NCBI GenBank assembly: GCA_965235115.1
Contig: OZ249445.1
Coordinates: 18,476,001-18,540,000, forward strand
Length of the DNA: 64,000 nt
Direction of reading: 5' to 3'
Source of the DNA: Laetmonice hystrix
Taxonomy: Eukaryota
Of this stretch, positions 1 through 64,000 are shown in pieces. Each line of letters begins with the position of its first letter. Positions within the stretch are counted from its first letter, which is position 1. The translations under genes and the position numbers were made by a program. The notes beneath the pieces were generated by a model that did no database searches, was not told where the DNA came from, and saw only the letters and a list, made by a program, of their open reading frames with translations.

Positions 1-51
1 TTTCCCGTTGTTGTGTAGAGCCTTCATGAATTATATTATGAGTAGAACCTG

Positions 52-149
52 CGGATTGTCGGCTGGCTGGAATCTCCTCCGGATTGTCGGCTGGAATCTC
101 CTCCGGATTGTCGGCTGGAATCTCCTCCGGATTGTCGGCTGGAATCTTT
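52..149. repeat. Minisatellite, 24-bp unit (GGATTGTCGGCTGGAATCTCCTCC), about 4 copies
   Basis: Unit read directly; it explains the repetitive ORF 8..289 (WNLLRIVG repeats). Confidence 0.9.
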
Positions 150-741
150 CACGCCGCGGCTCGATGGTGATTCATAGTTTCCCATGCCCCCCCCCCACCA
201 CCACCACCAGCACCACCAGCAGAAGCGACTTTTTGAAAAGTTTGAGCCCGAGTTGTAGAGTGGCGATCTTTATTGTAGAGTATATTTGACATTATGTGGT
301 GGATGAGAGGTAAACTTTCTCTACGTCAGAGGCTCGAACCATTCAACAGTCTTTAGGATTTCCTTCTTCTCCTCAGCTACATTGTACAGTCACTGGAACT
401 ATTTTGTTGGTGGGATTTGGATGGATATTACGGATATTACGGATATTAAACGGTGCAGGTTGAGATTGCGTGCAGAGTCTGTGCGACATGTTCTATTCCA
501 GGAAAGGTCATATCATATTTCAGTAACCCAAAACTTCTGAAAAGAATGGTTCTTCCAATCAAGAATTTCTTACATTTTAATGTTTAAAACTAATGACGTG
601 TCAGTTTATTTATTGCGTTGTTTAATTGTATAAACGTTACTTCAGCTAGCACAGAGCGGTATGGCTGTTAGAATGAGATCCATCAGATGACGGGTTCATC
701 AGTGACAGAGGGTTTAGTATTATACTTCAGCTCCAGTACCA

Positions 742-982
742 TTAGTGTAAGTAGAGATAGTACTCGTATACATGTAGGCCTATATAGAGTTAGTGTAAGT
801 AGAGATAGTACTCGTGTACATGTAGGCCTATATAGAGTTAGTGTAAGTAGAGATAGTACTCGTATACATGTAGGCCTATATAGAGTTAGTATAAGTAGAG
901 ATAGTACTCGTATACATGTAGGCCTATATAGAGTTAGTGTAAGTAGAGATAGTACTCGTATACATGTAGGCCTATATAGAGT
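742..982. repeat. Minisatellite, 48-bp unit, 5 copies
   Basis: TTAGTGTAAGTAGAGATAGTACTCGTATACATGTAGGCCTATATAGAG repeated; matches the 16-aa periodicity of ORFs 683..985 and 687..1115. Confidence 0.95.
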
Positions 983-1664
983 CAATACCTCCTACTTTGA
1001 TATTGGTGTGGCAATCATGGGATGGTCGTGCCGTGACGTCATCCGTCTAGCCGTAGGCTGTGGACGAGAACAATGGGCAGACTTTTGCTATGTGATTTCT
1101 CCGGGAGGTTTGTGAGAAAGGATGAAGTTTGGGCACACTGGTGACACAGGTAATTGTCATCACATTGAGTGTGATTAGGGCCATGATGAAAGTGCTGCCC
1201 GTCATCACATATATGAGCCAGGCATAGGCTTACATATAACACATGTTATACTCGGATTGAAATACAGACCTACCTAGGTAGATGGCAAGATGTTATTCAG
1301 GTAGATGTTAGAGAGTCATGAATGGTCATGCACTGAAACTTATAGACCCTTCTGGCGGAACAAATGGGAAAGTTTCTATCTGCCTGCGGTCAGGTTGAGT
1401 GTGTTCATACATCAGACGGTGTGTAGACAGGCCCGTACCTCCATCATCTTCACTGGCACGAGGTATGAAGTATGAAAATACTCAAATTAAATGGGGACAT
1501 TAGAATAGGCGGGGAATAATTTATTTTCCATAAGTGGTTGACCTTATTCAACACCAGAAAAATGTTTGTCTGAAGATGACCTCGCCGGCTCGAGCTGAGC
1601 TTCTAGCAGCTGCAGGCCTGATTCCGTGACAGGAAGTAAAATGGCCCTCATATTTAGGGTGCAC

Positions 1665-1842
1665 GGACATTTGGGCCACGGACAATTGGGCCACGGGCGT
1701 TTTGGGCCACGAACCTGCAACCTAGGACATTTTGGCCACGTGTTCAGGGTTAGGGTTAAGGTTAGGGTTAGGGATTAGTGTTAGGTTTGCAGGTTCGTGG
1801 CCCAAAACGACCGTGGCCCAAATGTCCGTGGCCCAAATGTTC
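1665..1842. mobile_element. Palindromic MITE-like element with central telomere-like (TTAGGG)n repeats
   Basis: Left arm GGACATTTGGGCCACGGACAATTGGGCCACGGGCGTTTTGGGCCACGAACCTGCAACC is the near-perfect reverse complement of the right arm GGTTTGCAGGTTCGTGGCCCAAAACGACCGTGGCCCAAATGTCCGTGGCCCAAATGTT; the centre is CAGGGTTAGGGTTAAGGTTAGGGTTAGGGATTAG. Confidence 0.7.
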
Positions 1843-3214
1843 TACATTCCTGATTTAGTTGGCACTGAGTTAGTCGGCCTTCCAGCTCTAGCTACAGTAC
1901 CTGTCTGACCAGGTAGGGCGGGTCCGGTGAAGAAATCCGGAATTCTACAGCTGACATGGAGTTTTGTCGTAAAACAGAAGTGAAGACATGCAAAGATATG
2001 AAGATATGTTGAGAACAGAAGTTTTAGTGTAGCTTTCTGCACCTGTGATTTTACTTGAGGCGGAGAGAGTAGTATCAGAATTCATATCAGCCAGTCAAAA
2101 AATACAATGTGCAGAGTTAACAATATATCCATTTACTTGCTTTATCTACTCGCTGCTTATCTCCAGTGTTTTAGTGCGTATGCTGCACATTTGAAGTCTT
2201 ACACCATTATTTCGGTCTCAGGTAGTGGACTGCGATGCCATCTTTGCCGGTTGCCGTGAAATGACTGAATATGTGGGGGAGTTGTTTCCCGTTTGTTCGT
2301 GAGGGCACCAGACCTTCCTACATCACCATGGTGGAATACCAAAGTAGTTCAGTGTTCATATTTGGTTACTTTGTCTGCCGCCGGCGTTGTCTGCAAGGCG
2401 TTAGTGAGGTTGTAGTAGAGGAGGAGGTATGTGGGTGGTTGTCGTGTGGTGGTTGTCCTTCGGTTGTCCTACCATTGGTGGCCTCAGTGTGAGCAGGGCA
2501 TTGAGCAGGAGATGGAAGTCGTCGGTAGGTGTTTAGTCACCCTGCCAACACTCACACGCCCAATACAATTAGCTCTGATCGACACAACCATGGCCCACCC
2601 TTATTTATTCCATTCATGGCGGCAACATGGGGCAAATAAAACACTTCTGCTGATGGCACCGAGAAATTGGTTATACCAGCAGAACAACCTCACCTCGGAA
2701 TACGACGGTAAATGAAACCGTAACTGCTGCAGGAGAGAAGAATTTTCAAACAGGTCGGTTCAGTCCCCTGAAGGTCGTGAATATTTGAAGGTCATCCACA
2801 GCGTCTCGCCCAAGGTCACGTTAAGCGTGTTGTCTGTGTGAAATGTCTGGAGGTGGCGTCCGGGGTCGGGCAGCTACCAGGGACGCCCTCTGGAGGGAGT
2901 CGGCGGTACTGAGATAGAGTTAGCTAGAGATGTGCCACGAACTGCCGGGGGAATCCAGTGGAGAATTGTGAGGATGAGGAATAATTAATGTGGCTCACTG
3001 ATGGCAAAACGTAAGAAGTTATCAGATAGGTTCGGTACAGGTGTTTTTTTTAACATAAAGAGTAGAAGAATAATTGCATGATGCAAGAATTAAATATTGT
3101 ATAAATATCGGACTAAAGGCGGGGTGGAGGAAGTTTGGTTGAGTTTGGCTCTCAACATTTCCGAATGGACCACGTCATTCAGGATACTGAGTTGCGTTTG
3201 CTTCAGTTGAGATT

Positions 3215-3439
3215 TAGCCTGGTATGACTTCACATAGCCTGGTATGACTTCACATAGCCTGGTATGACTTCACATAGCCTGGTATGACTTCACATAGCCT
3301 GGTATGACTTCACATAGCCTGGTATGACTTCACATAGCCTGGTATGACTTCACATAGCCTGGTATGACTTCACATAGCCTGGTATGACTTCACATAGCCT
3401 GGTATGACTTCACATAGCCTGGTATGACTTCACATAGCC
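3215..3439. repeat. Minisatellite, 20-bp unit (TAGCCTGGTATGACTTCACA), about 11 perfect copies
   Basis: Read directly from sequence. Confidence 0.97.
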
Positions 3440-6400
3440 CAAAGAGAAAACGAATTAGTTTACTTAAATCAGATGTAGTACTACTTGGTATCGGTACTCT
3501 ATCTGACCTGTTTGTGATGTTGAGGCTCTGATCTTGAACTGATGTCTTTGTTAAGGGCAGATTGTGTTGGTAAAGGCCGAGGAGATCTGTCTCTTACAAA
3601 TGGCCATGGAGAATGGGATCGGATGCAGTGAGATGGCCGGAGTAACTCTACTCATCCTGGGTTGGGCTCACATTCTTACTTTGAATGGCAAGGTCTCTTA
3701 TTAAAGTACCGGAGACGGGGATGAAGAAAGTCGACCCCATACCGCCATACTTGAACACACCTCACAAAGTCGTCACTGAGACTTCTCCTGTTTCCCGAAA
3801 TGATAGGCATTGAATCCCAAGGTGAAATTAATTTTACGTACGCATTGTGGGCCAAGTTATTCTCTTGTTACACGACATGGAAGAATTGGATGTAAATAAC
3901 TAAAAGCGGGCAGCCAATGTAAGGACAGTTGGATCATTATCCCCTCCATGGCGTCAACGCGAGTGTGGTGTGCTTGGTGATTGGCCTGAACTGACGAAGC
4001 CGAAGTTCTCCATCGCCCTGCGGGTTTACTTCTATCTTTGAGAGCTTGCAGTTTCAGCACGCAAAGGTTGGCGGCGGGCTCTGCTGGTCTGTCGAGGACT
4101 GTGTGGACGCCAGGGGGTGGGCAACAGGTGGGGGATGGATCCAGGAGGAGAGAGCTCAGGTCTACATCCAGTGACGGCCGGGAGGTAGACACCTGGAGAT
4201 TGAGGTCATTCCGGGTCAGGATCTCTAACATCCTGCCTCAGTCCCCCAGGTTACAGACCGTTCTCTTAGCGTGGACTCCTGACCTTTGGTGAATGATCGA
4301 AGATGTCAAAGATTTGTAAACCCATTCACAGAGACCACACCCCTCCAGGGACTGGTGACAATATGGGGATCGAACCTGGGAGTGGGGGAAAGGTTGGGGT
4401 GATGGGAGGGAGGGAGAAGGGGTTATTGATGGTAGTAACTGGTTGATGCTTGTGTCCCCTGGGAGTAAATTCTGGGAGATTGGTATTGACAAACATGAGT
4501 GTGGCGATGAGACTGAGATTGACTCAGTGTGGGAGGAAGGCGAGCCGACCCAACACCCTGCTGTCTTATCAGGCTTCGGCAGCGATGTGGGTTGTCGGGC
4601 TGGCGGTGCCGAAAGATCGCTTCAGTCTTTCATGCCCTGATACACCCGGTAAAAAGTATATCCTCCCACGTGGCGACATCCTCCACTACCAATCATGGTC
4701 CCGCTACGGTGGCGCCCCCGCGTGGCAGACGCCGTATGTATTGGGACGCCATCGGGGGAATACAAGATATCATGTGATCGAGCGGCCTCAAGTGTTCCTT
4801 TGACCATTCGCTCCGGATGTGTTAGTGCGCACATTTGTGGCCAACAGAACTAGGGCTAATACAGTGATCAAGAGTTCTGTGTACTGGGTAACAGTGGGTA
4901 GACCCGTGTGTGAAACCCGTCAGCAGGCGGGGGGATGATCTAACCGGATTCTAGAGCTAATCTAGCCGAGCTGTAATGAGTGGAGGTGTAAAAAGGCGGG
5001 CCTCAGGTCCCCTGGTAGAAGTGATTGCCAGGCGGCTAGCGGACGGATCCCCCCTTATCTCTGCTAACAGCCTATATGAATGAGAAATCGGATATCATTT
5101 CGTGAGTGGCGTGGTCATGTTTCCATTTTAATTCGGAATTGATTCCAGATTTCCAGGACCGTCTCAGATTTATTGTCAGGATAACGTTAGGTTTCTTACC
5201 AGTGATTGTTATTTCTGACAGTATTTTAAGATGTTTATGGATTTTATTAATTAAAACGAATGAGTATCAACTCAATTCAATTAGTGATTATTAAACTGCA
5301 CTTTGTATTTGTCATCTTTTTTTGGCCGTTATGTAGCAATCTTTTCGTGAACGCATTCACGTAAACGCCGTTGTTATGAATGTTTTAAAGCTAAACCATG
5401 TTGTCCAGTGTTTTTTTGTTTTTTTGTTTAATAACATAACAAAGTATCCGGTCTTCCGTCTCTTCTGCTCTGGACTCAAATGAAATATTCGAGTTGGTTA
5501 CAATAAATACGTTACATAAGGTATGGTGACAAAGGTGTGGTAGGGTTTGTTGTACAAAACGGCAGAAAGCTGTGAGTCCAGAGATGTGTGTTTGTTGGAG
5601 CAGATATTATACAAGGAGTACCAGTTTCAAATCATGAACTGATCTCCAAGGCTTTCTCCCAAGGCTTTCTCCCAAGGCTTTCTCCAAGTTCTGCTGTTTA
5701 CCAGCGGAAGAAGAAGTGGTTCTGTTTTTGTCGGGAGTTCCTGTTTAATTTGTTTATATCGACGTTCGTATCTGTGACCTTTTCACCTCGGTAAAACATC
5801 TAGTATCCGAAACGTTTTTCTACGTCTTATCGCAAAATGAGGAGCGTCTAGATAAGAAGGGTCATAAGTTATTCATGTACAGGAAGTTTGTAGTTATTGA
5901 TTCACATCCAGGCGTAGGTGTCCGACTTTTGTTAGGGGAGAACGGGGTTTGAGTAGTCTGCGCAATGTAGAAAAAATGCTCTGGCACACGGCTGTAATGA
6001 GACAATAATGAGCTGTTGTGTAAGTTGACATCCCAGGCTCGGCTGGAGGATGTCTCCAGGGGCTCGGTGGGGTCCTCAGGTAGTGACTGGAGAAGAAGGA
6101 GCCTGCTCACTGATAGGGAAAGACTCCAGGCAGGCCCCTGTTGGTGACTCCGCGGTCGTGCCATTGCTTGGTGTGTAATTGGTGAGGCCTGAACTGTGAA
6201 GGAGGGACGGGGTGGATGGCCGGAGGGTGGCAGCCCCAGTCATTACATGGTGTAGATCATTACCATGTGGGCACCTGGGATATCATATTGAAATTATGTA
6301 TATTCTTCCACCTCCTTCAGTAGGGAAGAGGCGGTGATATATTGGTAGGGTCAGGGTTCAAACGAAGGGCGGAAGGCACCCACCCACCAGATATGGCTGG

Positions 6401-9400
6401 TAAATGGAAAGTCTGGAAATTTTCATTATGAATTTTATTGCAAGATTATTTTATACTTCCAGTACTTACATAAGCTGACATCACCTGCAGTTCTCATTTT
6501 ATTACGTTGGTAGTAATTAATTAAATAATCATATAAAGCCGTGAGAGTTTATTAATTGATGAATTATGATATTTTCACTGGTGATTATTGTTATTAATAG
6601 ATTCACCACATGTGAAATGAGTTGACATGAAGCTTTTCTAACCATCTTCATTGTCGGACACAATACCTGTATGATGAAACTGTTAGCTTTTCCACTTCTC
6701 ATATATCATCATAGGTATTACTTGACATTCTGTAAAAAAAAGTAAGAGTCTTGAAAGAGCTTGCATCTCTCTCTGGCAATAAATTATAACTTCGCTCCTG
6801 TGTATATACACATATATTCGACAAAAGAAACAAAATAGTCGCCCGTAATAGAACTGCGCAAGTATACAAAGAAAAACATATTTGACGCCATGAAATTAGT
6901 TTCTGTTGAAAAAAGGCGGGAACATTTCGTTTGGAGATGTCGATAGTGTAGACATACGCACGTTAACGATACCAGTATGTCTGACTGCGGTGTTTTTATG
7001 GTAGCAATTTTGACTTGTCATAACAGGAAAGGAATTGTTCTCCATACATGTCTACATGCCAATATCTGGTCAGAAATAGTCGCATAAATATGAATGTATG
7101 AGGTATCTGTGCTGTTTTTGTAAAGTTTGATTTGAAAACCAGGTTGGATTGTCTCCCTATAGATGTAAGGCGTATAATGTCGCGGTGACATGCTGCATGC
7201 CCCCCCCCCGGCGTGGACAGAGAGTCTGTAATTCCCGGTGACGTACATCAAACAGTGGAGACTCGTGAATCATAAAGTGCGCCGGTTAATGTGGGGTTGG
7301 GCGGTTGATTTTAGGATAGGCGATTGGTGGGGAAGAAGATAATTCTAGGTGTGTGCTTTCAGCCGGGGTTTAAGGTAAACTTGGAAGTTGGTTGACCTGG
7401 AGGAGGAGGGGGGGGGGGGTCGGTGCGGTTGAAAGCTAGGTCCTTGATTGATGAAAGCAATGAGCTAGTTGGCCTGTGCCTGGACCCCAAGGTTTCCATA
7501 CAATGGTTGAAATCTCAATTGTTAATGTCGGGTTTTTGGACATTACTAGAAACAGAAGGACGAGCTCACGGATATACTTTATCTGTGTGTGGAATAGGTA
7601 TGGCCTTGAGGAGGTATGCAATCACATCCATCTCTGTGGCCGTCATAATATACGCCATGAATCATGACCCGGTATGCATGTTCTCTCCTTCTTCGAAGAA
7701 GAGAGAATTCTGTTGGTCTCTCCTTCTTCAAGTAAAGAGTTTTCACCCAGCGTGCCTAGTGGTGGGCTGAGATAGATAAGTCCCTGGATTATTAGCCAGT
7801 CGCAGACGGCGAAGGTTAGGTTTAGGGTTAGTCTCAATTTGTTTCCTTGTGATCAGGACCATAACACTGTCTCCGGATTTATCGTTGACTTGTCACTGGA
7901 CCAGAGGCCCGCCCAGTCTCCTTGACCACACTTCAACTGGTCAAGGTGGGGCCGCCCACCATATCAGTCAGACGAGGTCTCAGTCGCCAACGCATTGCTC
8001 GAAAAAAACTACAACTGTGGGATTATATGGCAGGGCAAGTTGAACAATTCCCGATTGAGTCCTTCTGACATGAAAAGTAAATAAAAACAGTTTACAAAAG
8101 CAGTATCGGTGGCTTTTGTTTACTGTTGGCGAGTGTAGCCTGGGTGACAAAAGGCGGTGTCCTATCGCCACAACAATGGTCTGGTCACAATGAGGTCTAT
8201 GACAGTACCAGACACCGATTGTACTAGTTTACACAGCACATGATAACAATAAAATAACGTTTTCATCTTCCAACAATTCAGCTCCCAATATTTCATCTCG
8301 CCACAGTTGGTGTATCACTTTACAATCTAGTTGAAGTAGGATGTTTGGATTCGCAATCTTCAATAAAATGGCGGTCATAAAATGACAATTTTCCTTGATT
8401 CTACTTTCTATGCGTTTTGTTACAGATAATGCTGCACTTTGGATGTGTTATCTTCTGAAACTTTTCTGTGGAATGGAGTTCTTGCTCCTTAAACTTCAGG
8501 TTAAATCTCCCTTCTGGGTCATCATTTCCTTTGAATTGTATTTTTGAATAGAATGAAGGGCTGCTGTCTTGCCTCCTTTGTTGGTGCGTCCTGTTGGATT
8601 TTTCACATGATTGCGAAGTGATCTCTGACAATGCGGACGTTGTGGCGGAGTGTTCGGGGAAGTGGCTCCATGGTTGAAATGGCTGTAGTCTGCATGGGCT
8701 CGTTCATCAACGCTGCCTCATCCGTCACTTTCCGCGAGACACAGAGGCAGCTTAAAACAACCATCAATCAAATTTTGAAAGTCCCATGAAATTAGAAAGT
8801 CAAAAGGAGAGCGTCCAGCTTCAGCCTGACCGTGGAGGCCGGGTGGAAGCGATGTAACGTCTGTTGTCTCTTGACCGCAGTCTCTCCCTGTTCAGATCTT
8901 TGAACACGGATGGCTGTTCACCAAGCATGTGAAATATTCACGAGCACAGAAAGAAAATCAAGAACGATAATTACTGGCTGGCATGGAGTGGTAGCGAGGC
9001 TATTTATAGACAGATTCGCCTAATTCAGTTCCATGTAGCATACCTTGTATGTTATTAGTTGTGTAGAGATATTACGGTTCCTGGTAGATGAAACCAGCAT
9101 CCCAATAGTCACGAGGACTTTATAAAGTAGTATCATGTCGACATAACGGAGTCTTACAAACATTTACGGATTACAACAGGCCCTGCAAGGGAGGTCCTAC
9201 AAACGCCAGGAAATTACAGCCTTGGTAAATGGCATGACGGGCTCCTGCCACCAACCTACCAATGGTAACATTATAAGGGGCTCGTACATGCTCCTGCAAA
9301 CAGCTTTCAGATGGCGCCATGAATAAAGAGTATCGGCAGCCTGTAGATGGCAACAGACTGGCGGTGTGACGACCGGGGGCATGCCTCACATGATCTTAGT

Positions 9401-11730
9401 CACCTCCACAACACCTGAACATTCCTCGACTGCCACACAAACAGCACTTTATGCCATCATCCAGCGCCCAACGTTTATTAACAGCCTACCTGAGTACCAG
9501 AGGGCTGTCATTATCACCTTTGAGATCCACCTACTGTCTGCTGGCACTGAACACGTCCCGTCTCTGGCCTATCTCTGTTTGTATGCCGAGGTAACGAGCT
9601 ATAATATTCCAATTGTGGTCACTTAGAAACTTGACGATCATAGTGGGCTCGGTGCAGATTTAAAACACCGATATATACAGCTATTCATTCTACAGGCTGA
9701 CAGTGTGTAGAGAAAAGGTGACAACGACTACAATATAATGCTGCTGTGTCTTTGAGTCTGTGCGATCAAACAAAGTGTTGTCATATGTGGGAAGGGTTTT
9801 TTTTGGTGAAGAGAGGGAAGGGGATGATTTTGGATAATTTGGACCGGTATATTAGTGGATCGAGTGTGCTATAGGTACGGATCACAAAGTCGGGTCACAC
9901 AGGTACAGCATACATTGAAATCACGGATCGTTACAATAGAGGGCTAACATAAGTTCTTTTCTTTATGTCTGCTTGAGTTGTATACCCGTCGACCTATGAA
10001 ACCGCGTATTCGTATTCGCGTGTTCGTGACTCGGCTAAGCTTAAATGATTTTAACAAACAGGTATGTGGTGGATATAGGGATAGTGTTCAATGATCTTGT
10101 ATTCTTGTGATCAATGATCACGAGTACCCGTGGATTGTTGCTGCGTTGTAACTTCAAGTGTGTGGCATTCTTTTTGTGGATCTATCAATACGAAATCATA
10201 TTTAAAACTTTAATTACAAATTTCATATATCCAAATGTAATTTTCCGCATCAAAGACATTTAATTTAATTTAATTTCATCAAATCTCGTATGTATATATC
10301 TTGATATAAAAGGTGTATTACAGTACTGATTATTTCATAAACGAACATTTGAAATCGGGTAACCAGAGCTATACTCAGTGAGCATTGACAAAGGGGAAAA
10401 TATTAGCGCTGTAAAGTTCTACGTTCTTCTCGTGGAGATTGATATAGTGAGTTTTTGATAGTGTGTCCATAGTTGTGATATTTAAATTGGCCAGATGCCA
10501 GACACCACCGGCGATCAGATGCCGGTTACGGCCAGGTCAGATGGCAGACACCACCAACTGTCATCACCAGCGGTCCCCACAGTTGCCATGACGACGGTAG
10601 GGAACACCGATTGGGAGTCTGTGTCAAGGTGTTGGTCCAGAGGCCACACCCCTAGACTGATGTCGACTAGACCCAGTCTGTCACAGGATGTAGACCACAT
10701 CCCGTGATCACCGACCACTTAGTCGCAAACACCCGGTCTGGGGGTTGGCCGTTTTTTTTGTCTGTGGAAATTCTGTCTTTGGATATAAGATAGAATTGAG
10801 CAGCCATGCTGTGGCGGTTTCCCGGTGGAGCAATTTGATACTGAAGGGCCAGAGCCCTGCATGTCAATTGATATCCAGCTAATATAAGTGCTGTTCAGGT
10901 AACGGTGGGAGGTGGAGGGGACGCAGTGACGGAAAGTGGCAGTGATGGTTACAGTGCTGCCGTCCGCAGTAACAAGCCAGCTGGGAAAATTAGCCGAGTG
11001 CAAATCAGTGTGTCAACTAGGGATGACAAATTAGTGTTAAGTCACTGGTATTTCTACTCATTATTCCCTCCATGTTATGACAACGTGAATGGCAGTTAAG
11101 TTTTCAGTTGATGTATGAGCTGAAATGAGAGAAAATGTTTTAGATTTCCCATAGAGGAATGATAAGCCCTAGAGGTGATTAATAGGAGAAAAAGGTTTAG
11201 AATCCTGGTAGAGTTTGTCGTGAGATGTTTCCGCATGAGTTGTGAATATTGCTATCTGCAGTTTGATTACCATTACAATTAAACAGCCCGGCTGTGAAAT
11301 ATTCAGATTGTTTGCCAACTGACTCTGTCTGAGTAAATGAAAGCCCTTGTCTTACATCAGTGTGTATTGTCAAGAATACGTCGTCCAATCACTCTTGGAC
11401 GAATTTAATGGAATCAAGTTTGAGAAGTGAAAATTGGCTAGTTGGAAGTCGTCTAGTGGTGAGAGGATATACGAGGAGTAATCACGTCATGTTTGGGATA
11501 CAAAGGTCTGTATTTGTTGTCTGTCACTGTCCATTAGGTTGTCGGACATGTCTGCTCGAATCTACCTCCGCCTACAGGATAACGTAACCTGGCACAACCA
11601 ATCAGAGGTCGTCTCTCATCTAAAGGCTGACCTTCAGGCCACCTCTTATGTTAGCCATCACGACTGTCACCATGAGACGACGCGCAATCAGTACGTTGAC
11701 AACTGCGACCTTTCACGTGGTTTCCAATGA

Positions 11731-11857
11731 TGAACGGATGTTACCGCCAGACTATTATTGTAAAGCTATTGTCGGCGTATAAAGAAAGTTTCCGATAGTG
11801 AACGAATGTTACCGTCAGACTGTTATTGTAAAGCTATTGTCGGCGTATAAAGAAAGT
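11731..11857. repeat. Direct duplication of about 59 bp (period 68)
   Basis: TGAACG(G/A)ATGTTACCG(C/T)CAGACT(A/G)TTATTGTAAAGCTATTGTCGGCGTATAAAGAAAGT occurs twice. Confidence 0.85.
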
Positions 11858-12803
11858 GTATGTTGAGGTAGTGTACGAGTATAAGAACTGTGTATAAGAA
11901 ATTGGTGCTATCAAATGGTTTGTCTTTCAGGTATAGAACGAAGACCTCCCCCCTGCTAGACCTAACAAAATAGAATACACACAGAATAGTGACTTTAATA
12001 TTATGACCCCCCCCCCAACAAAATTAGGAAATGGATTGGTCCCTCTTATGAAACCCCCCATGAGGGTACATCAAAATCGTGACCAAAAACTGTTAATAGT
12101 ACAAAAAATAATCTTCTGAACATAGGGCCCCGCTACTGGACAAGTTTGACAAACGTGTCTGGAATCATCTCCGGCTTCAAGTTTTATTGTCGATTTTAGG
12201 GCGAATCGTCAAGGGGAACAATAGTACCAATGAAGCGTGAAAAAAAGAGAACTGATAGGCAGTAAATAGGTGTTTATGTTGAAGACATTATTGGTGGAAT
12301 TGTTGCTAAGATTATGCCTGGCCATGCAACCCTTGTGGTGCTTGATTTGGGATCTGTCGTCACGCCACGGCTATGGCCACGGCTATGGCTCAGAGGGTTG
12401 GTATCCTGCAATTTGGTGCTCTTTGTTTGCCCTTTGTTTGCCCTTGTCATCTACGTGTGAATTGTGCAGGCCCTTTTGTAGGCGGATGTCCTTTGACAGG
12501 GGTTGCATGTCCATGCTAGAACTCTTCATCAACATTTTCAAGTGACAGGTGCTGCTAAGAACGGTTAGCTTAACTTCGCGTTTAGTATTGTACAAGACAC
12601 AACCAAGGTTGCTATTTTCGGCAAAGTATTAGCTTCACAGATTCGACTGTGAAAGAAGATTGTTTTCACGTGGACCACTAGCCATTTAGAAAGCAAATGA
12701 ACATGAAAAGATAAATTTACTAGTTATTGTCCTTTGAAGAAGAAAGACTGGTTTGAATCCTTACAAGATTTCAGGAGATGTTTGGTGACCTGATTCCCTG
12801 AAA

Positions 12804-14131
12804 CCCATGGGATGACCTCATTCACTGAGACCCATGGGATGACCTCATTCACTGAGACCCATGGGATGACCTCATTCACTGAGAGACCCACGGGATGACC
12901 TCATTCACTGAGAGACCCACGGGATGACCTCATTCACTGAGAGACCCATGGGATGACCTCATTCACTGAGAGACCCATGGAATGACCTCATTCACTGAGA
13001 CCCATGGGATGACCTCATTCACTGAGAGACCCACGGGAGGACCTCATTCACTGAGAGACCCACGGGATGACCTCATTCACTGAGAAACCCATGGGATGAC
13101 CTCATTCACTGAGAGACCCATGGAATGACCTCATTCACTGAGACCCATGGGATGACCTCATTCACTGAGACCCATGGGATGACCTCATTCACTGAGACCC
13201 ATGGGATGACCTCATTCACTGAGAGACCCATGGGATGACCTCATTCACTGCGAGACCCACGGGATGACCTCATTCACTGAAAGACCCATGGGATGACCTC
13301 ATTCACTGAGAGACCCCTGGGATGACCTCATTCACTGAGAGACCCCTGGGATGACCTCAGTCACTGAGAGACCTATGGGGTGACCTCATTCACTGAGAGA
13401 CCCATGGGATGACCTCATTCACTGAGAGACCCATGGGATGACCTCATTCACTGAGAGACCCATGGCATGATCTCATTCACTGAGAGACCCATGGGATGAC
13501 CTCATTCACTGAGAGACCCATGGGATGACCTCATTCACTGAGAGACCCATGGGATGACCTCATTCACCGAGACCCATGGGATGACCTCATTCACTGAGAC
13601 CCATGGGATGACCTCATTCACTGAGTGACCCATGGAATGACCTCATTCACTGAGAGACCCACGGGATGACCTCATTCACTGAGACCCATGGGATGACCTC
13701 ATTCACTCAGAGACCCACGGGAGGACCTCATTCACTGAGAGACCCATGGGATGACCTCATTCACTGCGAGACCCACGGGATGACCTCATTCACTGAGAGA
13801 CCCATGGGATGACCTCATTCACTGAGAGACCCATGGGATGACCTCATTCACTGAGACCCATGGGATGACCTCATTCACTGAGTTACCCATGGAATGACCT
13901 CATTCACTGAGAGACCCACGGGATGACCTCATTCACTGAGACCCATGGGATGACCTCATTCACTGAGAGACCCACGGGAGGACCTCATTCACTGAGAGAC
14001 CCATGGGATGACCTCATTCACTGCGAGACCCACGGGATGACCTCATTCACTGAGAGACCCATGGGATGACCTCATTCACTGAGACCCATGGGATGACCTC
14101 ATTCACTGAGAGACCCATGGGATGACCTCAT
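12804..14131. repeat. Minisatellite, 27/29-bp unit (CCCATGGGATGACCTCATTCACTGAGA[GA]), about 47 copies
   Basis: Read directly; units vary by a GA indel and a few substitutions. Confidence 0.97.
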
Positions 14132-15836
14132 TGGTCGAAGCACAATGTTGAGACCGAACGGCGACCACATTGACGGCTTTGAGATCCAGACTGTGACAGC
14201 ACAGACCATAACGCATCACCTTAGAGAAAGCCGGTTCGAAATAACATAAGAAACCTTTGCCCCCATCATTAACAGCGGATTCTACAAAGCCTCTCTCAGT
14301 CATTAACTTCGGCTTCCAGTCTAAGCTTTTTATTCCCTAACCAGTTTTCCTCATCATGTCATTAGAAAGAGTTAATCCTTTTAGAACGGGGTTGGTGATG
14401 TGTAAGGAATGCACGGTGCCATGGTAGTCAGGGCAAGGGGAAGCAGGTTTCCAGAAACTTGTACTCCAGAAACATTGAGATAAAAGGACTCTTGATCTTC
14501 GTAAAAATGTCAGATGCTTACAAGATATACATGTAGTTTTAGTCATAATCATCTGCTAGAATTACGCCACCTGACGTCGCCACAGAATCGCTCAGAATTT
14601 ATCAAACTGTAAAAGTACACAGACTTTTGAAATATCTGCAGAAATATCTACAGAATGAAAACTGATGCTGTACTTGGATGTGATCTGATTGAGCGTAACG
14701 ACTGGGAGCCTCCCATGGCTGAACCCTGGCTGGGGTATGTACCACATCCACCGGCTCAAATTTTGGTTGAATTTGAGATATGGTGCATGCAGAGAGACAA
14801 TTTGAGGTGGGCCCGCATGAGCTCGGAATGTTAATGAGCGGGGTTGGCCCAGGGTTGGCCCACTCCGGACATATAGGGGTCCGTACCTGCGCTCAGTATG
14901 GTCAATAAGACTAAAACTAAATTTGGTTTTAGTCTCGTTGGTATGGGCAACGAGTACAGACGAGTTGGTATGGGTAAACGTGGTGTTTCTGAGATACATT
15001 ACTATCTTAGTCTCCTACCATAATAAATCATGCGCGGAGAACTTAAGTAAGAAAGTCCATCCTTAAATCTTTTGGTACGGGATCCTATTCTTTTGTCTTG
15101 GAGCCTGTCGGGATTTATATTAAAATCTGCACCCGAGTAGAAATGTCATCAAAGGGAAAGTATCTTTTGCCTGCTGTCTGACCGAAAAATAAAATCGATG
15201 TGAGGACATTAGAAGACCAATGTAGCGTCAGAGCGTATGGTATCACGATGATGAGTTGGAAGATTTTTATTGTATCCTATTTCATGATACAAGAGAAAAA
15301 CACTTGCACGTCAATGTATATCTCCCACTGGTTGATTTCATTGCAAACTATATGTGCTCATTTTTCCATGCCTGTTGCAGTACAGTACGAGGGATTGTTG
15401 GCACAACTGTACATGATGTAAACGACTTACGATAACTAAAACATAACAGTGTACACGATGACGGAAGGAATAGGCAATATCATAAGTGTTGCTAGTGTAT
15501 TGTTGATCAAACATTGTGGTAATGTATTATGGTATTTTGTGCGGTAATATGAGCACATAGAGCGGATATTGTGTGCGGCACATCCAGGCATGAGTCAGAG
15601 GTTGGGAATACTCGTACACAGAATGGAGTCAATACGATACCCTCAGAAAAAACCGTCCTGGACTCGGGGGGTATATACCTGGTTTTTGTCATGGCATTGC
15701 CTTTGATCTTTGATCCGGGAACTTTTGTAAAAGGTTCCGTAAAGTATGCGAAAATCGTGCAGATTTCATCCGATAAGTGGGAGTTGATAACAGGATTACG
15801 TTGATAAAAACATGATTGGGAGGAGGAGTGCTCGTG

Positions 15837-16693
15837 TTGGAGACTACTCATGGCCGGGTTATCATACTACGTGAGTATTCCCCCACACAGGGGATTGGAG
15901 ACTACTCATGGCCGGGTTATCATACTACGTGAGTATTCCCCCAAACAGGGGGTTGGAGACTACTCATGGCCGGGTTATCATACTACGTGAGTATTCCCCC
16001 ACACAGGGGGGATTGGAGACTACTCATGGCCGGGTTATCATACAACGTGAGTATCCCCCCACACAGGGGATTGGAGACTACTCATGGCCGGGTTATCATA
16101 CTACGTGAGTATTCCCCCACACAGGGGGGATTGGAGACTACTCATGGCCGGGTTATCATACTACGTGAGTATTCCCCCGCACAGGGGATTGGAGACTACT
16201 CATGGCCGGGTTATCATACTATGTGAGTATTCCCCCACACAGGGGATTGGAGACTACTCATGGCCGGGTTATCATACTACGTAAGTATTCCCCCACACTG
16301 ACACAGGGGATTGGAGACTACTCATGGCCGGGTTATCATACTATGTGAGTATTCCCCCGCACAGGGGATTGGAGACTACTCATGGCCGGGTTATCATACT
16401 ATGTGAGTATTCCCCCACACAGGGGATTGGAGACTACTCATGGCCGGGTTATCATACTACGTGAGTATTCCCCCACACAGGGGATTGGAGACTACTCATT
16501 GCCGGGTTATCATACTACGTGAGTATTCCCCCACACAGGGGATTGGAGACTACTCATGGCCGGGTTATCATACTACGTGAGTATTCCCCCACACAGGGGA
16601 TTGGAGACTACTCATGGCCGGGTTATCATACTACGTGAGTATTCCCCCACACAGGGGATTGAAGACTACTCATGGCCGGGTTATCGTACTACG
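15837..16693. repeat. Minisatellite, 58-59-bp unit, about 14.5 copies
   Basis: TTGGAGACTACTCATGGCCGGGTTATCATACTACGTGAGTATTCCCCCACACAGGGGA repeated; explains the repetitive ORFs at 15908-16774. Confidence 0.97.
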
Positions 16694-19600
16694 CAAGAAC
16701 GGGTTCAACTTTTTCTTTACTACCCTTCCCTCTCCAAAGGAACTGACAGTGGAGAGAGAAAGTCATCAAATTAATCTGTTCGTTTTCTGATGGGCCTCCA
16801 CAAGCTGGGAAACACACTGACGTAAAACTTATGGAAAGTGAGGTGCTGAAGTTTTGGACAGACTGCGGCACTGGGTGTAAAATAACCTGTCCGATGGTTG
16901 CTGAAACAGAATGCCATGGGAATAAAAGTTTATTTCAGCAGGTAAAATACACCAGCATGAGCTCAATGAAGTGTAGGAGGGGCAAATCCTGCTTGAGGCG
17001 TCCATCAAGAGATTTCTCGGCTACAATCGTGTTTCTACAGCAAGAAAATATACGATGTAAGAACAGGTGGAAAATAGGGACACATGCATAATATTGGCCA
17101 GGTACAAGGGTTCTTTGATCACAATTAGACTCCACCAAGGTGTTAATGAGCGTTTCCGTGTGATCTAGTGTTAGAATGACTTACACCCACAACACACACA
17201 GACGTACAGACGAAAACCAATTAGTGGGAGCTGACTGACAGGTGTGTAAGATTGCGTGGTGGGAGCGTCACCTCTCTGAGAGTGTCCCCAGGTCAGACGG
17301 CGGGGATGAGAGGGTGGTGGGGGTGGGGGTGGCAATCAGAAGTCTTGGCCAGGAGGACATTTTGTCGGGCAGCAAAAAGGCCAACAAAGGCCGACTCGCC
17401 GCTGTGATGGCTGAGCCTAATTTGCGCCACTGTTAGCTGCAGGGGGTATGTGCAGAAGGCAGAACAGCGAAATTTTAACACATTGTAAAACAGGGCCAAA
17501 GCTGGTCAGGTATTGTAAAGATGTTTTAGGGAGGGAGGGGGCTGCACTGTAAAGATTCCAGAGTTGGGCTTATACAGTCACGCTTTTCTCTGGCAGGTGG
17601 GATGTTGTGTAAGATGGTAGATTGACCAAAAGTTAATTATTTTATAGGAGGCTCCGGGCCGTCGCCTGTAACCGGCTGCTGTACGAGACGTATGTGTTAG
17701 TTCAGATCGCCTTGCAATGCCTAAAGTTTAACCCATGACTCACAAGTGATCTTTTATGTGAAGGTTGTAAATCGTAAGATCGTAAATCAAGTAGTATAAT
17801 GTCGAAGAGGAATAGTACAACTATTACTCGATGGACCATGCTAGACTCTTGGAGTTCTACTCAGTCTGACGCAGGTGATAATTAAACTCCAGTAGAAAAG
17901 AGAAAAAAAGAAGAAAATGCACGTTAAATCTAGATCGGATCAGGTGGTGCGACGGAGTACAGTAATTCTGAGATGGCAATTAAAGATTACGACGTCCTTA
18001 TTATTAGTTCGCCTCGAGTTTTATTTATAGATTATGGCTATGATTTCCAGCCAGTTTCTTGCCACAGGCGTTCACATCTTTCAATTTTCCCGTGCCCTCT
18101 GAAATACTTCACAGCACGTTCGCCTTACGTAAAGCGACGTTTGGAGTTATATAACGGCTAGACGTGAGATTGGCGCCGATCTAGTTCGGGGGAGGAGTCT
18201 GGGGGCAGTGTTACCGTATACAGTGGATGTTGCAACCAATCGAAGCCGACCATTCCACCCCTAATAACAGCGCTGTTCACAAATAAAAATAATCCAAGGA
18301 TTCCCAGAGAATAAGCCTCTTCCAGCATTCCGATTAATGTGGTTTCATAAAATAACGTTGCTGTTTCATCAGTAAACTAATTAATCAGATCCTGTGTTAG
18401 GTTTGCCTGATAATACGACGTATGTAAATGAAGTGTTATTAGATTTCAGTTTTTCCTCAGGAAGATGCCATATTTATGTGTGGATCTGTCTTAAATAAGG
18501 AGAATAGCGAATGATGACAATGCCGTGTTTCGATGGGCCCGTGATAACATTGATCGAGAGTCTGTCTCACAAAAGCCGACAGTCAGTCAAGAGCGCCAAG
18601 TTGTCGGGGACAGGTGACATTGATTTTGTCCATTCTCAATCGCTCAATTAAGCGTGGATCGCCTGCATCAAGCTTTAAGCCCTAAACAGTTTAGAAAGAA
18701 TAAAGAAAGTCCTTCTGGTGTATATGATGACTATGTCTATGAGAATTATTATATATTCTCGAAGCTTTAAGAAAGAGTGCAGAGCGTTTAGTATTCGTTG
18801 CAAATTTGCTATTTTATTTCGTTCTGATCTCTAATCAGTTGTTTGCATTATTTATGTCTGATAGATTTACAAATTATGGTAGGGTATCTGTATAGATGTT
18901 ATCAACTACATCTGTATTTGATAGAAGTCAAATATTCCCACATGACTGGTGAACTTTGTACGGGGTTATAGACCTTTGTGTAATGATAGTCACAGCGGTA
19001 TGCTGGATAATTATGTATGCGAGTTTTTCCGAAACTTGACTTGTATATAGACTTGTATGAGGTTAAAACATCTATGTGGCAACAGTGGTCCACAAGTGAT
19101 ATAGATTTACAGATTTACATTTGTACTTTGGAGATAGAGGTTTGCGAAGGACCTTTAATTTGATAAAGCCTGGCTGGATCGACGTGTTTGTCGTAGACTG
19201 TTCATGACCATGATCCAAGAGGTCCTATTTGATAGCACTCCTGTCCGTCCTCCCATTCTACCTACTCGCTCCGTTTACAAAATATCACATTGACCTGCCC
19301 AAAACTTGTCAACTCAAAATGAAACGTGTATATTTTCCTCCTTGAACACAGGCAAGTAAATCATGAAAGGTTCGAGTAAAGAGGAACAGGATCAGAACCG
19401 AAAAATAAACTACCTTGGCATGTCCCCTGAGGCAGCGTGAAAATTACACTGCTGAGAACCCCCACAAAAACGTGAAGTCATTCATAAAGGCTGGCTGAGC
19501 CTATTATGTTACCTTGCTACCGACAGCTATAAACAACGTGAGCCAAAGCTTTGTGTGGCGTTTCCTTCTCAGTCGACGTCCTGCAGTAAAATTCCTGACG

Positions 19601-21346
19601 TAAAGACCACTGTGAGAGAATAATTATTGGATCAAAAGGAAGCATCTGATCTTGCAAAGGACATTTATCAATACTGAGGAATTTTATAATAAAAACGTGC
19701 AAGTGTTTTGCTTTTCCGTTGATTGAAACTGATACTGCTCAGTTAGAATAATGCTTAGCGACCTGGGCAGGTGTGTGCTGACTGTGACTTGGCTGTCAAC
19801 CTTACCTGGCCTGGCTGTCAGGAAGGGGCAAGCTTGACTTTGCCAGGTACTAAGGGTGTGATAGGCAGTGGGAGGGATTGGGGACGTTTGGGGAAAAGGT
19901 TGTCATTAGTCTTGATATGTGTCAGTGGGGAGTTTGGCCAGGGGGTGAGTGAGGGGCTGGGGGTTGGGGAGGGGGTAGTTGATGTAGAGGGTACGGTAGG
20001 CAATGTCAAAGGGGTACCAAACTCTGTGGCAATAGGGTAGGTCAGAGGATGATCATGAATCGCCACATGATATGTTCAAGGGGTAAGTGTCAGTGGGGAA
20101 CTTTAGAGGCAACATTGTGGGTGGACATTTTCGGCTGTCAGTGAGGACATCTTATCGGGATATCATCTGCTCAGCACTCATCAGAACTACAGATGGCTGC
20201 ATCAGATACGGCCGCCAAACCTGTCCTGTAGCCACTGTGGGGACGAACCGAAACGTAATTTATGCCGTGGACCTCAAGGTCGGTCCATTGTCACCTGGTG
20301 AAATCCTACCCCGGCAACATTAACACTGCGGGTCGGGGGCCCTAAGCGCAATTACACGCTGAGGTATTGTCTGCCGTCGTGGTTCGATTCGAGTTGAAGG
20401 GCGATATGACAGCAGGACATAGGCACTCCTCCATTGTGTCATCTACACTCAACCATGTAGTTTATCAAACACGTCAGTGAGAGAAGTGGAGAGGTTGAAG
20501 TGATACGGGCACGGGGAGTGTGGTTGACTGAGAGACAGACCACTGGACACTGGTCACTCGTCCGTCGACCACTGGACACTGGTCACTTGTCTGTGCGTCG
20601 TCTTCATTTGTTAGTGGTCTCTGCGCACCGTTAGGTAACGTCGCAAACATCAAGTGAACGCTGATTAAAATATATATTTTAAAAAACAAATATAATAAAT
20701 CAACAAAAAAAACCTTTAGAACTGGCTGGCAAAGTTTTTGTAACAGCATACTTGGTGAGAACAACGCGCAAGCGACCAGTTTCTGTGGTCCGAATGTTTT
20801 AGTATTATCTATTTTGTTGCATTCCCTTTAAGTCATCATTTCTGCTAAACAGTTTCATAACTATGCATCACATGAGAATATCCTCTTTAATAAAGATGTG
20901 TATGGCAAACTAAATCTGATGAGTATTATATTTAGAGCAGCATTCTACGGGCACCATGATGAGCCTGCGGTGAACTGAAGATATAAATAAAATAAATAAA
21001 TAGATCCGCTGAGGGCTAATTGCTTTTTCTAAGGCGCATAATGCTAGAATTACTTCTTGCGTTTCATCCACTGCTGCGATTACAACATTGCCAAATGTAA
21101 GCTGTTGATGCTCGTTTGCTCTCAGAAGTAATCATCTTTTAGATACTATAACATCCAGGAAACTTGAAGATGACATCTCCAGACGACACCACTGTATCCA
21201 GGGTTGGGCCTACCTGACGAGCCCGTAATGACAAACGGAGTCAGACTATGTCGGCTCTGTCAGCAGCCACCTGTCGGATATACCGGGAGGCGTGCTAGGA
21301 TGATACTGGCAGATTGACGGTAATGGAAAGTGTCGCCTCGTTCCGT

Positions 21347-22331
21347 TCATACATAATGCCTACAGTGGACATGGGGCCAGTCATAAATAATGCCTACAGT
21401 GGACACGGGGCCAGTCATAAATAATGCCTACAGTGGACACGGGGCCAGTCATACATAATGCCTACAGTGGACATGGGGCCAGTCGTAACTAATGCCTACA
21501 GTGGACATGGGGCCAGTCATACATAATGCCTACAGTGGACACGGGGCCAGTCATAAATAATGCCTACAGTGGACACGGGGCCAGTCATACATAATGCCTA
21601 CAGTGGACATGGGGCCAGTCATAACTAATGCCTACAGTGGACACGGGGCCAGTCATACATAATGCCTACAGTGGACATGGGGCCAGTCATAAATAATGCC
21701 TAGAGTGGACACGGGGCCAGTCACACATAATGCCTACAGTGGACATGGGGCCAGTCATAACTAATGCCTACAGTGGACATGGGGCCAGTCATACATAATG
21801 CCTACAGTGGACACGGGTCCAGTCATAAATAATGCCTACAGTGGACACGGGGCCAGTCATACATAATGCCTACAGTGGACACGGGGCCAGTCATAAATAA
21901 TGCCTACAGTGGACACGGGGCCAGTCATACATAATGCCTACAGTGGACACTGGGCCAGTCATACATAATGCCTACAGTGGACATGGGGCCAGTCATACAT
22001 AATGCCTACAGTGGACACGGGGCCAGTTATACATAATGCCTACAGTGGACACGGGGCCAGTCATACATAATGCCTACAGTGGACACGGGGCCAGTCATAC
22101 ATAATGCCTACAGTGGACATGGGGCCAGTCATACATAATGCCTACAGTGGACATGGGGCCAGTCATACATAATGCCTACAGTGGACATGGGGCCAGTCAT
22201 AAATAATGCCTACAGTGGACACGGGGCCAGTCATAAATAATGCCTACAGTGGACACGGGGCCAGTCATACATAATGCCTACAGTGGACATGGGGCCAGTC
22301 ATAAATAATGCCTACAGTGGACACGGGGCCA
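21347..22331. repeat. Minisatellite, 34-bp unit (TCATACATAATGCCTACAGTGGACA[C/T]GGGGCCAG), about 29 copies
   Basis: Read directly; period 34 from TACAGT at 21361 and 21395. Confidence 0.97.
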
Positions 22332-23273
22332 CTGAAGGAGTCGCTAAAACTATATTTATATGATGTTCGGGGCCGCCCGTCTAGCTACCCGACCACAACA
22401 TGAACAAGACGACAACATGAAGATTTAAGACCTCATCTCAAGCCAACATAATTGTGGCTTTCGTCGAAGTAAACGGTAATTTTGACATATGACCAGCCGA
22501 CATATCTCTCTGGATATTCTCAATGCAGACTTGTATAAGTAACCCCGGCTGCCATAGTAATTGGGTCGAAGTCCCAGCCTCTAGAAGTGATGGCAGTCAA
22601 CCATCAGTTGGCCTTGATGAAGACAGGACGGTATAGAAAAGACTTCCCCGGTGTTCTTGATGTTGACTAATAAAATAGGGATAGGAAAGCACTTTGCTAG
22701 CCCATTTCATTTCTCCCTAGGGTATTATCTAACGGCTTTTCATCCCGTCGTTGAGGCTGCACAATGTCATGTTTAATTCCTTTTCATCTTATACGCCTAA
22801 TTCAGAAGGTGATTGGATCAGCCTGTTTAATAGTTGTTATGGTGGCCATGGAGGTGTTAACTTTTGGCTGCTTTTCAAGATGTAACGATGATAATCTCAA
22901 TTAAATCGTTATCTTAAATTAAAGATAACGAATATTTATGAAAGTGCCACTGTACAACAACGGCAACGGGCCACACGGTCGACATGCGGCAGCGCCTACT
23001 GGCGGGGATTTTGATAACCATGGCCGAGTTCGCCGCCAAAATAATCGTGGATTTAATTATAGCTGGAGATTCTCTTACAATCTGTTACGCAAATAAAATT
23101 TTATTTTCTTTTTTCAGCCATTGGTACCTTATCCCTGCTTGATATACGATAGTTATGTTTCTGGGCGTCGTTATTGATGTTTGAAGTGCCGAAGCGCAGC
23201 GCAAGACGGAACACAGACTTTGGCAACCGACAGTAGCGCCACTGGCGGCAATTGATTACTCCATAATACCAGA

Positions 23274-23388
23274 CCCGCTAGATGGCACTGAATAGGGTGC
23301 TGCCATCTATCGTTTTAATTCTGAACTAATATTTAGTTACAAGTCAAAACGATAGATGGCAGCACCCTTTTCCGTGCCATCTAGCGGG
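23274..23388. promoter_or_regulatory. 43-bp-arm inverted repeat carrying four CTCF-like motifs, upstream of the P3H locus
   Basis: CCCGCTAGATGGCAC-TGAAT-AGGGTGCTGCCATCTATCGTTTT (23274-23316) pairs with AAAACGATAGATGGCAGCACCCT-TTTCC-GTGCCATCTAGCGGG (23346-23388). The motifs resemble the CTCF core CC(A/G)C(T/C)AG(A/G)(T/G)GGC. Function is inferred. Confidence 0.5.
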
Positions 23389-23834
23389 AATTATAGAACT
23401 AATCACGATTCACGGGAGCGGTGGGAATTTAGTTCGTTTCGGCGCTTTCAAACGTTCATAACGACAAACAAAAAAATGCTTATCACGTGTCAAGGGGGAG
23501 TTAAGAAGTCAAAGGTTGAAATAAGGATTGGATTCCCTGCAGATTCTAAGTGAATTGTCAAAGGAATCGTATCGAATCGTGTTGTTGATGTAAAATCATT
23601 TCAGCTTTCAAGGTTTCATAAAAGTGCCGCCAGTAGGCGCTGGTGTATATTGACCGTTCGGAGAATGGGTGGCAGACGACAGGAAGCAGTGTATCCAGAC
23701 CGATGACGTAATCATTGATAGGGCCATGGCCCAGTCGGTCGGTCCATCTGGCCGCCGATACCGACGCCCCAGAACATTTACATTTACAATGATAAAAAAA
23801 CGGACTTATCAAATAGGTTTTTGTTTATTACTAG

Positions 23835-24047
23835 AACAAGAAGCGGAAGAAGATGCGACAGGTGAAGGAGCACCCGAAGCCAGAGTATGGCCCTCTGGAC
23901 GAGGTATATGAGGAACGTATGGCCGAGTACCGACGACAAGGAATCAATGTATCCCTCACAGACAAGGACCTGGAGGGGGACCATCGTGTAGCTGTCGACG
24001 GATTGATAACTGAGAAACAATGTCAGCAACTCATGGACCTAGCCAAG
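23835..24047 (+). CDS. P3H: P3H domain 1, exon A1 (NKKRKKMRQ...RVAVDGLITEKQCQQLMDLAK)
   Basis: Acceptor CTAG|, donor |GTATGC; resembles P3H1 RVVMDGVISDHECQEL. Confidence 0.85.
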
Positions 24048-27000
24048 GTATGCCAATAATAACACAGGCTTCTGGTTTATAATTAACGATGCACAAATCA
24101 AATAGAAGTGCATTTAACACATGCGGAGGTGCGAACGCCGCCTTCTACTTTTGCCAGTTTTAGTTTAGACAAGGTTTCAGCATTTTGACATCACAGGCGA
24201 CAGGGATGTGCATTTCCCAATCCAAGCATTGCTATCATACCATTTTCATGTAGAAAAAAGTTTAAAAAAGAATAGACCTGCAATGTTAAGTATTTCTTCT
24301 TCTAGGTTGGGGCAAGTCAAGGGGATGGTTACATGAATTCAAAGGCCCGTTCTCCCCATACAACGCATGAGAAGTTTGAAGGGATAACTGTAGTTAAGGC
24401 AGCACAGGTGAGTTTTTATTCACATTTAAATGTCATCAAGTAGAATGTAGGCTTATTGTTTCACAATGTTGCCTGGAAGACATAAACTAATAAGTCAAAA
24501 GTTTTTCTCTGTCATGTCGAACATTTAAAATTGACATGTACCTCTATAAATGTAGCTCGCCAGGGAAGGAGTGATAACGGAGGAATTGGCTGAACTCTAT
24601 CTGAAGATTAGTAACAGGGCAAAGCTGTTCTCAGAACACTACTGGAACCTCCAGACTCCGCTCTACTTTCATTATACACACCTTGTCTGTAGAACAGCAC
24701 TTGATGGTAAGTACTGCCTTTGAACCGCCAGTTTCCAAGTAAGGCCCAAGGGACATTTTTGGTATATTTGATATATTGTTGGTAACATCCCACACATGGA
24801 CTTTGCTAATCCTAGGACATATATCATAAGTGATAAACACAAATGTATCAAGAGAAAAGTCTCTAGATTTTGTTGAATTTTCTTTTAATTAATAGATTTG
24901 TACCCCTCTTTCAAAGCTAGCTGATAAGTTAACCTCAGTAGATTATTAATATTTAAAAAATGTATCTACATTGTATATAGTGGAGAAGATTTATTTTTAT
25001 TTTTAGTGAAGTTGGTTTGTAATATGTGTCTTGTATTTTATATGGTGTCTTCCCCCCCCCCAACTGGTTTTGCTCTTGTACATTATTTTGATTCTATGAA
25101 GACAGGAGCAAAGCACACAGAAAATTGCAAAAAAAACCCAAATAGGTGAAACTCAGATCTCTTACCTATGGTCTTACTTACAGTATTACAATCTCTTCTC
25201 TTGGCCCCTGAGATAGAGCCCCCAGACTTAGCTTTGAACCTAATGAAAAGGTTTGTCATGTTGTTGAGTTTGTTAGGTGTATCATGTAGATACATGAGGT
25301 CTGAAGATGATCATAGAGTATGATCTATGCAATGTATCAGTTATGGCCATGGTCATAAATCACATACTCGCAGTTCCAACGTATGCCACTATTTCTATCT
25401 ACTCTTACATTTGCATGTTGCTTCTTATTTTGCTTCATTCAATCAAGTCCTTACAAGCACATCCATGAAGGTCCTACAAGTTTTATTTTACTATTTTGTA
25501 TGGTGTATGGGATTTAATAATAAAAGAGTGTTTTCAGGGAAAATTTGTGTAGCCTCTTCAGTCTAGATAGTTTAAAGATTGAACTCTAGATTCACTGAGA
25601 TTTCGTTGTTAACTCCCTTGTTATCTGGATTTGTCTCTCTTTGCTATCAGTACTATAGAGAAATACTTTCTTCCCACTACTTGTCTTTAGATAGGGCTTA
25701 TTTGCCGCTTGAATTTTACTGCTAGAAGTGTCCCTGCCACAACCTGTCAATAGTGAAAAAAAACACCAGAGTGTGATTATGAGACTGTCTTTATGAGTAA
25801 CATGAAACGTTAGACGGTGTTGTTTGTCTCTGCCTTTCAATATTTATTATTTTAAAGGTGCTATTCGTGAACAAAAATTCGATTTTTTTATTTTTAATTT
25901 TGTTGACGTTTATGTGATCCCACCTGTCATGGAAATAGATTCACAACAAAGGAAATCAAAATTTTTCATGGATAACGGCACAAATGGGGCTCTCACAGAA
26001 GGCCTGTGGAGACCCTGACACGCACCACCATAGGAAATGGCTCTATCTCGGTGCGCACCGAGATAAGTTTCAAATGCTGCACTCAAACTAATAGAAGGTT
26101 TATCAGGCCAATGGTATCGGTAGGAATTTTTTCTAGTACTATGTGCACAATGTATGATAGGAGAAATGCCATTCTGTGCGAGACGAATAGCACCTTTAAT
26201 AGGGAACAATTTTGGAAATTTAATATATTTGTTTCTTATGAATTGTGAAAGCGTTGCATGTTGTATTATGAATGTATTGTGTATAATTGGTTCCGGCTTC
26301 ATTCACTTGGTCTGTGTCCCAGTGTGACAGTGTGGCTTGATGATGTATACAATAAATTTTTATTACCAGGCCAGAACCTGCGAAAAGACCTCAGTCACCC
26401 AATCCATGCAGATAACTGCATCCTGAACCGTGAAAGTGGCACCTGCCTTCGCCGAGCTCCTGCCTACACCGAGCGAGACTTCAGGTAGCCTTCCATTTAT
26501 TAATGTTTCAAAGACTTGGTGTTTGAAAACCCTTGTTTTCTGACCCTGACAGAGAAGGAGGACCCAGGGAATTGCTTTGCTGACACTGAGGGCCAGGTGT
26601 TGTGTTTCGATCCTGAGACGGTGAAGATTGACACTGAGGGGGACATGTCGTGAGTTAACACAAGTCAGCATGTTCGGCACCCCCTACCCCCCCCCCCCCC
26701 CTACGTCAGCCATCACTTTCCCTTTCCCGTCATGCCTGCGCTCTCTTAGATTAACACACCACCTAGGTTGTATGTTTATGTAACTTGCAGGTCAATGATA
26801 CTGGCACATTTGACTTGTTTTCTTACAATCCTGAGTATTTGGTTCACAGTATTCAGTGATAAGATTTCCTCTCCTAAAAGTTTCTCGTCGTTCTGAGTTC
26901 TATAGAAATGCATTATCTTATTTCATAAGGCAGGTTCTAATATTCCTTATGGTCTAAGAAACAGAAATGGAGGTATTATTTGCCCTTAACAGACTTATGT

Positions 27001-30000
27001 GCATGTACGTGTTTGTGAAGTCCATGACATGTTTCATCAACATCATATGGTGTGTATTGTTACATGGATCTATGCACAGAACACCAGTTTTTGATGAGCA
27101 CCACATCCCTACATCTCCTACTGTGCCGCAGCTGATACTGAATTGTGTGCTACATTAGGGTCGCTCGTGCTTTCTGAAGAAATGAGTTTAAAATAGATGT
27201 TAGGTGAATTGGCTTTAGTAGGTTAGGTAGGTCGTGAACATATGGAATGGATCCTTTGTATTGCCAACCTGGGGGGCAGAAAATGACCATTGAACGATAG
27301 CTTTCCAGCTGAAGATGTCATTTCTTTTTTGAAATGAGCAGGTTTTTTGGGTACCTCTTTGGAATGCCTTTTAAAGAAAGATTAATCTGTACGAATCTAC
27401 CATGAGGCCCATTCTCCTTTTGAGGGAATACTGTAAGTAAGTATTTGATTTGGGGAGACAGTATGTATAGCATCCCCTTTTTTTAAAAGGCGACAGCCTC
27501 ATATGCATGCAGGTCCGCTAGTTAGCTGGAAGTTGAAGTAGATACCTCGTATGTGTTAATATTCTAAAACAAGTACTGTCAAACGTTGAGATAATCATAA
27601 GATATCCCAGGACTACCATATTTTGAGGAAGCCTGGTTGAAGATGGTACACTAGTATTTTACTTTAGCCAATGCCTTAAGTTTAAATGAAGCTTTTGTAA
27701 CTAACAACGACTAACGTTCGATGTAAGACGTGGTGACACAGGCAACATTAAAGTCATAAATGTGTCATCATGTACTTCATAAAGAAGCACAGTGTCCCTG
27801 CAAGGAAGCAACATAATATGCTGTATTAAACGAGGTGCTGGGCATGTAACATCTGAAGTACTTAGTGATTGTTGCAAGACGCCTGTATGTAGTGTATTAT
27901 AGTGTATAACACTATAGATATCGTGTGTGGTATAATGTTCTCATATTAATCACATGTTCTTAACCTCTCTGCTTTAGTGCTCTACTCTACCTGAATGGAG
28001 ATTTTGAAGGAGGAGATTTCTTCTTTGCGCACAGAAATCTTTCTGTCCATGTGAGTAACCTTACACGTTAACATCCTAAGTACAGAACATTGAAAAAAAA
28101 GATAATACTAGTTACATATTTCTCTTTCCAATTATACCAAGAAACTATGATTCCGGTCACTAATGATCGAACAGCATGTTGTAAGACAACGTGTCTGAGG
28201 CGCCCTTGTCTATTTATATCCGTTTGGTTTCCAGAAAAAACTCCACCCCAAGTGTGGCCGGATGGTAGCGTTTGAGGCTGGCCATTACCACGGAGTGGAG
28301 GCAGTGAAGAAGGGACGAAGGTGTGCCGTGGCCCTGTGGTTCACACTGAGTGAATATGATGCTGAAACCAACCGTCGCGAGGCAGAGTCGATCCTTCGCA
28401 GTTTGAGCGTCATGAAAAAGTGGGTTGTTGCCCACCGTGGTTTTATATAGGCCTAGATCATAATGTATGGCAGGAATGTGCTAACTTCAGCAGTGACCAG
28501 GCTTGATATTGTGGATTTTAGTCAGAGCTTTAAAAGTTGTAAAAATAAGGAAGACATGTATGAGTCAGTTCGTAGTTTCTTTTTGACAGTGTGGTTTGTA
28601 CACAGTAATTTGCGGTATGGCAATGCTAATGCAGACTGCCATTCAACTACCGTACTTTTATAAAAAGTCGAAATTTTCGAAAGAACGGGTAACTAACTGA
28701 GCCTCGTGTTTATTATCAGTAGCCATTCCACCATCTCAGTGCTTCAATACGGGTGTTTGTGTTTAAAGGATGGAAAATGATCTCCTTCGTAATCTACTGG
28801 AGAAACATGACATCCGCATCATTAGAACGGAGAATGAGCTCGATGGGCCGGAGAGGTTCGCAGCTGATGGCCTCGTGACCAAATCAGAGTGTGACAAACT
28901 CATCCAGCTTGCAAATGTAAGTTACGAAATTATGCGAGTCTGGTTTAAACAAAAGTACTTATGGTATTTTGATTTAAGGGGTAAAGGGAGTTTGGAGTCG
29001 AGGAAATAACGGATCGCTATTGCTAGAATAGATTATTACTTGTGATGTCTTGTGTACTGATATAGTGTGTTGGCTTTGTCTGTTTGAAATTCGTTATTAT
29101 GGCCAAGGATAATATACCTACATTATCCTTGTTATGGTTTTGAAGTGTTGATGTTAGCAAGGCCCAACGTTAAATGTTCTGACTGAGGTATCACTGAACA
29201 GTGAATCATACCTCAATGTCCTTTCTTGTCTTCTGCGTCTTACACATCTTAATAATAACCACTGTTCCCGTGGGCCCCGAGTTATATGATGTAGTCCAGT
29301 ATGTAGTACAGTAATACAGTGTAGTACGTTGACATATTGCTAATGTCAGGAGGGCGGCCAGGTCGGGGATGGCTATATGTCAACAAGAACATCACAGCAA
29401 CTGTCACCTCACACTCGCCACGAAAAGTTCGCCGCTCTCACCGTCAAGAAGGCCGCCGAGGTCAGGCGCCACTAGATGGCAGCACTTTGATCTTTTTCAG
29501 TGTAACCAATCATCACTAGGGGGCAGCACCTAACCACACGTGCACTGTTTACGTCTGCTTGTTTATCGGGTGTGTTGCTGTTTCAGCCGTTTGCTATTTA
29601 CTGACCCTGATCGGTGTTGGTTGACCTGACAACATTCCTCCGTCGAAACCGAAAACTCTACGAAATCACACAGCTGTTATGTGTGATTGAAATAGAGAAG
29701 AAAATGATAAAATGAGAGATATCACTTCAACCACAACTCAACCCGCATTGAGCCCTTGCAGTCTGTCAGACTGTTCAAGTGATCGGCAGTGATGTTTTGT
29801 AGAGTGGAGTGATATTTCTACACCCCAGTTTTAGTACATTGATGTTGTGGTTATTAGTGCTGACGGGTTTTCTTTCAGTTGGGTGGCGGTGCTATGTCTT
29901 GACACCTGTAACACGTTTACCTAGATGTAGATAGTACTACAGTATAACAGGAGGAAGTTCCAGTCGGACACAAGTATTGGTTTGATGGATGTTGGCTCAA

Positions 30001-33000
30001 AACTCTCTTTATCCATTCCTACTTCACAAGGTCTTTGGTTCTGTGCTCTTTCTACTTCAGGAAGCCTCTAGTTCTGCCCTTTCAGACATGTACAGGTAAA
30101 ACGGATCAAGTCTACTTGAATATACTTGCAAGGTTCTTGTTTTGAAATAGAAAAGGAAACTGATTTTTATTTGGGTCAATTATTTGGCCTAAGTTCTTGT
30201 TACGGAAAAAATTATTATAGTAATAACTAGAGATAAAATGTCATGAAAAGTTTGAAAGGCAGCAAGGACCTTGCTTGTATTTGCTAGTGTAGACTCAGTG
30301 ATCATACAATATTTTATGAAGGTATCCCTGCAAGATTATTAACACTGTACATTGTAAGGATACATCAAACTGGAAACTGTGTTAGCTAGAGGGTGATTTA
30401 ACATTTTATTTCCCATATGTAAGTGTTAAAAAAGTCATTGGAAGTATTATGTTTGAAATTGAAACTAGAGGTTGCTGAAAACACCTGATGTCTCTAAAGC
30501 TGACACATTTTCAGTGATCATTATAAATAATTGTTCCTACCTGACTCGAACCTTAGGATGGGTGTAAGCAAGTAGCGTGGAAGCTCAGCCCGGCTGACTT
30601 GATAAGGTAACACCTTGTACAATAACTGTGTAACGGGAGTCAAGGATACGCAACTCTTAGTCTGGTGTGGTTGTGTTTGCTCCCGACCAGGCTGGTGGAT
30701 TAGAAGGTGATGGGTATAAGACGAAAGGCAAGCAAGGATCACCTCATACAAGTCACGAAATGTTTGAGGGTCTAACAATCATCAGGGCTACCCAGGTTGG
30801 TCATGCATGGACCCCCTTCCTCCACTGCCACCCCGCATCCATAACACCCCAACCACCCGTCCCTCTTAGACACTTCATGTTAAAATGTTCACTCTAGTAT
30901 TAAGTTTCTTGGGTTGCTTCATGTTTATAATGTCTTAGTATGGGGTGCTTGATATTTTCCTTGAAATTATATCGAATTCTGTATTTTAGAAGTTTGGTTC
31001 TTAAAATAAAAGCAGGTACTGTAAATAATTCTATGAACCCCAGGAAAGAATGAAATACTGATGGCGACCTGTTTATATGTTTGTATATGTCGTCATAGTA
31101 TAGATCATTATATGCTATTAAAGTATTCTAAATTAGCTAATCTTAATAGGCTGATAGGTATCAGCGTTGTTAATATAATAACCATGTGACTATTCGTAGC
31201 CATTTACAACGCCCCTCTTTCTAGTTAGTTAGTTTTAATTGATAGAGCAACTTAATATAAGCTTTAGAGATACTGTATTGATCGTGAACAATATGTGTTG
31301 TAAAGATATCTTTTAGCTCGCTAGTATATGCTTTAGATAGAATATATAGTTATGGGAGTAGTTGGATAGGTTGTAAACCGTCCATGTCTCATAACACAGA
31401 AGGTAACGAGGATCGGACAGTCATACAGATATTCTAGTAATTAAACATAAAGTCTTTCTACATGATGAATCACAAGACGTTTTTTACGTTTGTACCCGAA
31501 CAGTTTACTGCGTGTGTAGGTCAAAGGTCTAGAATTTAGCATTTGAGAAATGACCAAAAAATATATATACGGGAAATATGAATCATTTAATAAGTGGCAT
31601 AAAATTGGACTTGACATAGTAATGGAATGCATACTGAATGCGTTGTTGACTGAAGACGGCCATGTACGATTACAGTTGGCTGCAGCAGGTAAAGTTGACG
31701 TGGAAGCCGTCGAGTTATATCTGGAGATAGCCGAGAAAGGGCGCCATCTGACGGCGACCTACTTTAACCTGAAGACTCCACTCTACTTTGATTTCACACA
31801 TCTCGTCTGCCGTACAGCACTAGGGGGTAAGTTGGTACCTGCAGTAAACGGTTCGCTGCTATCAAGTTCTCTCTTAAAATAAATGCCAGGAATGAAGAGG
31901 GATGGTGCATGGTCGTGGAGTCAACGTAAAGAAAAAAACAATGCTTCTAGTGAAGGTATTCAGAGGGAAAGTTTAGGTGAGGAAAGATTTTAGGTCCCAA
32001 ATCATTGAGATATTATATGGTTTGCAGTGCCGGGGGTATTTGACATTGGCGTAGATAGGATATGTTTAAAAGTTTGATGGAGGTAGTGTAGAAGTGTTAA
32101 CTGTTTAGAGATATTATATAGTTTGCAGTGCCGGGGGTATTTGACACTGGCGTAGATAGGATATGTTTAACAGATTGATGGAGGTAGTGTAGAAGTGTTA
32201 ACTGTTTAGAGATATTATATAGTTTGCAGTGCCGGGGGTATTTGACACTGGCGTAGATAGGATATGTTTAAAATTTTGATGGAGGTAGTGTAGAAGTGTT
32301 AACTGTTTAGAGATGTGACTTATCGTTGTTTGAATGATTCAGACGAAGGGACCCTGAGAACTGACCTCAGTCACCCAGTACACTCTGACAACTGTATACT
32401 ACAGAACGACGGCACCTGTCTCCGACAGGCCCCAGCCTACGTCCAGCGGGACTACAGGTACACGGCCATAACTTCTGGCTTAAGTTTGGGGAAACTGGCC
32501 ACAGAGCTCTTGGTAACAGTTCACATAAGGTGGAAAACCCCTTCAAGCTGATAATTTTCTAACACTTTTTCTTGATGTCATATAGAGTCAATAAGCACTA
32601 GTCAAGTAAAGATGAAAGTTCACCCCAAAAATTGTCGTGTGTTTCAGTGCTATCATCTACCTAAACGGAGACTTCAGGGGTGGAGAATTTTTCTTTGCAC
32701 ATCCTAATCGGACAGTTCAGGTGAGAAAGCTAAGCCAATCGAATGGAATTCTATGACTCTTGTGGATACGCTATATTTGAGACATTTATTGTTGGTCCAC
32801 TCCAGACCATGAAATGTTTCAACTGTGTTGAAGCTGTCATATTTTGTTGATGTGAAAAATGTAGCCCTACTTGCCCTTGCACAAATACCAAACATCGGAT
32901 TAGTTTGTAAGATTGGTGTCCTGTGATGACCAAGCTGCGATCAAACAATAGTGAAATATCACTAGTGGTGATCTTATTCTGGCAATTTCTGCTTATAGTC

Positions 33001-36000
33001 TGTACATGTTATATTTGATTGCATACTGGTACCGTACTTATAATATTGCACGAGGAATGCATTGCCTGGCACTATAGGATTTCATTGATTGAAGCAAGGA
33101 CTTTTAGATTGATTATAAGATAGCATGTGGATGATTTGCATGCCTTTTTTTTATAAGTGTTGGAGTTTATATGTCAATTGAATTGACATGGATCAAATAT
33201 ATACATTTTTAAACGAAAAGGTTGGGTTGAAATCTTGAATAATTGCATGGTGGGATACCATATTCGTTGTTTATGAATGCTAAACCGGGGAAGTACAGAC
33301 GTTGACAAAAACTTCAGTCAAGTCCAGACTGACATCTGACAGTGTCAACGTTTCCAACCGTCGGCTCCCTCTGGTTGGTTTTTATTTTGTGCCGTTGTAT
33401 CACACTGTGAGGGGTTACAAAAGTTACAATCCAGCCTGAATTCACTGACATGCGAACGGTGGTGAGGAGGCGAGGTGGATTGGGATGTGTATGACCAACT
33501 AGTCTCCATTTACAGACCATCCTGAAGCCGTACCGTGGCCTCATAGTGTCGTTTGAGGCGGGCAACTTACATGGTGTGTTACCAGTCCTGTCTGGCCAGC
33601 GTTGTGCCGTCACGGCCTGGTATACTCTCAACCCGAACTTTAACGAGGCAAACTGGTCGCATGCCTTAAAGGTTCTCAGCGACATTAAACGACTGAAGGC
33701 GACAACACGAACCTACGCTCATAGCGAGCTATAGGGTTCAGCCGGCTCAACATCGCGGCAAGTGTACCCCAGTCGTACTGACTCAAAGGATTCCATTCAC
33801 CCATCAATGCTTCTGGTCACTGCTAGTTACATATTGTACATTTGGTGATTTTCAAAAGAGGGTCACAGCAGTTTCTATTGCAGCTAGTAATAGTATTTAC
33901 CAGATTCAGAATTTCTGCCTTAAATCCTGAAACAATCTTGGACGGGTTTTTCAAAACTGAAGTTCTTGATTAAGTTTAAACTTGACGCTTCTGATTGGCT
34001 GGTTGCTTAGATCAACCAATCAAAAGCGTTAAAGGTAAGCTTAAGAAGGAACTTAGGTTTAAAAACCCGGGACCATGATCAATGGACAGCTGATGTATTC
34101 TCCATGTATTGATGAATATCTCAGTCTGTTACACATTTGGCCCACCTAATTAAGAAAATTAGAGAATGATGCCAGCCCGTGGTGCATCAAGTTTATATGG
34201 CCCCGCTGGTTGTAAATATAAAGCCATATTTATCACCAAGTATATGATGTACCGCAGCGTCACAAGTAATGCTAATTTCCACGCCTTCGACTTAGCTCGA
34301 CTGACAATTATCCAGCTAAGACTAGATAAGTTTCCTGTGGCCCTGGCTATGGACGCTAACACTTATAATTATTTTTATTTAGATAATTGCAGTACTGGCT
34401 TACGACCTTTTATCACTGAGAGCAGTGACACATTGTCTTAGAGTAGTGTGAAGTCTTAGTATCTTAGTTTGCTAGGAAAAGGATTCATTTTGCGCAACAG
34501 CTGTGACGGATATGACTCTTACATGAGGGGAAAACTTGAAGAAACAAGATGCTAATAGGGTGTGCAAGTGGGACAAGAAAAAACATGAGAAAACACGAGA
34601 ACAGCCGGGTTTGGTCCTAACGTCATCATAATCTCGCCACTTTACCATTGCGAATCCCATAGGAGCCCTCAACTTTTAAATACATGTATTATTATTTCCT
34701 GTTTTACGTATGAAAGAATACTTTTCCTTTTTTAGATGTCAAAATTGACAAAAATCTGGTCGATGTTTGATGTTTTCTCATCCTATGTTAAACCAATTTA
34801 AAAATTGTGACGTAACAATCGTTTAGGGACCAAAGTGACGCGTTTCGAGGCTATTTCTGCTCATTTACATGTCAAGGAGGACCTGTGTTTGATATCCAGT
34901 AACTTGGACTCTATCTTACTTGGTGAAATCTGTATTTAGTCTCTTTGAGAAGGAAAGGTAGACCTGCTGCTGATACTTGTATCAATATACTAGCGCCTCG
35001 GGTGAGGATAGAATGCATCTATGTTACGAGGTCTTTCAACAGAGAAGAACCCTATTGGTCGAGAGACCGTAGAAGAAAACATTAGGGAGAGACATGCATT
35101 CACTTCGCTGCGTTTTGCTATATGCTAGTGGAATTTAACCCTGAATGCAGCACTTTATGAAGAATCGTGCCCCAGACCGACCATCACTGTCATTTAAATG
35201 AAAGGGAATCTTGTCCAGAATGATTGAAGGGAACACTGTTGCATGCCCCTTAGAAAGGTTACTAACGTCACTGTAATACATACAAGCACCGGAACCCAAG
35301 TTCCGGAGGCAATAGGAGCATGCATACCTACACCATCCCCTCACCCACAATGCTTAACTAGATATAAGTACTTCCATGCTGCCTTGTTCTTTTATCGAAA
35401 GGAATTTCCGTGGCGTATATATTATATATAAAATTCGCCATGTGTTGCTGTTTAAGGAATGTGTATAGCTCATGTTTTAGAAGAAAAAGGAGGGGTGTCA
35501 CGTCAGTGGCCCAGTGTTCAACACTGGTTTCTACTTACAGCCCGCCTAAGATTGTCCCGCATTACCCCTGTTCTACTAAACAGCCTGAAGGGCTTTGATA
35601 AGTTTGTTGATCTCTGAGCATTGCGTGCATTCGTTAGCATGGCATAATAATGGCATGACCAATGATAATCGTGAGATGGTATTTAGCCTGCTCTGACTTC
35701 GTTTGGAATAAGTCGGTAATAATGGCCAGTTTAATCTCGGAGGAATTAAGCTATGAGTATAAGTACAGCTTCAAGGTACTTAAATATAATGCTGTGCATC
35801 GTGCGACATCTTGAATATGTTTATCATGTTCTACGGAATATGGAAAGGCCTACAGTGGCAATAAATAAATGGGCTGAGTGGTGTGTTTTTAATGCAAGTA
35901 CAGCACCTAATTCGGATCATGTTCACCAATATTCAGGTAATGGTAATCATTATTTCCAAGTGCTTGTCTCACGACACTAAGAATCTCATTGGTCAGAGCG

Positions 36001-36694
36001 TTAACAAAACATGATGTTGTGGCGCCAGGCCCCCGGTTTCAGAAAGGGTCGAAGCAGCAAGCTTGAAGTTAAGCAGTGCTACGGTGGCCCACGAGGACAA
36101 CATACACTTTGATTTTCATGGATATTTTCATGGCAGTGGAAATATCAGGGCGGTGAAAATATTGCCACCATGGTTAAATTATTATCACTGTGAAAATATC
36201 GATGAAAATCAATCTAGAAAGTTAGAAACACTAAAGGTATATATGTCCTTATGGGCTGCTGTAGCTCTGCTCAGCTTAAGCTTGCTGCTTAGATCCTTTC
36301 TGAAACTAGGGCCAGGAGACGAAATACATCAGTGCATGATCCTACAGCGTGTACACCCAGCTTGTTTAGCTCTGTTTTGTTGGCATATAACTCTTGGCTC
36401 CTTAGGTTCCATGAAAGTTCTAGGAGGAGACTTACTTCATAGTTACCATTATATTAACTTCAATGTTATGTTTGTTTCTTTTTTCAGAATGAGTTGAAGC
36501 CCAAAGCTGGGATGATGGTAAGCTTCAATGCCAGTAACCTACATGGGGTGAAGGCCGTCAAGAAGGGCCAGCGGTGTGCTATTGCTCTGTGGTTTACTTT
36601 GAATAAGAAATTTAAAGAGAGAGCACATTTAATTGCCAAGAAGGTGGTAGAGGACGTGAGGGAGCGACGCCGTCATCGGCACAGTGAACTGTGA
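23835..36694 (+). CDS. P3H: Prolyl 3-hydroxylase (P3H/leprecan family), multi-exon gene encoding two tandem 2OG-Fe(II) dioxygenase domains with C-terminal HSEL (about 545 aa plus an unlocated signal-peptide exon)
   Basis: Exons translate to P3H hallmark motifs twice (GDGY..SPHT.HEKFEG, PLYF..THLVCRTAL, SHP(I/V)HxDNC, RD(F/Y)SA..YLNGDF.GG, HGV.AV..G.RCA..LWFTL), with GT-AG boundaries and consistent phases. The two domains have matching exon sizes (151, 115, 73 bp). Confidence 0.9.
24306..24407 (+). CDS. P3H: P3H domain 1, exon B1 (VGASQGDGYMNSKARSPHTTHEKFEGITVVKAAQ)
   Basis: TCTAG| ... |GTGAGT, 102 bp, phase 0-0. Confidence 0.92.
24556..24706 (+). CDS. P3H: P3H domain 1, exon C1 (LAREG...TPLYFHYTHLVCRTALD)
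   Basis: TGTAG| ... |GTAAGT, 151 bp, phase 0-1. Confidence 0.92.
25856..26195. mobile_element. MITE with 13-bp TIRs (AGGTGCTATTCGT) and TTAA TSD, Kolobok-like
   Basis: TTAA|AGGTGCTATTCGT ... ACGAATAGCACCT|TTAA; internal perfect palindrome TATCTCGGTGCGCACCGAGATA. Superfamily inferred from the TTAA TSD and purine termini. Confidence 0.7.
26370..26484 (+). CDS. P3H: P3H domain 1, exon D1 with the HAD iron-binding motif (GQNLRKDLSHPIHADNCILNRESGTCLRRAPAYTERDF)
   Basis: TACCAG| ... |GTAGCC, 115 bp, phase 1-2. Confidence 0.93.
26553..26649 (+). CDS. Candidate alternative exon D1' (EKEDPGNCFADTEGQVLCFDPETVKIDTEGDMS), diverged exon-D copy lacking HxD
   Basis: CTGACAG| ... |GTGAGT, 97 bp, same phases (1-2) as D1, open in frame, and shares the NC..C..TE.D.S pattern with D1. 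Confidence 0.5.
27978..28050 (+). CDS. P3H: P3H domain 1, exon E1 (SALLYLNGDFEGGDFFFAHRNLSVH)
   Basis: CTTTAG| ... |GTGAGT, 73 bp, phase 2-0. Confidence 0.93.
28235..28419 (+). CDS. P3H: P3H domain 1, exon F1 (KKLHPKCGRMVAFEAGHYHGVEAVKKGRRCAVALWFTL...SVMKK); read-through would stop at 28450
   Basis: TTCCAG| acceptor; an internal donor |GTGGGT at 28420 joins exon A2 in frame (AA|G = Lys). Confidence 0.88.
28769..28916 (+). CDS. P3H: P3H domain 2, exon A2 (MENDLLRNLLEK...RFAADGLVTKSECDKLIQLAN)
   Basis: TTTAAAG| ... |GTAAGT, 148 bp, phase 2-0; homologous to A1. Confidence 0.88.
29350..29460 (+). CDS. P3H: P3H domain 2, alternative exon B2 (EGGQVGDGYMSTRTSQQLSPHTRHEKFAALTVKKAAE)
   Basis: GTCAG| ... 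|GTCAGG, 111 bp, phase 0-0; carries the GDGY..SPHT.HEKF motif. Confidence 0.8.
29469..29529 (+). promoter_or_regulatory. Pair of CTCF-like motifs (CCACTAGATGGCAGCAC, CACTAGGGGGCAGCAC) flanking a CCAAT box
   Basis: Close match to the CTCF core consensus; lies 8 bp after the exon B2 donor. Confidence 0.5.
30691..30795 (+). CDS. P3H: P3H domain 2, alternative exon B3 (AGGLEGDGYKTKGKQGSPHTSHEMFEGLTIIRATQ)
   Basis: ACCAG| ... |GTTGGT, 105 bp, phase 0-0. Confidence 0.85.
31676..31826 (+). CDS. P3H: P3H domain 2, exon C2 (LAAAGKVD...TPLYFDFTHLVCRTALG)
   Basis: TTACAG| ... |GTAAGT, 151 bp, phase 0-1. Confidence 0.92.
32007..32314. repeat. Intronic tandem repeat, 101-bp unit, 3 copies
   Basis: GAGATATTAT starts at 32007, 32108 and 32209. 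Confidence 0.9.
32343..32457 (+). CDS. P3H: P3H domain 2, exon D2 with the HSD motif (DEGTLRTDLSHPVHSDNCILQNDGTCLRQAPAYVQRDY)
   Basis: TTCAG| ... |GTACAC, 115 bp, phase 1-2. Confidence 0.93.
32648..32720 (+). CDS. P3H: P3H domain 2, exon E2 (SAIIYLNGDFRGGEFFFAHPNRTVQ)
   Basis: TTTCAG| ... |GTGAGA, 73 bp, phase 2-0. Confidence 0.93.
33516..33734 (+). CDS. P3H: P3H domain 2, alternative terminal exon F2 (TILKPYRG...LHGVLPVLSGQRCAVTAWYTL...TYAHSEL*)
   Basis: TTACAG| acceptor, phase 0; distal His and 2OG-binding Arg present; ends in HSEL. Confidence 0.85.
   Translation, partial: TILKPYRGLIVSFEAGNLHGVLPVLSGQRCAVTAWYTLNPNFNEANWSHALKVLSDIKRLKATTRTYAHSEL
33943..34069. mobile_element. Degenerate hairpin MITE (PIF/Harbinger-like termini CGGGTTTTT...AAAAACCCG)
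   Basis: Arms of about 57 bp are imperfect reverse complements around a short loop. Confidence 0.55.
36029..36312. mobile_element. MITE with about 55-bp TIRs and a possible CAG TSD (PIF/Harbinger-like)
   Basis: GCCCCCGGTTTCAGAAAGGGTCGAAGCAGCAAGCTTGAAG... pairs with ...CTTAAGCTTGCTGCTTAGATCCTTTCTGAAACTAGGGC; CAG flanks both sides. Confidence 0.7.
36488..36694 (+). CDS. P3H: P3H domain 2, alternative terminal exon F3 (NELKPKAG...LHGVKAVKKGQRCAIALWFTL...RRRHRHSEL*)
   Basis: TTTCAG| acceptor, phase 0; near-canonical P3H motif HGVKAV..GQRCAIALWFTL; ends in HSEL. Confidence 0.9.
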   Translation, partial: NELKPKAGMMVSFNASNLHGVKAVKKGQRCAIALWFTLNKKFKERAHLIAKKVVEDVRERRRHRHSEL

Positions 36695-39600
36695 TGTTGT
36701 CACATAGAGACCGGTCTCGTTAACTTGATGTGATGGGTTGATTGTAAGCAGTACACGTGGGAACAGATCACTGGGTGATACAGATTGATAAACAGGTGCG
36801 TGGTCAAACTCTAGGCTGGACGACGTGCTGTTTTCACCACTCTATGTGTCATCATGTATGCCTGTTGGCGTGAATGCTGTTGTCTTGTCCTGTATATATA
36901 GAAGTTGTACGGTGTCTAGCCAAAGTTACAAGTACTACTTAAGGGACACTAATTTGGTCCGCATTTCAGGCGCCAAACGTTGGAAGCAGACGTGTAAGTA
37001 GGTGCCGTTTAGACGAACACACCTGGTAGGTGTAACCAACAGGTGTACCATAAACTGCAGTTTTTCAGGTAATATCCAGACAAAGTTGTGAGCCTGCAAG
37101 ACTGAGTTTACGCTTTTGGGTCTTCTGCAAGAAGAGTTACGTAGAGACATAAGCATTTACAGGAGTTAAGAAATACGAAGACCCGAAACTGATCATGAAA
37201 AACTTTACTCTGGTCATAGCAGATGTTCTGTGTTTTAGGTTGGAGCATTAACAACACATTATTTATCGGGCCCGCAAAAATAAATGTGATAAGCCAGAAA
37301 TTTGGATTAAACAACGTCTTCACTTGCAGGTCGATCATGGACTAGAGTTGTCGATGAATAACGTTATTTGTGTAGTCGAATTTAGTTGTCATTTTGACTG
37401 TTAACAGAAATCATTTACAGCTTGTTGATACGTATAGTACCAAAGGTAATATTGTCAGATTGCCTAATGTACAACTTAATTAATTCGGTAAGATGTTTCC
37501 TGTTTCGATGTTTATATTTATAATTTTAGTTCATTATATTCTATGGTAAATTTTGTGTGAGTGGTATATATTGTGTGAATGGGCAGATATTACCCTTAAA
37601 ATAGGTCCAGCCCACGACGTCTGTTTTACTGTAGAACGTTTGAATTTATTAGCTATATTCAGTCAGATGAGAGAGTGTTGTAAGGACGACAGGGGGTAAG
37701 TTAGTAATGGAAGAAGAATAGGGTAATTTAGTTACAGTGATGGCATCTTGCCTTTGATCGATACACAATGACAATCAGGTGAGTTTTGTAGCGTGGCAAT
37801 GGATGACGATTTCAGACAAAGAATCCCGTGTATTTATGTGCCGACTGGGTGGAAGTCATGAGTGAGCCACCCAAGATGATGGACTAGTCTCGCATGCCAT
37901 GTTAGTCTTCTTATTGGTCTGAAGGTTGGGGAGCTACCACAGTAGATATTGAGAAAACATACGATAGTCCATATATCTACCTAGTAATTCGGGTCAGAAT
38001 CTGAAGAATCCGTTCGCTGTGTTTGTTGTGGACTAGGCTGCCCTCTGATGAGATTACAAAGTGACCCAAAGGAAACCACCCACTAGATGTATCGACTAGA
38101 ACTTGAAATTTACTGGGCAAAAAGGGAGGGATAAAGGGGCTTCTCACACAGGGGATTAATTCTTAGCATTGATCATGCAATTATAAATTCAAGATAATAT
38201 TGATAATAGTACCGGTAATAATAATTGCCTTTTTATGCGCCAGAATTAGCTGTTTAATTAATGCCGAAATGCGTGCCTTGACTTCGCCGCACTTAAAACA
38301 ATGATGTGATATAGGGAATTAAGGTTGCCTAAAGGCTACTGCTCTTATGATACATACAGAAGGCCTTCTTGGAGGGCCGTGCTGTATTATGGGACCAGAA
38401 AGTTTTAAGCTCCTGGTGCTATGTCTTTCCCAGACACGCTATCTCATTTACTTATTGAATAGAGTTTGTAAGGATGACAAGTTGCGTGTGTGCATGCTGC
38501 TGTGTGGTTTTGTGTGCGTAAACAAGTGTGCGTCCGTACGATAAGAAAGAGTCATGTTTACAGAACAGGATATTAGGTTACTACTCTCTCGAAAGCAGTT
38601 CCTTTCATACTTCATATGTCGCATCCAGACCTCAGATATATTAGAAAGTGGAGGCCTGCAATATGCACGGTATTCGTGGATGTGTGCAATTGGAGGTCGC
38701 CATCAGCGCGCTTTACGGTATTGGTAGTTGTAGTTTTAGTTATATATACTTACAGCGAAGGAATCGTTGAATCTGGTGCTGTCCGGTTTCCACACAAGCA
38801 TTATGATATTTGGTGACGACATTAAAAACCTGTACACTTCCCTCTTGTTATGGCGTGTATGTAGACTTCAGCGGCTTTATTTACACAATAATGTATATTT
38901 GAATATAAAAAAACTATACTTATTCAAGTAATTTAAGGTGGGCCCAAGGTCTCCAAATGTCGGAATATGACTGGGATGTTTGACAATGGTTTTGTGAAAC
39001 ATTCCATGCAGAAAAAGTAAGATTTTGTATGTTCAACAGAACCGTGAACAGTCCTCGGTTGAATAAAGTGGTCCCAGTGCTTCCATGCAAACCGCAGTTA
39101 AGTTGTTCTTCACAGGGGAATGATCTCAAGTTATGTATGGTCTTAGATGGTATAGTTGAGAACTACCATTTTACATTTTAAATACCTCTGAATTCACACA
39201 TTGGCTTTCCTGTGCCGAAGATAGACATCAGAATTGATCTGTTTCGAATCTAGTAGCAGAAATGTTCTTTATCTTCAGTTAAGTCTTTCAGTCTCGTCGC
39301 AAAATGGTATAACATTTACTTGGCGCTTTCGTTGTTTACACATTGATGGCTAGAGATTTTGTTATTTTCAGTAACATGTAATGGTTAGGGTAAAACTGTT
39401 TTTTTAACATTCAGTATTGATCGAGGTGTCAATGCCGGGGTGCGGTGGCGGCAGCCCCAAAGTTTTTTAAAGACAAAAGGGAAAAGTTTTTAGAGAAAAG
39501 TTACTTCAAGCGAACGAGTTGCTATTACAATGATCAAAGTAACAGTTTGTGTAACAATTTAACAGTTGCACAAACTTACAATTCCTTGTATTTCGGGGAC

Positions 39601-40894
39601 ATTTCCAGTAGGGGGCGCTATGATATAAGATATGCATTATAGAGATCGTGGTGAAAGATGGGGTAAATCTTGGAAGGTAATTCACTCTAGGACAATAAAT
39701 GGGTTTTACATCAAATGAGTTTTACATTGGGTCCTGTATTCATCATTCTAGCGTGAAGAGTCGTACAGTGGATCTATTGAATACATGCGTCATGGGGGAA
39801 TAGTGCCAGAGGTTGGAAAGATGACAGATGCCAAACTGTGGAACGATCTGGACAGGGGGTGCTGGGGTTTATGGGATTAACAGTTGTAGTGTAAATGCAC
39901 TGGTGACAGCATGCGGATTACATACTTCAACCTGTGACGACATTAAGAGGGTATACAGGGGGAACATGGGCTTAACGGATATCACGAACCCCGACCACGT
40001 CATTGCTGAAATCCCACTTGAATTATTCCAATAATTCCTTAAATAAAGGCGAAGACGGCATAAGACCGATGAACGTTTTGTTTGGTGTAGGTTTTGCAAT
40101 GGGATGCCGTTGCTGTGGGAACAGAGGGTGTGATAAACTGCGTTTCGCCGACTTGTACCCACATGACTCGCCCACATGGCGACATACGTGAGTCACATAA
40201 GATGGTGGAGGGCTTAATGTCGGTCTTTGGTTCGGGGACTGGAACGTTGTACAACTCCCAGCTTGACCAGACATTGGTAGGTACAATGAAAGGCAATTTC
40301 TTATCACCAGTAACTTTAAAAGGAACTATTCTTACGGATTTTACGGTATAGAGAGAAGTCGATAAATATTATGCCGCAAGTAACAAGGCGCGCTGGTGAC
40401 TATAATTTTTACCCTGATTATTTGCCTCATATACCGGCAGTACACGTTGAGTGTTTCTTCACGTGTTTTCTTCACGTGAATGGAATTAGATTCGTACTTC
40501 AGATTGGCTCTTGAAGTTAAGTTTTCCAGTGAAGTGGTGGTAACTGAGGGGTGTTTCAGTGTCCTATAGTCATCATACATGACCTACGCACGTTGCCAGT
40601 ATGTTATGATAACACTACTAGAATTTCAAACAACTTTTTCCAGAAACTACCGCAACATGGTATGAATAAGCAATGAGCGATGACCCGTTCCCTAAACGGA
40701 TAAAAACAAAACGGTCGTCTTGTAAATACTGAATTGTTTGAACACTTTGCCAGGAACAGACGGTGTGGTAGACTTGGCCTATAGTTAGGCGGGTGACACC
40801 CCCATGTTCCGTGTTTGATAGAGGCCCGACCACAGACGTATTGCCCTGACAGGGAGACAGAACCGATTGCCACCGAGGACCGACTCTGGTCGCT

Positions 40895-42623
40895 ATGGCC
40901 GGAGCGGTCAGTGATGGCGCTATCCTGACTACAGTGGCCCTGCCCTGGAGGGACACGTCTGCTAACATACAGGAGGACGGATATCTCAATGGCACCACCT
41001 CCACGGTGACGCTGGCTGGATGGGAGACGTTTTACTTCTGGACAGCGCCCGTCGCTATCCTTGCTGGACTCATAGGTAACATACTCCAAGGGGGATGCTG
41101 ATTTGCTCCTATATAAACATATACTTCATGAGTAGGGTTTTGATATGAGCGTCGATAACAGTTTAGAACTCTGCAAACTTAGCTTTGACAAGATATTATC
41201 TTTTGGAACACACATCGACAAAGTGTATAACGTTTAGAATTTTGACTCTAGTACACCGATCGTATGAATCAGGGTGTTCCGAGGCAAACATATTTGATCT
41301 TTTTTCCTCACTGTTCTCCTTTCTCAGTCCACATCTCGAATATGCTGGTCGCGCTTATTATATAGGGTTCAGTTGAAATGTGGAATAGAACTGTAGGGTA
41401 CATGTTAGCTCGTCTAAGACTATACTTGTACTTGGACATAGAATGGGGCATAGAAAACCATTCTTTGCCTAATTAGAACATGCTTGACCTAATACATTGC
41501 CCTAATAAGGATTATAGTCGGTCTACTCTAGCGAATCAGTTGACATTGTAATTATAAAAGTGTGTACGTGTATACCTAATCCAAGATGATAATATTATTG
41601 TATCCATGAACGCCGTGAATATAATGGATTATTTTTATTCCAGGCAATACGCTATGTATGGCGTTGTTATGTCGCCGTCGCCTACCGTTGTCCGTTGCCA
41701 GTCGGATTTATCTGATCACCTTTCTGGTGGCCGATCACCTCTACCTGGCCCTCGGCGCCGTCACGTGGCTTTCTGACGGCGTCGGCGGTCACCTGGGGCA
41801 CCCCCAGTTCCTGACCCAACTCCAGGTGGCGCTGCGCTCTGACGTAGGTTGTCGCGTGACGTCATACGTCATGTTTACGTCTCGGTTGGTGTTGGAGTGG
41901 ATGTTGGTATCACTGACGGCCGACGCGTACCTGGTCGTGTCGCGACCATTCAGACGCAAGGACCACACGACCAGGAACGCTGTCGTCGTTGTGGCTGTAT
42001 TCACAGCTGTCGGGCTGGCCGTGGGAGTGGCGGTGTTTGTGGGACGTCAGGCCGGGGTGGACGGGGACGGTCACCCCGCATGTGTGGACAACGACCTCGG
42101 GGTCGTGCTGACCATGGCTAGCGTCATGTTGGTGGGAATGTTCCCACCAATCTTCCTCCCCGTGTTAGGGGTCTGCCTTGCCGCCATGCTCGCCGAGTAC
42201 GAGCGATTTATGCGAACCCGTAAACCAAGGAAAATCCCCAAACCGCCGCTGCGATGTCGTGTGGTATTACCTTTAATATTGTCCGTCGTGTTCTCAGTAA
42301 CTATATCGCCGTATTTGGCGTGGACCATAGCGTATTTACTGTCCCGGGCATGGGGCACAGAGGGAGGGTTTACGTTGGCTCTGACATTCCTGGAGGAGCT
42401 CTCCCATATTGTACTGTTGATTACGTCGGCACTTTTCACGTTATGTGTTTGTCTTGCTGGGCAAGTCTTCCGTGCAGAACTTTGTGCTATGCTGTGTTGT
42501 AAGAAGGGAACTGTTAATGAGCGCAGTTCGAATCGTCCAACCTTACATTTAACAAATATCGCTAGTGGAAGACCAGTGACGATCTCTAGTGGAAGATTTG
42601 TGGAGTCGATGACTCAGTTGTAA
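40895..42623 (+). CDS. Rhodopsin-like (class A) orphan GPCR, peptide-receptor-like, 2 coding exons (40895-41075, 41644-42623), 386 aa
   Basis: Exon 1 has an NGT sequon and the start of TM1; phase-1 intron GTAACA...TTCCAG restores LIGN. Seven hydrophobic segments, TM2 FLVAD, TM3 C...W..VSLTADAY..V.RP, helix-8 FRAEL. AATAAA at 42631. Confidence 0.9.
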
Positions 42624-43138
42624 TCAGTGTAATAAACTGGACAGTAAATGCATGAGGATTAGAGATTAAAGAGACATTATTAGCACAATCACATTAAAAA
42701 ATCGTTTTCTTTGTTTTGGGTGTTGAAGATAGTGTGCCGGCTGTTGCTTAGTGGAGATTTGTAGTTTTCTGTCGCAGGCCTAAATTCCATGGGTATTATG
42801 GTGTAAGAATGCAGATCGAGTATACTTACCAGTAGCACCGAGTGGGTTGGGACCCAAGCAGGGTCCCTGATATAGCAGGTCTCCATATCTCTTTATTTGA
42901 TAAGATCGTGTTGTCCTGAGGACGGGGTCCTTCACAATTAGTATCAATATTACCCAGGAGCCTGTGCTCCACAACTCGGACTTTGTATTAGTTTTTCTCC
43001 CAGTGACATAATATAGCAAAAGAAAGGCACAACCTGGTCAACCTGCATATATTTAAAACAAACTCCAAACACTGGTGTTGCCCCATCATTTAGGGAGGAG
43101 AAAAAATAGGAAAAAATACGGACAGAAACAGAAAAACA

Positions 43139-43211
43139 GATCGCGTGGCCTAATGGATAAGGCGCCTGACTTCTAATCAGGAGATTGTGGGTTCGAGTCC
43201 CACCGTGATCG
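43139..43211 (+). tRNA. tRNA-Arg(TCT): tRNA-Arg(TCT), intronless, copy 1
   Basis: 73-nt cloverleaf: acceptor GATCGCG/CGTGATC, anticodon arm CCTGA-CTTCTAA-TCAGG, T loop GGTTCGAGTCCC; Pol III T7 terminator at 43222-43228. Confidence 0.96.
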
Positions 43212-43639
43212 GTTGAGTAGGTTTTTTTAGTATGATGATAGAGGTAATATCATAACAGGTCATTGATCGGACGAGATTGTGGGACCACCACGGCTCTTCA
43301 ATAGATCCACACGGTAAAGGAATATTGTTATTGATTAATATATGTGCTTTAGGTGAAGTCCATGTTGAATGGCAAGGCATAGCATGAAGCATAGCCCAAG
43401 GTTGATTGCTTTCTGGCAGTCCATCTTCCACTGATATTTGTTGAAATAACCGTGGTGTATACGACATAGTGGGACCGTTACCTTGCAGTGAGTGAGGGTC
43501 CATTCATTAGTGAAATACTGAAAGGGGAGGCACCTTTAGTCACATTAACCAAATGTGTTAAAACTATTTCTGACTACTCTATTTCTTTATGTTTAGGCTG
43601 ATTACATTCAAAATTCCTGATTTTACTAAAATCATGCGT

Positions 43640-43712
43640 GATCGCGTGGCCTAATGGATAAGGCGCCTGACTTCTAATCAGGAGATTGTGGGTTCGAGTC
43701 CCACCGTGATCG
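43640..43712 (+). tRNA. tRNA-Arg(TCT): tRNA-Arg(TCT), intronless, copy 2 (identical)
   Basis: Same 73-nt sequence, 501 bp downstream; T6 terminator at 43723-43728. Confidence 0.96.
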
Positions 43713-44650
43713 AAGAGTTACCTTTTTTAATACATAAGAGCAATTCATTCTGCTAGCGTTGATTAGCTCTTGCACACTCTGCATAAGCCATTGATCACAT
43801 AGGGTCGAGTGTGGGTCAATCTTAAAAATTACCCTTGCGTTTCATACTCCATCTATAGGAGGAGAAACATCAAGCATGTAAGACACGTGGGTCCAGGGGT
43901 CAGGACTTTGTGGATCAGATTCCTGACATGATATCTGTTGGACCCCAAGTTTTAATTTTTCACGTTGGTGATGTATCATATAGAGTGCTTACATTCATTG
44001 CTGACATTTTATTTTGGCGGAATTCGTTTTCTGATTTTTGTTGTTGAGTCGGTAGAGTTTGTGAGTCGGTACAGGTAATAAAATGACTAAACTACTGGTC
44101 CCGTGTCATTGCCACCTCAGTCATCTGATATCATGTCCGTGGAAGCATCCATCAGGATTTTATAAGAAACCCGAAGACTCTTAATTGTTCGTTTCTTCAG
44201 GATATACACCTTTCTCACGCGAATAGCGAATCAAGTAACCAAACTATAGCAAGTATGGCGTCTGATTGGCTTATTACTAAATAGTTCTGGACTTATGGCG
44301 CCAGGCTGCCGAGAAAGGTTGAAGAGAGCTTATATAAGATGTAGGTACCTATAAATATAGATGATTAACTAGAGGAATGGGTGGGTATTTGGGGTTTTAC
44401 GCCTTGCAACAGCCAGGGTCATATCAGGGCGGTGAAGATGATGATGAAAGTCAGTTTTTCTTGGTCCTTGGGATGGTTTCATTAGTCAAATGACGATTTC
44501 TTTTGTGTTTAGAGGCTAGGGTCGAGGCTTGTCATATCTCTACCAATAAAAGCAGTATTTAGATTATGTTAATTAGTCCATAAAGACGGGTGATTATATC
44601 AGTCAGAGATGACCGGCGGTGATTGGGTGTCAAAGGACAGCTGTAGAGTC

Positions 44651-45745
44651 TTCAGGGTTATACGGGGGCGGGCCTGCCGTAGTAGACCGTGTTCAGGGCG
44701 GAGTATGCGGGCCTGCCACAGTAGACCGTGTTCAGGGTGGAGCGTGCTGGCCTGCCACAGTGGGCCGTGTTCAGGGTGGAGCGGGCAGGCCTGCCGTGGT
44801 GGACCGTGTTCAGGGTGGAGCGGGCAGGCCTGCCACAGTGGGCCGTGTTCAGGGTTATACGGGGGCGGGCCTGCCGTAGTAGACCGTGTTCAGGGCGGAG
44901 TATGCGGGCCTGCCACAGTAGACCGTGTTCAGGGTGGAGCGGGGGCTGGCCTGCCACAGTAGACCGTGTTCAGGGTGGAGCGGGGGTGGGCCTGCCGCAG
45001 TGGACCGTGTTCAGGGTGGAGTAGGCAGGCCTGCCACAGTGGGCCGTGTTCAGGGTGGAGTGGGCAGGCCTGCCGTGGTGGACCGTGTTCAGGGTGGAGT
45101 AGGCAGGCCTGCCACAGTGGGCCGTGTTCAGGGTGGAGTGGGCAGGCCTGCCACAGTGGGCCGTGTTCAGGGTGGAGCGGGGGCGGGCCTGCCGCAGTGG
45201 ACCGTGTTCAGGGTGGAGTGGGCGCGGGCCTGCCGTGTTGGGCCGTGTTCAGGGTGGAGCGGGCAGGCCTGCCGTGGTGGACCGTGTTCAGGGTGGAGCG
45301 GGGGCGGGCCTGCCGCAGTGGACCGTGTTCAGGGTGGAGCGGGCAGGCCTGCCACAGTGGGCCGTGTTCAGGGTGGAGTGGGCGCGGGCCTGCCGTGTTG
45401 GGCCGTGTTCAGGGTGGAGCGGGCAGGCCTGCCACAGTGGGCCGTGTTCAGGGTGGAGCGGGGGCGGGCCTGCCGCAGTGGACCGTGTTCAGGGTGGAGT
45501 GGGCGCGGGCCTGCCGTGTTGGGCCGTGTTCAGGGTGGAGCGGGCAGGCCTGCCGCAGTGGACCGTGTTCAGGGTGGAGTGGGCGCGGGCCTGCCGTGGT
45601 GGGCCGTGTTCAGGGTGGAGCAGGTGGGCCTGCCATAGTGGGCCGTGTTCAGGGTGGAGCAGGTGGGCCTGCCATAGTGGGCCGTGTTCAGGGTGGAGCA
45701 GGTGGGCCTGCCATAGTGGGCCGTGTTCAGGGTGCAGTGGACAGA
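44651..45745. repeat. GC-rich minisatellite, 39/41-bp unit (CCGTGTTCAGGGTGGAGCGGGCAGGCCTGCCACAGTGGG), about 27 copies
   Basis: Read directly; explains the long repetitive ORFs at 44609-45921. Confidence 0.95.
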
Positions 45746-45879
45746 CCCGCCTCCTGTATGGCGCTGACCGGGCACACCGAGTTGGAACTACCCTGAACTC
45801 CCGCCTCCTGACGCCCGGAGAAGGTGCCGTTAGCGCCGAACATGATTCGCCCAATCTGGCCCGACAGCACCAGCTGGAT
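45727..45879 (-). CDS. GABA-B-like exon 16 (IQLVLSG...GLSTAP*), 50-aa tail
   Basis: TTTTCAG| acceptor; open to TGA at 45729-45727. Confidence 0.7.
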   Translation of the reverse strand: MQLVLSGQIGRIMFGANGTFSGRQEAGVQGSSNSVCPVSAIQEAGLSTAP

Positions 45880-48800
45880 CTGAAAATCATCACATCAGAA
45901 GGTTATATTCCCCCAGAGTAGCAGTCCACATAAAATGGGGCTAGGGGTTAGGGGTAGGGCTGGTGAGGTTTGGGGACTGGGACTAGGGTGAAGATTAGGT
46001 TTTAGGTTATGAATATTGGTAGTTTTTTAATTTCTTACCCCCAAATTTCGTGACGATGTTAACCTGGGGTCAGAAACTGCTTTATGATTAATAAAGGCCA
46101 TCAAAAACACGTTCTCTCAGACCATGTTGTCAGCTGAGTGAAGTTTGATATATCCCGACCTCATCTTGTGACATGAGTGCACACCTAAACGGTACACATT
46201 GACGTCAAGTGACGATGAGGTTCACGTTTAATTGACATCAAGATGTGAACAGGTGGGCTAGGGGCGGACGTATAGCATTTCCGATTCCAATTCTAATATA
46301 GAATAGGTGGTCCAGGAAACAGCTCTTCCCGTAGTTTTTCTAAAGCAGAAAACTGACTTGCCTTAGGAACGAATACGAGACAGAGTGTGGAGGTCGTACA
46401 GAAGATGAGTAGCATGGCCACCACAGAGAATCGCAGGGTGAGTTGGTTGTAGGATAGTGAATGCACTATAGGTATCCCAGACAGGCACACCACCACGATA
46501 TTGTAGATGGCAAACCCGATGTACTTGGAGTCGTTAAGCGCAGGAATAGTCACCTGGCAGAATCAGTGAGACACTCTCATTCAAAGCGAACCACCCAGAC
46601 TTATATGGAAACAAATCCCAGGTTTCAAGATTTACCAAATCTGCCTTTGATAATCTTTACGATGAATATTGTTATATTAGAGAGCGTTGCTCAGAGACAC
46701 TGAATTTGCATGAAAGTAAAAGGGCTCTCGGCAAACTAATTTTACAAACTGACCATTTCAAAACGTGAACAATCTGGGATGGCCCACCTCGCCTTTATTG
46801 AGTTCACGGGGTACCGGGAAGGCAGTCTGTAGCATTGTTTTCCAAACTCATCCTTTTTCATGGAACGGACTTTATTCAGTTAGTCTTATCCCAAATCAGA
46901 TAGCATTCTCTAAGTCTCCGTGGAGGGACAATGTCCTAGTGAGACTTGAGGCGGGAGTATACGTGTGCTGGGGGGACTACCATGTTGTTTTGATTGGGTA
47001 GGACTTACCTTTCGAGTTAGTGAGACTTGAGGCGGGAGTATACGTGTGCTGGGGGGACTACCATGTTGTTTTGATTGGGTACGACTTACCTTTCGAGTTA
47101 GTGAGACTTGAGGCGGGAGTATACGTGTGCTGGGGGACTACCATGTTGTTTTGATTGGGTACGACTTACCTTTCGAGTTAGTGAGACTTGAGGCGGGAGT
47201 ATACGTGTGCTGGGGGGACTACCATGTTGTTTTGATTGGGTACGACTTACCTTTCGAGTTAGTGAGACTTGAGGCGGGAGTATACGTGTGCTGGGGGGAC
47301 TACCATGTTGTTTTGATTGGGTACGACTTACCTTTCGAGTTAGTGAGACTTGAGGCGGGAGTATACGTGTGCTGGGGGGACTACCATGTTGTTTTGATTG
47401 GGTACGACTTACCTTTCGAGTTTCCCAGGCCAGGAAGACCCCAAACACGAGAAGCAATCCTTTGTAGACGTAGATGGTACCGATCCAGTAGAGTGAATAT
47501 TCATTGTTACATTCACGGTGTACGGATACCAATATGTACTCGTCATCTCTGAATGTCTGTAAAAATAGTGATATTTTTATGTCATATGTCATATGTCATA
47601 AAAGGAAAAGGCCGATAGAGACAGAGTAGAAGGTCCGTTATAATTGGTCGGTGGTGAAGGGGAGAAACTCTGGTTTACCTCATTAAGTTCCTTTATAGCC
47701 AGTGGATGGAATGAAGTCCACAGCGTGAGGAGAATGACATCAACAAGGACCAGGAGTAAGACGATACGAAACAGTTCCAAGTCCTTCACCGACTGAAAAC
47801 ACACTCGGGGGTAAACTTTAGATCAGAGCTTTTGTCAAACACCTCGAGAATAGGCTGTATGTTTACTTGTAGTCTGGTATAGTCGAGTTTATGTATGTCA
47901 TGTGAACCTTCTTAATGTCGTTTATGTACGTCATGTGAACCTTCTTAATGTCGTTTATGTACGTCATGTGAACCTTCTTAATGTCGTTTATGTACGTCAT
48001 GTGAACCTTCTTAATGTCGTTTATGTACGTCATTTGAACCTTCTTAATGTCGTTTATGTACGTCATGTGAACCTTCTTAATGTCGTTTATGTACGTCATG
48101 TGAACCTTCTTAATGTCGTTTATGTACGTCATGTGAACCTTCTTAATGTCGTTTATGTACGTCATGTGAACCTTCTTAATGTCGTTTATGTACGTCATGT
48201 GAACCTTCTTAATGTCGTTTATGTACGTCACGTGAACCTTCTTAATGTCGTTTATGTACGTCATGTGAACCTTCTTGATGTCGTTTATGTACGTCACGTG
48301 AACCTTCTTGATGTCGTTTATGTACGTCATGTGAACCTTCTTAATGTCGTTTATGTACGTCATGTGAACCTTCTTAATGTCGTTTATCTACGTCATGTGA
48401 ACCTTCTTAATGTCGTTTATGTACGTCATGTGAACCTTCTTAATGTCGTTTATGTACGTCATGTGAACCTTCTTAATGTCGTTTCATAATACACATAGAA
48501 AACAATTGGTGCGTGAAGTGGTATCCATGTTTAATGATACAAAAATAACTTTTTCGGGGAATCAAGCTTAAAGGGATATGTGTACCTTTTTCTTGATAGT
48601 TTGGCTCCTGAAGAGAACATACACACGCCAGGTTTTGGAGAAGATAGCTCCGAATCCAATGGTAAACCCAAGAGAAGTCAACCAAATCTTGAGCTGAGGA
48701 GGCAAGGAATTACCACTGATGATCAATTCAACGAAGTACTATACAGGCAGGGTTTCCGCCAGAAAATAATTAATGGGGGGGACGGGGGGCCCTCCCCCAG

Positions 48801-51800
48801 AATTTTTTTTTTCATGAACTCCGGAGATGCGTTTTCCTGGCCTCTCAGAGCGAGAATAGCTTAAAAAAAACCACTGCTCTGCAGATTTATGGGGGGGATA
48901 TCCCCCTCATGTCCCAATCATGGGGGGGGGGATAAATCTTGGATACCAATCTTCTTACATGAAAAATAGTCTTTATTTCATCAAAATCAGTCAAGCGAAT
49001 CAAATGTTATGTCTTTTTTAGTGAAGATTCCGGGGAAACATAGATTCCGAGGTTGCTTGTTTTGGTCTGGATATTTTTTTTTGACACCCTGTATCTTCAG
49101 TGCAGTTTAGAAACCCCTTTACGTACCTTTATCCTGTAGATTAGATAATTTGGAAAGGACGTTTACAGATGTTTTATTAATAAGTGGAGAGTGCATGTCG
49201 TGCCATATTAGGCTCGAAGCGGCGCCTGTGTGAATGAAGTCTGAAGCTCACCATGCATGGATGTATCGAGTTGATTTTTTCATGTTGAAAGGCGTGCGTG
49301 TAGACGGCAGCGTATGTAATGATACCTCCCAGGATTATAATGTTGTTGATGTACGGGCTGGAGAGCTTGATGATCCTGTCGCCAACGATATACAGATGTA
49401 GCAGGATCAAATCACTACCCGAACTTTTCACTCTGGAGTGATATCATCCTAGGATCAGAACACTCTGGAGTGATATCATCCTAGAGTCAGAACACTCTAG
49501 AGTGATATCATCCTAGGATCAGAACACTCTGGAGTGATATCATCCCAGGATCAGAACACTCTGGAGTGATATCATCCTAGGATCAGAACACTCTAGAGTG
49601 ATATCATCCTAGGATCAGAACACTCTGGAGTGATATCATCCTAGGATCAGAACACTCTGGAGTGATATCATCCTAGGATCAGAACACTCTGGAGTGATAT
49701 CATCCTAGGATCAGAACACTCTGGAGTGATATCCTAGGATCAGAACACTCTGGAGTGATATCATCCTAGGATCAGAACACTCTGGAGTGATTTTATACGG
49801 GGTAGTGATTTTATACTCCTACACCGGCATATAAACAGAGCCGATTCACAGGGCAAACGGAGAACGTACCTATAGGGAACAGCGACATTAATAAGGAATC
49901 AAGGGGGGGGGGGGAGATTCTTTGAGGCTTTCCTAGGACTCCACCATGTGTTAGAACACAATGTAGCAATGTAGAAGTTATTGTTAATAATGCCGTGTTG
50001 GGCTTACTTGTGTTTGCGGTTGTAGCAGTTAAAGATGAGAAGACCGGCCGCGAACACACCTGCCGCGGCAGTGAGGGCGCTGAACCCGATGACCAGGGCC
50101 GGGGGGATAGAGGTCAGCATGAGGCGGTATTCAAATTGGTCCAAGGGAACCCCACCTGTAGCAGAGGGTGGACATATATACAAATGTACAGTGGACTCGA
50201 GGTTAGGAAAACTTGACTGGGACTGCGACTAGGGCTGGGGCTTGCGCACACAGAAAGGTGCAGGACAGCAACAGATGTGGATCTTAGATATGTATGAAAT
50301 TATAGAGCAGGAGCCGGGGAGGGGGAGGGAGGGGGTGCTTACTCAGGGCAATATAATTCCAGGTGGTTAGAATTTGGAATGATCGAGCTCATTTTTGGGG
50401 TGCGATTATCATATCCCCTCAGATGCAGATCGGCAGATGTCCATTTCCATAAAGAGGGATACGTATGGAGCAGAGCTATTTCAGGTAACAGGTTTACATA
50501 TGGAGCAGAGCTATTTCAGGCAACAGGTTTACATATGGAGCAGAGCTATTTCAGGCAACAGGTTTACATATGGAGCAGAGCTATTTCAGGCAACAGGTTT
50601 ACATATGGAGCAGAGCTATTTCAGGCAACAGGTTTTGTTACGGATAGATCCTCACATAGTTGTATTTCATATCTACAGGATGTATGTTCATGTCTCTGAT
50701 AAGTCATGTCTTTTCTTATTGTATGTTCTGTCATCCTCTGTTTGTTAACGAGCCCATATGGACGGATTAGTGTTTGTGATAAAGCCGCCAACCCCTGGCC
50801 ACGTCTGGCCAGGCTGACACCTTTGAAGTATCAAGGGTGTGAATGCCTTCTGGCTCCACCCATACTTGTTATGATGACAGTCAGCTTTCTATGTTTAACT
50901 TTAATCCGTATTGTAGTATTCTTTATTGTTAGGACTGTCTCTCTATGTAATGTTCTGGACTATATAAGAGTCAAGTTAAGTTTGAGTTGGCAATCAGTTG
51001 GAGAACCACTGCGAGTTAAAGATCAGTTGGAGAACCACTGCAACCAAGGAATCAGTTGGAGAACCACTGCGAGTTAAAGATCAGTTGGAGAACCACTGCA
51101 AGCAAGGAATCAGTTGGAGAACAACTAGTTATCGTTACGAACGTTTTGGAATACCAACAATCATAACGGTGACAAATGGTGTGAGAACCCGGCTCTTGTA
51201 AGTTCTATCCTTGCAAGCGATCTATAGTTGCTGTACATCATCTGGACGGTACCTCAACATCAACACTCCCACATTATGACGATGGACAGACCACAACCTA
51301 CAACTACCTGCCACAGATGCGGTTTACTGAGGACAACATCCTATCATCAATGTCCAGCGTATGGACGATACTGCTTTACCTGCGGCCGTCCAAACCATCT
51401 GGCCAAGGTATGTTTCACCCGTATTGCCGCTATACACCAAAAGCCAAGAAAATCTGCCAGACAGTTGGCCAGAGACAGGAGACGGATGGCCGACTTCCTC
51501 CAAAAGAAGAACTCCATGTCGTCCCTGCCTTACGCCACCATTCCGGACAAAGACCTTCACCACAACCTCCCTACCAAGACCCCGCGTAATGTTCTAACAA
51601 GACTTATTCAACATAATGGAAAACTACGAAGAGAGGTTAGTGAACTGCAATCCGACCACCGACAGCTCCCCCCAACACCTTCAACAACAGATTCAACCAC
51701 GCAGACCACCACAAAAACTTCTGAGGCATCAAGTCAAACGGCCTCCGATTCGGTTTCCACCACAGTTACAGAGCTGCAGCAACTGCAGGGAACAGTTTCC

Positions 51801-54800
51801 TGCCTGAAAGCTGAAGCTGCTGCTCTCCGTTCTAGTTGTGCCCAGCTACTTGCTAAAGGACAAGAAGACTTTTCTGTGTTCAAGAAAGAGACAATGACAC
51901 TGGCAAAAACTACCATGAAGCAGGAGGCCGATATTGCGAAACTAAAACAGCAGGCAAAGGAATCCCTCGACACAGTAAGAAGTCTTTCCAATGTCATAGC
52001 TATGAAAAACAAGGAAATAGAAGACCTCAAGTCCACCATTAGACAAAATGACCAGTCTGTCAGCCATCAGGACCCCAGCAAAATGGAACTGGCTGTAGAT
52101 TTTGCAGACCATCTTTTTCTGGCAGACTTCTTTGAACACTCACGACTATCCGACCATTTTTAAACGACGTATGGCCACAAGTTTCACCCTCAAATTCCAT
52201 GCTACCTGTGCACATTTCCTTTGGAGCCAAGATCTTTACACGCGAGATCAAGCTCAAGCCTGTCTTGAGGCAGCAACGACAACTACTGTCTGAAGACGTA
52301 TCTCGTATGTATTTTGAGAATGGTGACCTTCAGTCCACCTTCATTGTGAAAGTGAATGATCACCACTTCCGCCTTATGGACAAGGTTCCCCTTGGAACTC
52401 TACCACAGATGATCCTGGGCCAAGAACTAAGGACCACCATGGTTCTCCATGATCGCCACAATGTATTCCTCTGTGACTGTGACTTTCCCCACACCAGCGA
52501 CGAGTATGACCCATATCCACCATGTCCCAACATGTAAAAGGACGGCATTCACTCTCTCTTGTTGGTTGAACTTTTCATTTTTATGTGTGAAATCCACAGA
52601 TTATTTTTATCAGCAACAGATAGACTTTCAACAAGTCATATTATAATTGTGTCTCTGACTGATGTAGGTCAACAATCTTATAATTTGTAATTTGTGTGTA
52701 TGTTTTCCCACACTTGGAGTACTTTTATATTATGTTTGCGTTCCTGATATAGTTTGAAGAACAACGTTACTGAGGAGTACGGCCTACCGGCTTATCCGAG
52801 TAAAGGATTTTTGTAAGCTCAATTTCAACAAGGATAGGCCTAGCCAGTATTTGTATGATATCTTGTTTTCTATCGGACTTATAATGTCATGTTTGCATCC
52901 TTACATATGTCATTTATGTTATCTATCAGGATCTATTTTTCACGCCTTTGATAAATTACCATTTGAATGAGAAAATGTTATGTTAAAACGGCAAAGGTAT
53001 GATTATTTGCAGCGTGCGGAGTCGCTGCTTTTTCCCGACCTCGGGGGCAATGTTACGGATAGATCCTCACATAGTTGTATTTCATATCTACAGGATGTAT
53101 GTTCATGTCTCTGATAAGTCATGTCTTTTCTTATTGTATGTTCTGTCATCCTCTGTTTGTTAACGAGCCCATATGGACGGATTAGTGTTTGTGATAAAGC
53201 CGCCAACCCCTGGCCACGTCTGGCCAGGCTGACACCTTTGAAGTGTCAAGGGTGTGAATGCCTTCTGGCTCCACCCATACTTGTTATGATGACAGTCAGC
53301 TTTCTATGTTTAACTTTAATCCGTATTGTAGTATTCTTTATTGTTAGGACTGTCTCTCTATGTAATGTTCTGGACTATATAAGAGTCAAGTTAAGTTTGA
53401 GTTGGCAATCAGTTGGAGAACCACTGCGAGTTAAAGATCAGTTGGAGAACCACTGCAAGCAAGGAATCAGTTGGAGAACCACTGCGAGTTAAAGATCAGT
53501 TGGAGAACCACTGCAAGCAAGGAATCAGTTGGAGAACAACTAGTTATCGTTACGAACGTTTTGGAATACCAACAATCATAACGGTGACAGTTTCCCAACA
53601 GGGAAAGAGACCTACCTGTCCATCTCAGCGTTTTGTTGACATACCACTTAATTTGAGCTCTCTTGTCGTCAAAGTAACCGACTTCCACAGCGACCATTTT
53701 GCCTGTTTTGAATCAGAATAAGATATTATTAATAGGCCCTGGCGTGTGACATGCAGTGGGCTAATATGCACTGCATGTATGTGCTTTACTAAAATGAATA
53801 TTTTAATGCTTCCACAAATACGGTTTGTGGAGAGCGCAGTAATGATGACAGATTAGCGGGGTAAAGCTACCGTGTAGTAGATTCTGCCGAGTAGAATATC
53901 CTCAGTTTGCTAACTACTTGATAGATAAATTTCTCTACCAGTTGGATGCGAGTTACTAATGGTGAATATTTATCATTGGATTTCCCGGGATTGGCTCCTG
54001 TGGAAGGTTCCATCAAATCTTACAGGGCAGGGAGGGGGAGGGGACTAATAGGTTTATGCGGCATGCTCAGGGAGGATTTGAAAATGTCTTGGTCTGCGTC
54101 CCTGCTGTATAGAATGAGTGCGACTATACTCACTGCTGATTTGTGCCAGGTAGGTGTAACCATTTCTCGACCCGTCATCTTTAAATGACACGGGACCCTG
54201 TTAATGGCACAAATACAGGCTTTAGGGACAGGTGCATTTTAAGTAAGGTTGATGCTTGGTCTGTGTTTCAGTTTTAATATTACCAATACGAATAGACAGA
54301 GTTGCCACTCGTATGGTTGCACGAACAACTGCGTGCGACATTGTAAACCGTTGAACTTTCATGCAACATAAAGACTGCCAATAGAAGCCGCTGCAGAGGA
54401 AGTAACCTCCCGTTTTTCAAACCCCTATAGCACTATCTTTTCGATCATTTGGGGCAAAATATATTATACTTTGACTGATTTATTATCGGTGAAAGTGATA
54501 AGTAACTAGATGGCTTACCGAGACTCCCTCAAAGCTGAGTGTGGAGACAGCCTGGGTGATAACAGTGGCGATGTCTGAGCGGCTGTAGTTGAAATCCTCG
54601 AGTGAAGAACCGGGCGGGAGGTTCTCCAAGGAGGCGTTCAGGGCCAGACCCAGCGCCCACGCCGCGTCGTATACAAACGGAGAGGTGCGAGGGAAGATTT
54701 GATTCTTTGACAATGGCAGTGTCTTCAGCCAGGCCTTATACTGATGCACAGTCTATCAAGTAGCATATAGATCACTGAGACTAAACGGGAAAACAATAGA

Positions 54801-57800
54801 AGACCGGTACTAAAGTGTTAGTGATAGTAGGTCGGCTTTCACAGGGAGGCTTATATTGGGTACATGGCATGTATTATTAAGTGCACTTTGTAGCCTACTC
54901 GTTTCACAGCAGAAATAATATACATCGTTACGTTGACCCTTATTATAAAAGTACATGTTGTCGACAGGTTTGCGTGTTGTGGGTGGAGGTTGGGAGTTTG
55001 GTAGAGGGAGGCACAGTAAGGCATATTTTTTTGCAGGAAAATCAGCCCCATGGATTTGAAGCGCAAATACAAGTGACACAAGTCACGTGTTTAAGGCCGC
55101 CTTCTGACGTCATGACTGTGTGACGTCATAAAGCAGACGCCGTACCTTTCCTGACGTAGTGACGGTGTTGTCATGACGTAAGTATTTGTGGTCGACAGTG
55201 AGGGCGCGGTGTGCCGCCTGGCTGACCTTGTATTCCGAACATTCAAGGCTTGGGTGGCGCCACCAGTTCGGGTACAGCGAGTACCCACTGAGGATCCACG
55301 TGTACAGACGGCTGCGCATTCCTTGCTTGTACGCCTGACGGCCACCGCCATGCAATACAAGAATCAGGCTTTGTTTAAAAAAAACCCGTACATAAAGGAA
55401 ACTGTTTGCTGAACCATTGTGCGATAAGACAATGGAGCAAAGATAAGGGTGTGGAAATTTTAGTCGAGGCTGTAGCGAACGTGATAATTTGCTTGCGTGT
55501 TTGTGTCCACGTGCGCAGGAAATGAGATGAATGATTACCTCACAGAATACCCTTCCTGTGTCCAAGGACGACAAGGACGCAAAGATAATTCTGGCTTCAA
55601 ATTGCTGAAAATAGACATATAACATGTTTACATGAAGTCAATCTGGTTTCTCTTTATTATTCATTTCTCAAATCGATAGCGGATGTTTTAACCCAGGCCG
55701 TGGTCCGTTCCACGAAAGGAACCTGGTTTTTAACACAGACATGGTAAAAATTGCAGTAAATGTCTGCGTTATAGAAACTTGGTTTGGGAGTGATGACCCA
55801 TCCATGCTGACCTAGAGTCTGAATACAATTTCCCGTCCCGGGGGACAGAGGAAATTAACTGTCAGCATAACGTAAGTCAGCGTGGTTACTTGAATCACTG
55901 ACAGCAAGGGATTGGGTGTGGTCCAGCGGAAAGTCAATCTATCTAAATCTACAATCAACGCATTGTTTTCATTTGATTTACCCGCATTGGATTTGATGGT
56001 AAGGTACTCTATCGGAGCATTTTGATGGGTATAGTTTAATCCCGGGATATTTTACAATATCTCTGACACCGGATGTACAATTTCATAACTTTCAGTAGAT
56101 CATTCCTTGTAACAGTTTTTGTTCTCTACGACTCGAAGTAAATTACACTTACCTTCAGTCGGCTCACATGACTTGCTATAGACTTCCCAGCAATGATGAT
56201 TCCAGAAGTTATCAACGTGAAGTTGTTTTGTGACAAATTGATATGGAACGCTGAGGTTTCCTATAGAAAATGTCCAAATCAGGTCATGATCACTGGACTA
56301 TATCGGGTATCCCCAAAAAAGTGAACCGCTTTTTGCCAAGTATTTTCTCAGTGATAGATAAACTGACTTGTTGATGATACCCCAAGGTTACTGTGTGAAA
56401 ATTTTCAATGAATTCGGTTTATCTATCACTGAGAAAATACTTGTCAAAAAGCGGTTCACTTTTCTGGGGGACACCCAATACAAGACGTCGGGGTTTGCAG
56501 GTGGGATTTACACCTATGGTTGACATTTACCGCATGGTTAAACCGGTCGTATTTTTATTGAATTCACTTTTATTTTAAAGAAGATCTAAAGGATCGGAGC
56601 GGACATATTTTACCGATTTATGGTGATCTGAATCGGTTGTCAGTGTTGCTACACGCTTCCAGCCGAACCGGTTCATCAACGCCACCTTGAGGGGATTCAA
56701 GGCATGACCGCCAAAGTTGACCCTGTACAGGTTGGGGTATGTCGACCTGTCCAACGTCGAGGATGTTCTCGCCGAAAACAGAAACTGTAATATGAACTAA
56801 TTAATTTTACGACATATTGTGTAAGCGAATCTCTGTTTAAAAATTAGGTGAAGGTCCTGTAGAAATATTGGGTCGCATCCTTTGTTACCGCCTCCTTCAC
56901 TGGGCTTCAAACTCTTTCATATTAGCCATCGATTTAACTAAGTATAAACATGCCCAGGTTAACAAGTGAGGATAGACTGAGAGAATTCTGACCTCGTGTA
57001 GGTTCCAGTACTGGACGGACTGTGAGACAAGCTCAGTGACGGGTGACATGGATGGACCGAGAATGGCGAGCTTGGTGGGCGGGTCACTGATCGCTTCGTA
57101 CAGACGCTTCGTCCCTAGACCAGGGATACCCTGCAGCATAGATAGAGATATCTCACAGACACTTCGTCCCTAGACCAGGGATACCCTGCAGCATAGATAG
57201 AGATATCTCACAGACACTTCGTCCCTAGACCAGGGATACCCTGCAGCATAGATAGAGATATCTAACAGACACTTCGTCCCTAGACCAGGGATACCCTGCA
57301 GCATAGAGATATCTCACAGACGCTTCGTCCCTAGACCAGGGATACCCTGCAGCATAGGGATATCTCACAGACGCTTCGTCCCTAGACCAGGGATACCCTG
57401 CAGCATAGAGATATCTCACAGACGCTTCGTCCCTAGACCAGGGATACCCTGCAGCATAGATAGAGATATCTCAGACACTTCGTCCCTAGACCAAGGATAC
57501 CCTGCAGCATAGATAGAGATATATCACAGACACTTCGTCCCTAGACCAGGGATACCCTGCAGCATAGATAGAGATATCTCACAGACGCTTCGTCCCTAGA
57601 CCAGGGATACCCTGCAGCATAGAGATATCTCACAGACGCTTCGTCCCTAGACCAGGGATACCCTGCAGCATAGATAGAGATATCTCACAGACGCTTCGTC
57701 CCTAGACCAGGGATACCCTGCAGCATAGATAGAGATATCTCACAGACGCTTCGTCCCTAGACCAGGGATACCCTGCAGCATAGATAGAGATATCTCACAG

Positions 57801-59313
57801 ACGCTTCGTCCCTAGACCAGGGATACCCTGCAGCATAGATAGAGATATCTCACAGACGCTTCGTCCCTAGACCAGGGGTACCCTGCAGCATAGATAGAGA
57901 TATCTCAACCACGACTTACACGGAAAGCCAGCATTTTTCAACGGGGGGGGGGGGGGGGGAGTCTAAGGTGCACCCCACCCCTGTTCGGGCCTGGTGTCAT
58001 TTCCCTCAACAAATTTGAACTTTAGGAAGTCGGTCGATGTCGATATGATGTTTGCAAATTTGAATTGGTGTGGGGCTCATGGTCAATGGCTTCAGATATA
58101 TGTGGCGGCAATATAATTTGGCCTTGACGGTTACCATGGGAACAAAACATGATAATCCCATCTGCAATGACTTAAAAAGTAGGTAATGGACACACGTGTT
58201 ACTTTTAAGTGACCTTTAATAGCAAAAGGTCGTACACTGATTGTCCGAAAGCTGACTGTGCCCTATGCCATATTGAAAGCCATCCAGACGACCACAGTAC
58301 ATTGTCCCTGAAACTTTTATTGTAAGAGTGGGGCAGCGGATCAAGTTGGAATGTGATGTCAGCGCTCAACTTGAATTCACTGCTCCAATAATGACGCATA
58401 TTTTATTACATCATAAATCCTCCATAAACTAAAAATAGGTCTGTAATGCTAACTGTAGTATATCATGGGAGATACAGAAGGGGTATACAGTCAGGAAAGG
58501 AGGGTCATAAGTCATGCCATGCATGGGGACGATGGGCACTGTCGGCTCTGAAGGACTACGTATTTTATTAGGCTTTTGGATGCGTGATTTCGAATTTATG
58601 AGAAGTCAAAATGTGCAACGTTACCAAAAGCTATTGCTAAGTGATAGGACCATCCAAGAACCCCCCCCCCCCCCCCCTCCAACACACACCGCCCCATGAT
58701 CCGCTTCCTGTATCTTGGATGAAGTCTTTCAGAGTGTAGTGTATAGTCTGTCTGTATCTTAGGCCTGATGAGGATGGTTTTGTATATTGTTTGGTGTTGT
58801 CATATGGTGTTTGTATTGTTTTTGGGGTCATTTGTATAGAGGTTCTTTTGCATAATGGTTGGTTTTAGAGACCAAAGTGCATCATTCCGCATAGGTTGTT
58901 TTATGAAAAGATATTAGCAATAGAACCTTTACCTTCGTATCCTTGGAGATGAGTTCGAGTTGGTATCCTGGCAGAATGTCCGGTCGCGTGGCCATTTCAT
59001 CGAAACCAGCCTGTATAATGATGGGGAAAACGGTCGAGTACTTGATCCACCAGTGGTCAGAGAGAGGGAACATTCCCACAACATACAACTTTTTAATGTT
59101 GCCTTCCTGCAGGCTAGCGTTCACAGGGCGGACATTGGACGTGGTGGGTCCTGTGACCTCCTCCATATCTTCATGACCTTCTGTGATGACGTATCCACTG
59201 GTCGAGTTGTGAATGCGAGCCGATGTTGAGGGCCTGATGTTTACATGTAGTAGTATTACCACATATATCAATGTATCAAATCTCACGTGCTGTCTGGGAG
59301 TATACGTCATCAT
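45727..59313 (-). CDS. GABBR: GABA-B receptor-like class C GPCR (Venus flytrap + 7TM), 16 coding exons, 806 aa
   Basis: Exons 59313-58933, 57130-56993, 56784-56614, 56260-56153, 55604-55539, 55334-55146, 54752-54519, 54197-54134, 53702-53616, 50155-50008, 49375-49252, 48693-48586, 47792-47679, 47556-47413, 46553-46362, 45879-45727 join in frame (2421 nt). GABA-B motifs include [81 protein letters not shown] and LCLVFVPK. The symbol names the family; orthology to R1 or R2 is not established. Confidence 0.92.
46362..46553 (-). CDS. GABA-B-like exon 15 (TM6-TM7; [10 protein letters not shown]...LVFVPK), GC donor
   Basis: CTGCCAG| ... AAG|GCAAGT, 192 bp. Confidence 0.9.
46937..47421. repeat. Minisatellite, 80-81-bp unit, about 6 copies, each containing the exon 14 splice donor
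   Basis: Each unit on the - strand contains ACTCGAAAG|GTAAGT; donor positions at 47412, 47331, 47250, 47169, 47089 and 47008. Confidence 0.95.
47413..47556 (-). CDS. GABA-B-like exon 14 (ECL2-TM5; ...[18 protein letters not shown])
   Basis: TTTACAG| ... |GTAAGT, 144 bp. Confidence 0.93.
47679..47792 (-). CDS. GABA-B-like exon 13 (TM4; [11 protein letters not shown]...[10 protein letters not shown])
   Basis: TTTTCAG| ... |GTAAAC, 114 bp. Confidence 0.92.
47888..48484. repeat. Minisatellite, 33-bp unit (TTTATGTACGTCATGTGAACCTTCTTAATGTCG), about 18 copies
   Basis: Read directly; explains ORFs 47863..48363 and 47902..48489. Confidence 0.97.
48586..48693 (-). CDS. GABA-B-like exon 12 (TM3; [36 protein letters not shown])
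   Basis: CCTCAG| ... |GTACAC, 108 bp. Confidence 0.93.
49252..49375 (-). CDS. GABA-B-like exon 11 (TM2; [17 protein letters not shown]...HPCM)
   Basis: GACAG| ... |GTGAGC, 124 bp, phase 2-0. Confidence 0.92.
49430..49791. repeat. Minisatellite, 32-bp unit (ACTCTGGAGTGATATCATCCTAGGATCAGAAC), about 11 copies
   Basis: Read directly. Confidence 0.95.
50008..50155 (-). CDS. GABA-B-like exon 10 (TM1; [10 protein letters not shown]...[11 protein letters not shown])
   Basis: CTACAG| ... |GTAAGC, 148 bp, phase 1-2. Confidence 0.9.
50464..50635. repeat. Minisatellite, 35-bp unit (TATGGAGCAGAGCTATTTCAGGCAACAGGTTTACA), about 5 copies, abutting the LTR insertion
   Basis: Read directly. Confidence 0.92.
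51276..52163 (+). CDS. LTR element ORF1: gag-type double zinc knuckle + Ser/Thr-rich linker + predicted coiled coil (295 aa from the first ATG)
   Basis: CHRCG...[23 protein letters not shown] matches the Gypsy gag C-terminal knuckle pair; heptad-like helix [20 protein letters not shown]...KEIEDLK. Confidence 0.75.
   Translation: MTMDRPQPTTTCHRCGLLRTTSYHQCPAYGRYCFTCGRPNHLAKVCFTRIAAIHQKPRKSARQLARDRRRMADFLQKKNSMSSLPYATIPDKDLHHNLPTKTPRNVLTRLIQHNGKLRREVSELQSDHRQLPPTPSTTDSTTQTTTKTSEASSQTASDSVSTTVTELQQLQGTVSCLKAEAAALRSSCAQLLAKGQEDFSVFKKETMTLAKTTMKQEADIAKLKQQAKESLDTVRSLSNVIAMKNKEIEDLKSTIRQNDQSVSHQDPSKMELAVDFADHLFLADFFEHSRLSDHF
52136..52537 (+). CDS. LTR element ORF2 in the -1 frame, overlapping the ORF1 end; unknown, possibly degenerate retropepsin-like
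   Basis: Frame is open from 52136 (after TGA at 52133) to 52537; first ATG at 52199. Confidence 0.35.
   Translation, partial: TLTTIRPFLNDVWPQVSPSNSMLPVHISFGAKIFTREIKLKPVLRQQRQLLSEDVSRMYFENGDLQSTFIVKVNDHHFRLMDKVPLGTLPQMILGQELRTTMVLHDRHNVFLCDCDFPHTSDEYDPYPPCPNM
53616..53702 (-). CDS. GABA-B-like exon 9 ([29 protein letters not shown])
   Basis: AAACAG| ... |GTAGGT, 87 bp, phase 1-1. Confidence 0.85.
54134..54197 (-). CDS. GABA-B-like exon 8 ([21 protein letters not shown])
   Basis: TAACAG| ... |GTGAGT, 64 bp. Confidence 0.9.
54519..54752 (-). CDS. GABA-B-like exon 7 (TVHQYK...[12 protein letters not shown]...FEGVS)
   Basis: TGATAG| ... |GTAAGC, 234 bp. Confidence 0.92.
55146..55334 (-). CDS. 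GABA-B-like exon 6 (AYKQGM...YTWILSGY...TTSGK)
   Basis: CGTCAG| ... |GTACGG, 189 bp. Confidence 0.9.
55539..55604 (-). CDS. GABA-B-like exon 5 ([22 protein letters not shown])
   Basis: TTTCAG| ... |GTAATC, 66 bp. Confidence 0.9.
56153..56260 (-). CDS. GABA-B-like exon 4 (ETSAFHINL...SHVSRLK)
   Basis: CTATAG| ... |GTAAGT, 108 bp. Confidence 0.85.
56303..56478. mobile_element. MITE with about 60-bp TIRs and TA TSD (Tc1/mariner-like)
   Basis: TA|TCGGGTATCCCCAAAAAAGTGAACCGCTTTTTGCCAAGTATTTTCTCAGTGATAGATAAAC ... GTTTATCTATCACTGAGAAAATACTTGTCAAAAAGCGGTTCACTTTTCTGGGGGACACCCAA|TA. Confidence 0.82.
56614..56784 (-). CDS. GABA-B-like exon 3 ([22 protein letters not shown]...FGWKRVATL...KS)
   Basis: TTACAG| ... 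|GTAAAA, 171 bp. Confidence 0.92.
56993..57130 (-). CDS. GABA-B-like exon 2 ([29 protein letters not shown]...WNLHE)
   Basis: CTGCAG| ... |GTCAGA, 138 bp. Confidence 0.92.
57100..57906. repeat. Minisatellite, 51-55-bp unit, about 15 copies, each containing the exon 2 splice acceptor and the first about 31 nt of the exon
   Basis: - strand unit GAGATATCTCTATCTATGCTGCAG|GGTATCCCTGGTCTAGGGACGAAGCGTCTGT. Confidence 0.95.
58933..59313 (-). CDS. GABA-B-like exon 1 (signal peptide + start of VFT; ...[10 protein letters not shown]...[16 protein letters not shown])
   Basis: First in-frame ATG at 59313, followed by hydrophobic [10 protein letters not shown]; donor |GTAAAG. Confidence 0.85.
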
Positions 59314-62300
59314 GAAACCGGAATAATTGAAAGAAGATATCCGTCGGGTCTGTTCCTGCTGCTTTAAGAAGCCAGCGTTGAAGGATTTAGCTTGCGTTTT
59401 ATGAGCCGTCAAATTGAGTGGTGAGATTTCAGTGGTCGTGGAGTTAGTGTGGGGCAGGCAGTGAGAGAGTTGGTGAGAACGGTGCGCTGGAGACGTGTGA
59501 TGTGAACATGAAACGGACAACTGGCGACAAACGCTGGGGCGACGCCAGCACCCCCTGGCGGTAATACAGTGGTGTTAGTGCATTCTGAGCAGGACTGACA
59601 ACTGTCTTTGTGGTATAAATAAACCCGGCTAATAGTCCTCAGTGTAATGCTGATACCAAAAAAAAACTCGCATGAAATTATTTTCCTTCCCCTACCTCGA
59701 TATATTATAAGCGACGCAACGGGTTGGGGAGGGGTGGGGGGTGGTGGTGGTTCTGAAAGCTAAGGAAGCACTTATTTTCCAAAGGCTTGCCCAGAGACAA
59801 ACTTTACGAGGGTAGGATCTGACTAGTATCATATCGGGTCAAAAATGGAACATGTTCTGCCACTTGAAAGGCCTGTGGCTCGCGCTTAGAAATTCTGGAG
59901 ACAAAATCATTTTTTCGTCACTGAAAATGGTGGCGTGTAGGCAAAGTCCTCACAAAGCCTTTAGGCAGTCGTGCTAGTCCTCCGCAAAATAAAAACATTG
60001 CCAGTAATAGAAAGATCACTACAGGGTAACCTCTTTTTTTCTAAGGAAACAGGTAAAAGTAAAGTGGTACCAGAGTCTTAAAAGCAGTGGGTTAAAATAT
60101 ATATAAGTTGTTATTATAATAATCCATACGGAGAGAACCAGGATGAGGGGAGGGGGTCGCGTCTCCCAGACTGACGTTTGGGAAATCCCTTGAAGCAGAT
60201 TCCCAGCAAGGATTAGGAGAACACCTTACTCTCTTTTAAGTAGGAGGGCTCCTATTATTTCACACCCCTACACACTTGAATAGGGGAATCAATGTATGGC
60301 AATAATCAATTACTATATGTACCAGTTTTAATGTCATACAGGTAAAATATATCGGCTAGCTCTACGACCGAGACTGTGCTGATCTCACAATGTTAGGTTG
60401 ACTGCGATCTTACTGCGCCATCTGGTGAGAGACAGGAGTGTCTCTCCCATTTTTTCCAACCACATGGAGAGACCTCAGGAGACTGCTGCTACTTTATTAT
60501 ATCGGAACCTTTCGCAAAATTTTACAAGTGATAAAGCCACTGGATTTAATGGTCAGACTAAGGACCCCCTCTTGCCATATAAAACATAAAATGCAAGTAA
60601 AAAATAAGTAGGATTTTATTTCTCCAAATGTTACAATATGTTTCACATCCCCTGAACCTAGAAATGGCCTTTAGTTACTACAGGCTGTACAATAAGAAGT
60701 CACAATGAGGATCAAATATAAGTCCTATATATAGGGTGGCGCCTACTACAGCAGTGAGTGTGCACCTGAGAACGTGCCGAGCGGGGGGGGGGGGGGGGAG
60801 GAGTCCCTTGGTGCCCCTCCCCTGAGGTCATGGTTATATATGTGTCGACAAGACAAGATACATGACACATCAATGAACATTAAACACGGCCTCAAAGTGT
60901 GCCTGATAACAACTCGTTTAGAGGGTGTTCAGTTATAGCTGCACTCCCTGCTGGGTCCACATGCTCACCCTGAGACTGAGAGTCATGAGTCAGGGCTGGG
61001 CTGGCATGGTAGATTCCTGTACGAGGTGAAACCCCTGCGTTAATTTCCCACTCGGGGACCTGGCCCGGGACAGGAATGCAAGCTAGACTTAAACCACTTG
61101 TACAACCCGATGCCAGGCACGTAGGTAACGCGCGCACAGCTCTTCGCCAAATCGCAAAAGAAGATACAGTTTCCAATGTGCACTTTGATCGGGCACATCT
61201 GCCTTTGGCTTGTCACTGCCAGAACTCGGCTAACGTCAGCCGCCATGACGTCTGGCGGTGAGCTTCTACCAGATCGGGCCTCACTATCGGGCTGGAACTG
61301 TGAGCATGCGCAGCAGGAAGGAGGCGTGTGACAAGGGCATGACGTGCTCTCTACCAGATCATGTGATACCCTAACCAGATGAGGAGGGCGGGGTTCCCAC
61401 CAACTCTTCCTATCTGTATACAAGCCAAGGACATAGCATGATAACACAGACATGCTATAAACATGAGTGAAGTTCCAATCTTATCGATCGCTTACTGCTC
61501 GTATCTACCCGGGCATTTCAAATTCATCAGTTACTAGAATTCAGTTAGAAGGTAGGCATGTACTGGTAGGCAGTAATTAATACAGCTATTCAGGAAATAT
61601 ATATAAATACTGGTATTGTAATGACATGAACGATGTTAAATGTATATGTGTATGGTTATATGCGATATCCTGGTTTGTGCTACAGGGTCGTAGTTTCGTA
61701 TTCTAACATTTAACCCAACCATGTAAATCTATGGTAATAATCAGATCACCCAGCATAGAGCGGACATTCAAAGTTCCTGGGTAATTGATAGGTATTAAAT
61801 CATGATTTTGTAGATGTAAAAACGAGTTAATAAATTCCACCAAGTGGCAGCATTCTCATTCTGACGTAACAAGCGAGTGGATTGTCAAAAATGTCTTTTA
61901 AATTTGCTAGATGTTATCTGAGAAGTCGTGTTCATATAGGCCGTGCGGATATCGATTTACTGTGGCAGTAAAATTATTAAATCCGGTAAGATAAGGCTTG
62001 GTAATCTATGACGGTGTCACGGTTCCATGGAATTCGTTTGGGAGATTGCATGTTGTAGGAGTTCGGGCATCCTCCGAACCCAATTGATCCCGAGCCGGTT
62101 TTTATGGTTGCATGAGTCCTGGGCGGTGTAAGCACGCAGTCTATCACGCATTGCGACGTCTCCTCCACAACAGATATCAAAATGAAATTTGGAACCGTCC
62201 CACTCTTTCTTAACATGGCTTATCGCCTGAATGACAGCTGTCAAAATGATCATCATTAAAAGTAGGATGCCCCACCGAGTTTTGGGTTCAGGCAGTGTGA

Positions 62301-63039
62301 ACTGCTGTCTCTTATATAAGCATTTACTCTTGAGCGGTTCGCCGTGAGAGGCAGCAACAAAAGTGTTGGCTGGTTCGGCTCGTTTAGGGGCAAATAGTGT
62401 TCACAGCTTTGAGAGAGCCTGCTGCATGCTTGATTATAGGTTTGGGCGGTCACTCGGACAATGCCTTGGTGTCGGGCTCGCCACTGGAGACATATTGGGG
62501 TCTACCGGTCATAGGCGGAGGGCTGGCGGTCATCAGGACAGGAGTTGGTGGAGAGCGCAGGATTTCAAAGTTGATTAACAAAGCGCCACTCGGCCGCACT
62601 TAACCATACCGTACGGGGACATAAATCACACAGACATCGGTTGTGGTTGGCTGGCGACAGTACACCTGCAGTCTTAATGTACGGACTTGTTGCCACTTTG
62701 ATCCTACCAATACCGAGCCTCGATGACAAACGAGCAACGGCAGTGGGCACATCAACACGGGGAAAAGGCGGGAAGTGGGATAATGCATGTCGTCCTGCCA
62801 TTCATGAGGATCCCCCCTCATGGGTTTAACCAAAAAACGCAAATCATATGGAACGGAGAGCATTGGCGTATGTGATGGACAGTGGATTGAGGGAGTTCAA
62901 TGTGAGACATGACGTACAGTTAAAGGCCATTGTTGGCAGTGACGGGCAGGGTTTACTGACTAAATGTACATCGCTCATAGATCAGGTGAACTGAGGAAAG
63001 AGGAGGCGGGCGAGTTATGAACAATACCTGTCGGCTGTG

Positions 63040-63370
63040 GCCGGAGACCTTAGTAACTAGAGGGGAGGGTGAAGGAAGGGGGCGCCGTCTGGGGGACCTT
63101 TTTACGGGCCGGAGTCGTGGCCCCTTGAAGGGCCGCCGCGGTTGAGGTGTGTCGGACGGCCGATCGGACGGGGGGTGACGGGCAGAGGGTGGCTGGTCGC
63201 CGGGTCGGGTTACGGAATTCCTCCCGGACTTACCTCTCACTTGCCCGCCCCGCCCCACCCCACCCGCCCGCCTGCCAGCTCGCTGGCCGGGAATCCCATC
63301 GACTGCCAGTCCTCCCATTGCCAGCACCATGAGTGTTGGCTTCTGCACGCTGACTGGCTGGACGGGCCGA
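63040..63370 (+). promoter_or_regulatory. GC/CpG-rich region with GC boxes, probable promoter of the gene starting at 63640
   Basis: Local GC enrichment, CCCGCCCCGCCCC at 63244-63256; position inferred. Confidence 0.35.
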
Positions 63371-63639
63371 CTGACTGAGTGACTGAGTGACTGACTGACA
63401 CTACACATACAAACTTACAGTGGATGTACATTGACGCAGCAGCTCGTGCCCAGGGTGATGTAGTATAGATCGACTACCCACATTAGGTACATCATCACTG
63501 TATTAACTACACGTTGGTTGTGTATATACCAGTAACCGATCCACGGACGGGGTATACATGACAACCAACTGGTAATGAACAGAGCCCCGCGTGGCAGTGT
63601 TTAACAACAGACCACCAACTCTCTGTTTCTTACTCAGCC

Positions 63640-63712
63640 ATGGATGTAAACGTCACTCTCCGACTTCTTGTCATATGTGCCGCCGTTTGCCTGGTCCGGA
63701 GCGGAGGACGAG
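63640..63712 (+). CDS. First coding exon (signal peptide MDVNVTLRLLVICAAVCLVRSGGR) of a secreted or membrane protein continuing beyond the window
   Basis: Pyrimidine-rich acceptor TTACTCAG|CC then ATG; hydrophobic core; perfect donor AG|GTAAGT. Confidence 0.65.
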
Positions 63713-64000
63713 GTAAGTATAGGAGATAATCCCTCTCATAATCCCATCACTCAGCTACTTAACCTCAGTGAGAGCCAACCACTGAGAGAGTCAGTTAAAC
63801 CCGGAGAGGATGGCTCTATGGATCATTACAGCCGACAACCAGTGCCTCGCTGAAACACGCTTCCAGCAGTCCTCGGAATGGGTAGCAATTTGTGGCGCAC
63901 AGCGGGGCTGGGTACAGGCTTTCTGACAACTTTACCGCCCACGAAACATTGGGGAAATTAGGGGCAAGTGTTGGGAGAAGGGTGGTGTCAGTGGCTACAG

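What the first reader, a model, noticed from the sequence alone, without database searches (positions are those of the whole stretch)
23835..36694. Prolyl 3-hydroxylase with two tandem, apparently intact catalytic domains in one polypeptide
Seen: two complete P3H exon sets (A-F) in series. Exon F1 has an internal donor (AA|GTGGGT, 28420) in the phase that joins exon A2 (AG|G ATG, 28769) in frame. Both domains keep the HxD ligands (HAD, HSD), the distal His and the 2OG-binding Arg. Established: vertebrate P3H1-3 have one catalytic domain behind an N-terminal helical leprecan/CRTAP-like region and a KDEL-type tail. Inference: domain 1 alone has no ER-retention signal and domain 2 alone has no signal peptide but ends in HSEL, so a single two-domain ER enzyme is the simplest model. 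Read-through of F1 to the stop at 28450 would give a one-domain isoform.
Basis: partly seen in the sequence, partly recalled or inferred. Interest (0 to 1): 0.8.

Follow-up and report, generated by a model that had tools for sequence, protein, structure and literature searches.

The report
Two-domain prolyl 3-hydroxylase gene
The window holds the back two thirds of one very long collagen prolyl 3-hydroxylase gene that most likely encodes two complete catalytic domains in a row, a layout already predicted in worms, lamp shells and molluscs but never studied.

Summary
Two full P3H-type exon sets lie in series (23835-28450 and 28769-36694). The F1 donor (exon end 28419) and the A2 acceptor (28769) join in frame. 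Both domains keep every residue shown to matter in human P3H1 (R569, H587, D589, H659, R669, W675).

- The signal peptide, five leprecan-TPR exons and a linker exon lie 17-87 kb upstream of the window on the same strand, in matching phases. The model is 934 aa and ends in HSEL.
- Annotated relatives have the same TPR + domain 1 + domain 2 layout (Capitella, Helobdella, Lingula, seven molluscs).
- The intron between the domains has the same phase and place in both annelids.
- Two intron-free transcript contigs from other organisms carry both domains in one reading frame.

However, domain 1 has lost its iron ligands in molluscs and the leech, and is intact here, in Capitella and in Lingula. I found no paper describing the layout. 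No RNA data for this species could be examined.

The parts
23835..24047 (+). Exon A1, first exon of catalytic domain 1 (phase 0 to 0). It is spliced from the upstream linker exon X, which lies outside the window.
   Evidence: Strong acceptor tttgtttattactag|AAC and donor AAG|gtatgc. It aligns to the Capitella domain 1 start.
24306..24407 (+). Exon B1 (GDGY...SPHTTHEKFEG segment of domain 1).
   Evidence: This segment is deleted in mollusc and leech domain 1.
24556..24706 (+). Exon C1. It holds HLVCR, the equivalent of human P3H1 R569.
   Evidence: Phase 0 to 1, as in the homologs.
26370..26484 (+). Exon D1 with the iron ligands H-A-D (equivalent to human H587 and D589).
   Evidence: Aligns to PDB 8k0e_A residues 578-612, E 2e-9.
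27978..28050 (+). Exon E1 (LYLNGDFEGGDFFFAH).
   Evidence: Phase 2 to 0.
28235..28419 (+). Exon F1 with the distal His, the 2OG Arg and the Trp (equivalent to human H659, R669, W675). It ends at the donor AAA|gtgggt, phase 2.
   Evidence: 8k0e_A residues 641-697, E 3e-11. PF13640 positions 60-97, 26.6 bits. One SNP, synonymous.
28420..28768 (+). Intron of 349 nt between domain 1 and domain 2.
   Evidence: Same phase and place as the junction introns of Capitella and Helobdella. The tail carries 2 SNPs and a 16-bp deletion in another allele. No polyA signal.
28769..28916 (+). Exon A2, first exon of catalytic domain 2. A stop codon lies just upstream in frame, so it must either be spliced in or start at the ATG at 28770.
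   Evidence: DLLRNLLEKHD...ELDGPERFAADG is conserved with Capitella. Two SNPs, both synonymous.
29350..29460 (+). Exon B2, the first of two alternative B-type exons of domain 2 (phase 0 to 0).
   Evidence: Paired B exons also occur in leech, oyster, scallop, Lingula and Capitella.
30691..30795 (+). Exon B2', the second B-type exon (phase 0 to 0), 49% identical to B2. Probably mutually exclusive with B2.
   Evidence: Oyster RefSeq isoforms differ by exactly these two exons.
31676..31826 (+). Exon C2 (HLVCR, the R569 equivalent).
32343..32457 (+). Exon D2 with the iron ligands H-S-D.
   Evidence: 8k0e_A residues 579-612, E 2e-5. One SNP, synonymous.
32648..32720 (+). Exon E2.
   Evidence: One SNP, synonymous.
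33516..33734 (+). Exon F2, an alternative last exon with His, Arg, Trp and an HSEL stop.
   Evidence: 50% identical to F2'.
36488..36694 (+). Exon F2', the last exon with His, Arg, Trp and an HSEL stop. It is the copy closest to the terminal exons of the homologs.
   Evidence: 8k0e_A residues 640-694, E 2e-11. Best E-values to all homologs.
37279..37284 (+). First AATAAA after the F2' stop, the likely polyadenylation signal of the gene.
   Evidence: The next gene starts near 41658.

Best explanation
This is one gene of at least 18 coding exons spanning about 123.6 kb (contig C11, 18,389,103-18,512,694). The window holds only its 3' part.

It encodes a protein of about 934 aa that works inside the endoplasmic reticulum. 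The parts, in order, are:
- a signal peptide;
- the leprecan TPR-like region;
- a short linker;
- two P3H-type Fe(II)/2-oxoglutarate dioxygenase domains in tandem;
- an HSEL retrieval tail.

Domain 1 is joined to domain 2 by splicing from the donor at 28419 to the acceptor at 28769.

Both domains keep the full set of iron and 2-oxoglutarate ligands. The likeliest working model is therefore that each one hydroxylates proline in collagen-type substrates, probably at different sites. Domain 2 can be varied by a choice between two B exons and two last exons.

The gene is the counterpart of the annotated two-domain 'prolyl 3-hydroxylase 1-like' genes of annelids, brachiopods and molluscs.

Shown here: the exon set, the frames, the residues, and the homology and shared gene structure.
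Inferred: the splice itself in this species, activity of both domains, and substrate.
For: - Exon sets and in-frame junction.
- Upstream exons on the same strand: PF23557 hits in the species' own genome lie only at C11 18.389-18.439 Mb. Five TPR exons with phases 0,0,1,1,0 and linker exon X are mapped. Exon X matches Capitella (QYKFSDADLD versus KYKFSEADLD). The 934-aa model has a single stop.
- Homologs: the profile search returns 643-1002 aa proteins with two matched stretches. They carry TPR_leprecan plus 2OG-FeII_Oxy_3. Their sources name them P3H1-like, or hypothetical or unnamed proteins, of Mizuhopecten, Haliotis, Ruditapes, Solemya, Plakobranchus, Mytilus, Crassostrea, Helobdella, Lingula and Capitella.
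- Gene structure: phases C 0-1, D 1-2, E 2-0 are shared. The junction intron is phase 2 at the same place, within 2 residues, in the window, Capitella and Helobdella.
- One blastp alignment runs from the TPR region across the junction into domain 2 of the Capitella protein (41% identity).
- Transcript contigs from other organisms hold both domains in one reading frame: L011, 2036 nt and L016, 3413 nt.
- Catalytic residues are mapped on PDB 8k0e and on the mutagenesis data in PMC11381544.
- In another allele, 5 of 5 exonic SNPs are synonymous, while the read-through tail is disrupted.
- There is no polyA signal between the domains.
Against: - No RNA evidence for this species: no listed run is on record as RNA.
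- Run X4, of unknown kind and with only 59 M letters of contigs, holds the F2' exon and its 3' flank. It was not among the holders of 27900-29500. If X4 is RNA, that part of the transcript was not assembled there.
- The junction donor (AAA|gtgggt) and acceptor (aaag|G) are weaker than most others in the gene.
- The introns upstream of A1 are very long (20 and 41 kb) and rest on homology and phase alone.
- The domain tree cannot tell whether domain 1 here shares its origin with domain 1 elsewhere.
- Activity of either domain is untested.
Confidence: 0.75

Rival explanations
1. There are two neighbouring genes. The first (TPR + domain 1) ends at the TAG at 28448-28450. The second starts at the ATG at 28770 and makes a free-standing single-domain enzyme.
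For: - F1 reads on to a stop 29 bases past the donor, and A2 begins with an in-frame ATG.
- The junction splice sites are not strong.
- No junction reads exist for this species.
Against: - A free domain 2 would have no signal peptide, yet both of its alternative ends keep HSEL.
- The Met is absent at that place in Capitella and Helobdella, where the sequence is internal to the protein.
- There is no AATAAA or ATTAAA in the 318 bases between the stop and A2, nor for 2.5 kb beyond.
- The read-through tail and its stop are lost in another allele.
- Relatives' transcripts join the domains.
Confidence: 0.07
2. It is one gene, but the two exon sets are used as alternatives. Mature proteins would carry the TPR region plus either domain 1 (read-through end) or domain 2 (set 1 skipped, using the phase-0 acceptor at 28803).
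For: - A phase-0 acceptor exists at 28803 and would fit the phase-0 donors of exon X or of TPR exon 5.
- The gene clearly uses alternative exons elsewhere (B2/B2', F2/F2').
- If X4 is RNA, it holds the 3' end but not exons E1-B2.
Against: - The acceptor at 28803 would drop residues conserved with Capitella.
- None of the RefSeq isoforms of relatives that were domain-scanned lacks domain 1.
- The domain-1-only form would have no ER retrieval signal and an unconserved tail.
- Transcripts in relatives hold both domains.
Confidence: 0.1
3. It is one two-domain polypeptide, but only one domain is a working enzyme. The other serves as a binding or scaffolding module, as domain 1 does in molluscs and as the C-terminal DSBH (double-stranded beta-helix) domain does in OGFOD1/Tpa1p. 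(This scenario is a subset of the best explanation's single-polypeptide claim and not an addition to it; the best explanation treats activity of both domains as inferred only.)
For: - Domain 1 has lost H587, D589 and W675 in seven molluscs and the leech, yet is kept, so it has a role that needs no catalysis.
- OGFOD1 is a precedent for an active plus an inactive DSBH domain (PMC4396695).
Against: - Here, in Capitella and in Lingula all six key residues of domain 1 are kept, as is the SPHTxHExF segment.
- Domain 1 here is not on a long branch like the degenerate copies (0.94 versus a median end branch of 0.77).
- The one SNP seen in domain 1 is synonymous.
Confidence: 0.25

Closest known systems
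Human prolyl 3-hydroxylase 1 (P3H1/leprecan; PDB 8K0E; PMC11381544)
   Same: Signal peptide, leprecan TPR region, a P3H-type jelly-roll domain with R569, H587, D589, H659, R669 and W675, and a KDEL-type tail. The window exons hit only this PDB sequence.
   Different: The human enzyme has one catalytic domain and works with CRTAP and PPIB. The gene here has two catalytic domains in series. In this genome, matches to the leprecan TPR model (PF23557) were found only in this gene (a lower bound), so a separate CRTAP-like partner was not seen.
Predicted two-domain proteins of molluscs and Helobdella, named 'prolyl 3-hydroxylase 1-like' where a RefSeq name exists (e.g. XP_021368340.1, XP_078332393.1, XP_009029527.1)
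   Same: TPR + domain 1 + domain 2 + xxEL tail, 887-1002 aa, the same exon phases, and paired B exons in domain 2.
   Different: Their domain 1 has lost the HxD ligands, the Trp and the SPHTxHExF segment. The junction intron is phase 1 in oyster and scallop. No second F exon was seen.
Capitella teleta CAPTEDRAFT_167288 (partial model) and its locus
   Same: Both domains are intact, the junction intron is phase 2 at the same place, the linker exon and the start of A2 are conserved, and there are paired B exons.
   Different: The deposited model stops inside domain 2. The remaining exons lie downstream unannotated, including two D-type exons. Its introns are about 55 bp, against up to 41 kb here.
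OGFOD1 / Tpa1p, ribosomal prolyl 3-hydroxylases with tandem DSBH domains (PMC4396695)
   Same: A prolyl 3-hydroxylase built from two jelly-roll domains in one chain.
   Different: It is an unrelated subfamily, is not an ER protein, and has no TPR region. Its second domain has no metal site and is only 12% identical to the first. Here the two domains are 49% identical and both keep the metal site.
Marine metatranscriptome protein P0005 (contig L011)
   Same: Signal peptide, two intact P3H-type domains and RDEL in one reading frame.
   Different: It has no TPR region, a linker of about 60 aa between the domains, and an unknown source organism.

Membership tests
Leprecan / collagen prolyl 3-hydroxylase family (P3H1-3) | N-terminal leprecan TPR-like region (Pfam PF23557) | tested here: met
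   Five exons upstream of the window on the same strand match PF23557 positions 2-309. Exons 1 and 2 score 70 and 50 bits.
Leprecan / collagen prolyl 3-hydroxylase family (P3H1-3) | C-terminal 2OG-Fe(II) oxygenase domain of the P3H type | tested here: met
   The D and F exons of both sets hit only human P3H1 in the PDB (E 2e-5 to 2e-11). The three F exons match PF13640 positions 60-97 at 26.6 (F1), 19.7 (F2) and 26.0 (F2') bits; these are fragments, so they fall just under the 27-bit whole-domain cut-off. The spliced protein could not be submitted to Pfam.
Leprecan / collagen prolyl 3-hydroxylase family (P3H1-3) | Catalytic residues H587, D589, H659, R669 and R569 (human P3H1) | tested here: met
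   All are present in domain 1 and domain 2, and in both F2 and F2'. Their role is shown by mutagenesis in PMC11381544.
Leprecan / collagen prolyl 3-hydroxylase family (P3H1-3) | ER targeting: signal peptide and KDEL-type C-terminus | tested here: inconclusive
   HSEL is present on both last exons. The N-terminus has a hydrophobic stretch, MGCTIFLAILSVFQITVVSA, aligned with the homologs' leaders. No signal-peptide predictor was available.
Leprecan / collagen prolyl 3-hydroxylase family (P3H1-3) | 3-hydroxylation of proline in collagen Gly-Pro-4Hyp sites | not testable with these tools
   Needs an enzyme assay.
Lophotrochozoan two-domain P3H subfamily (annotation only) | TPR region followed by two dioxygenase-type domains in one reading frame | tested here: met
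   The 934-aa model has one stop. It is colinear with Capitella, Lingula, Helobdella and Haliotis proteins in single alignments. The splice itself was not observed in RNA.
Lophotrochozoan two-domain P3H subfamily (annotation only) | Short intron at the domain 1/domain 2 junction and paired B-type exons in domain 2 | tested here: met
   The junction intron is 349 nt, phase 2, as in Capitella (56 nt) and Helobdella (about 150 nt). Paired B exons occur in five other lineages.

The most novel reading that the evidence does not exclude
This would be a collagen prolyl 3-hydroxylase with two active catalytic centres in one chain, representing the ancestral lophotrochozoan state. That state would be kept in some annelids and brachiopods and would have decayed to an enzyme-plus-pseudoenzyme pair in molluscs and leeches. 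The second centre would be further diversified by conserved mutually exclusive exons. In that case a single gene, the only leprecan-family gene detected in this genome, would do the work that vertebrates split among P3H1-3 and their non-catalytic partners.
Probability: 0.45. Interest if true: 0.6.

Novelty: new variant of a known kind. Interest (0 to 1): 0.45.

Why it matters
P3H enzymes are known only as single-domain enzymes, studied in vertebrates because their loss causes brittle-bone disease.

A natural form with two intact catalytic domains offers a ready-made comparison with relatives in which the first domain has become a pseudoenzyme. That comparison could show what the catalytic domain does besides catalysis, such as substrate holding or complex assembly. 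It could also show how site specificity is set.

The conserved pair of alternative exons in domain 2 points to a segment that probably tunes substrate choice.

For annotation, the work shows that the deposited Capitella model is cut short; the Lingula model looks cut short too, though its missing exons were not found. It also shows that this gene extends about 87 kb beyond the window.

Tried and rejected
- **RNA evidence.** Both run searches list no run on record as RNA. Reads were laid on DNA contigs before run X4 appeared, so X4 could not be examined. X4 has 59 M letters, is of unknown kind, and holds F2' plus its 3' flank but not 27900-29500.
- **Domain phylogeny.** The tree is unresolved. 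AU tests (approximately unbiased topology tests) do not reject a single origin of all domain 1 copies (p 0.36), of all domain 2 copies (p 0.45), or the window's two domains as sisters (p 0.48). The tree therefore decides neither shared origin nor independent duplication.
- **Recent duplication or gene conversion.** I consider this unlikely, because the two domains are only 49% identical in protein. The AU test above does not exclude it.
- **A third, degenerate domain between the TPR exons and A1.** No tblastn hit was found with the mollusc proteins.
- **Pfam on the single C and D exons.** No hits; the pieces are too short.
- **Lingula domain 2.** E and F exons were not found within 6 kb after the model's end, so its state is open.
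- **Structure prediction of the fusion.** I judged that folding a homolog would not settle anything.
- **Literature.** No paper in the library describes a two-domain P3H.
- **Earlier notes of this scan.** None found.
Full report
**What is in the window**

Peptides of the first exon set find a second full set downstream by tblastn, and nothing comparable elsewhere in the 64 kb. Splice sites and phases were mapped by hand.

- Domain 1: A1 23835-24047, B1 24306-24407, C1 24556-24706, D1 26370-26484, E1 27978-28050, F1 28235-28419.
- Domain 2: A2 28769-28916, B2 29350-29460 or B2' 30691-30795, C2 31676-31826, D2 32343-32457, E2 32648-32720, F2 33516-33734 or F2' 36488-36694.

F1 read to its donor (AAA|gtgggt) leaves two bases, and the acceptor aaag|G supplies the third. 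The joined product is open to HSEL in all four B/F combinations. An in-frame TAA sits directly before 28767, so A2 can only be spliced in or start at its own ATG.

**The rest of the gene lies upstream of the window**

A search of the species' own genome with the leprecan TPR model (PF23557) finds matches only on the same contig and strand. They lie 37-87 kb before the window start.

I fetched 100 kb upstream and mapped five TPR exons with phases 0,0,1,1,0. In genome coordinates they are 18,389,103-573, 18,392,675-827, 18,411,196-367, 18,418,341-466 and 18,438,440-576.

A 36-aa linker exon X lies at 18,458,693-800, phase 0 to 0. Exon X is confirmed by its match to Capitella (QYKFSDADLD versus KYKFSEADLD).

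A1 has a strong phase-0 acceptor. The full model is 934 aa with one stop, a hydrophobic leader and an HSEL end. It has 18 coding exons over about 123.6 kb, with introns of 20 and 41 kb before A1. Most of window 1-23834 is therefore intron.

**Relatives**

A profile of the three F exons, searched against 1.8 billion proteins, returned as best hits proteins of 643-1002 aa with two matched stretches. These proteins carry TPR_leprecan plus 2OG-FeII_Oxy_3.

Most are automatic gene models. Their sources label them 'prolyl 3-hydroxylase 1-like', hypothetical or unnamed proteins, from seven molluscs, the leech Helobdella, the brachiopod Lingula and the annelid Capitella. Deuterostome, arthropod, priapulid, cnidarian, sponge and bryozoan relatives have one domain.

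The two-domain layout is therefore a common annotated architecture in Lophotrochozoa. I found no paper that describes it.

Dinoflagellate transcriptomes also hold proteins with two or three matched stretches. They form the outgroup in the tree.

**Evidence that the two sets form one reading frame here**

1. *Gene structure.* I mapped the exons of the oyster, scallop, leech, Lingula and Capitella genes on their own DNA. The phases C 0-1, D 1-2 and E 2-0 are the same as here in both domains of oyster and scallop. In every species a short intron separates the last exon of domain 1 from the first exon of domain 2. In the two annelids that intron is phase 2 and lies within two residues of the window's 28419|28769 junction. 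In oyster, scallop and Lingula it is phase 1, about ten residues later.
2. *Flanking sequence.* The residues right after the acceptor (DLLRNLLEKHD...ELDGPERFAADG) are conserved with Capitella, where they are internal to the protein and no Met is present. One blastp alignment runs from the TPR region through the junction into domain 2 of the Capitella protein.
3. *Transcripts in other organisms.*
   - A 2036-nt metatranscriptome contig has one reading frame with a signal peptide, two intact domains and RDEL.
   - A 3413-nt contig of a public run has one 894-aa frame with TPR, domain 1 and domain 2.
   - Genes of this family have 18 or more introns, so these contigs are spliced RNA.
4. *Targeting logic.* Domain 2 alone has no leader, yet both of its alternative ends keep H-S-E-L while the residues before it differ.
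5. *No end signal.* There is no AATAAA or ATTAAA in the 318 bases between the F1 stop and A2, nor for 2.5 kb after. The first one after F2' is 585 bases downstream.
6. *Polymorphism.*
   - DNA contigs of one sample differ from the window at about 50 sites in 27900-33800.
   - The five listed differences that fall in exons (F1, A2 twice, D2, E2) are all synonymous.
   - The 31-base read-through tail carries two amino-acid-changing SNPs and a 16-bp deletion that removes the TAG.
   - The tail therefore behaves as intron, which gives no support to the proposed one-domain read-through isoform.
   - Eleven differences were not listed by the tool, so the count is incomplete.

**Catalytic residues**

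The D and F exons of both sets match only human P3H1 among solved structures. Read against the mutagenesis in PMC11381544, both domains keep H587, D589, H659, R669, R569 and W675. This holds for both F2 and F2'.

The same table shows that domain 1 of all seven molluscs and of the leech has lost H587 and W675, and in most of them D589 as well, together with the SPHTxHExF segment. R669 is retained. Domain 1 is intact here, in Lingula, in Capitella and in the metatranscriptome protein.

Capitella's deposited model stops inside domain 2. The remaining C, D (two copies), E and F exons lie intact just downstream. Capitella, too, therefore most likely has two intact domains.

**History**

The two domains here are 49% identical, so I regard the duplication as old rather than a recent local event. 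The tree does not resolve it, and AU tests (approximately unbiased topology tests) reject none of the three arrangements tried.

Shared order, the shared junction intron and shared paired B exons favour one early duplication with later decay of domain 1 in molluscs and the leech. This is inference.

**Alternative exons**

Two B-type exons in domain 2, both phase 0-0, occur in the leech, oyster, scallop, Lingula and Capitella as well. Oyster isoforms X1-X4 differ by exactly these exons (32 and 39 aa). B2 and B2' are therefore an old, probably mutually exclusive pair. The F2/F2' pair (50% identical) was seen only here.

**How it most likely works**

The protein enters the ER by its leader and is retrieved by HSEL. 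It uses the TPR region as vertebrate P3H1 does, and presents two Fe(II)/2-oxoglutarate centres. Both being active is inferred from residue conservation only. I put it at about 0.6 given one polypeptide.

OGFOD1/Tpa1p is a precedent for tandem jelly rolls in a prolyl 3-hydroxylase, with the second one inactive (PMC4396695). That resembles the mollusc state rather than this one.

**Open point**

No run for this species is on record as RNA. A small run of unknown kind (X4) holds F2' and its 3' flank but not 27900-29500.

**Verdict**

Novelty is moderate: the architecture is annotated but undescribed, and the notable point is that domain 1 is intact here.

Noticed in passing
window 41658-42623 (+): An intron-free 321-aa open frame matching rhodopsin-family 7TM receptors (PF00001, E 4.5e-10). 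It is the next gene after the P3H gene.
   Followed up: partly
window 43139-43211 and 43639-43713 (+): Two tRNA-Arg(TCT) genes 500 bases apart, with equal Rfam scores.
   Followed up: partly
window 44666-45740, 46937-47422, 47887-48484: Three minisatellites: a unit of about 39-40 bp x27, G+C-rich and open in several frames; 81 bp x6; and 33 bp x18. They explain the overlapping long ORFs listed there.
   Followed up: partly
window 51228-52163 (+): A 311-aa open frame with only weak coiled-coil and zinc-knuckle matches, all below the Pfam cut-offs. It may derive from a mobile element.
   Followed up: no
L017 (Capitella teleta) 16992-18199: The deposited Capitella P3H model is truncated. Intact C, E and F exons and two tandem D-type exons (17379-17480 and 17513-17611) of domain 2 lie unannotated after its end.
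   Followed up: partly
L014 (Mizuhopecten) 1-15019 (-); L015 (Lingula) 1091-3349 (+): In the scallop, a second leprecan-family gene (675 aa, TPR + oxygenase) is called on the opposite strand, overlapping the 5' part of the two-domain gene's range. In Lingula, a 208-aa CRTAP-like TPR gene lies just upstream. In the window's own genome the TPR model hit only this one gene (a lower bound).
   Followed up: no
run X4: A run of the same sample with only 59 M letters of contigs and of unknown kind holds 79% of the words of 36488-37300, but was not a holder of 27900-29500. It may be RNA.
   Followed up: no
P0051, P0060, P0074, P0101, P0107, P0135: Dinoflagellate transcriptome proteins (Polykrikos, Pelagodinium, Gymnodinium), plus two unnamed proteins from Logan contigs (P0101, P0107), of 830-1040 aa carry two or three matched stretches of a P3H-like oxygenase domain separated by long spacers.
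   Followed up: partly

What the first reader, a model, noticed from the sequence alone, without database searches (positions are those of the whole stretch)
26553..26649. Cryptic duplicate of the iron-binding exon that deletes the HxD motif: a splice switch to a dead domain 1
Seen: 68 nt after exon D1 lies an AG...GTGAGT-bounded 97-nt segment with the same phases (1-2), open in frame. Its product E-KEDPGNCFADTEGQVLCFDPETVKIDTEGDM-S aligns to the second half of D1 (DNCILNRESGTCLRRAPAYTERDFS; shared NC, second C, TE.D.S) but lacks SHPIHAD. D1 plus D1' together is out of frame and hits a stop, so they would be mutually exclusive. Inference: inclusion would give a catalytically dead but possibly substrate-binding domain 1, acting as a pseudoenzyme or chaperone module, analogous to non-catalytic CRTAP in the vertebrate P3H1 complex.
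Basis: partly seen in the sequence, partly recalled or inferred. Interest (0 to 1): 0.75.

Follow-up and report, generated by a model that had tools for sequence, protein, structure and literature searches.

The report
Probable alternative iron-site exon, prolyl 3-hydroxylase
A 97-base segment next to the iron-binding exon of a worm collagen prolyl 3-hydroxylase gene has the features of a real, swappable coding exon that would switch off one of the enzyme's two catalytic domains, but no RNA data exist to show that it is used.

Summary
26553-26649 is a 97-nt segment bounded by AG and GTGAGT. It has the same phases as the HxD exon D1 (26370-26484) and is open in that phase. Including both exons, or neither, gives an early stop.

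It is unlikely to be a chance open frame:
- Splice-site pairs this strong occur about once per 15 kb of non-exon sequence here.
- Its codon usage is as coding-like as the real exons, and in one frame only. None of 1045 open intronic windows reach its score, and only 0.46% of composition-matched shuffles do.
- It is a GC island (0.54 against 0.39 for the intron) and is single-copy in the genome.

Descent from D1 is only moderately supported. The pairwise protein match is not significant. Two tests do support it: a profile of the naturally HxD-less domain-1 exons of molluscs (p about 0.0015), and the last 21 nt, which match D1's end in register with the donor (p about 0.002).

Domain 1 has lost HxD for good in molluscs, a nemertean, a leech and Dimorphilus. 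It keeps HxD in Capitella, Paralvinella and Lingula. So a dead domain 1 is biologically plausible.

Untested: expression and mutual exclusivity (no RNA runs), and conservation in close relatives (none available). Five distant relatives lack the exon pair. The CRTAP analogy is loose.

The parts
24306..24407 (+). Exon B1 of catalytic domain 1 (GDGY...SPHT motif exon)
   Evidence: Bounded by AG and GTGAGT and in frame with C1. tblastn hits to spiralian P3H proteins.
24556..24706 (+). Exon C1. It ends in phase 1, leaving one G for the next codon. It is the upstream splice partner of either D1 or D1'.
   Evidence: Donor GTAAGT.
25852..26199 (.). High-copy dispersed repeat inside intron C1-D1. It is context only and not part of the exon pair.
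   Evidence: Summed contig depth is about 10^5 against about 30-55 for the flanks, with many loose ends at 25851/26199.
26370..26484 (+). Exon D1: the iron-binding (HxD) exon of domain 1. 115 nt, phases 1->2, weak donor GTAGCC.
   Evidence: 67 bits to a profile of the D exon. The only variant seen in the DNA runs, 26470 C>T, is synonymous.
26485..26552 (+). 68-nt spacer between D1 and D1'. It carries the pyrimidine tract and a CTGAC branch-point-like motif (A at 26543), and starts with an in-frame TAG.
   Evidence: Read. The TAG at the D1 donor rules out an exon extension.
26553..26649 (+). D1': candidate alternative exon. 97 nt, phases 1->2, open in frame, no HxD, two Cys, acidic.
   Evidence: Single copy in the genome.
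26581..26604 (+). First copy of an internal 24-nt direct repeat (spacing 48 nt, in frame). It encodes the first DTEG.
26629..26652 (+). Second copy of the internal repeat (79% identical). It spans the D1' 3' end and its donor. This part also matches the 3' end of D1 in register.
26650..26655 (+). Consensus donor GTGAGT of D1'
27978..28050 (+). Exon E1 (LYLNGDFEGG...). It is the downstream splice partner of D1 or D1', and its first T completes the Ser codon.
28235..28447 (+). Exon F1 of domain 1, with the distal His and the 2-oxoglutarate-binding Arg (HGV...RRC). These residues are kept in both isoforms.
   Evidence: PF13640, 27.1 bits. P3H1 structure 8k0e, E=6.7e-11. Acceptor read.

Best explanation
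26553-26649 is a real coding exon, most likely an old and strongly diverged tandem copy of D1. D1 is the iron-binding exon of the first dioxygenase domain of a spiralian two-domain prolyl 3-hydroxylase.

Shown here: D1 and D1' have the same phases and lengths of 1 mod 3. Only transcripts with exactly one of them stay in frame, and both or neither gives an early stop. The D1' form lacks the His and Asp iron ligands but keeps the distal His and the Arg in exon F1.

Inferred: the two exons are used as either/or alternatives, and out-of-frame products are removed by nonsense-mediated decay. The D1 form gives a domain 1 with the full His-x-Asp...His iron site. The D1' form gives a non-catalytic domain 1 of the same kind that molluscs, a nemertean, a leech and Dimorphilus carry permanently. 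The D1' form probably acts as a binding or scaffolding module beside the active domain 2.
For: Splice signals and frame:
- At D1' thresholds (pyrimidine tract >=0.7, GTRAGT donor, 50-200 nt) the window has only 8 pairs on the + strand and 5 on the - strand.
- Two of the + strand pairs are the real exons B1 and E1, and a third (28740-28916) ends at the donor I assign to exon A2. About 8-9 are decoys, roughly 1 per 15 kb.
- A frame-preserving decoy in the 3.1 kb flanking D1 is expected about 0.01-0.02 times.
- D1' ranks first of 128 frame-preserving AG..GT candidates in those introns.

Coding structure:
- The codon log-odds is 0.49 bits per codon in frame, against -0.04 and -0.63 in the other frames. 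Real exons score 0.07-0.54.
- 0 of 1045 open 31-codon intronic windows reach this score. 0.46% of open mononucleotide shuffles reach it.
- GC by codon position is 0.58/0.35/0.68, against 0.58/0.41/0.57 for the exons. GC is 0.54, against 0.39 for the intron.

Family resemblance:
- A profile built from 13 HxD-less domain-1 exon products, 11 from named species (10 molluscs and Helobdella) and 2 from records without a species name, with no window sequence included, scores D1' at 7.4-9.4 bits.
- That equals the score of the true homologue D1. In the window's six-frame set only D2 scores higher. 0.15% of 20000 composition-preserving shuffles reach it.
- The last 21 nt match D1's last 21 nt at 12 positions, in register with the donor (9 of 4434 controls).

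Exon architecture: the dead D exons of the oyster (94 nt) and abalone (85 nt) have the same 1->2 phases.

Precedent: domain 1 lacks HxD in molluscs, Lineus, Helobdella and Dimorphilus, and the mollusc and leech sequences aligned here also keep the distal His and Arg.

Other: the segment is single-copy. Only 5 decoy pairs at these thresholds lie on the - strand and none is in this interval, so nothing exon-like overlaps it on that strand. No Rfam match.
Against: - There is no RNA evidence. No RNA run holds the locus, and the three runs that were laid are genomic DNA.
- The pair is absent from every relative whose locus could be read. Capitella and Lingula have only the active exon, in introns of 52-285 nt. 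The oyster, abalone and Helobdella have only a dead exon.
- NCBI isoform sets of the oysters, abalone, scallop and Lingula never vary at the D exon.
- Pairwise similarity of D1 and D1' is not significant. The active-D profile gives p=0.056.
- The internal 24-nt repeat means the DTEG that aligns to the conserved QEDG motif could be a secondary copy of the exon's own 3' end.
- The splice-site thresholds were set after seeing D1'.
- No polymorphism lies within D1', so there is no test of constraint.
Confidence: 0.55

Rival explanations
1. Relic of an exon duplication. D1' arose as a tandem copy of D1 (or of its 3' end and donor) and was once or recently coding, but is now unused and drifting. Its open frame and splice sites have simply not decayed yet.
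For: The pair is absent from all relatives examined. The internal microduplication fits the local junction duplications that other notes report in this window (s1-356055, s1-356056). There is no expression evidence.
Against: Divergence from D1 is deep: pairwise similarity is not significant, and the DNA is recognisable only at the 3' end. Yet the frame, both splice sites and the frame-specific codon usage are intact. An unused copy that old should have lost them.
Confidence: 0.2
2. Poison or regulatory cassette exon. D1' is spliced in together with D1, which shifts the frame and gives a stop after 9 codons. Its role would be to lower the level of productive mRNA, not to encode protein.
For: Joint inclusion gives an early stop. 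The D1' splice sites are stronger than those of D1. The only plausible branch point (A at 26543) lies 58 nt from the D1 donor, so the 68-nt spacer looks spliceable and joint inclusion is not sterically blocked (read; the inference is mine).
Against: A poison exon needs neither an open frame in the replacement phase, nor coding-type codon periodicity, nor resemblance to the D-exon family. D1' has all three.
Confidence: 0.1
3. Chance pseudo-exon. An intronic open frame that happens to lie between an AG and a GTGAGT, with no coding history.
For: Introns hold many AG..GT open segments: 128 frame-preserving ones in the two flanking introns. Pairwise similarity to D1 is not significant. One unrelated place in the window (about 11.7 kb) scores 7.2 bits against the dead-exon profile.
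Against: Four roughly independent tests each give p between <0.001 and 0.02: splice pair and frame, codon structure, profile similarity and the 3'-end register match.
Confidence: 0.08

Closest known systems
Mutually exclusive exons made by tandem exon duplication, kept exclusive by reading-frame incompatibility and nonsense-mediated decay
   Same: Adjacent exons in one gene with identical phases and similar length (97 against 115 nt). Exactly one must be included to keep the frame. Other notes of this scan report such cassettes elsewhere in this genome (s1-349210, s1-327597).
   Different: Sequence similarity between the two exons is far lower than in typical pairs. The alternative removes catalytic residues instead of tuning them. 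Use of the exon is not shown.
HxD-less first dioxygenase domain of the two-domain prolyl 3-hydroxylases of molluscs, Lineus, Helobdella and Dimorphilus (NCBI 'prolyl 3-hydroxylase 1/2-like' models)
   Same: Same position in the protein (domain 1). Same exon, with the same 1->2 phases and a similar length (85-101 nt). Loss of the His-x-Asp block. A C-x(5,6)-G-x(1,3)-C motif followed by an acidic stretch. The mollusc and leech sequences aligned here also keep the distal His and Arg.
   Different: In those animals the dead exon is the only one. Here it sits beside an intact active exon. Shared descent of D1' with the mollusc exon is not established. It would require several losses, because Capitella, Paralvinella and Lingula have only the active form.
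Vertebrate P3H1-CRTAP-cyclophilin B complex (PDB 8k0e and related entries)
   Same: A catalytic P3H works together with a non-catalytic relative. The window's F1 exon matches the P3H1 catalytic domain.
   Different: To my knowledge CRTAP corresponds to the N-terminal helical domain only and has no dioxygenase fold. A 208-aa Lingula 'cartilage-associated protein-like' record listed fits that. The D1' isoform would keep the dioxygenase fold and lose only the metal ligands, and it would act in cis within one polypeptide.

Membership tests
Prolyl 3-hydroxylase / leprecan (2OG-Fe(II) oxygenase) | 2OG-Fe(II) oxygenase domain recognised by Pfam, and similarity to a solved P3H | tested here: met
   PF13640: F1 27.1 bits and F3 27.0 bits, against a cut-off of 27. 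P3H1 chain 8k0e_A, E=6.7e-11.
Prolyl 3-hydroxylase / leprecan (2OG-Fe(II) oxygenase) | His-x-Asp...His iron triad plus the 2-oxoglutarate-binding Arg | tested here: met
   Met with D1: HAD in D1, then HGV and RRC in F1. With D1' the His-x-Asp is absent, so that isoform fails this feature by design.
Prolyl 3-hydroxylase / leprecan (2OG-Fe(II) oxygenase) | N-terminal leprecan-type helical (TPR) domain in the same gene | tested here: inconclusive
   Four exon-sized PF23557 matches lie on the same strand at C11:18389238-18418465, and weaker matches reach 18438576. That is 37-87 kb upstream of the window. Joining into one transcript is not shown.
Mutually exclusive exon pair | Neighbouring exons with the same splice phases and similar length | tested here: met
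   68 nt apart, both with phases 1->2, 115 and 97 nt.
Mutually exclusive exon pair | Detectable sequence homology between the two exons | tested here: inconclusive
   Pairwise protein p=0.22 and 0.09. DNA local match p about 0.014. Active-D profile p=0.056 and HxD-less profile p=0.0015. 3'-end register match p about 0.002.
Mutually exclusive exon pair | Including both or neither destroys the reading frame | tested here: met
   Both: stop after 9 codons of D1'. Neither: stop after 5 codons.
Mutually exclusive exon pair | Transcripts contain exactly one of the two exons | not testable with these tools
   No RNA run holds the locus. The runs that were laid are genomic contigs.
Spiralian HxD-less P3H domain 1 | The domain-1 D exon lacks His-x-Asp, while the distal His and Arg are kept | tested here: met
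   The D1' translation has no HxD. F1 is shared by both isoforms. Compare the oyster, abalone, scallop and leech alignments.
Spiralian HxD-less P3H domain 1 | Orthology of D1' with the mollusc dead exon (shared descent) | tested here: inconclusive
   The profile score equals that of D1 itself. No examined genome has both exon types. The internal repeat clouds the motif match.
CRTAP-like non-catalytic partner | Consists of the N-terminal helical domain only, with no dioxygenase domain | tested here: not met
   The D1' isoform keeps exons B1, C1, E1 and F1 of the dioxygenase domain.

The most novel reading that the evidence does not exclude
The D1/D1' pair is an ancestral spiralian splice switch between a live and a dead first dioxygenase domain. 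On this reading, this worm still has both exons. Molluscs, nemerteans and some annelids fixed the dead exon, while Capitella, Paralvinella and Lingula fixed the live one. D1' would then be the orthologue of the mollusc dead exon and a surviving intermediate in the birth of a pseudoenzyme domain.
Probability: 0.1. Interest if true: 0.8.

Novelty: new variant of a known kind. Interest (0 to 1): 0.6.

Why it matters
If D1' is used, one gene makes two forms of a collagen-modifying enzyme. One form has two live dioxygenase domains. The other has a first domain that can no longer bind iron. Several spiralian lineages have made that loss permanent, so the dead domain probably has a function of its own, such as holding substrate or acting as a chaperone or scaffold.

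This animal would allow the two states to be compared in one genetic background. It would also be a clear case of alternative splicing toggling catalytic competence by swapping the metal-ligand exon.

Two full-text searches found no paper on two-domain spiralian prolyl 3-hydroxylases or on such a switch.

Tried and rejected
- RNA evidence: the look-up of sequencing runs returned only three DNA-like runs of one sample. Laying them gave genomic contigs, no junctions and no variant inside D1'. This says nothing about expression or constraint.
- Protein database search with the 49-aa open frame: blank. This is uninformative, because not even the genome's own sequence is in the collection.
- Repeat or transposon origin: rejected. 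The DNA and the peptide are single-copy in the 627-Mb genome.
- Non-coding RNA in the D1 introns: no Rfam match.
- Exon extension by read-through of the D1 donor: rejected. There is an in-frame TAG at the donor.
- Relic of the downstream E/F exons: a tblastn read-through alignment to vertebrate P3H3 suggested this. A profile of E+F scores the region at -1.5 bits, so I rejected it.
- Steric exclusion as the mechanism: not supported. The only plausible branch point lies 58 nt from the D1 donor (my reading), so exclusivity would rest on the frame and on decay.
- A hidden partner exon in relatives: none in the oyster, abalone, Lingula, Capitella or Helobdella loci.
- Structure prediction of the D1' isoform: not attempted.

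Full report
**What is there**

The window comes from a 627-Mb, 35-contig genome. Other notes of this scan call it annelid-like. Positions 23.8-36.7 kb on the + strand hold two tandem sets of exons for the catalytic domain of a prolyl 3-hydroxylase (P3H, leprecan family).
- Exon F1 reaches the Pfam cut-off for 2OG-FeII_Oxy_3.
- F1 matches human P3H1 structures at E=6.7e-11.
- tblastn with spiralian P3H proteins lays out exons A-F twice, plus a third terminal exon.
- B1 (24306-24407), C1 (24556-24706), D1 (26370-26484) and E1 (27978-28050) join in frame.
- D1 encodes the SHPIHAD iron-binding motif and has a weak donor, GTAGCC.
- Leprecan-type N-terminal exons lie on the same strand 37-87 kb upstream of the window, and no separate domain was found in between.
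- So the window's domain 1 sits where domain 1 sits in the roughly 900-1000-residue spiralian proteins.

**The observation**

It is exactly as described.
- 68 nt after D1 lies 26553-26649, 97 nt long.
- It follows a pyrimidine-rich acceptor and is followed by GTGAGT.
- It is open in the same genomic frame and with the same 1->2 phases as D1.
- Replacing D1 by D1' keeps the frame. Using both gives a stop after 9 codons, and using neither gives a stop after 5.
- D1' has no His-x-Asp.

**Is it more than chance?**

Four roughly independent tests say yes.
1. Splice signals and frame.
   - At the strength of D1' (pyrimidine tract >=0.7, GTRAGT donor, 50-200 nt apart) the whole window has 8 pairs on the + strand and 5 on the - strand.
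   - Two of the + strand pairs are the real exons B1 and E1. A third (28740-28916) ends at 28916, the donor I assign to exon A2.
   - That leaves about one decoy per 15 kb.
   - A decoy that also has the right length class and the right open frame, within the 3.1 kb flanking D1, is expected about 0.01-0.02 times.
   - D1' ranks first of the 128 frame-preserving AG..GT candidates there.
   - The thresholds were set after seeing D1', so this figure is on the generous side.
2. Codon structure.
   - I trained a codon log-odds score on about 1000 codons of the window's exons against its introns.
   - D1' scores 0.49 bits per codon in frame, and -0.04 and -0.63 in the other two frames.
   - That is the pattern of the real exons.
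   - None of 1045 stop-free 31-codon intronic windows reach it.
   - Only 0.46% of open shuffles with the same base composition reach it.
   - GC by codon position and overall GC (0.54 against 0.39 for the intron) are exon-like.
3. Copy number and other features.
   - It is single-copy, so it is not a transposon fragment.
   - No RNA family matches.
4. Family resemblance, described next.

**Is it a copy of D1?**

Pairwise tests fail.
- Protein local alignment: p=0.22.
- A profile of active D exons: p=0.056.

The picture changed when I compared domain 1 across Spiralia.
- In abalone, oysters, scallop, mussel, clams and sea slugs, the exon homologous to D1 in the first domain has lost the roughly 10 residues that carry His-x-Asp. 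It keeps a C-x5-G-x-C motif followed by an acidic stretch.
- In Helobdella, Lineus and Dimorphilus the homologous stretch has also lost His-x-Asp, though in Helobdella and Lineus by substitution at a similar length, and the mollusc motif is less clear there.
- The oyster exon is 94 nt and the abalone exon 85 nt, both with phases 1->2. The Helobdella exon is about 101 nt.
- I built a profile from 13 such sequences with no window sequence included. It scores D1' at 7.4-9.4 bits.
- That is the same as the true homologue D1. Only D2 scores higher among about 6400 six-frame pieces of the window. One unrelated place scores 7.2 bits.
- Only 0.15% of 20000 composition-preserving shuffles of D1' reach its score.

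Separately, the last 21 nt of D1' match the last 21 nt of D1 at 12 positions, in register with the donor. Only 9 of 4434 control 21-mers do as well.

One caveat applies. D1' contains a 24-nt direct repeat (26581-26604 and 26629-26652, 79% identical, 48 nt apart, in frame). The first DTEG, which aligns to the conserved QEDG, may therefore be a secondary copy of the exon's own 3' end.

I rate descent from the D exon as likely but not proven.

**Relatives**

No relative has both exon types.
- Capitella has only an active D1, with flanking introns of about 52 and 64 nt.
- Lingula has only active D exons, and its 285- and 243-nt flanking introns are closed in all frames.
- Paralvinella keeps an HxD.
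- The oyster, abalone and Helobdella loci hold one dead and one active D exon and nothing else D-like.
- NCBI isoform sets of the oysters, abalone and Lingula differ at the duplicated B exons of domain 2, and scallop isoforms at the N-terminus and the same B-exon region. None differs at the D exon.
- All these species are only about 45-57% identical to the window's protein. Absence there does not speak against a lineage-specific exon.
- No closer relative was found in the protein collections.

**Expression**

It could not be tested. No RNA run holds the locus. The three runs that were laid are genomic. They show one synonymous variant in D1 (26470 C>T) and none in D1', at a background of about 1%. 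Zero variants in 97 nt is not informative.

**Mechanism**

Shown:
- The frame logic: exactly one of the two exons must be included.
- D1' lacks the His and Asp ligands.
- The distal His and the Arg in F1 are kept in both forms.
- Several spiralian lineages have an HxD-less domain 1 as their only form.

Inferred:
- D1' is spliced in place of D1 in some transcripts.
- Out-of-frame products are removed by nonsense-mediated decay.
- The resulting domain 1 is a non-catalytic binding or scaffold module.

A steric block is not evident. The only plausible branch point (CTGAC, A at 26543) lies 58 nt from the D1 donor. The weak D1 donor next to a strong D1' exon argues that D1' is either used or selected against. 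Its intact state therefore favours use.

**Rivals**
- An unused relic (0.2).
- A poison exon included together with D1 (0.1).
- Pure chance (0.08).

**Comparison and novelty**

This works like a frame-enforced, mutually exclusive exon pair. Its product would resemble the dead first domain of other spiralian P3H proteins. CRTAP is a poor analogue because it has no dioxygenase fold. Two full-text searches found nothing on two-domain spiralian P3H or on such a switch.

I class it as a new variant of a known kind. Interest is 0.6, limited by the lack of transcript and close-relative evidence.

Noticed in passing
window:25852-26199: A roughly 350-nt element in intron C1-D1 is extremely high-copy. 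Summed contig depth is about 10^5 against 30-55 for the flanks, with dozens of divergent contigs and loose ends at both edges. It is probably a SINE-like or satellite repeat.
   Followed up: no
window:29353-29463 and 30694-30801: The two B-exon copies of domain 2 correspond to annotated alternative exons in oysters, abalone and Lingula: 32-aa and 35-39-aa cassettes, present in both, either or neither isoform. The duplication is therefore old. In relatives it is modelled as independent cassettes, not as strictly exclusive exons.
   Followed up: partly
G000:C11:18389238-18438576 (37-87 kb upstream of the window start): Leprecan-type N-terminal (PF23557) exons lie on the same strand. If they are joined to the window's exons, the gene spans at least 123 kb, with an intron of about 60 kb before exon A1.
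   Followed up: partly
L005, L006, L012, L013, L014 and proteins P0231, P0241, P0253, P0151, P0002, P0275, P0281, P0264: Two-dioxygenase-domain P3H proteins are general in Spiralia. Domain 1 has lost His-x-Asp in molluscs, Lineus, Helobdella and Dimorphilus, by a deletion in molluscs and by substitutions in the leech and the nemertean. Capitella, Paralvinella, Lingula and a marine metatranscriptome protein (P0001) keep it. This looks like repeated, independent loss of activity in one domain.
   Followed up: partly
window:28235-28450 and 28767-28916: The F1 reading frame runs on to a TAG at 28448-28450. The next exon (A2) begins with a possible ATG just after its acceptor. Whether domains 1 and 2 are one polypeptide here is not shown. 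Capitella, Lingula and the molluscs join them.
   Followed up: no
window:33513-33731 and 36476-36691: Of the two terminal exons that end in HSEL, the distal one (F3) matches the domain-2 terminal exon of most relatives better than the proximal one (F2). For example, it scores 75.5 against 54.3 bits with abalone P0004.
   Followed up: no
window:26684-26702: A poly-C tract lies just downstream of the D1' donor, with a T>C difference at 26702 between runs.
   Followed up: no
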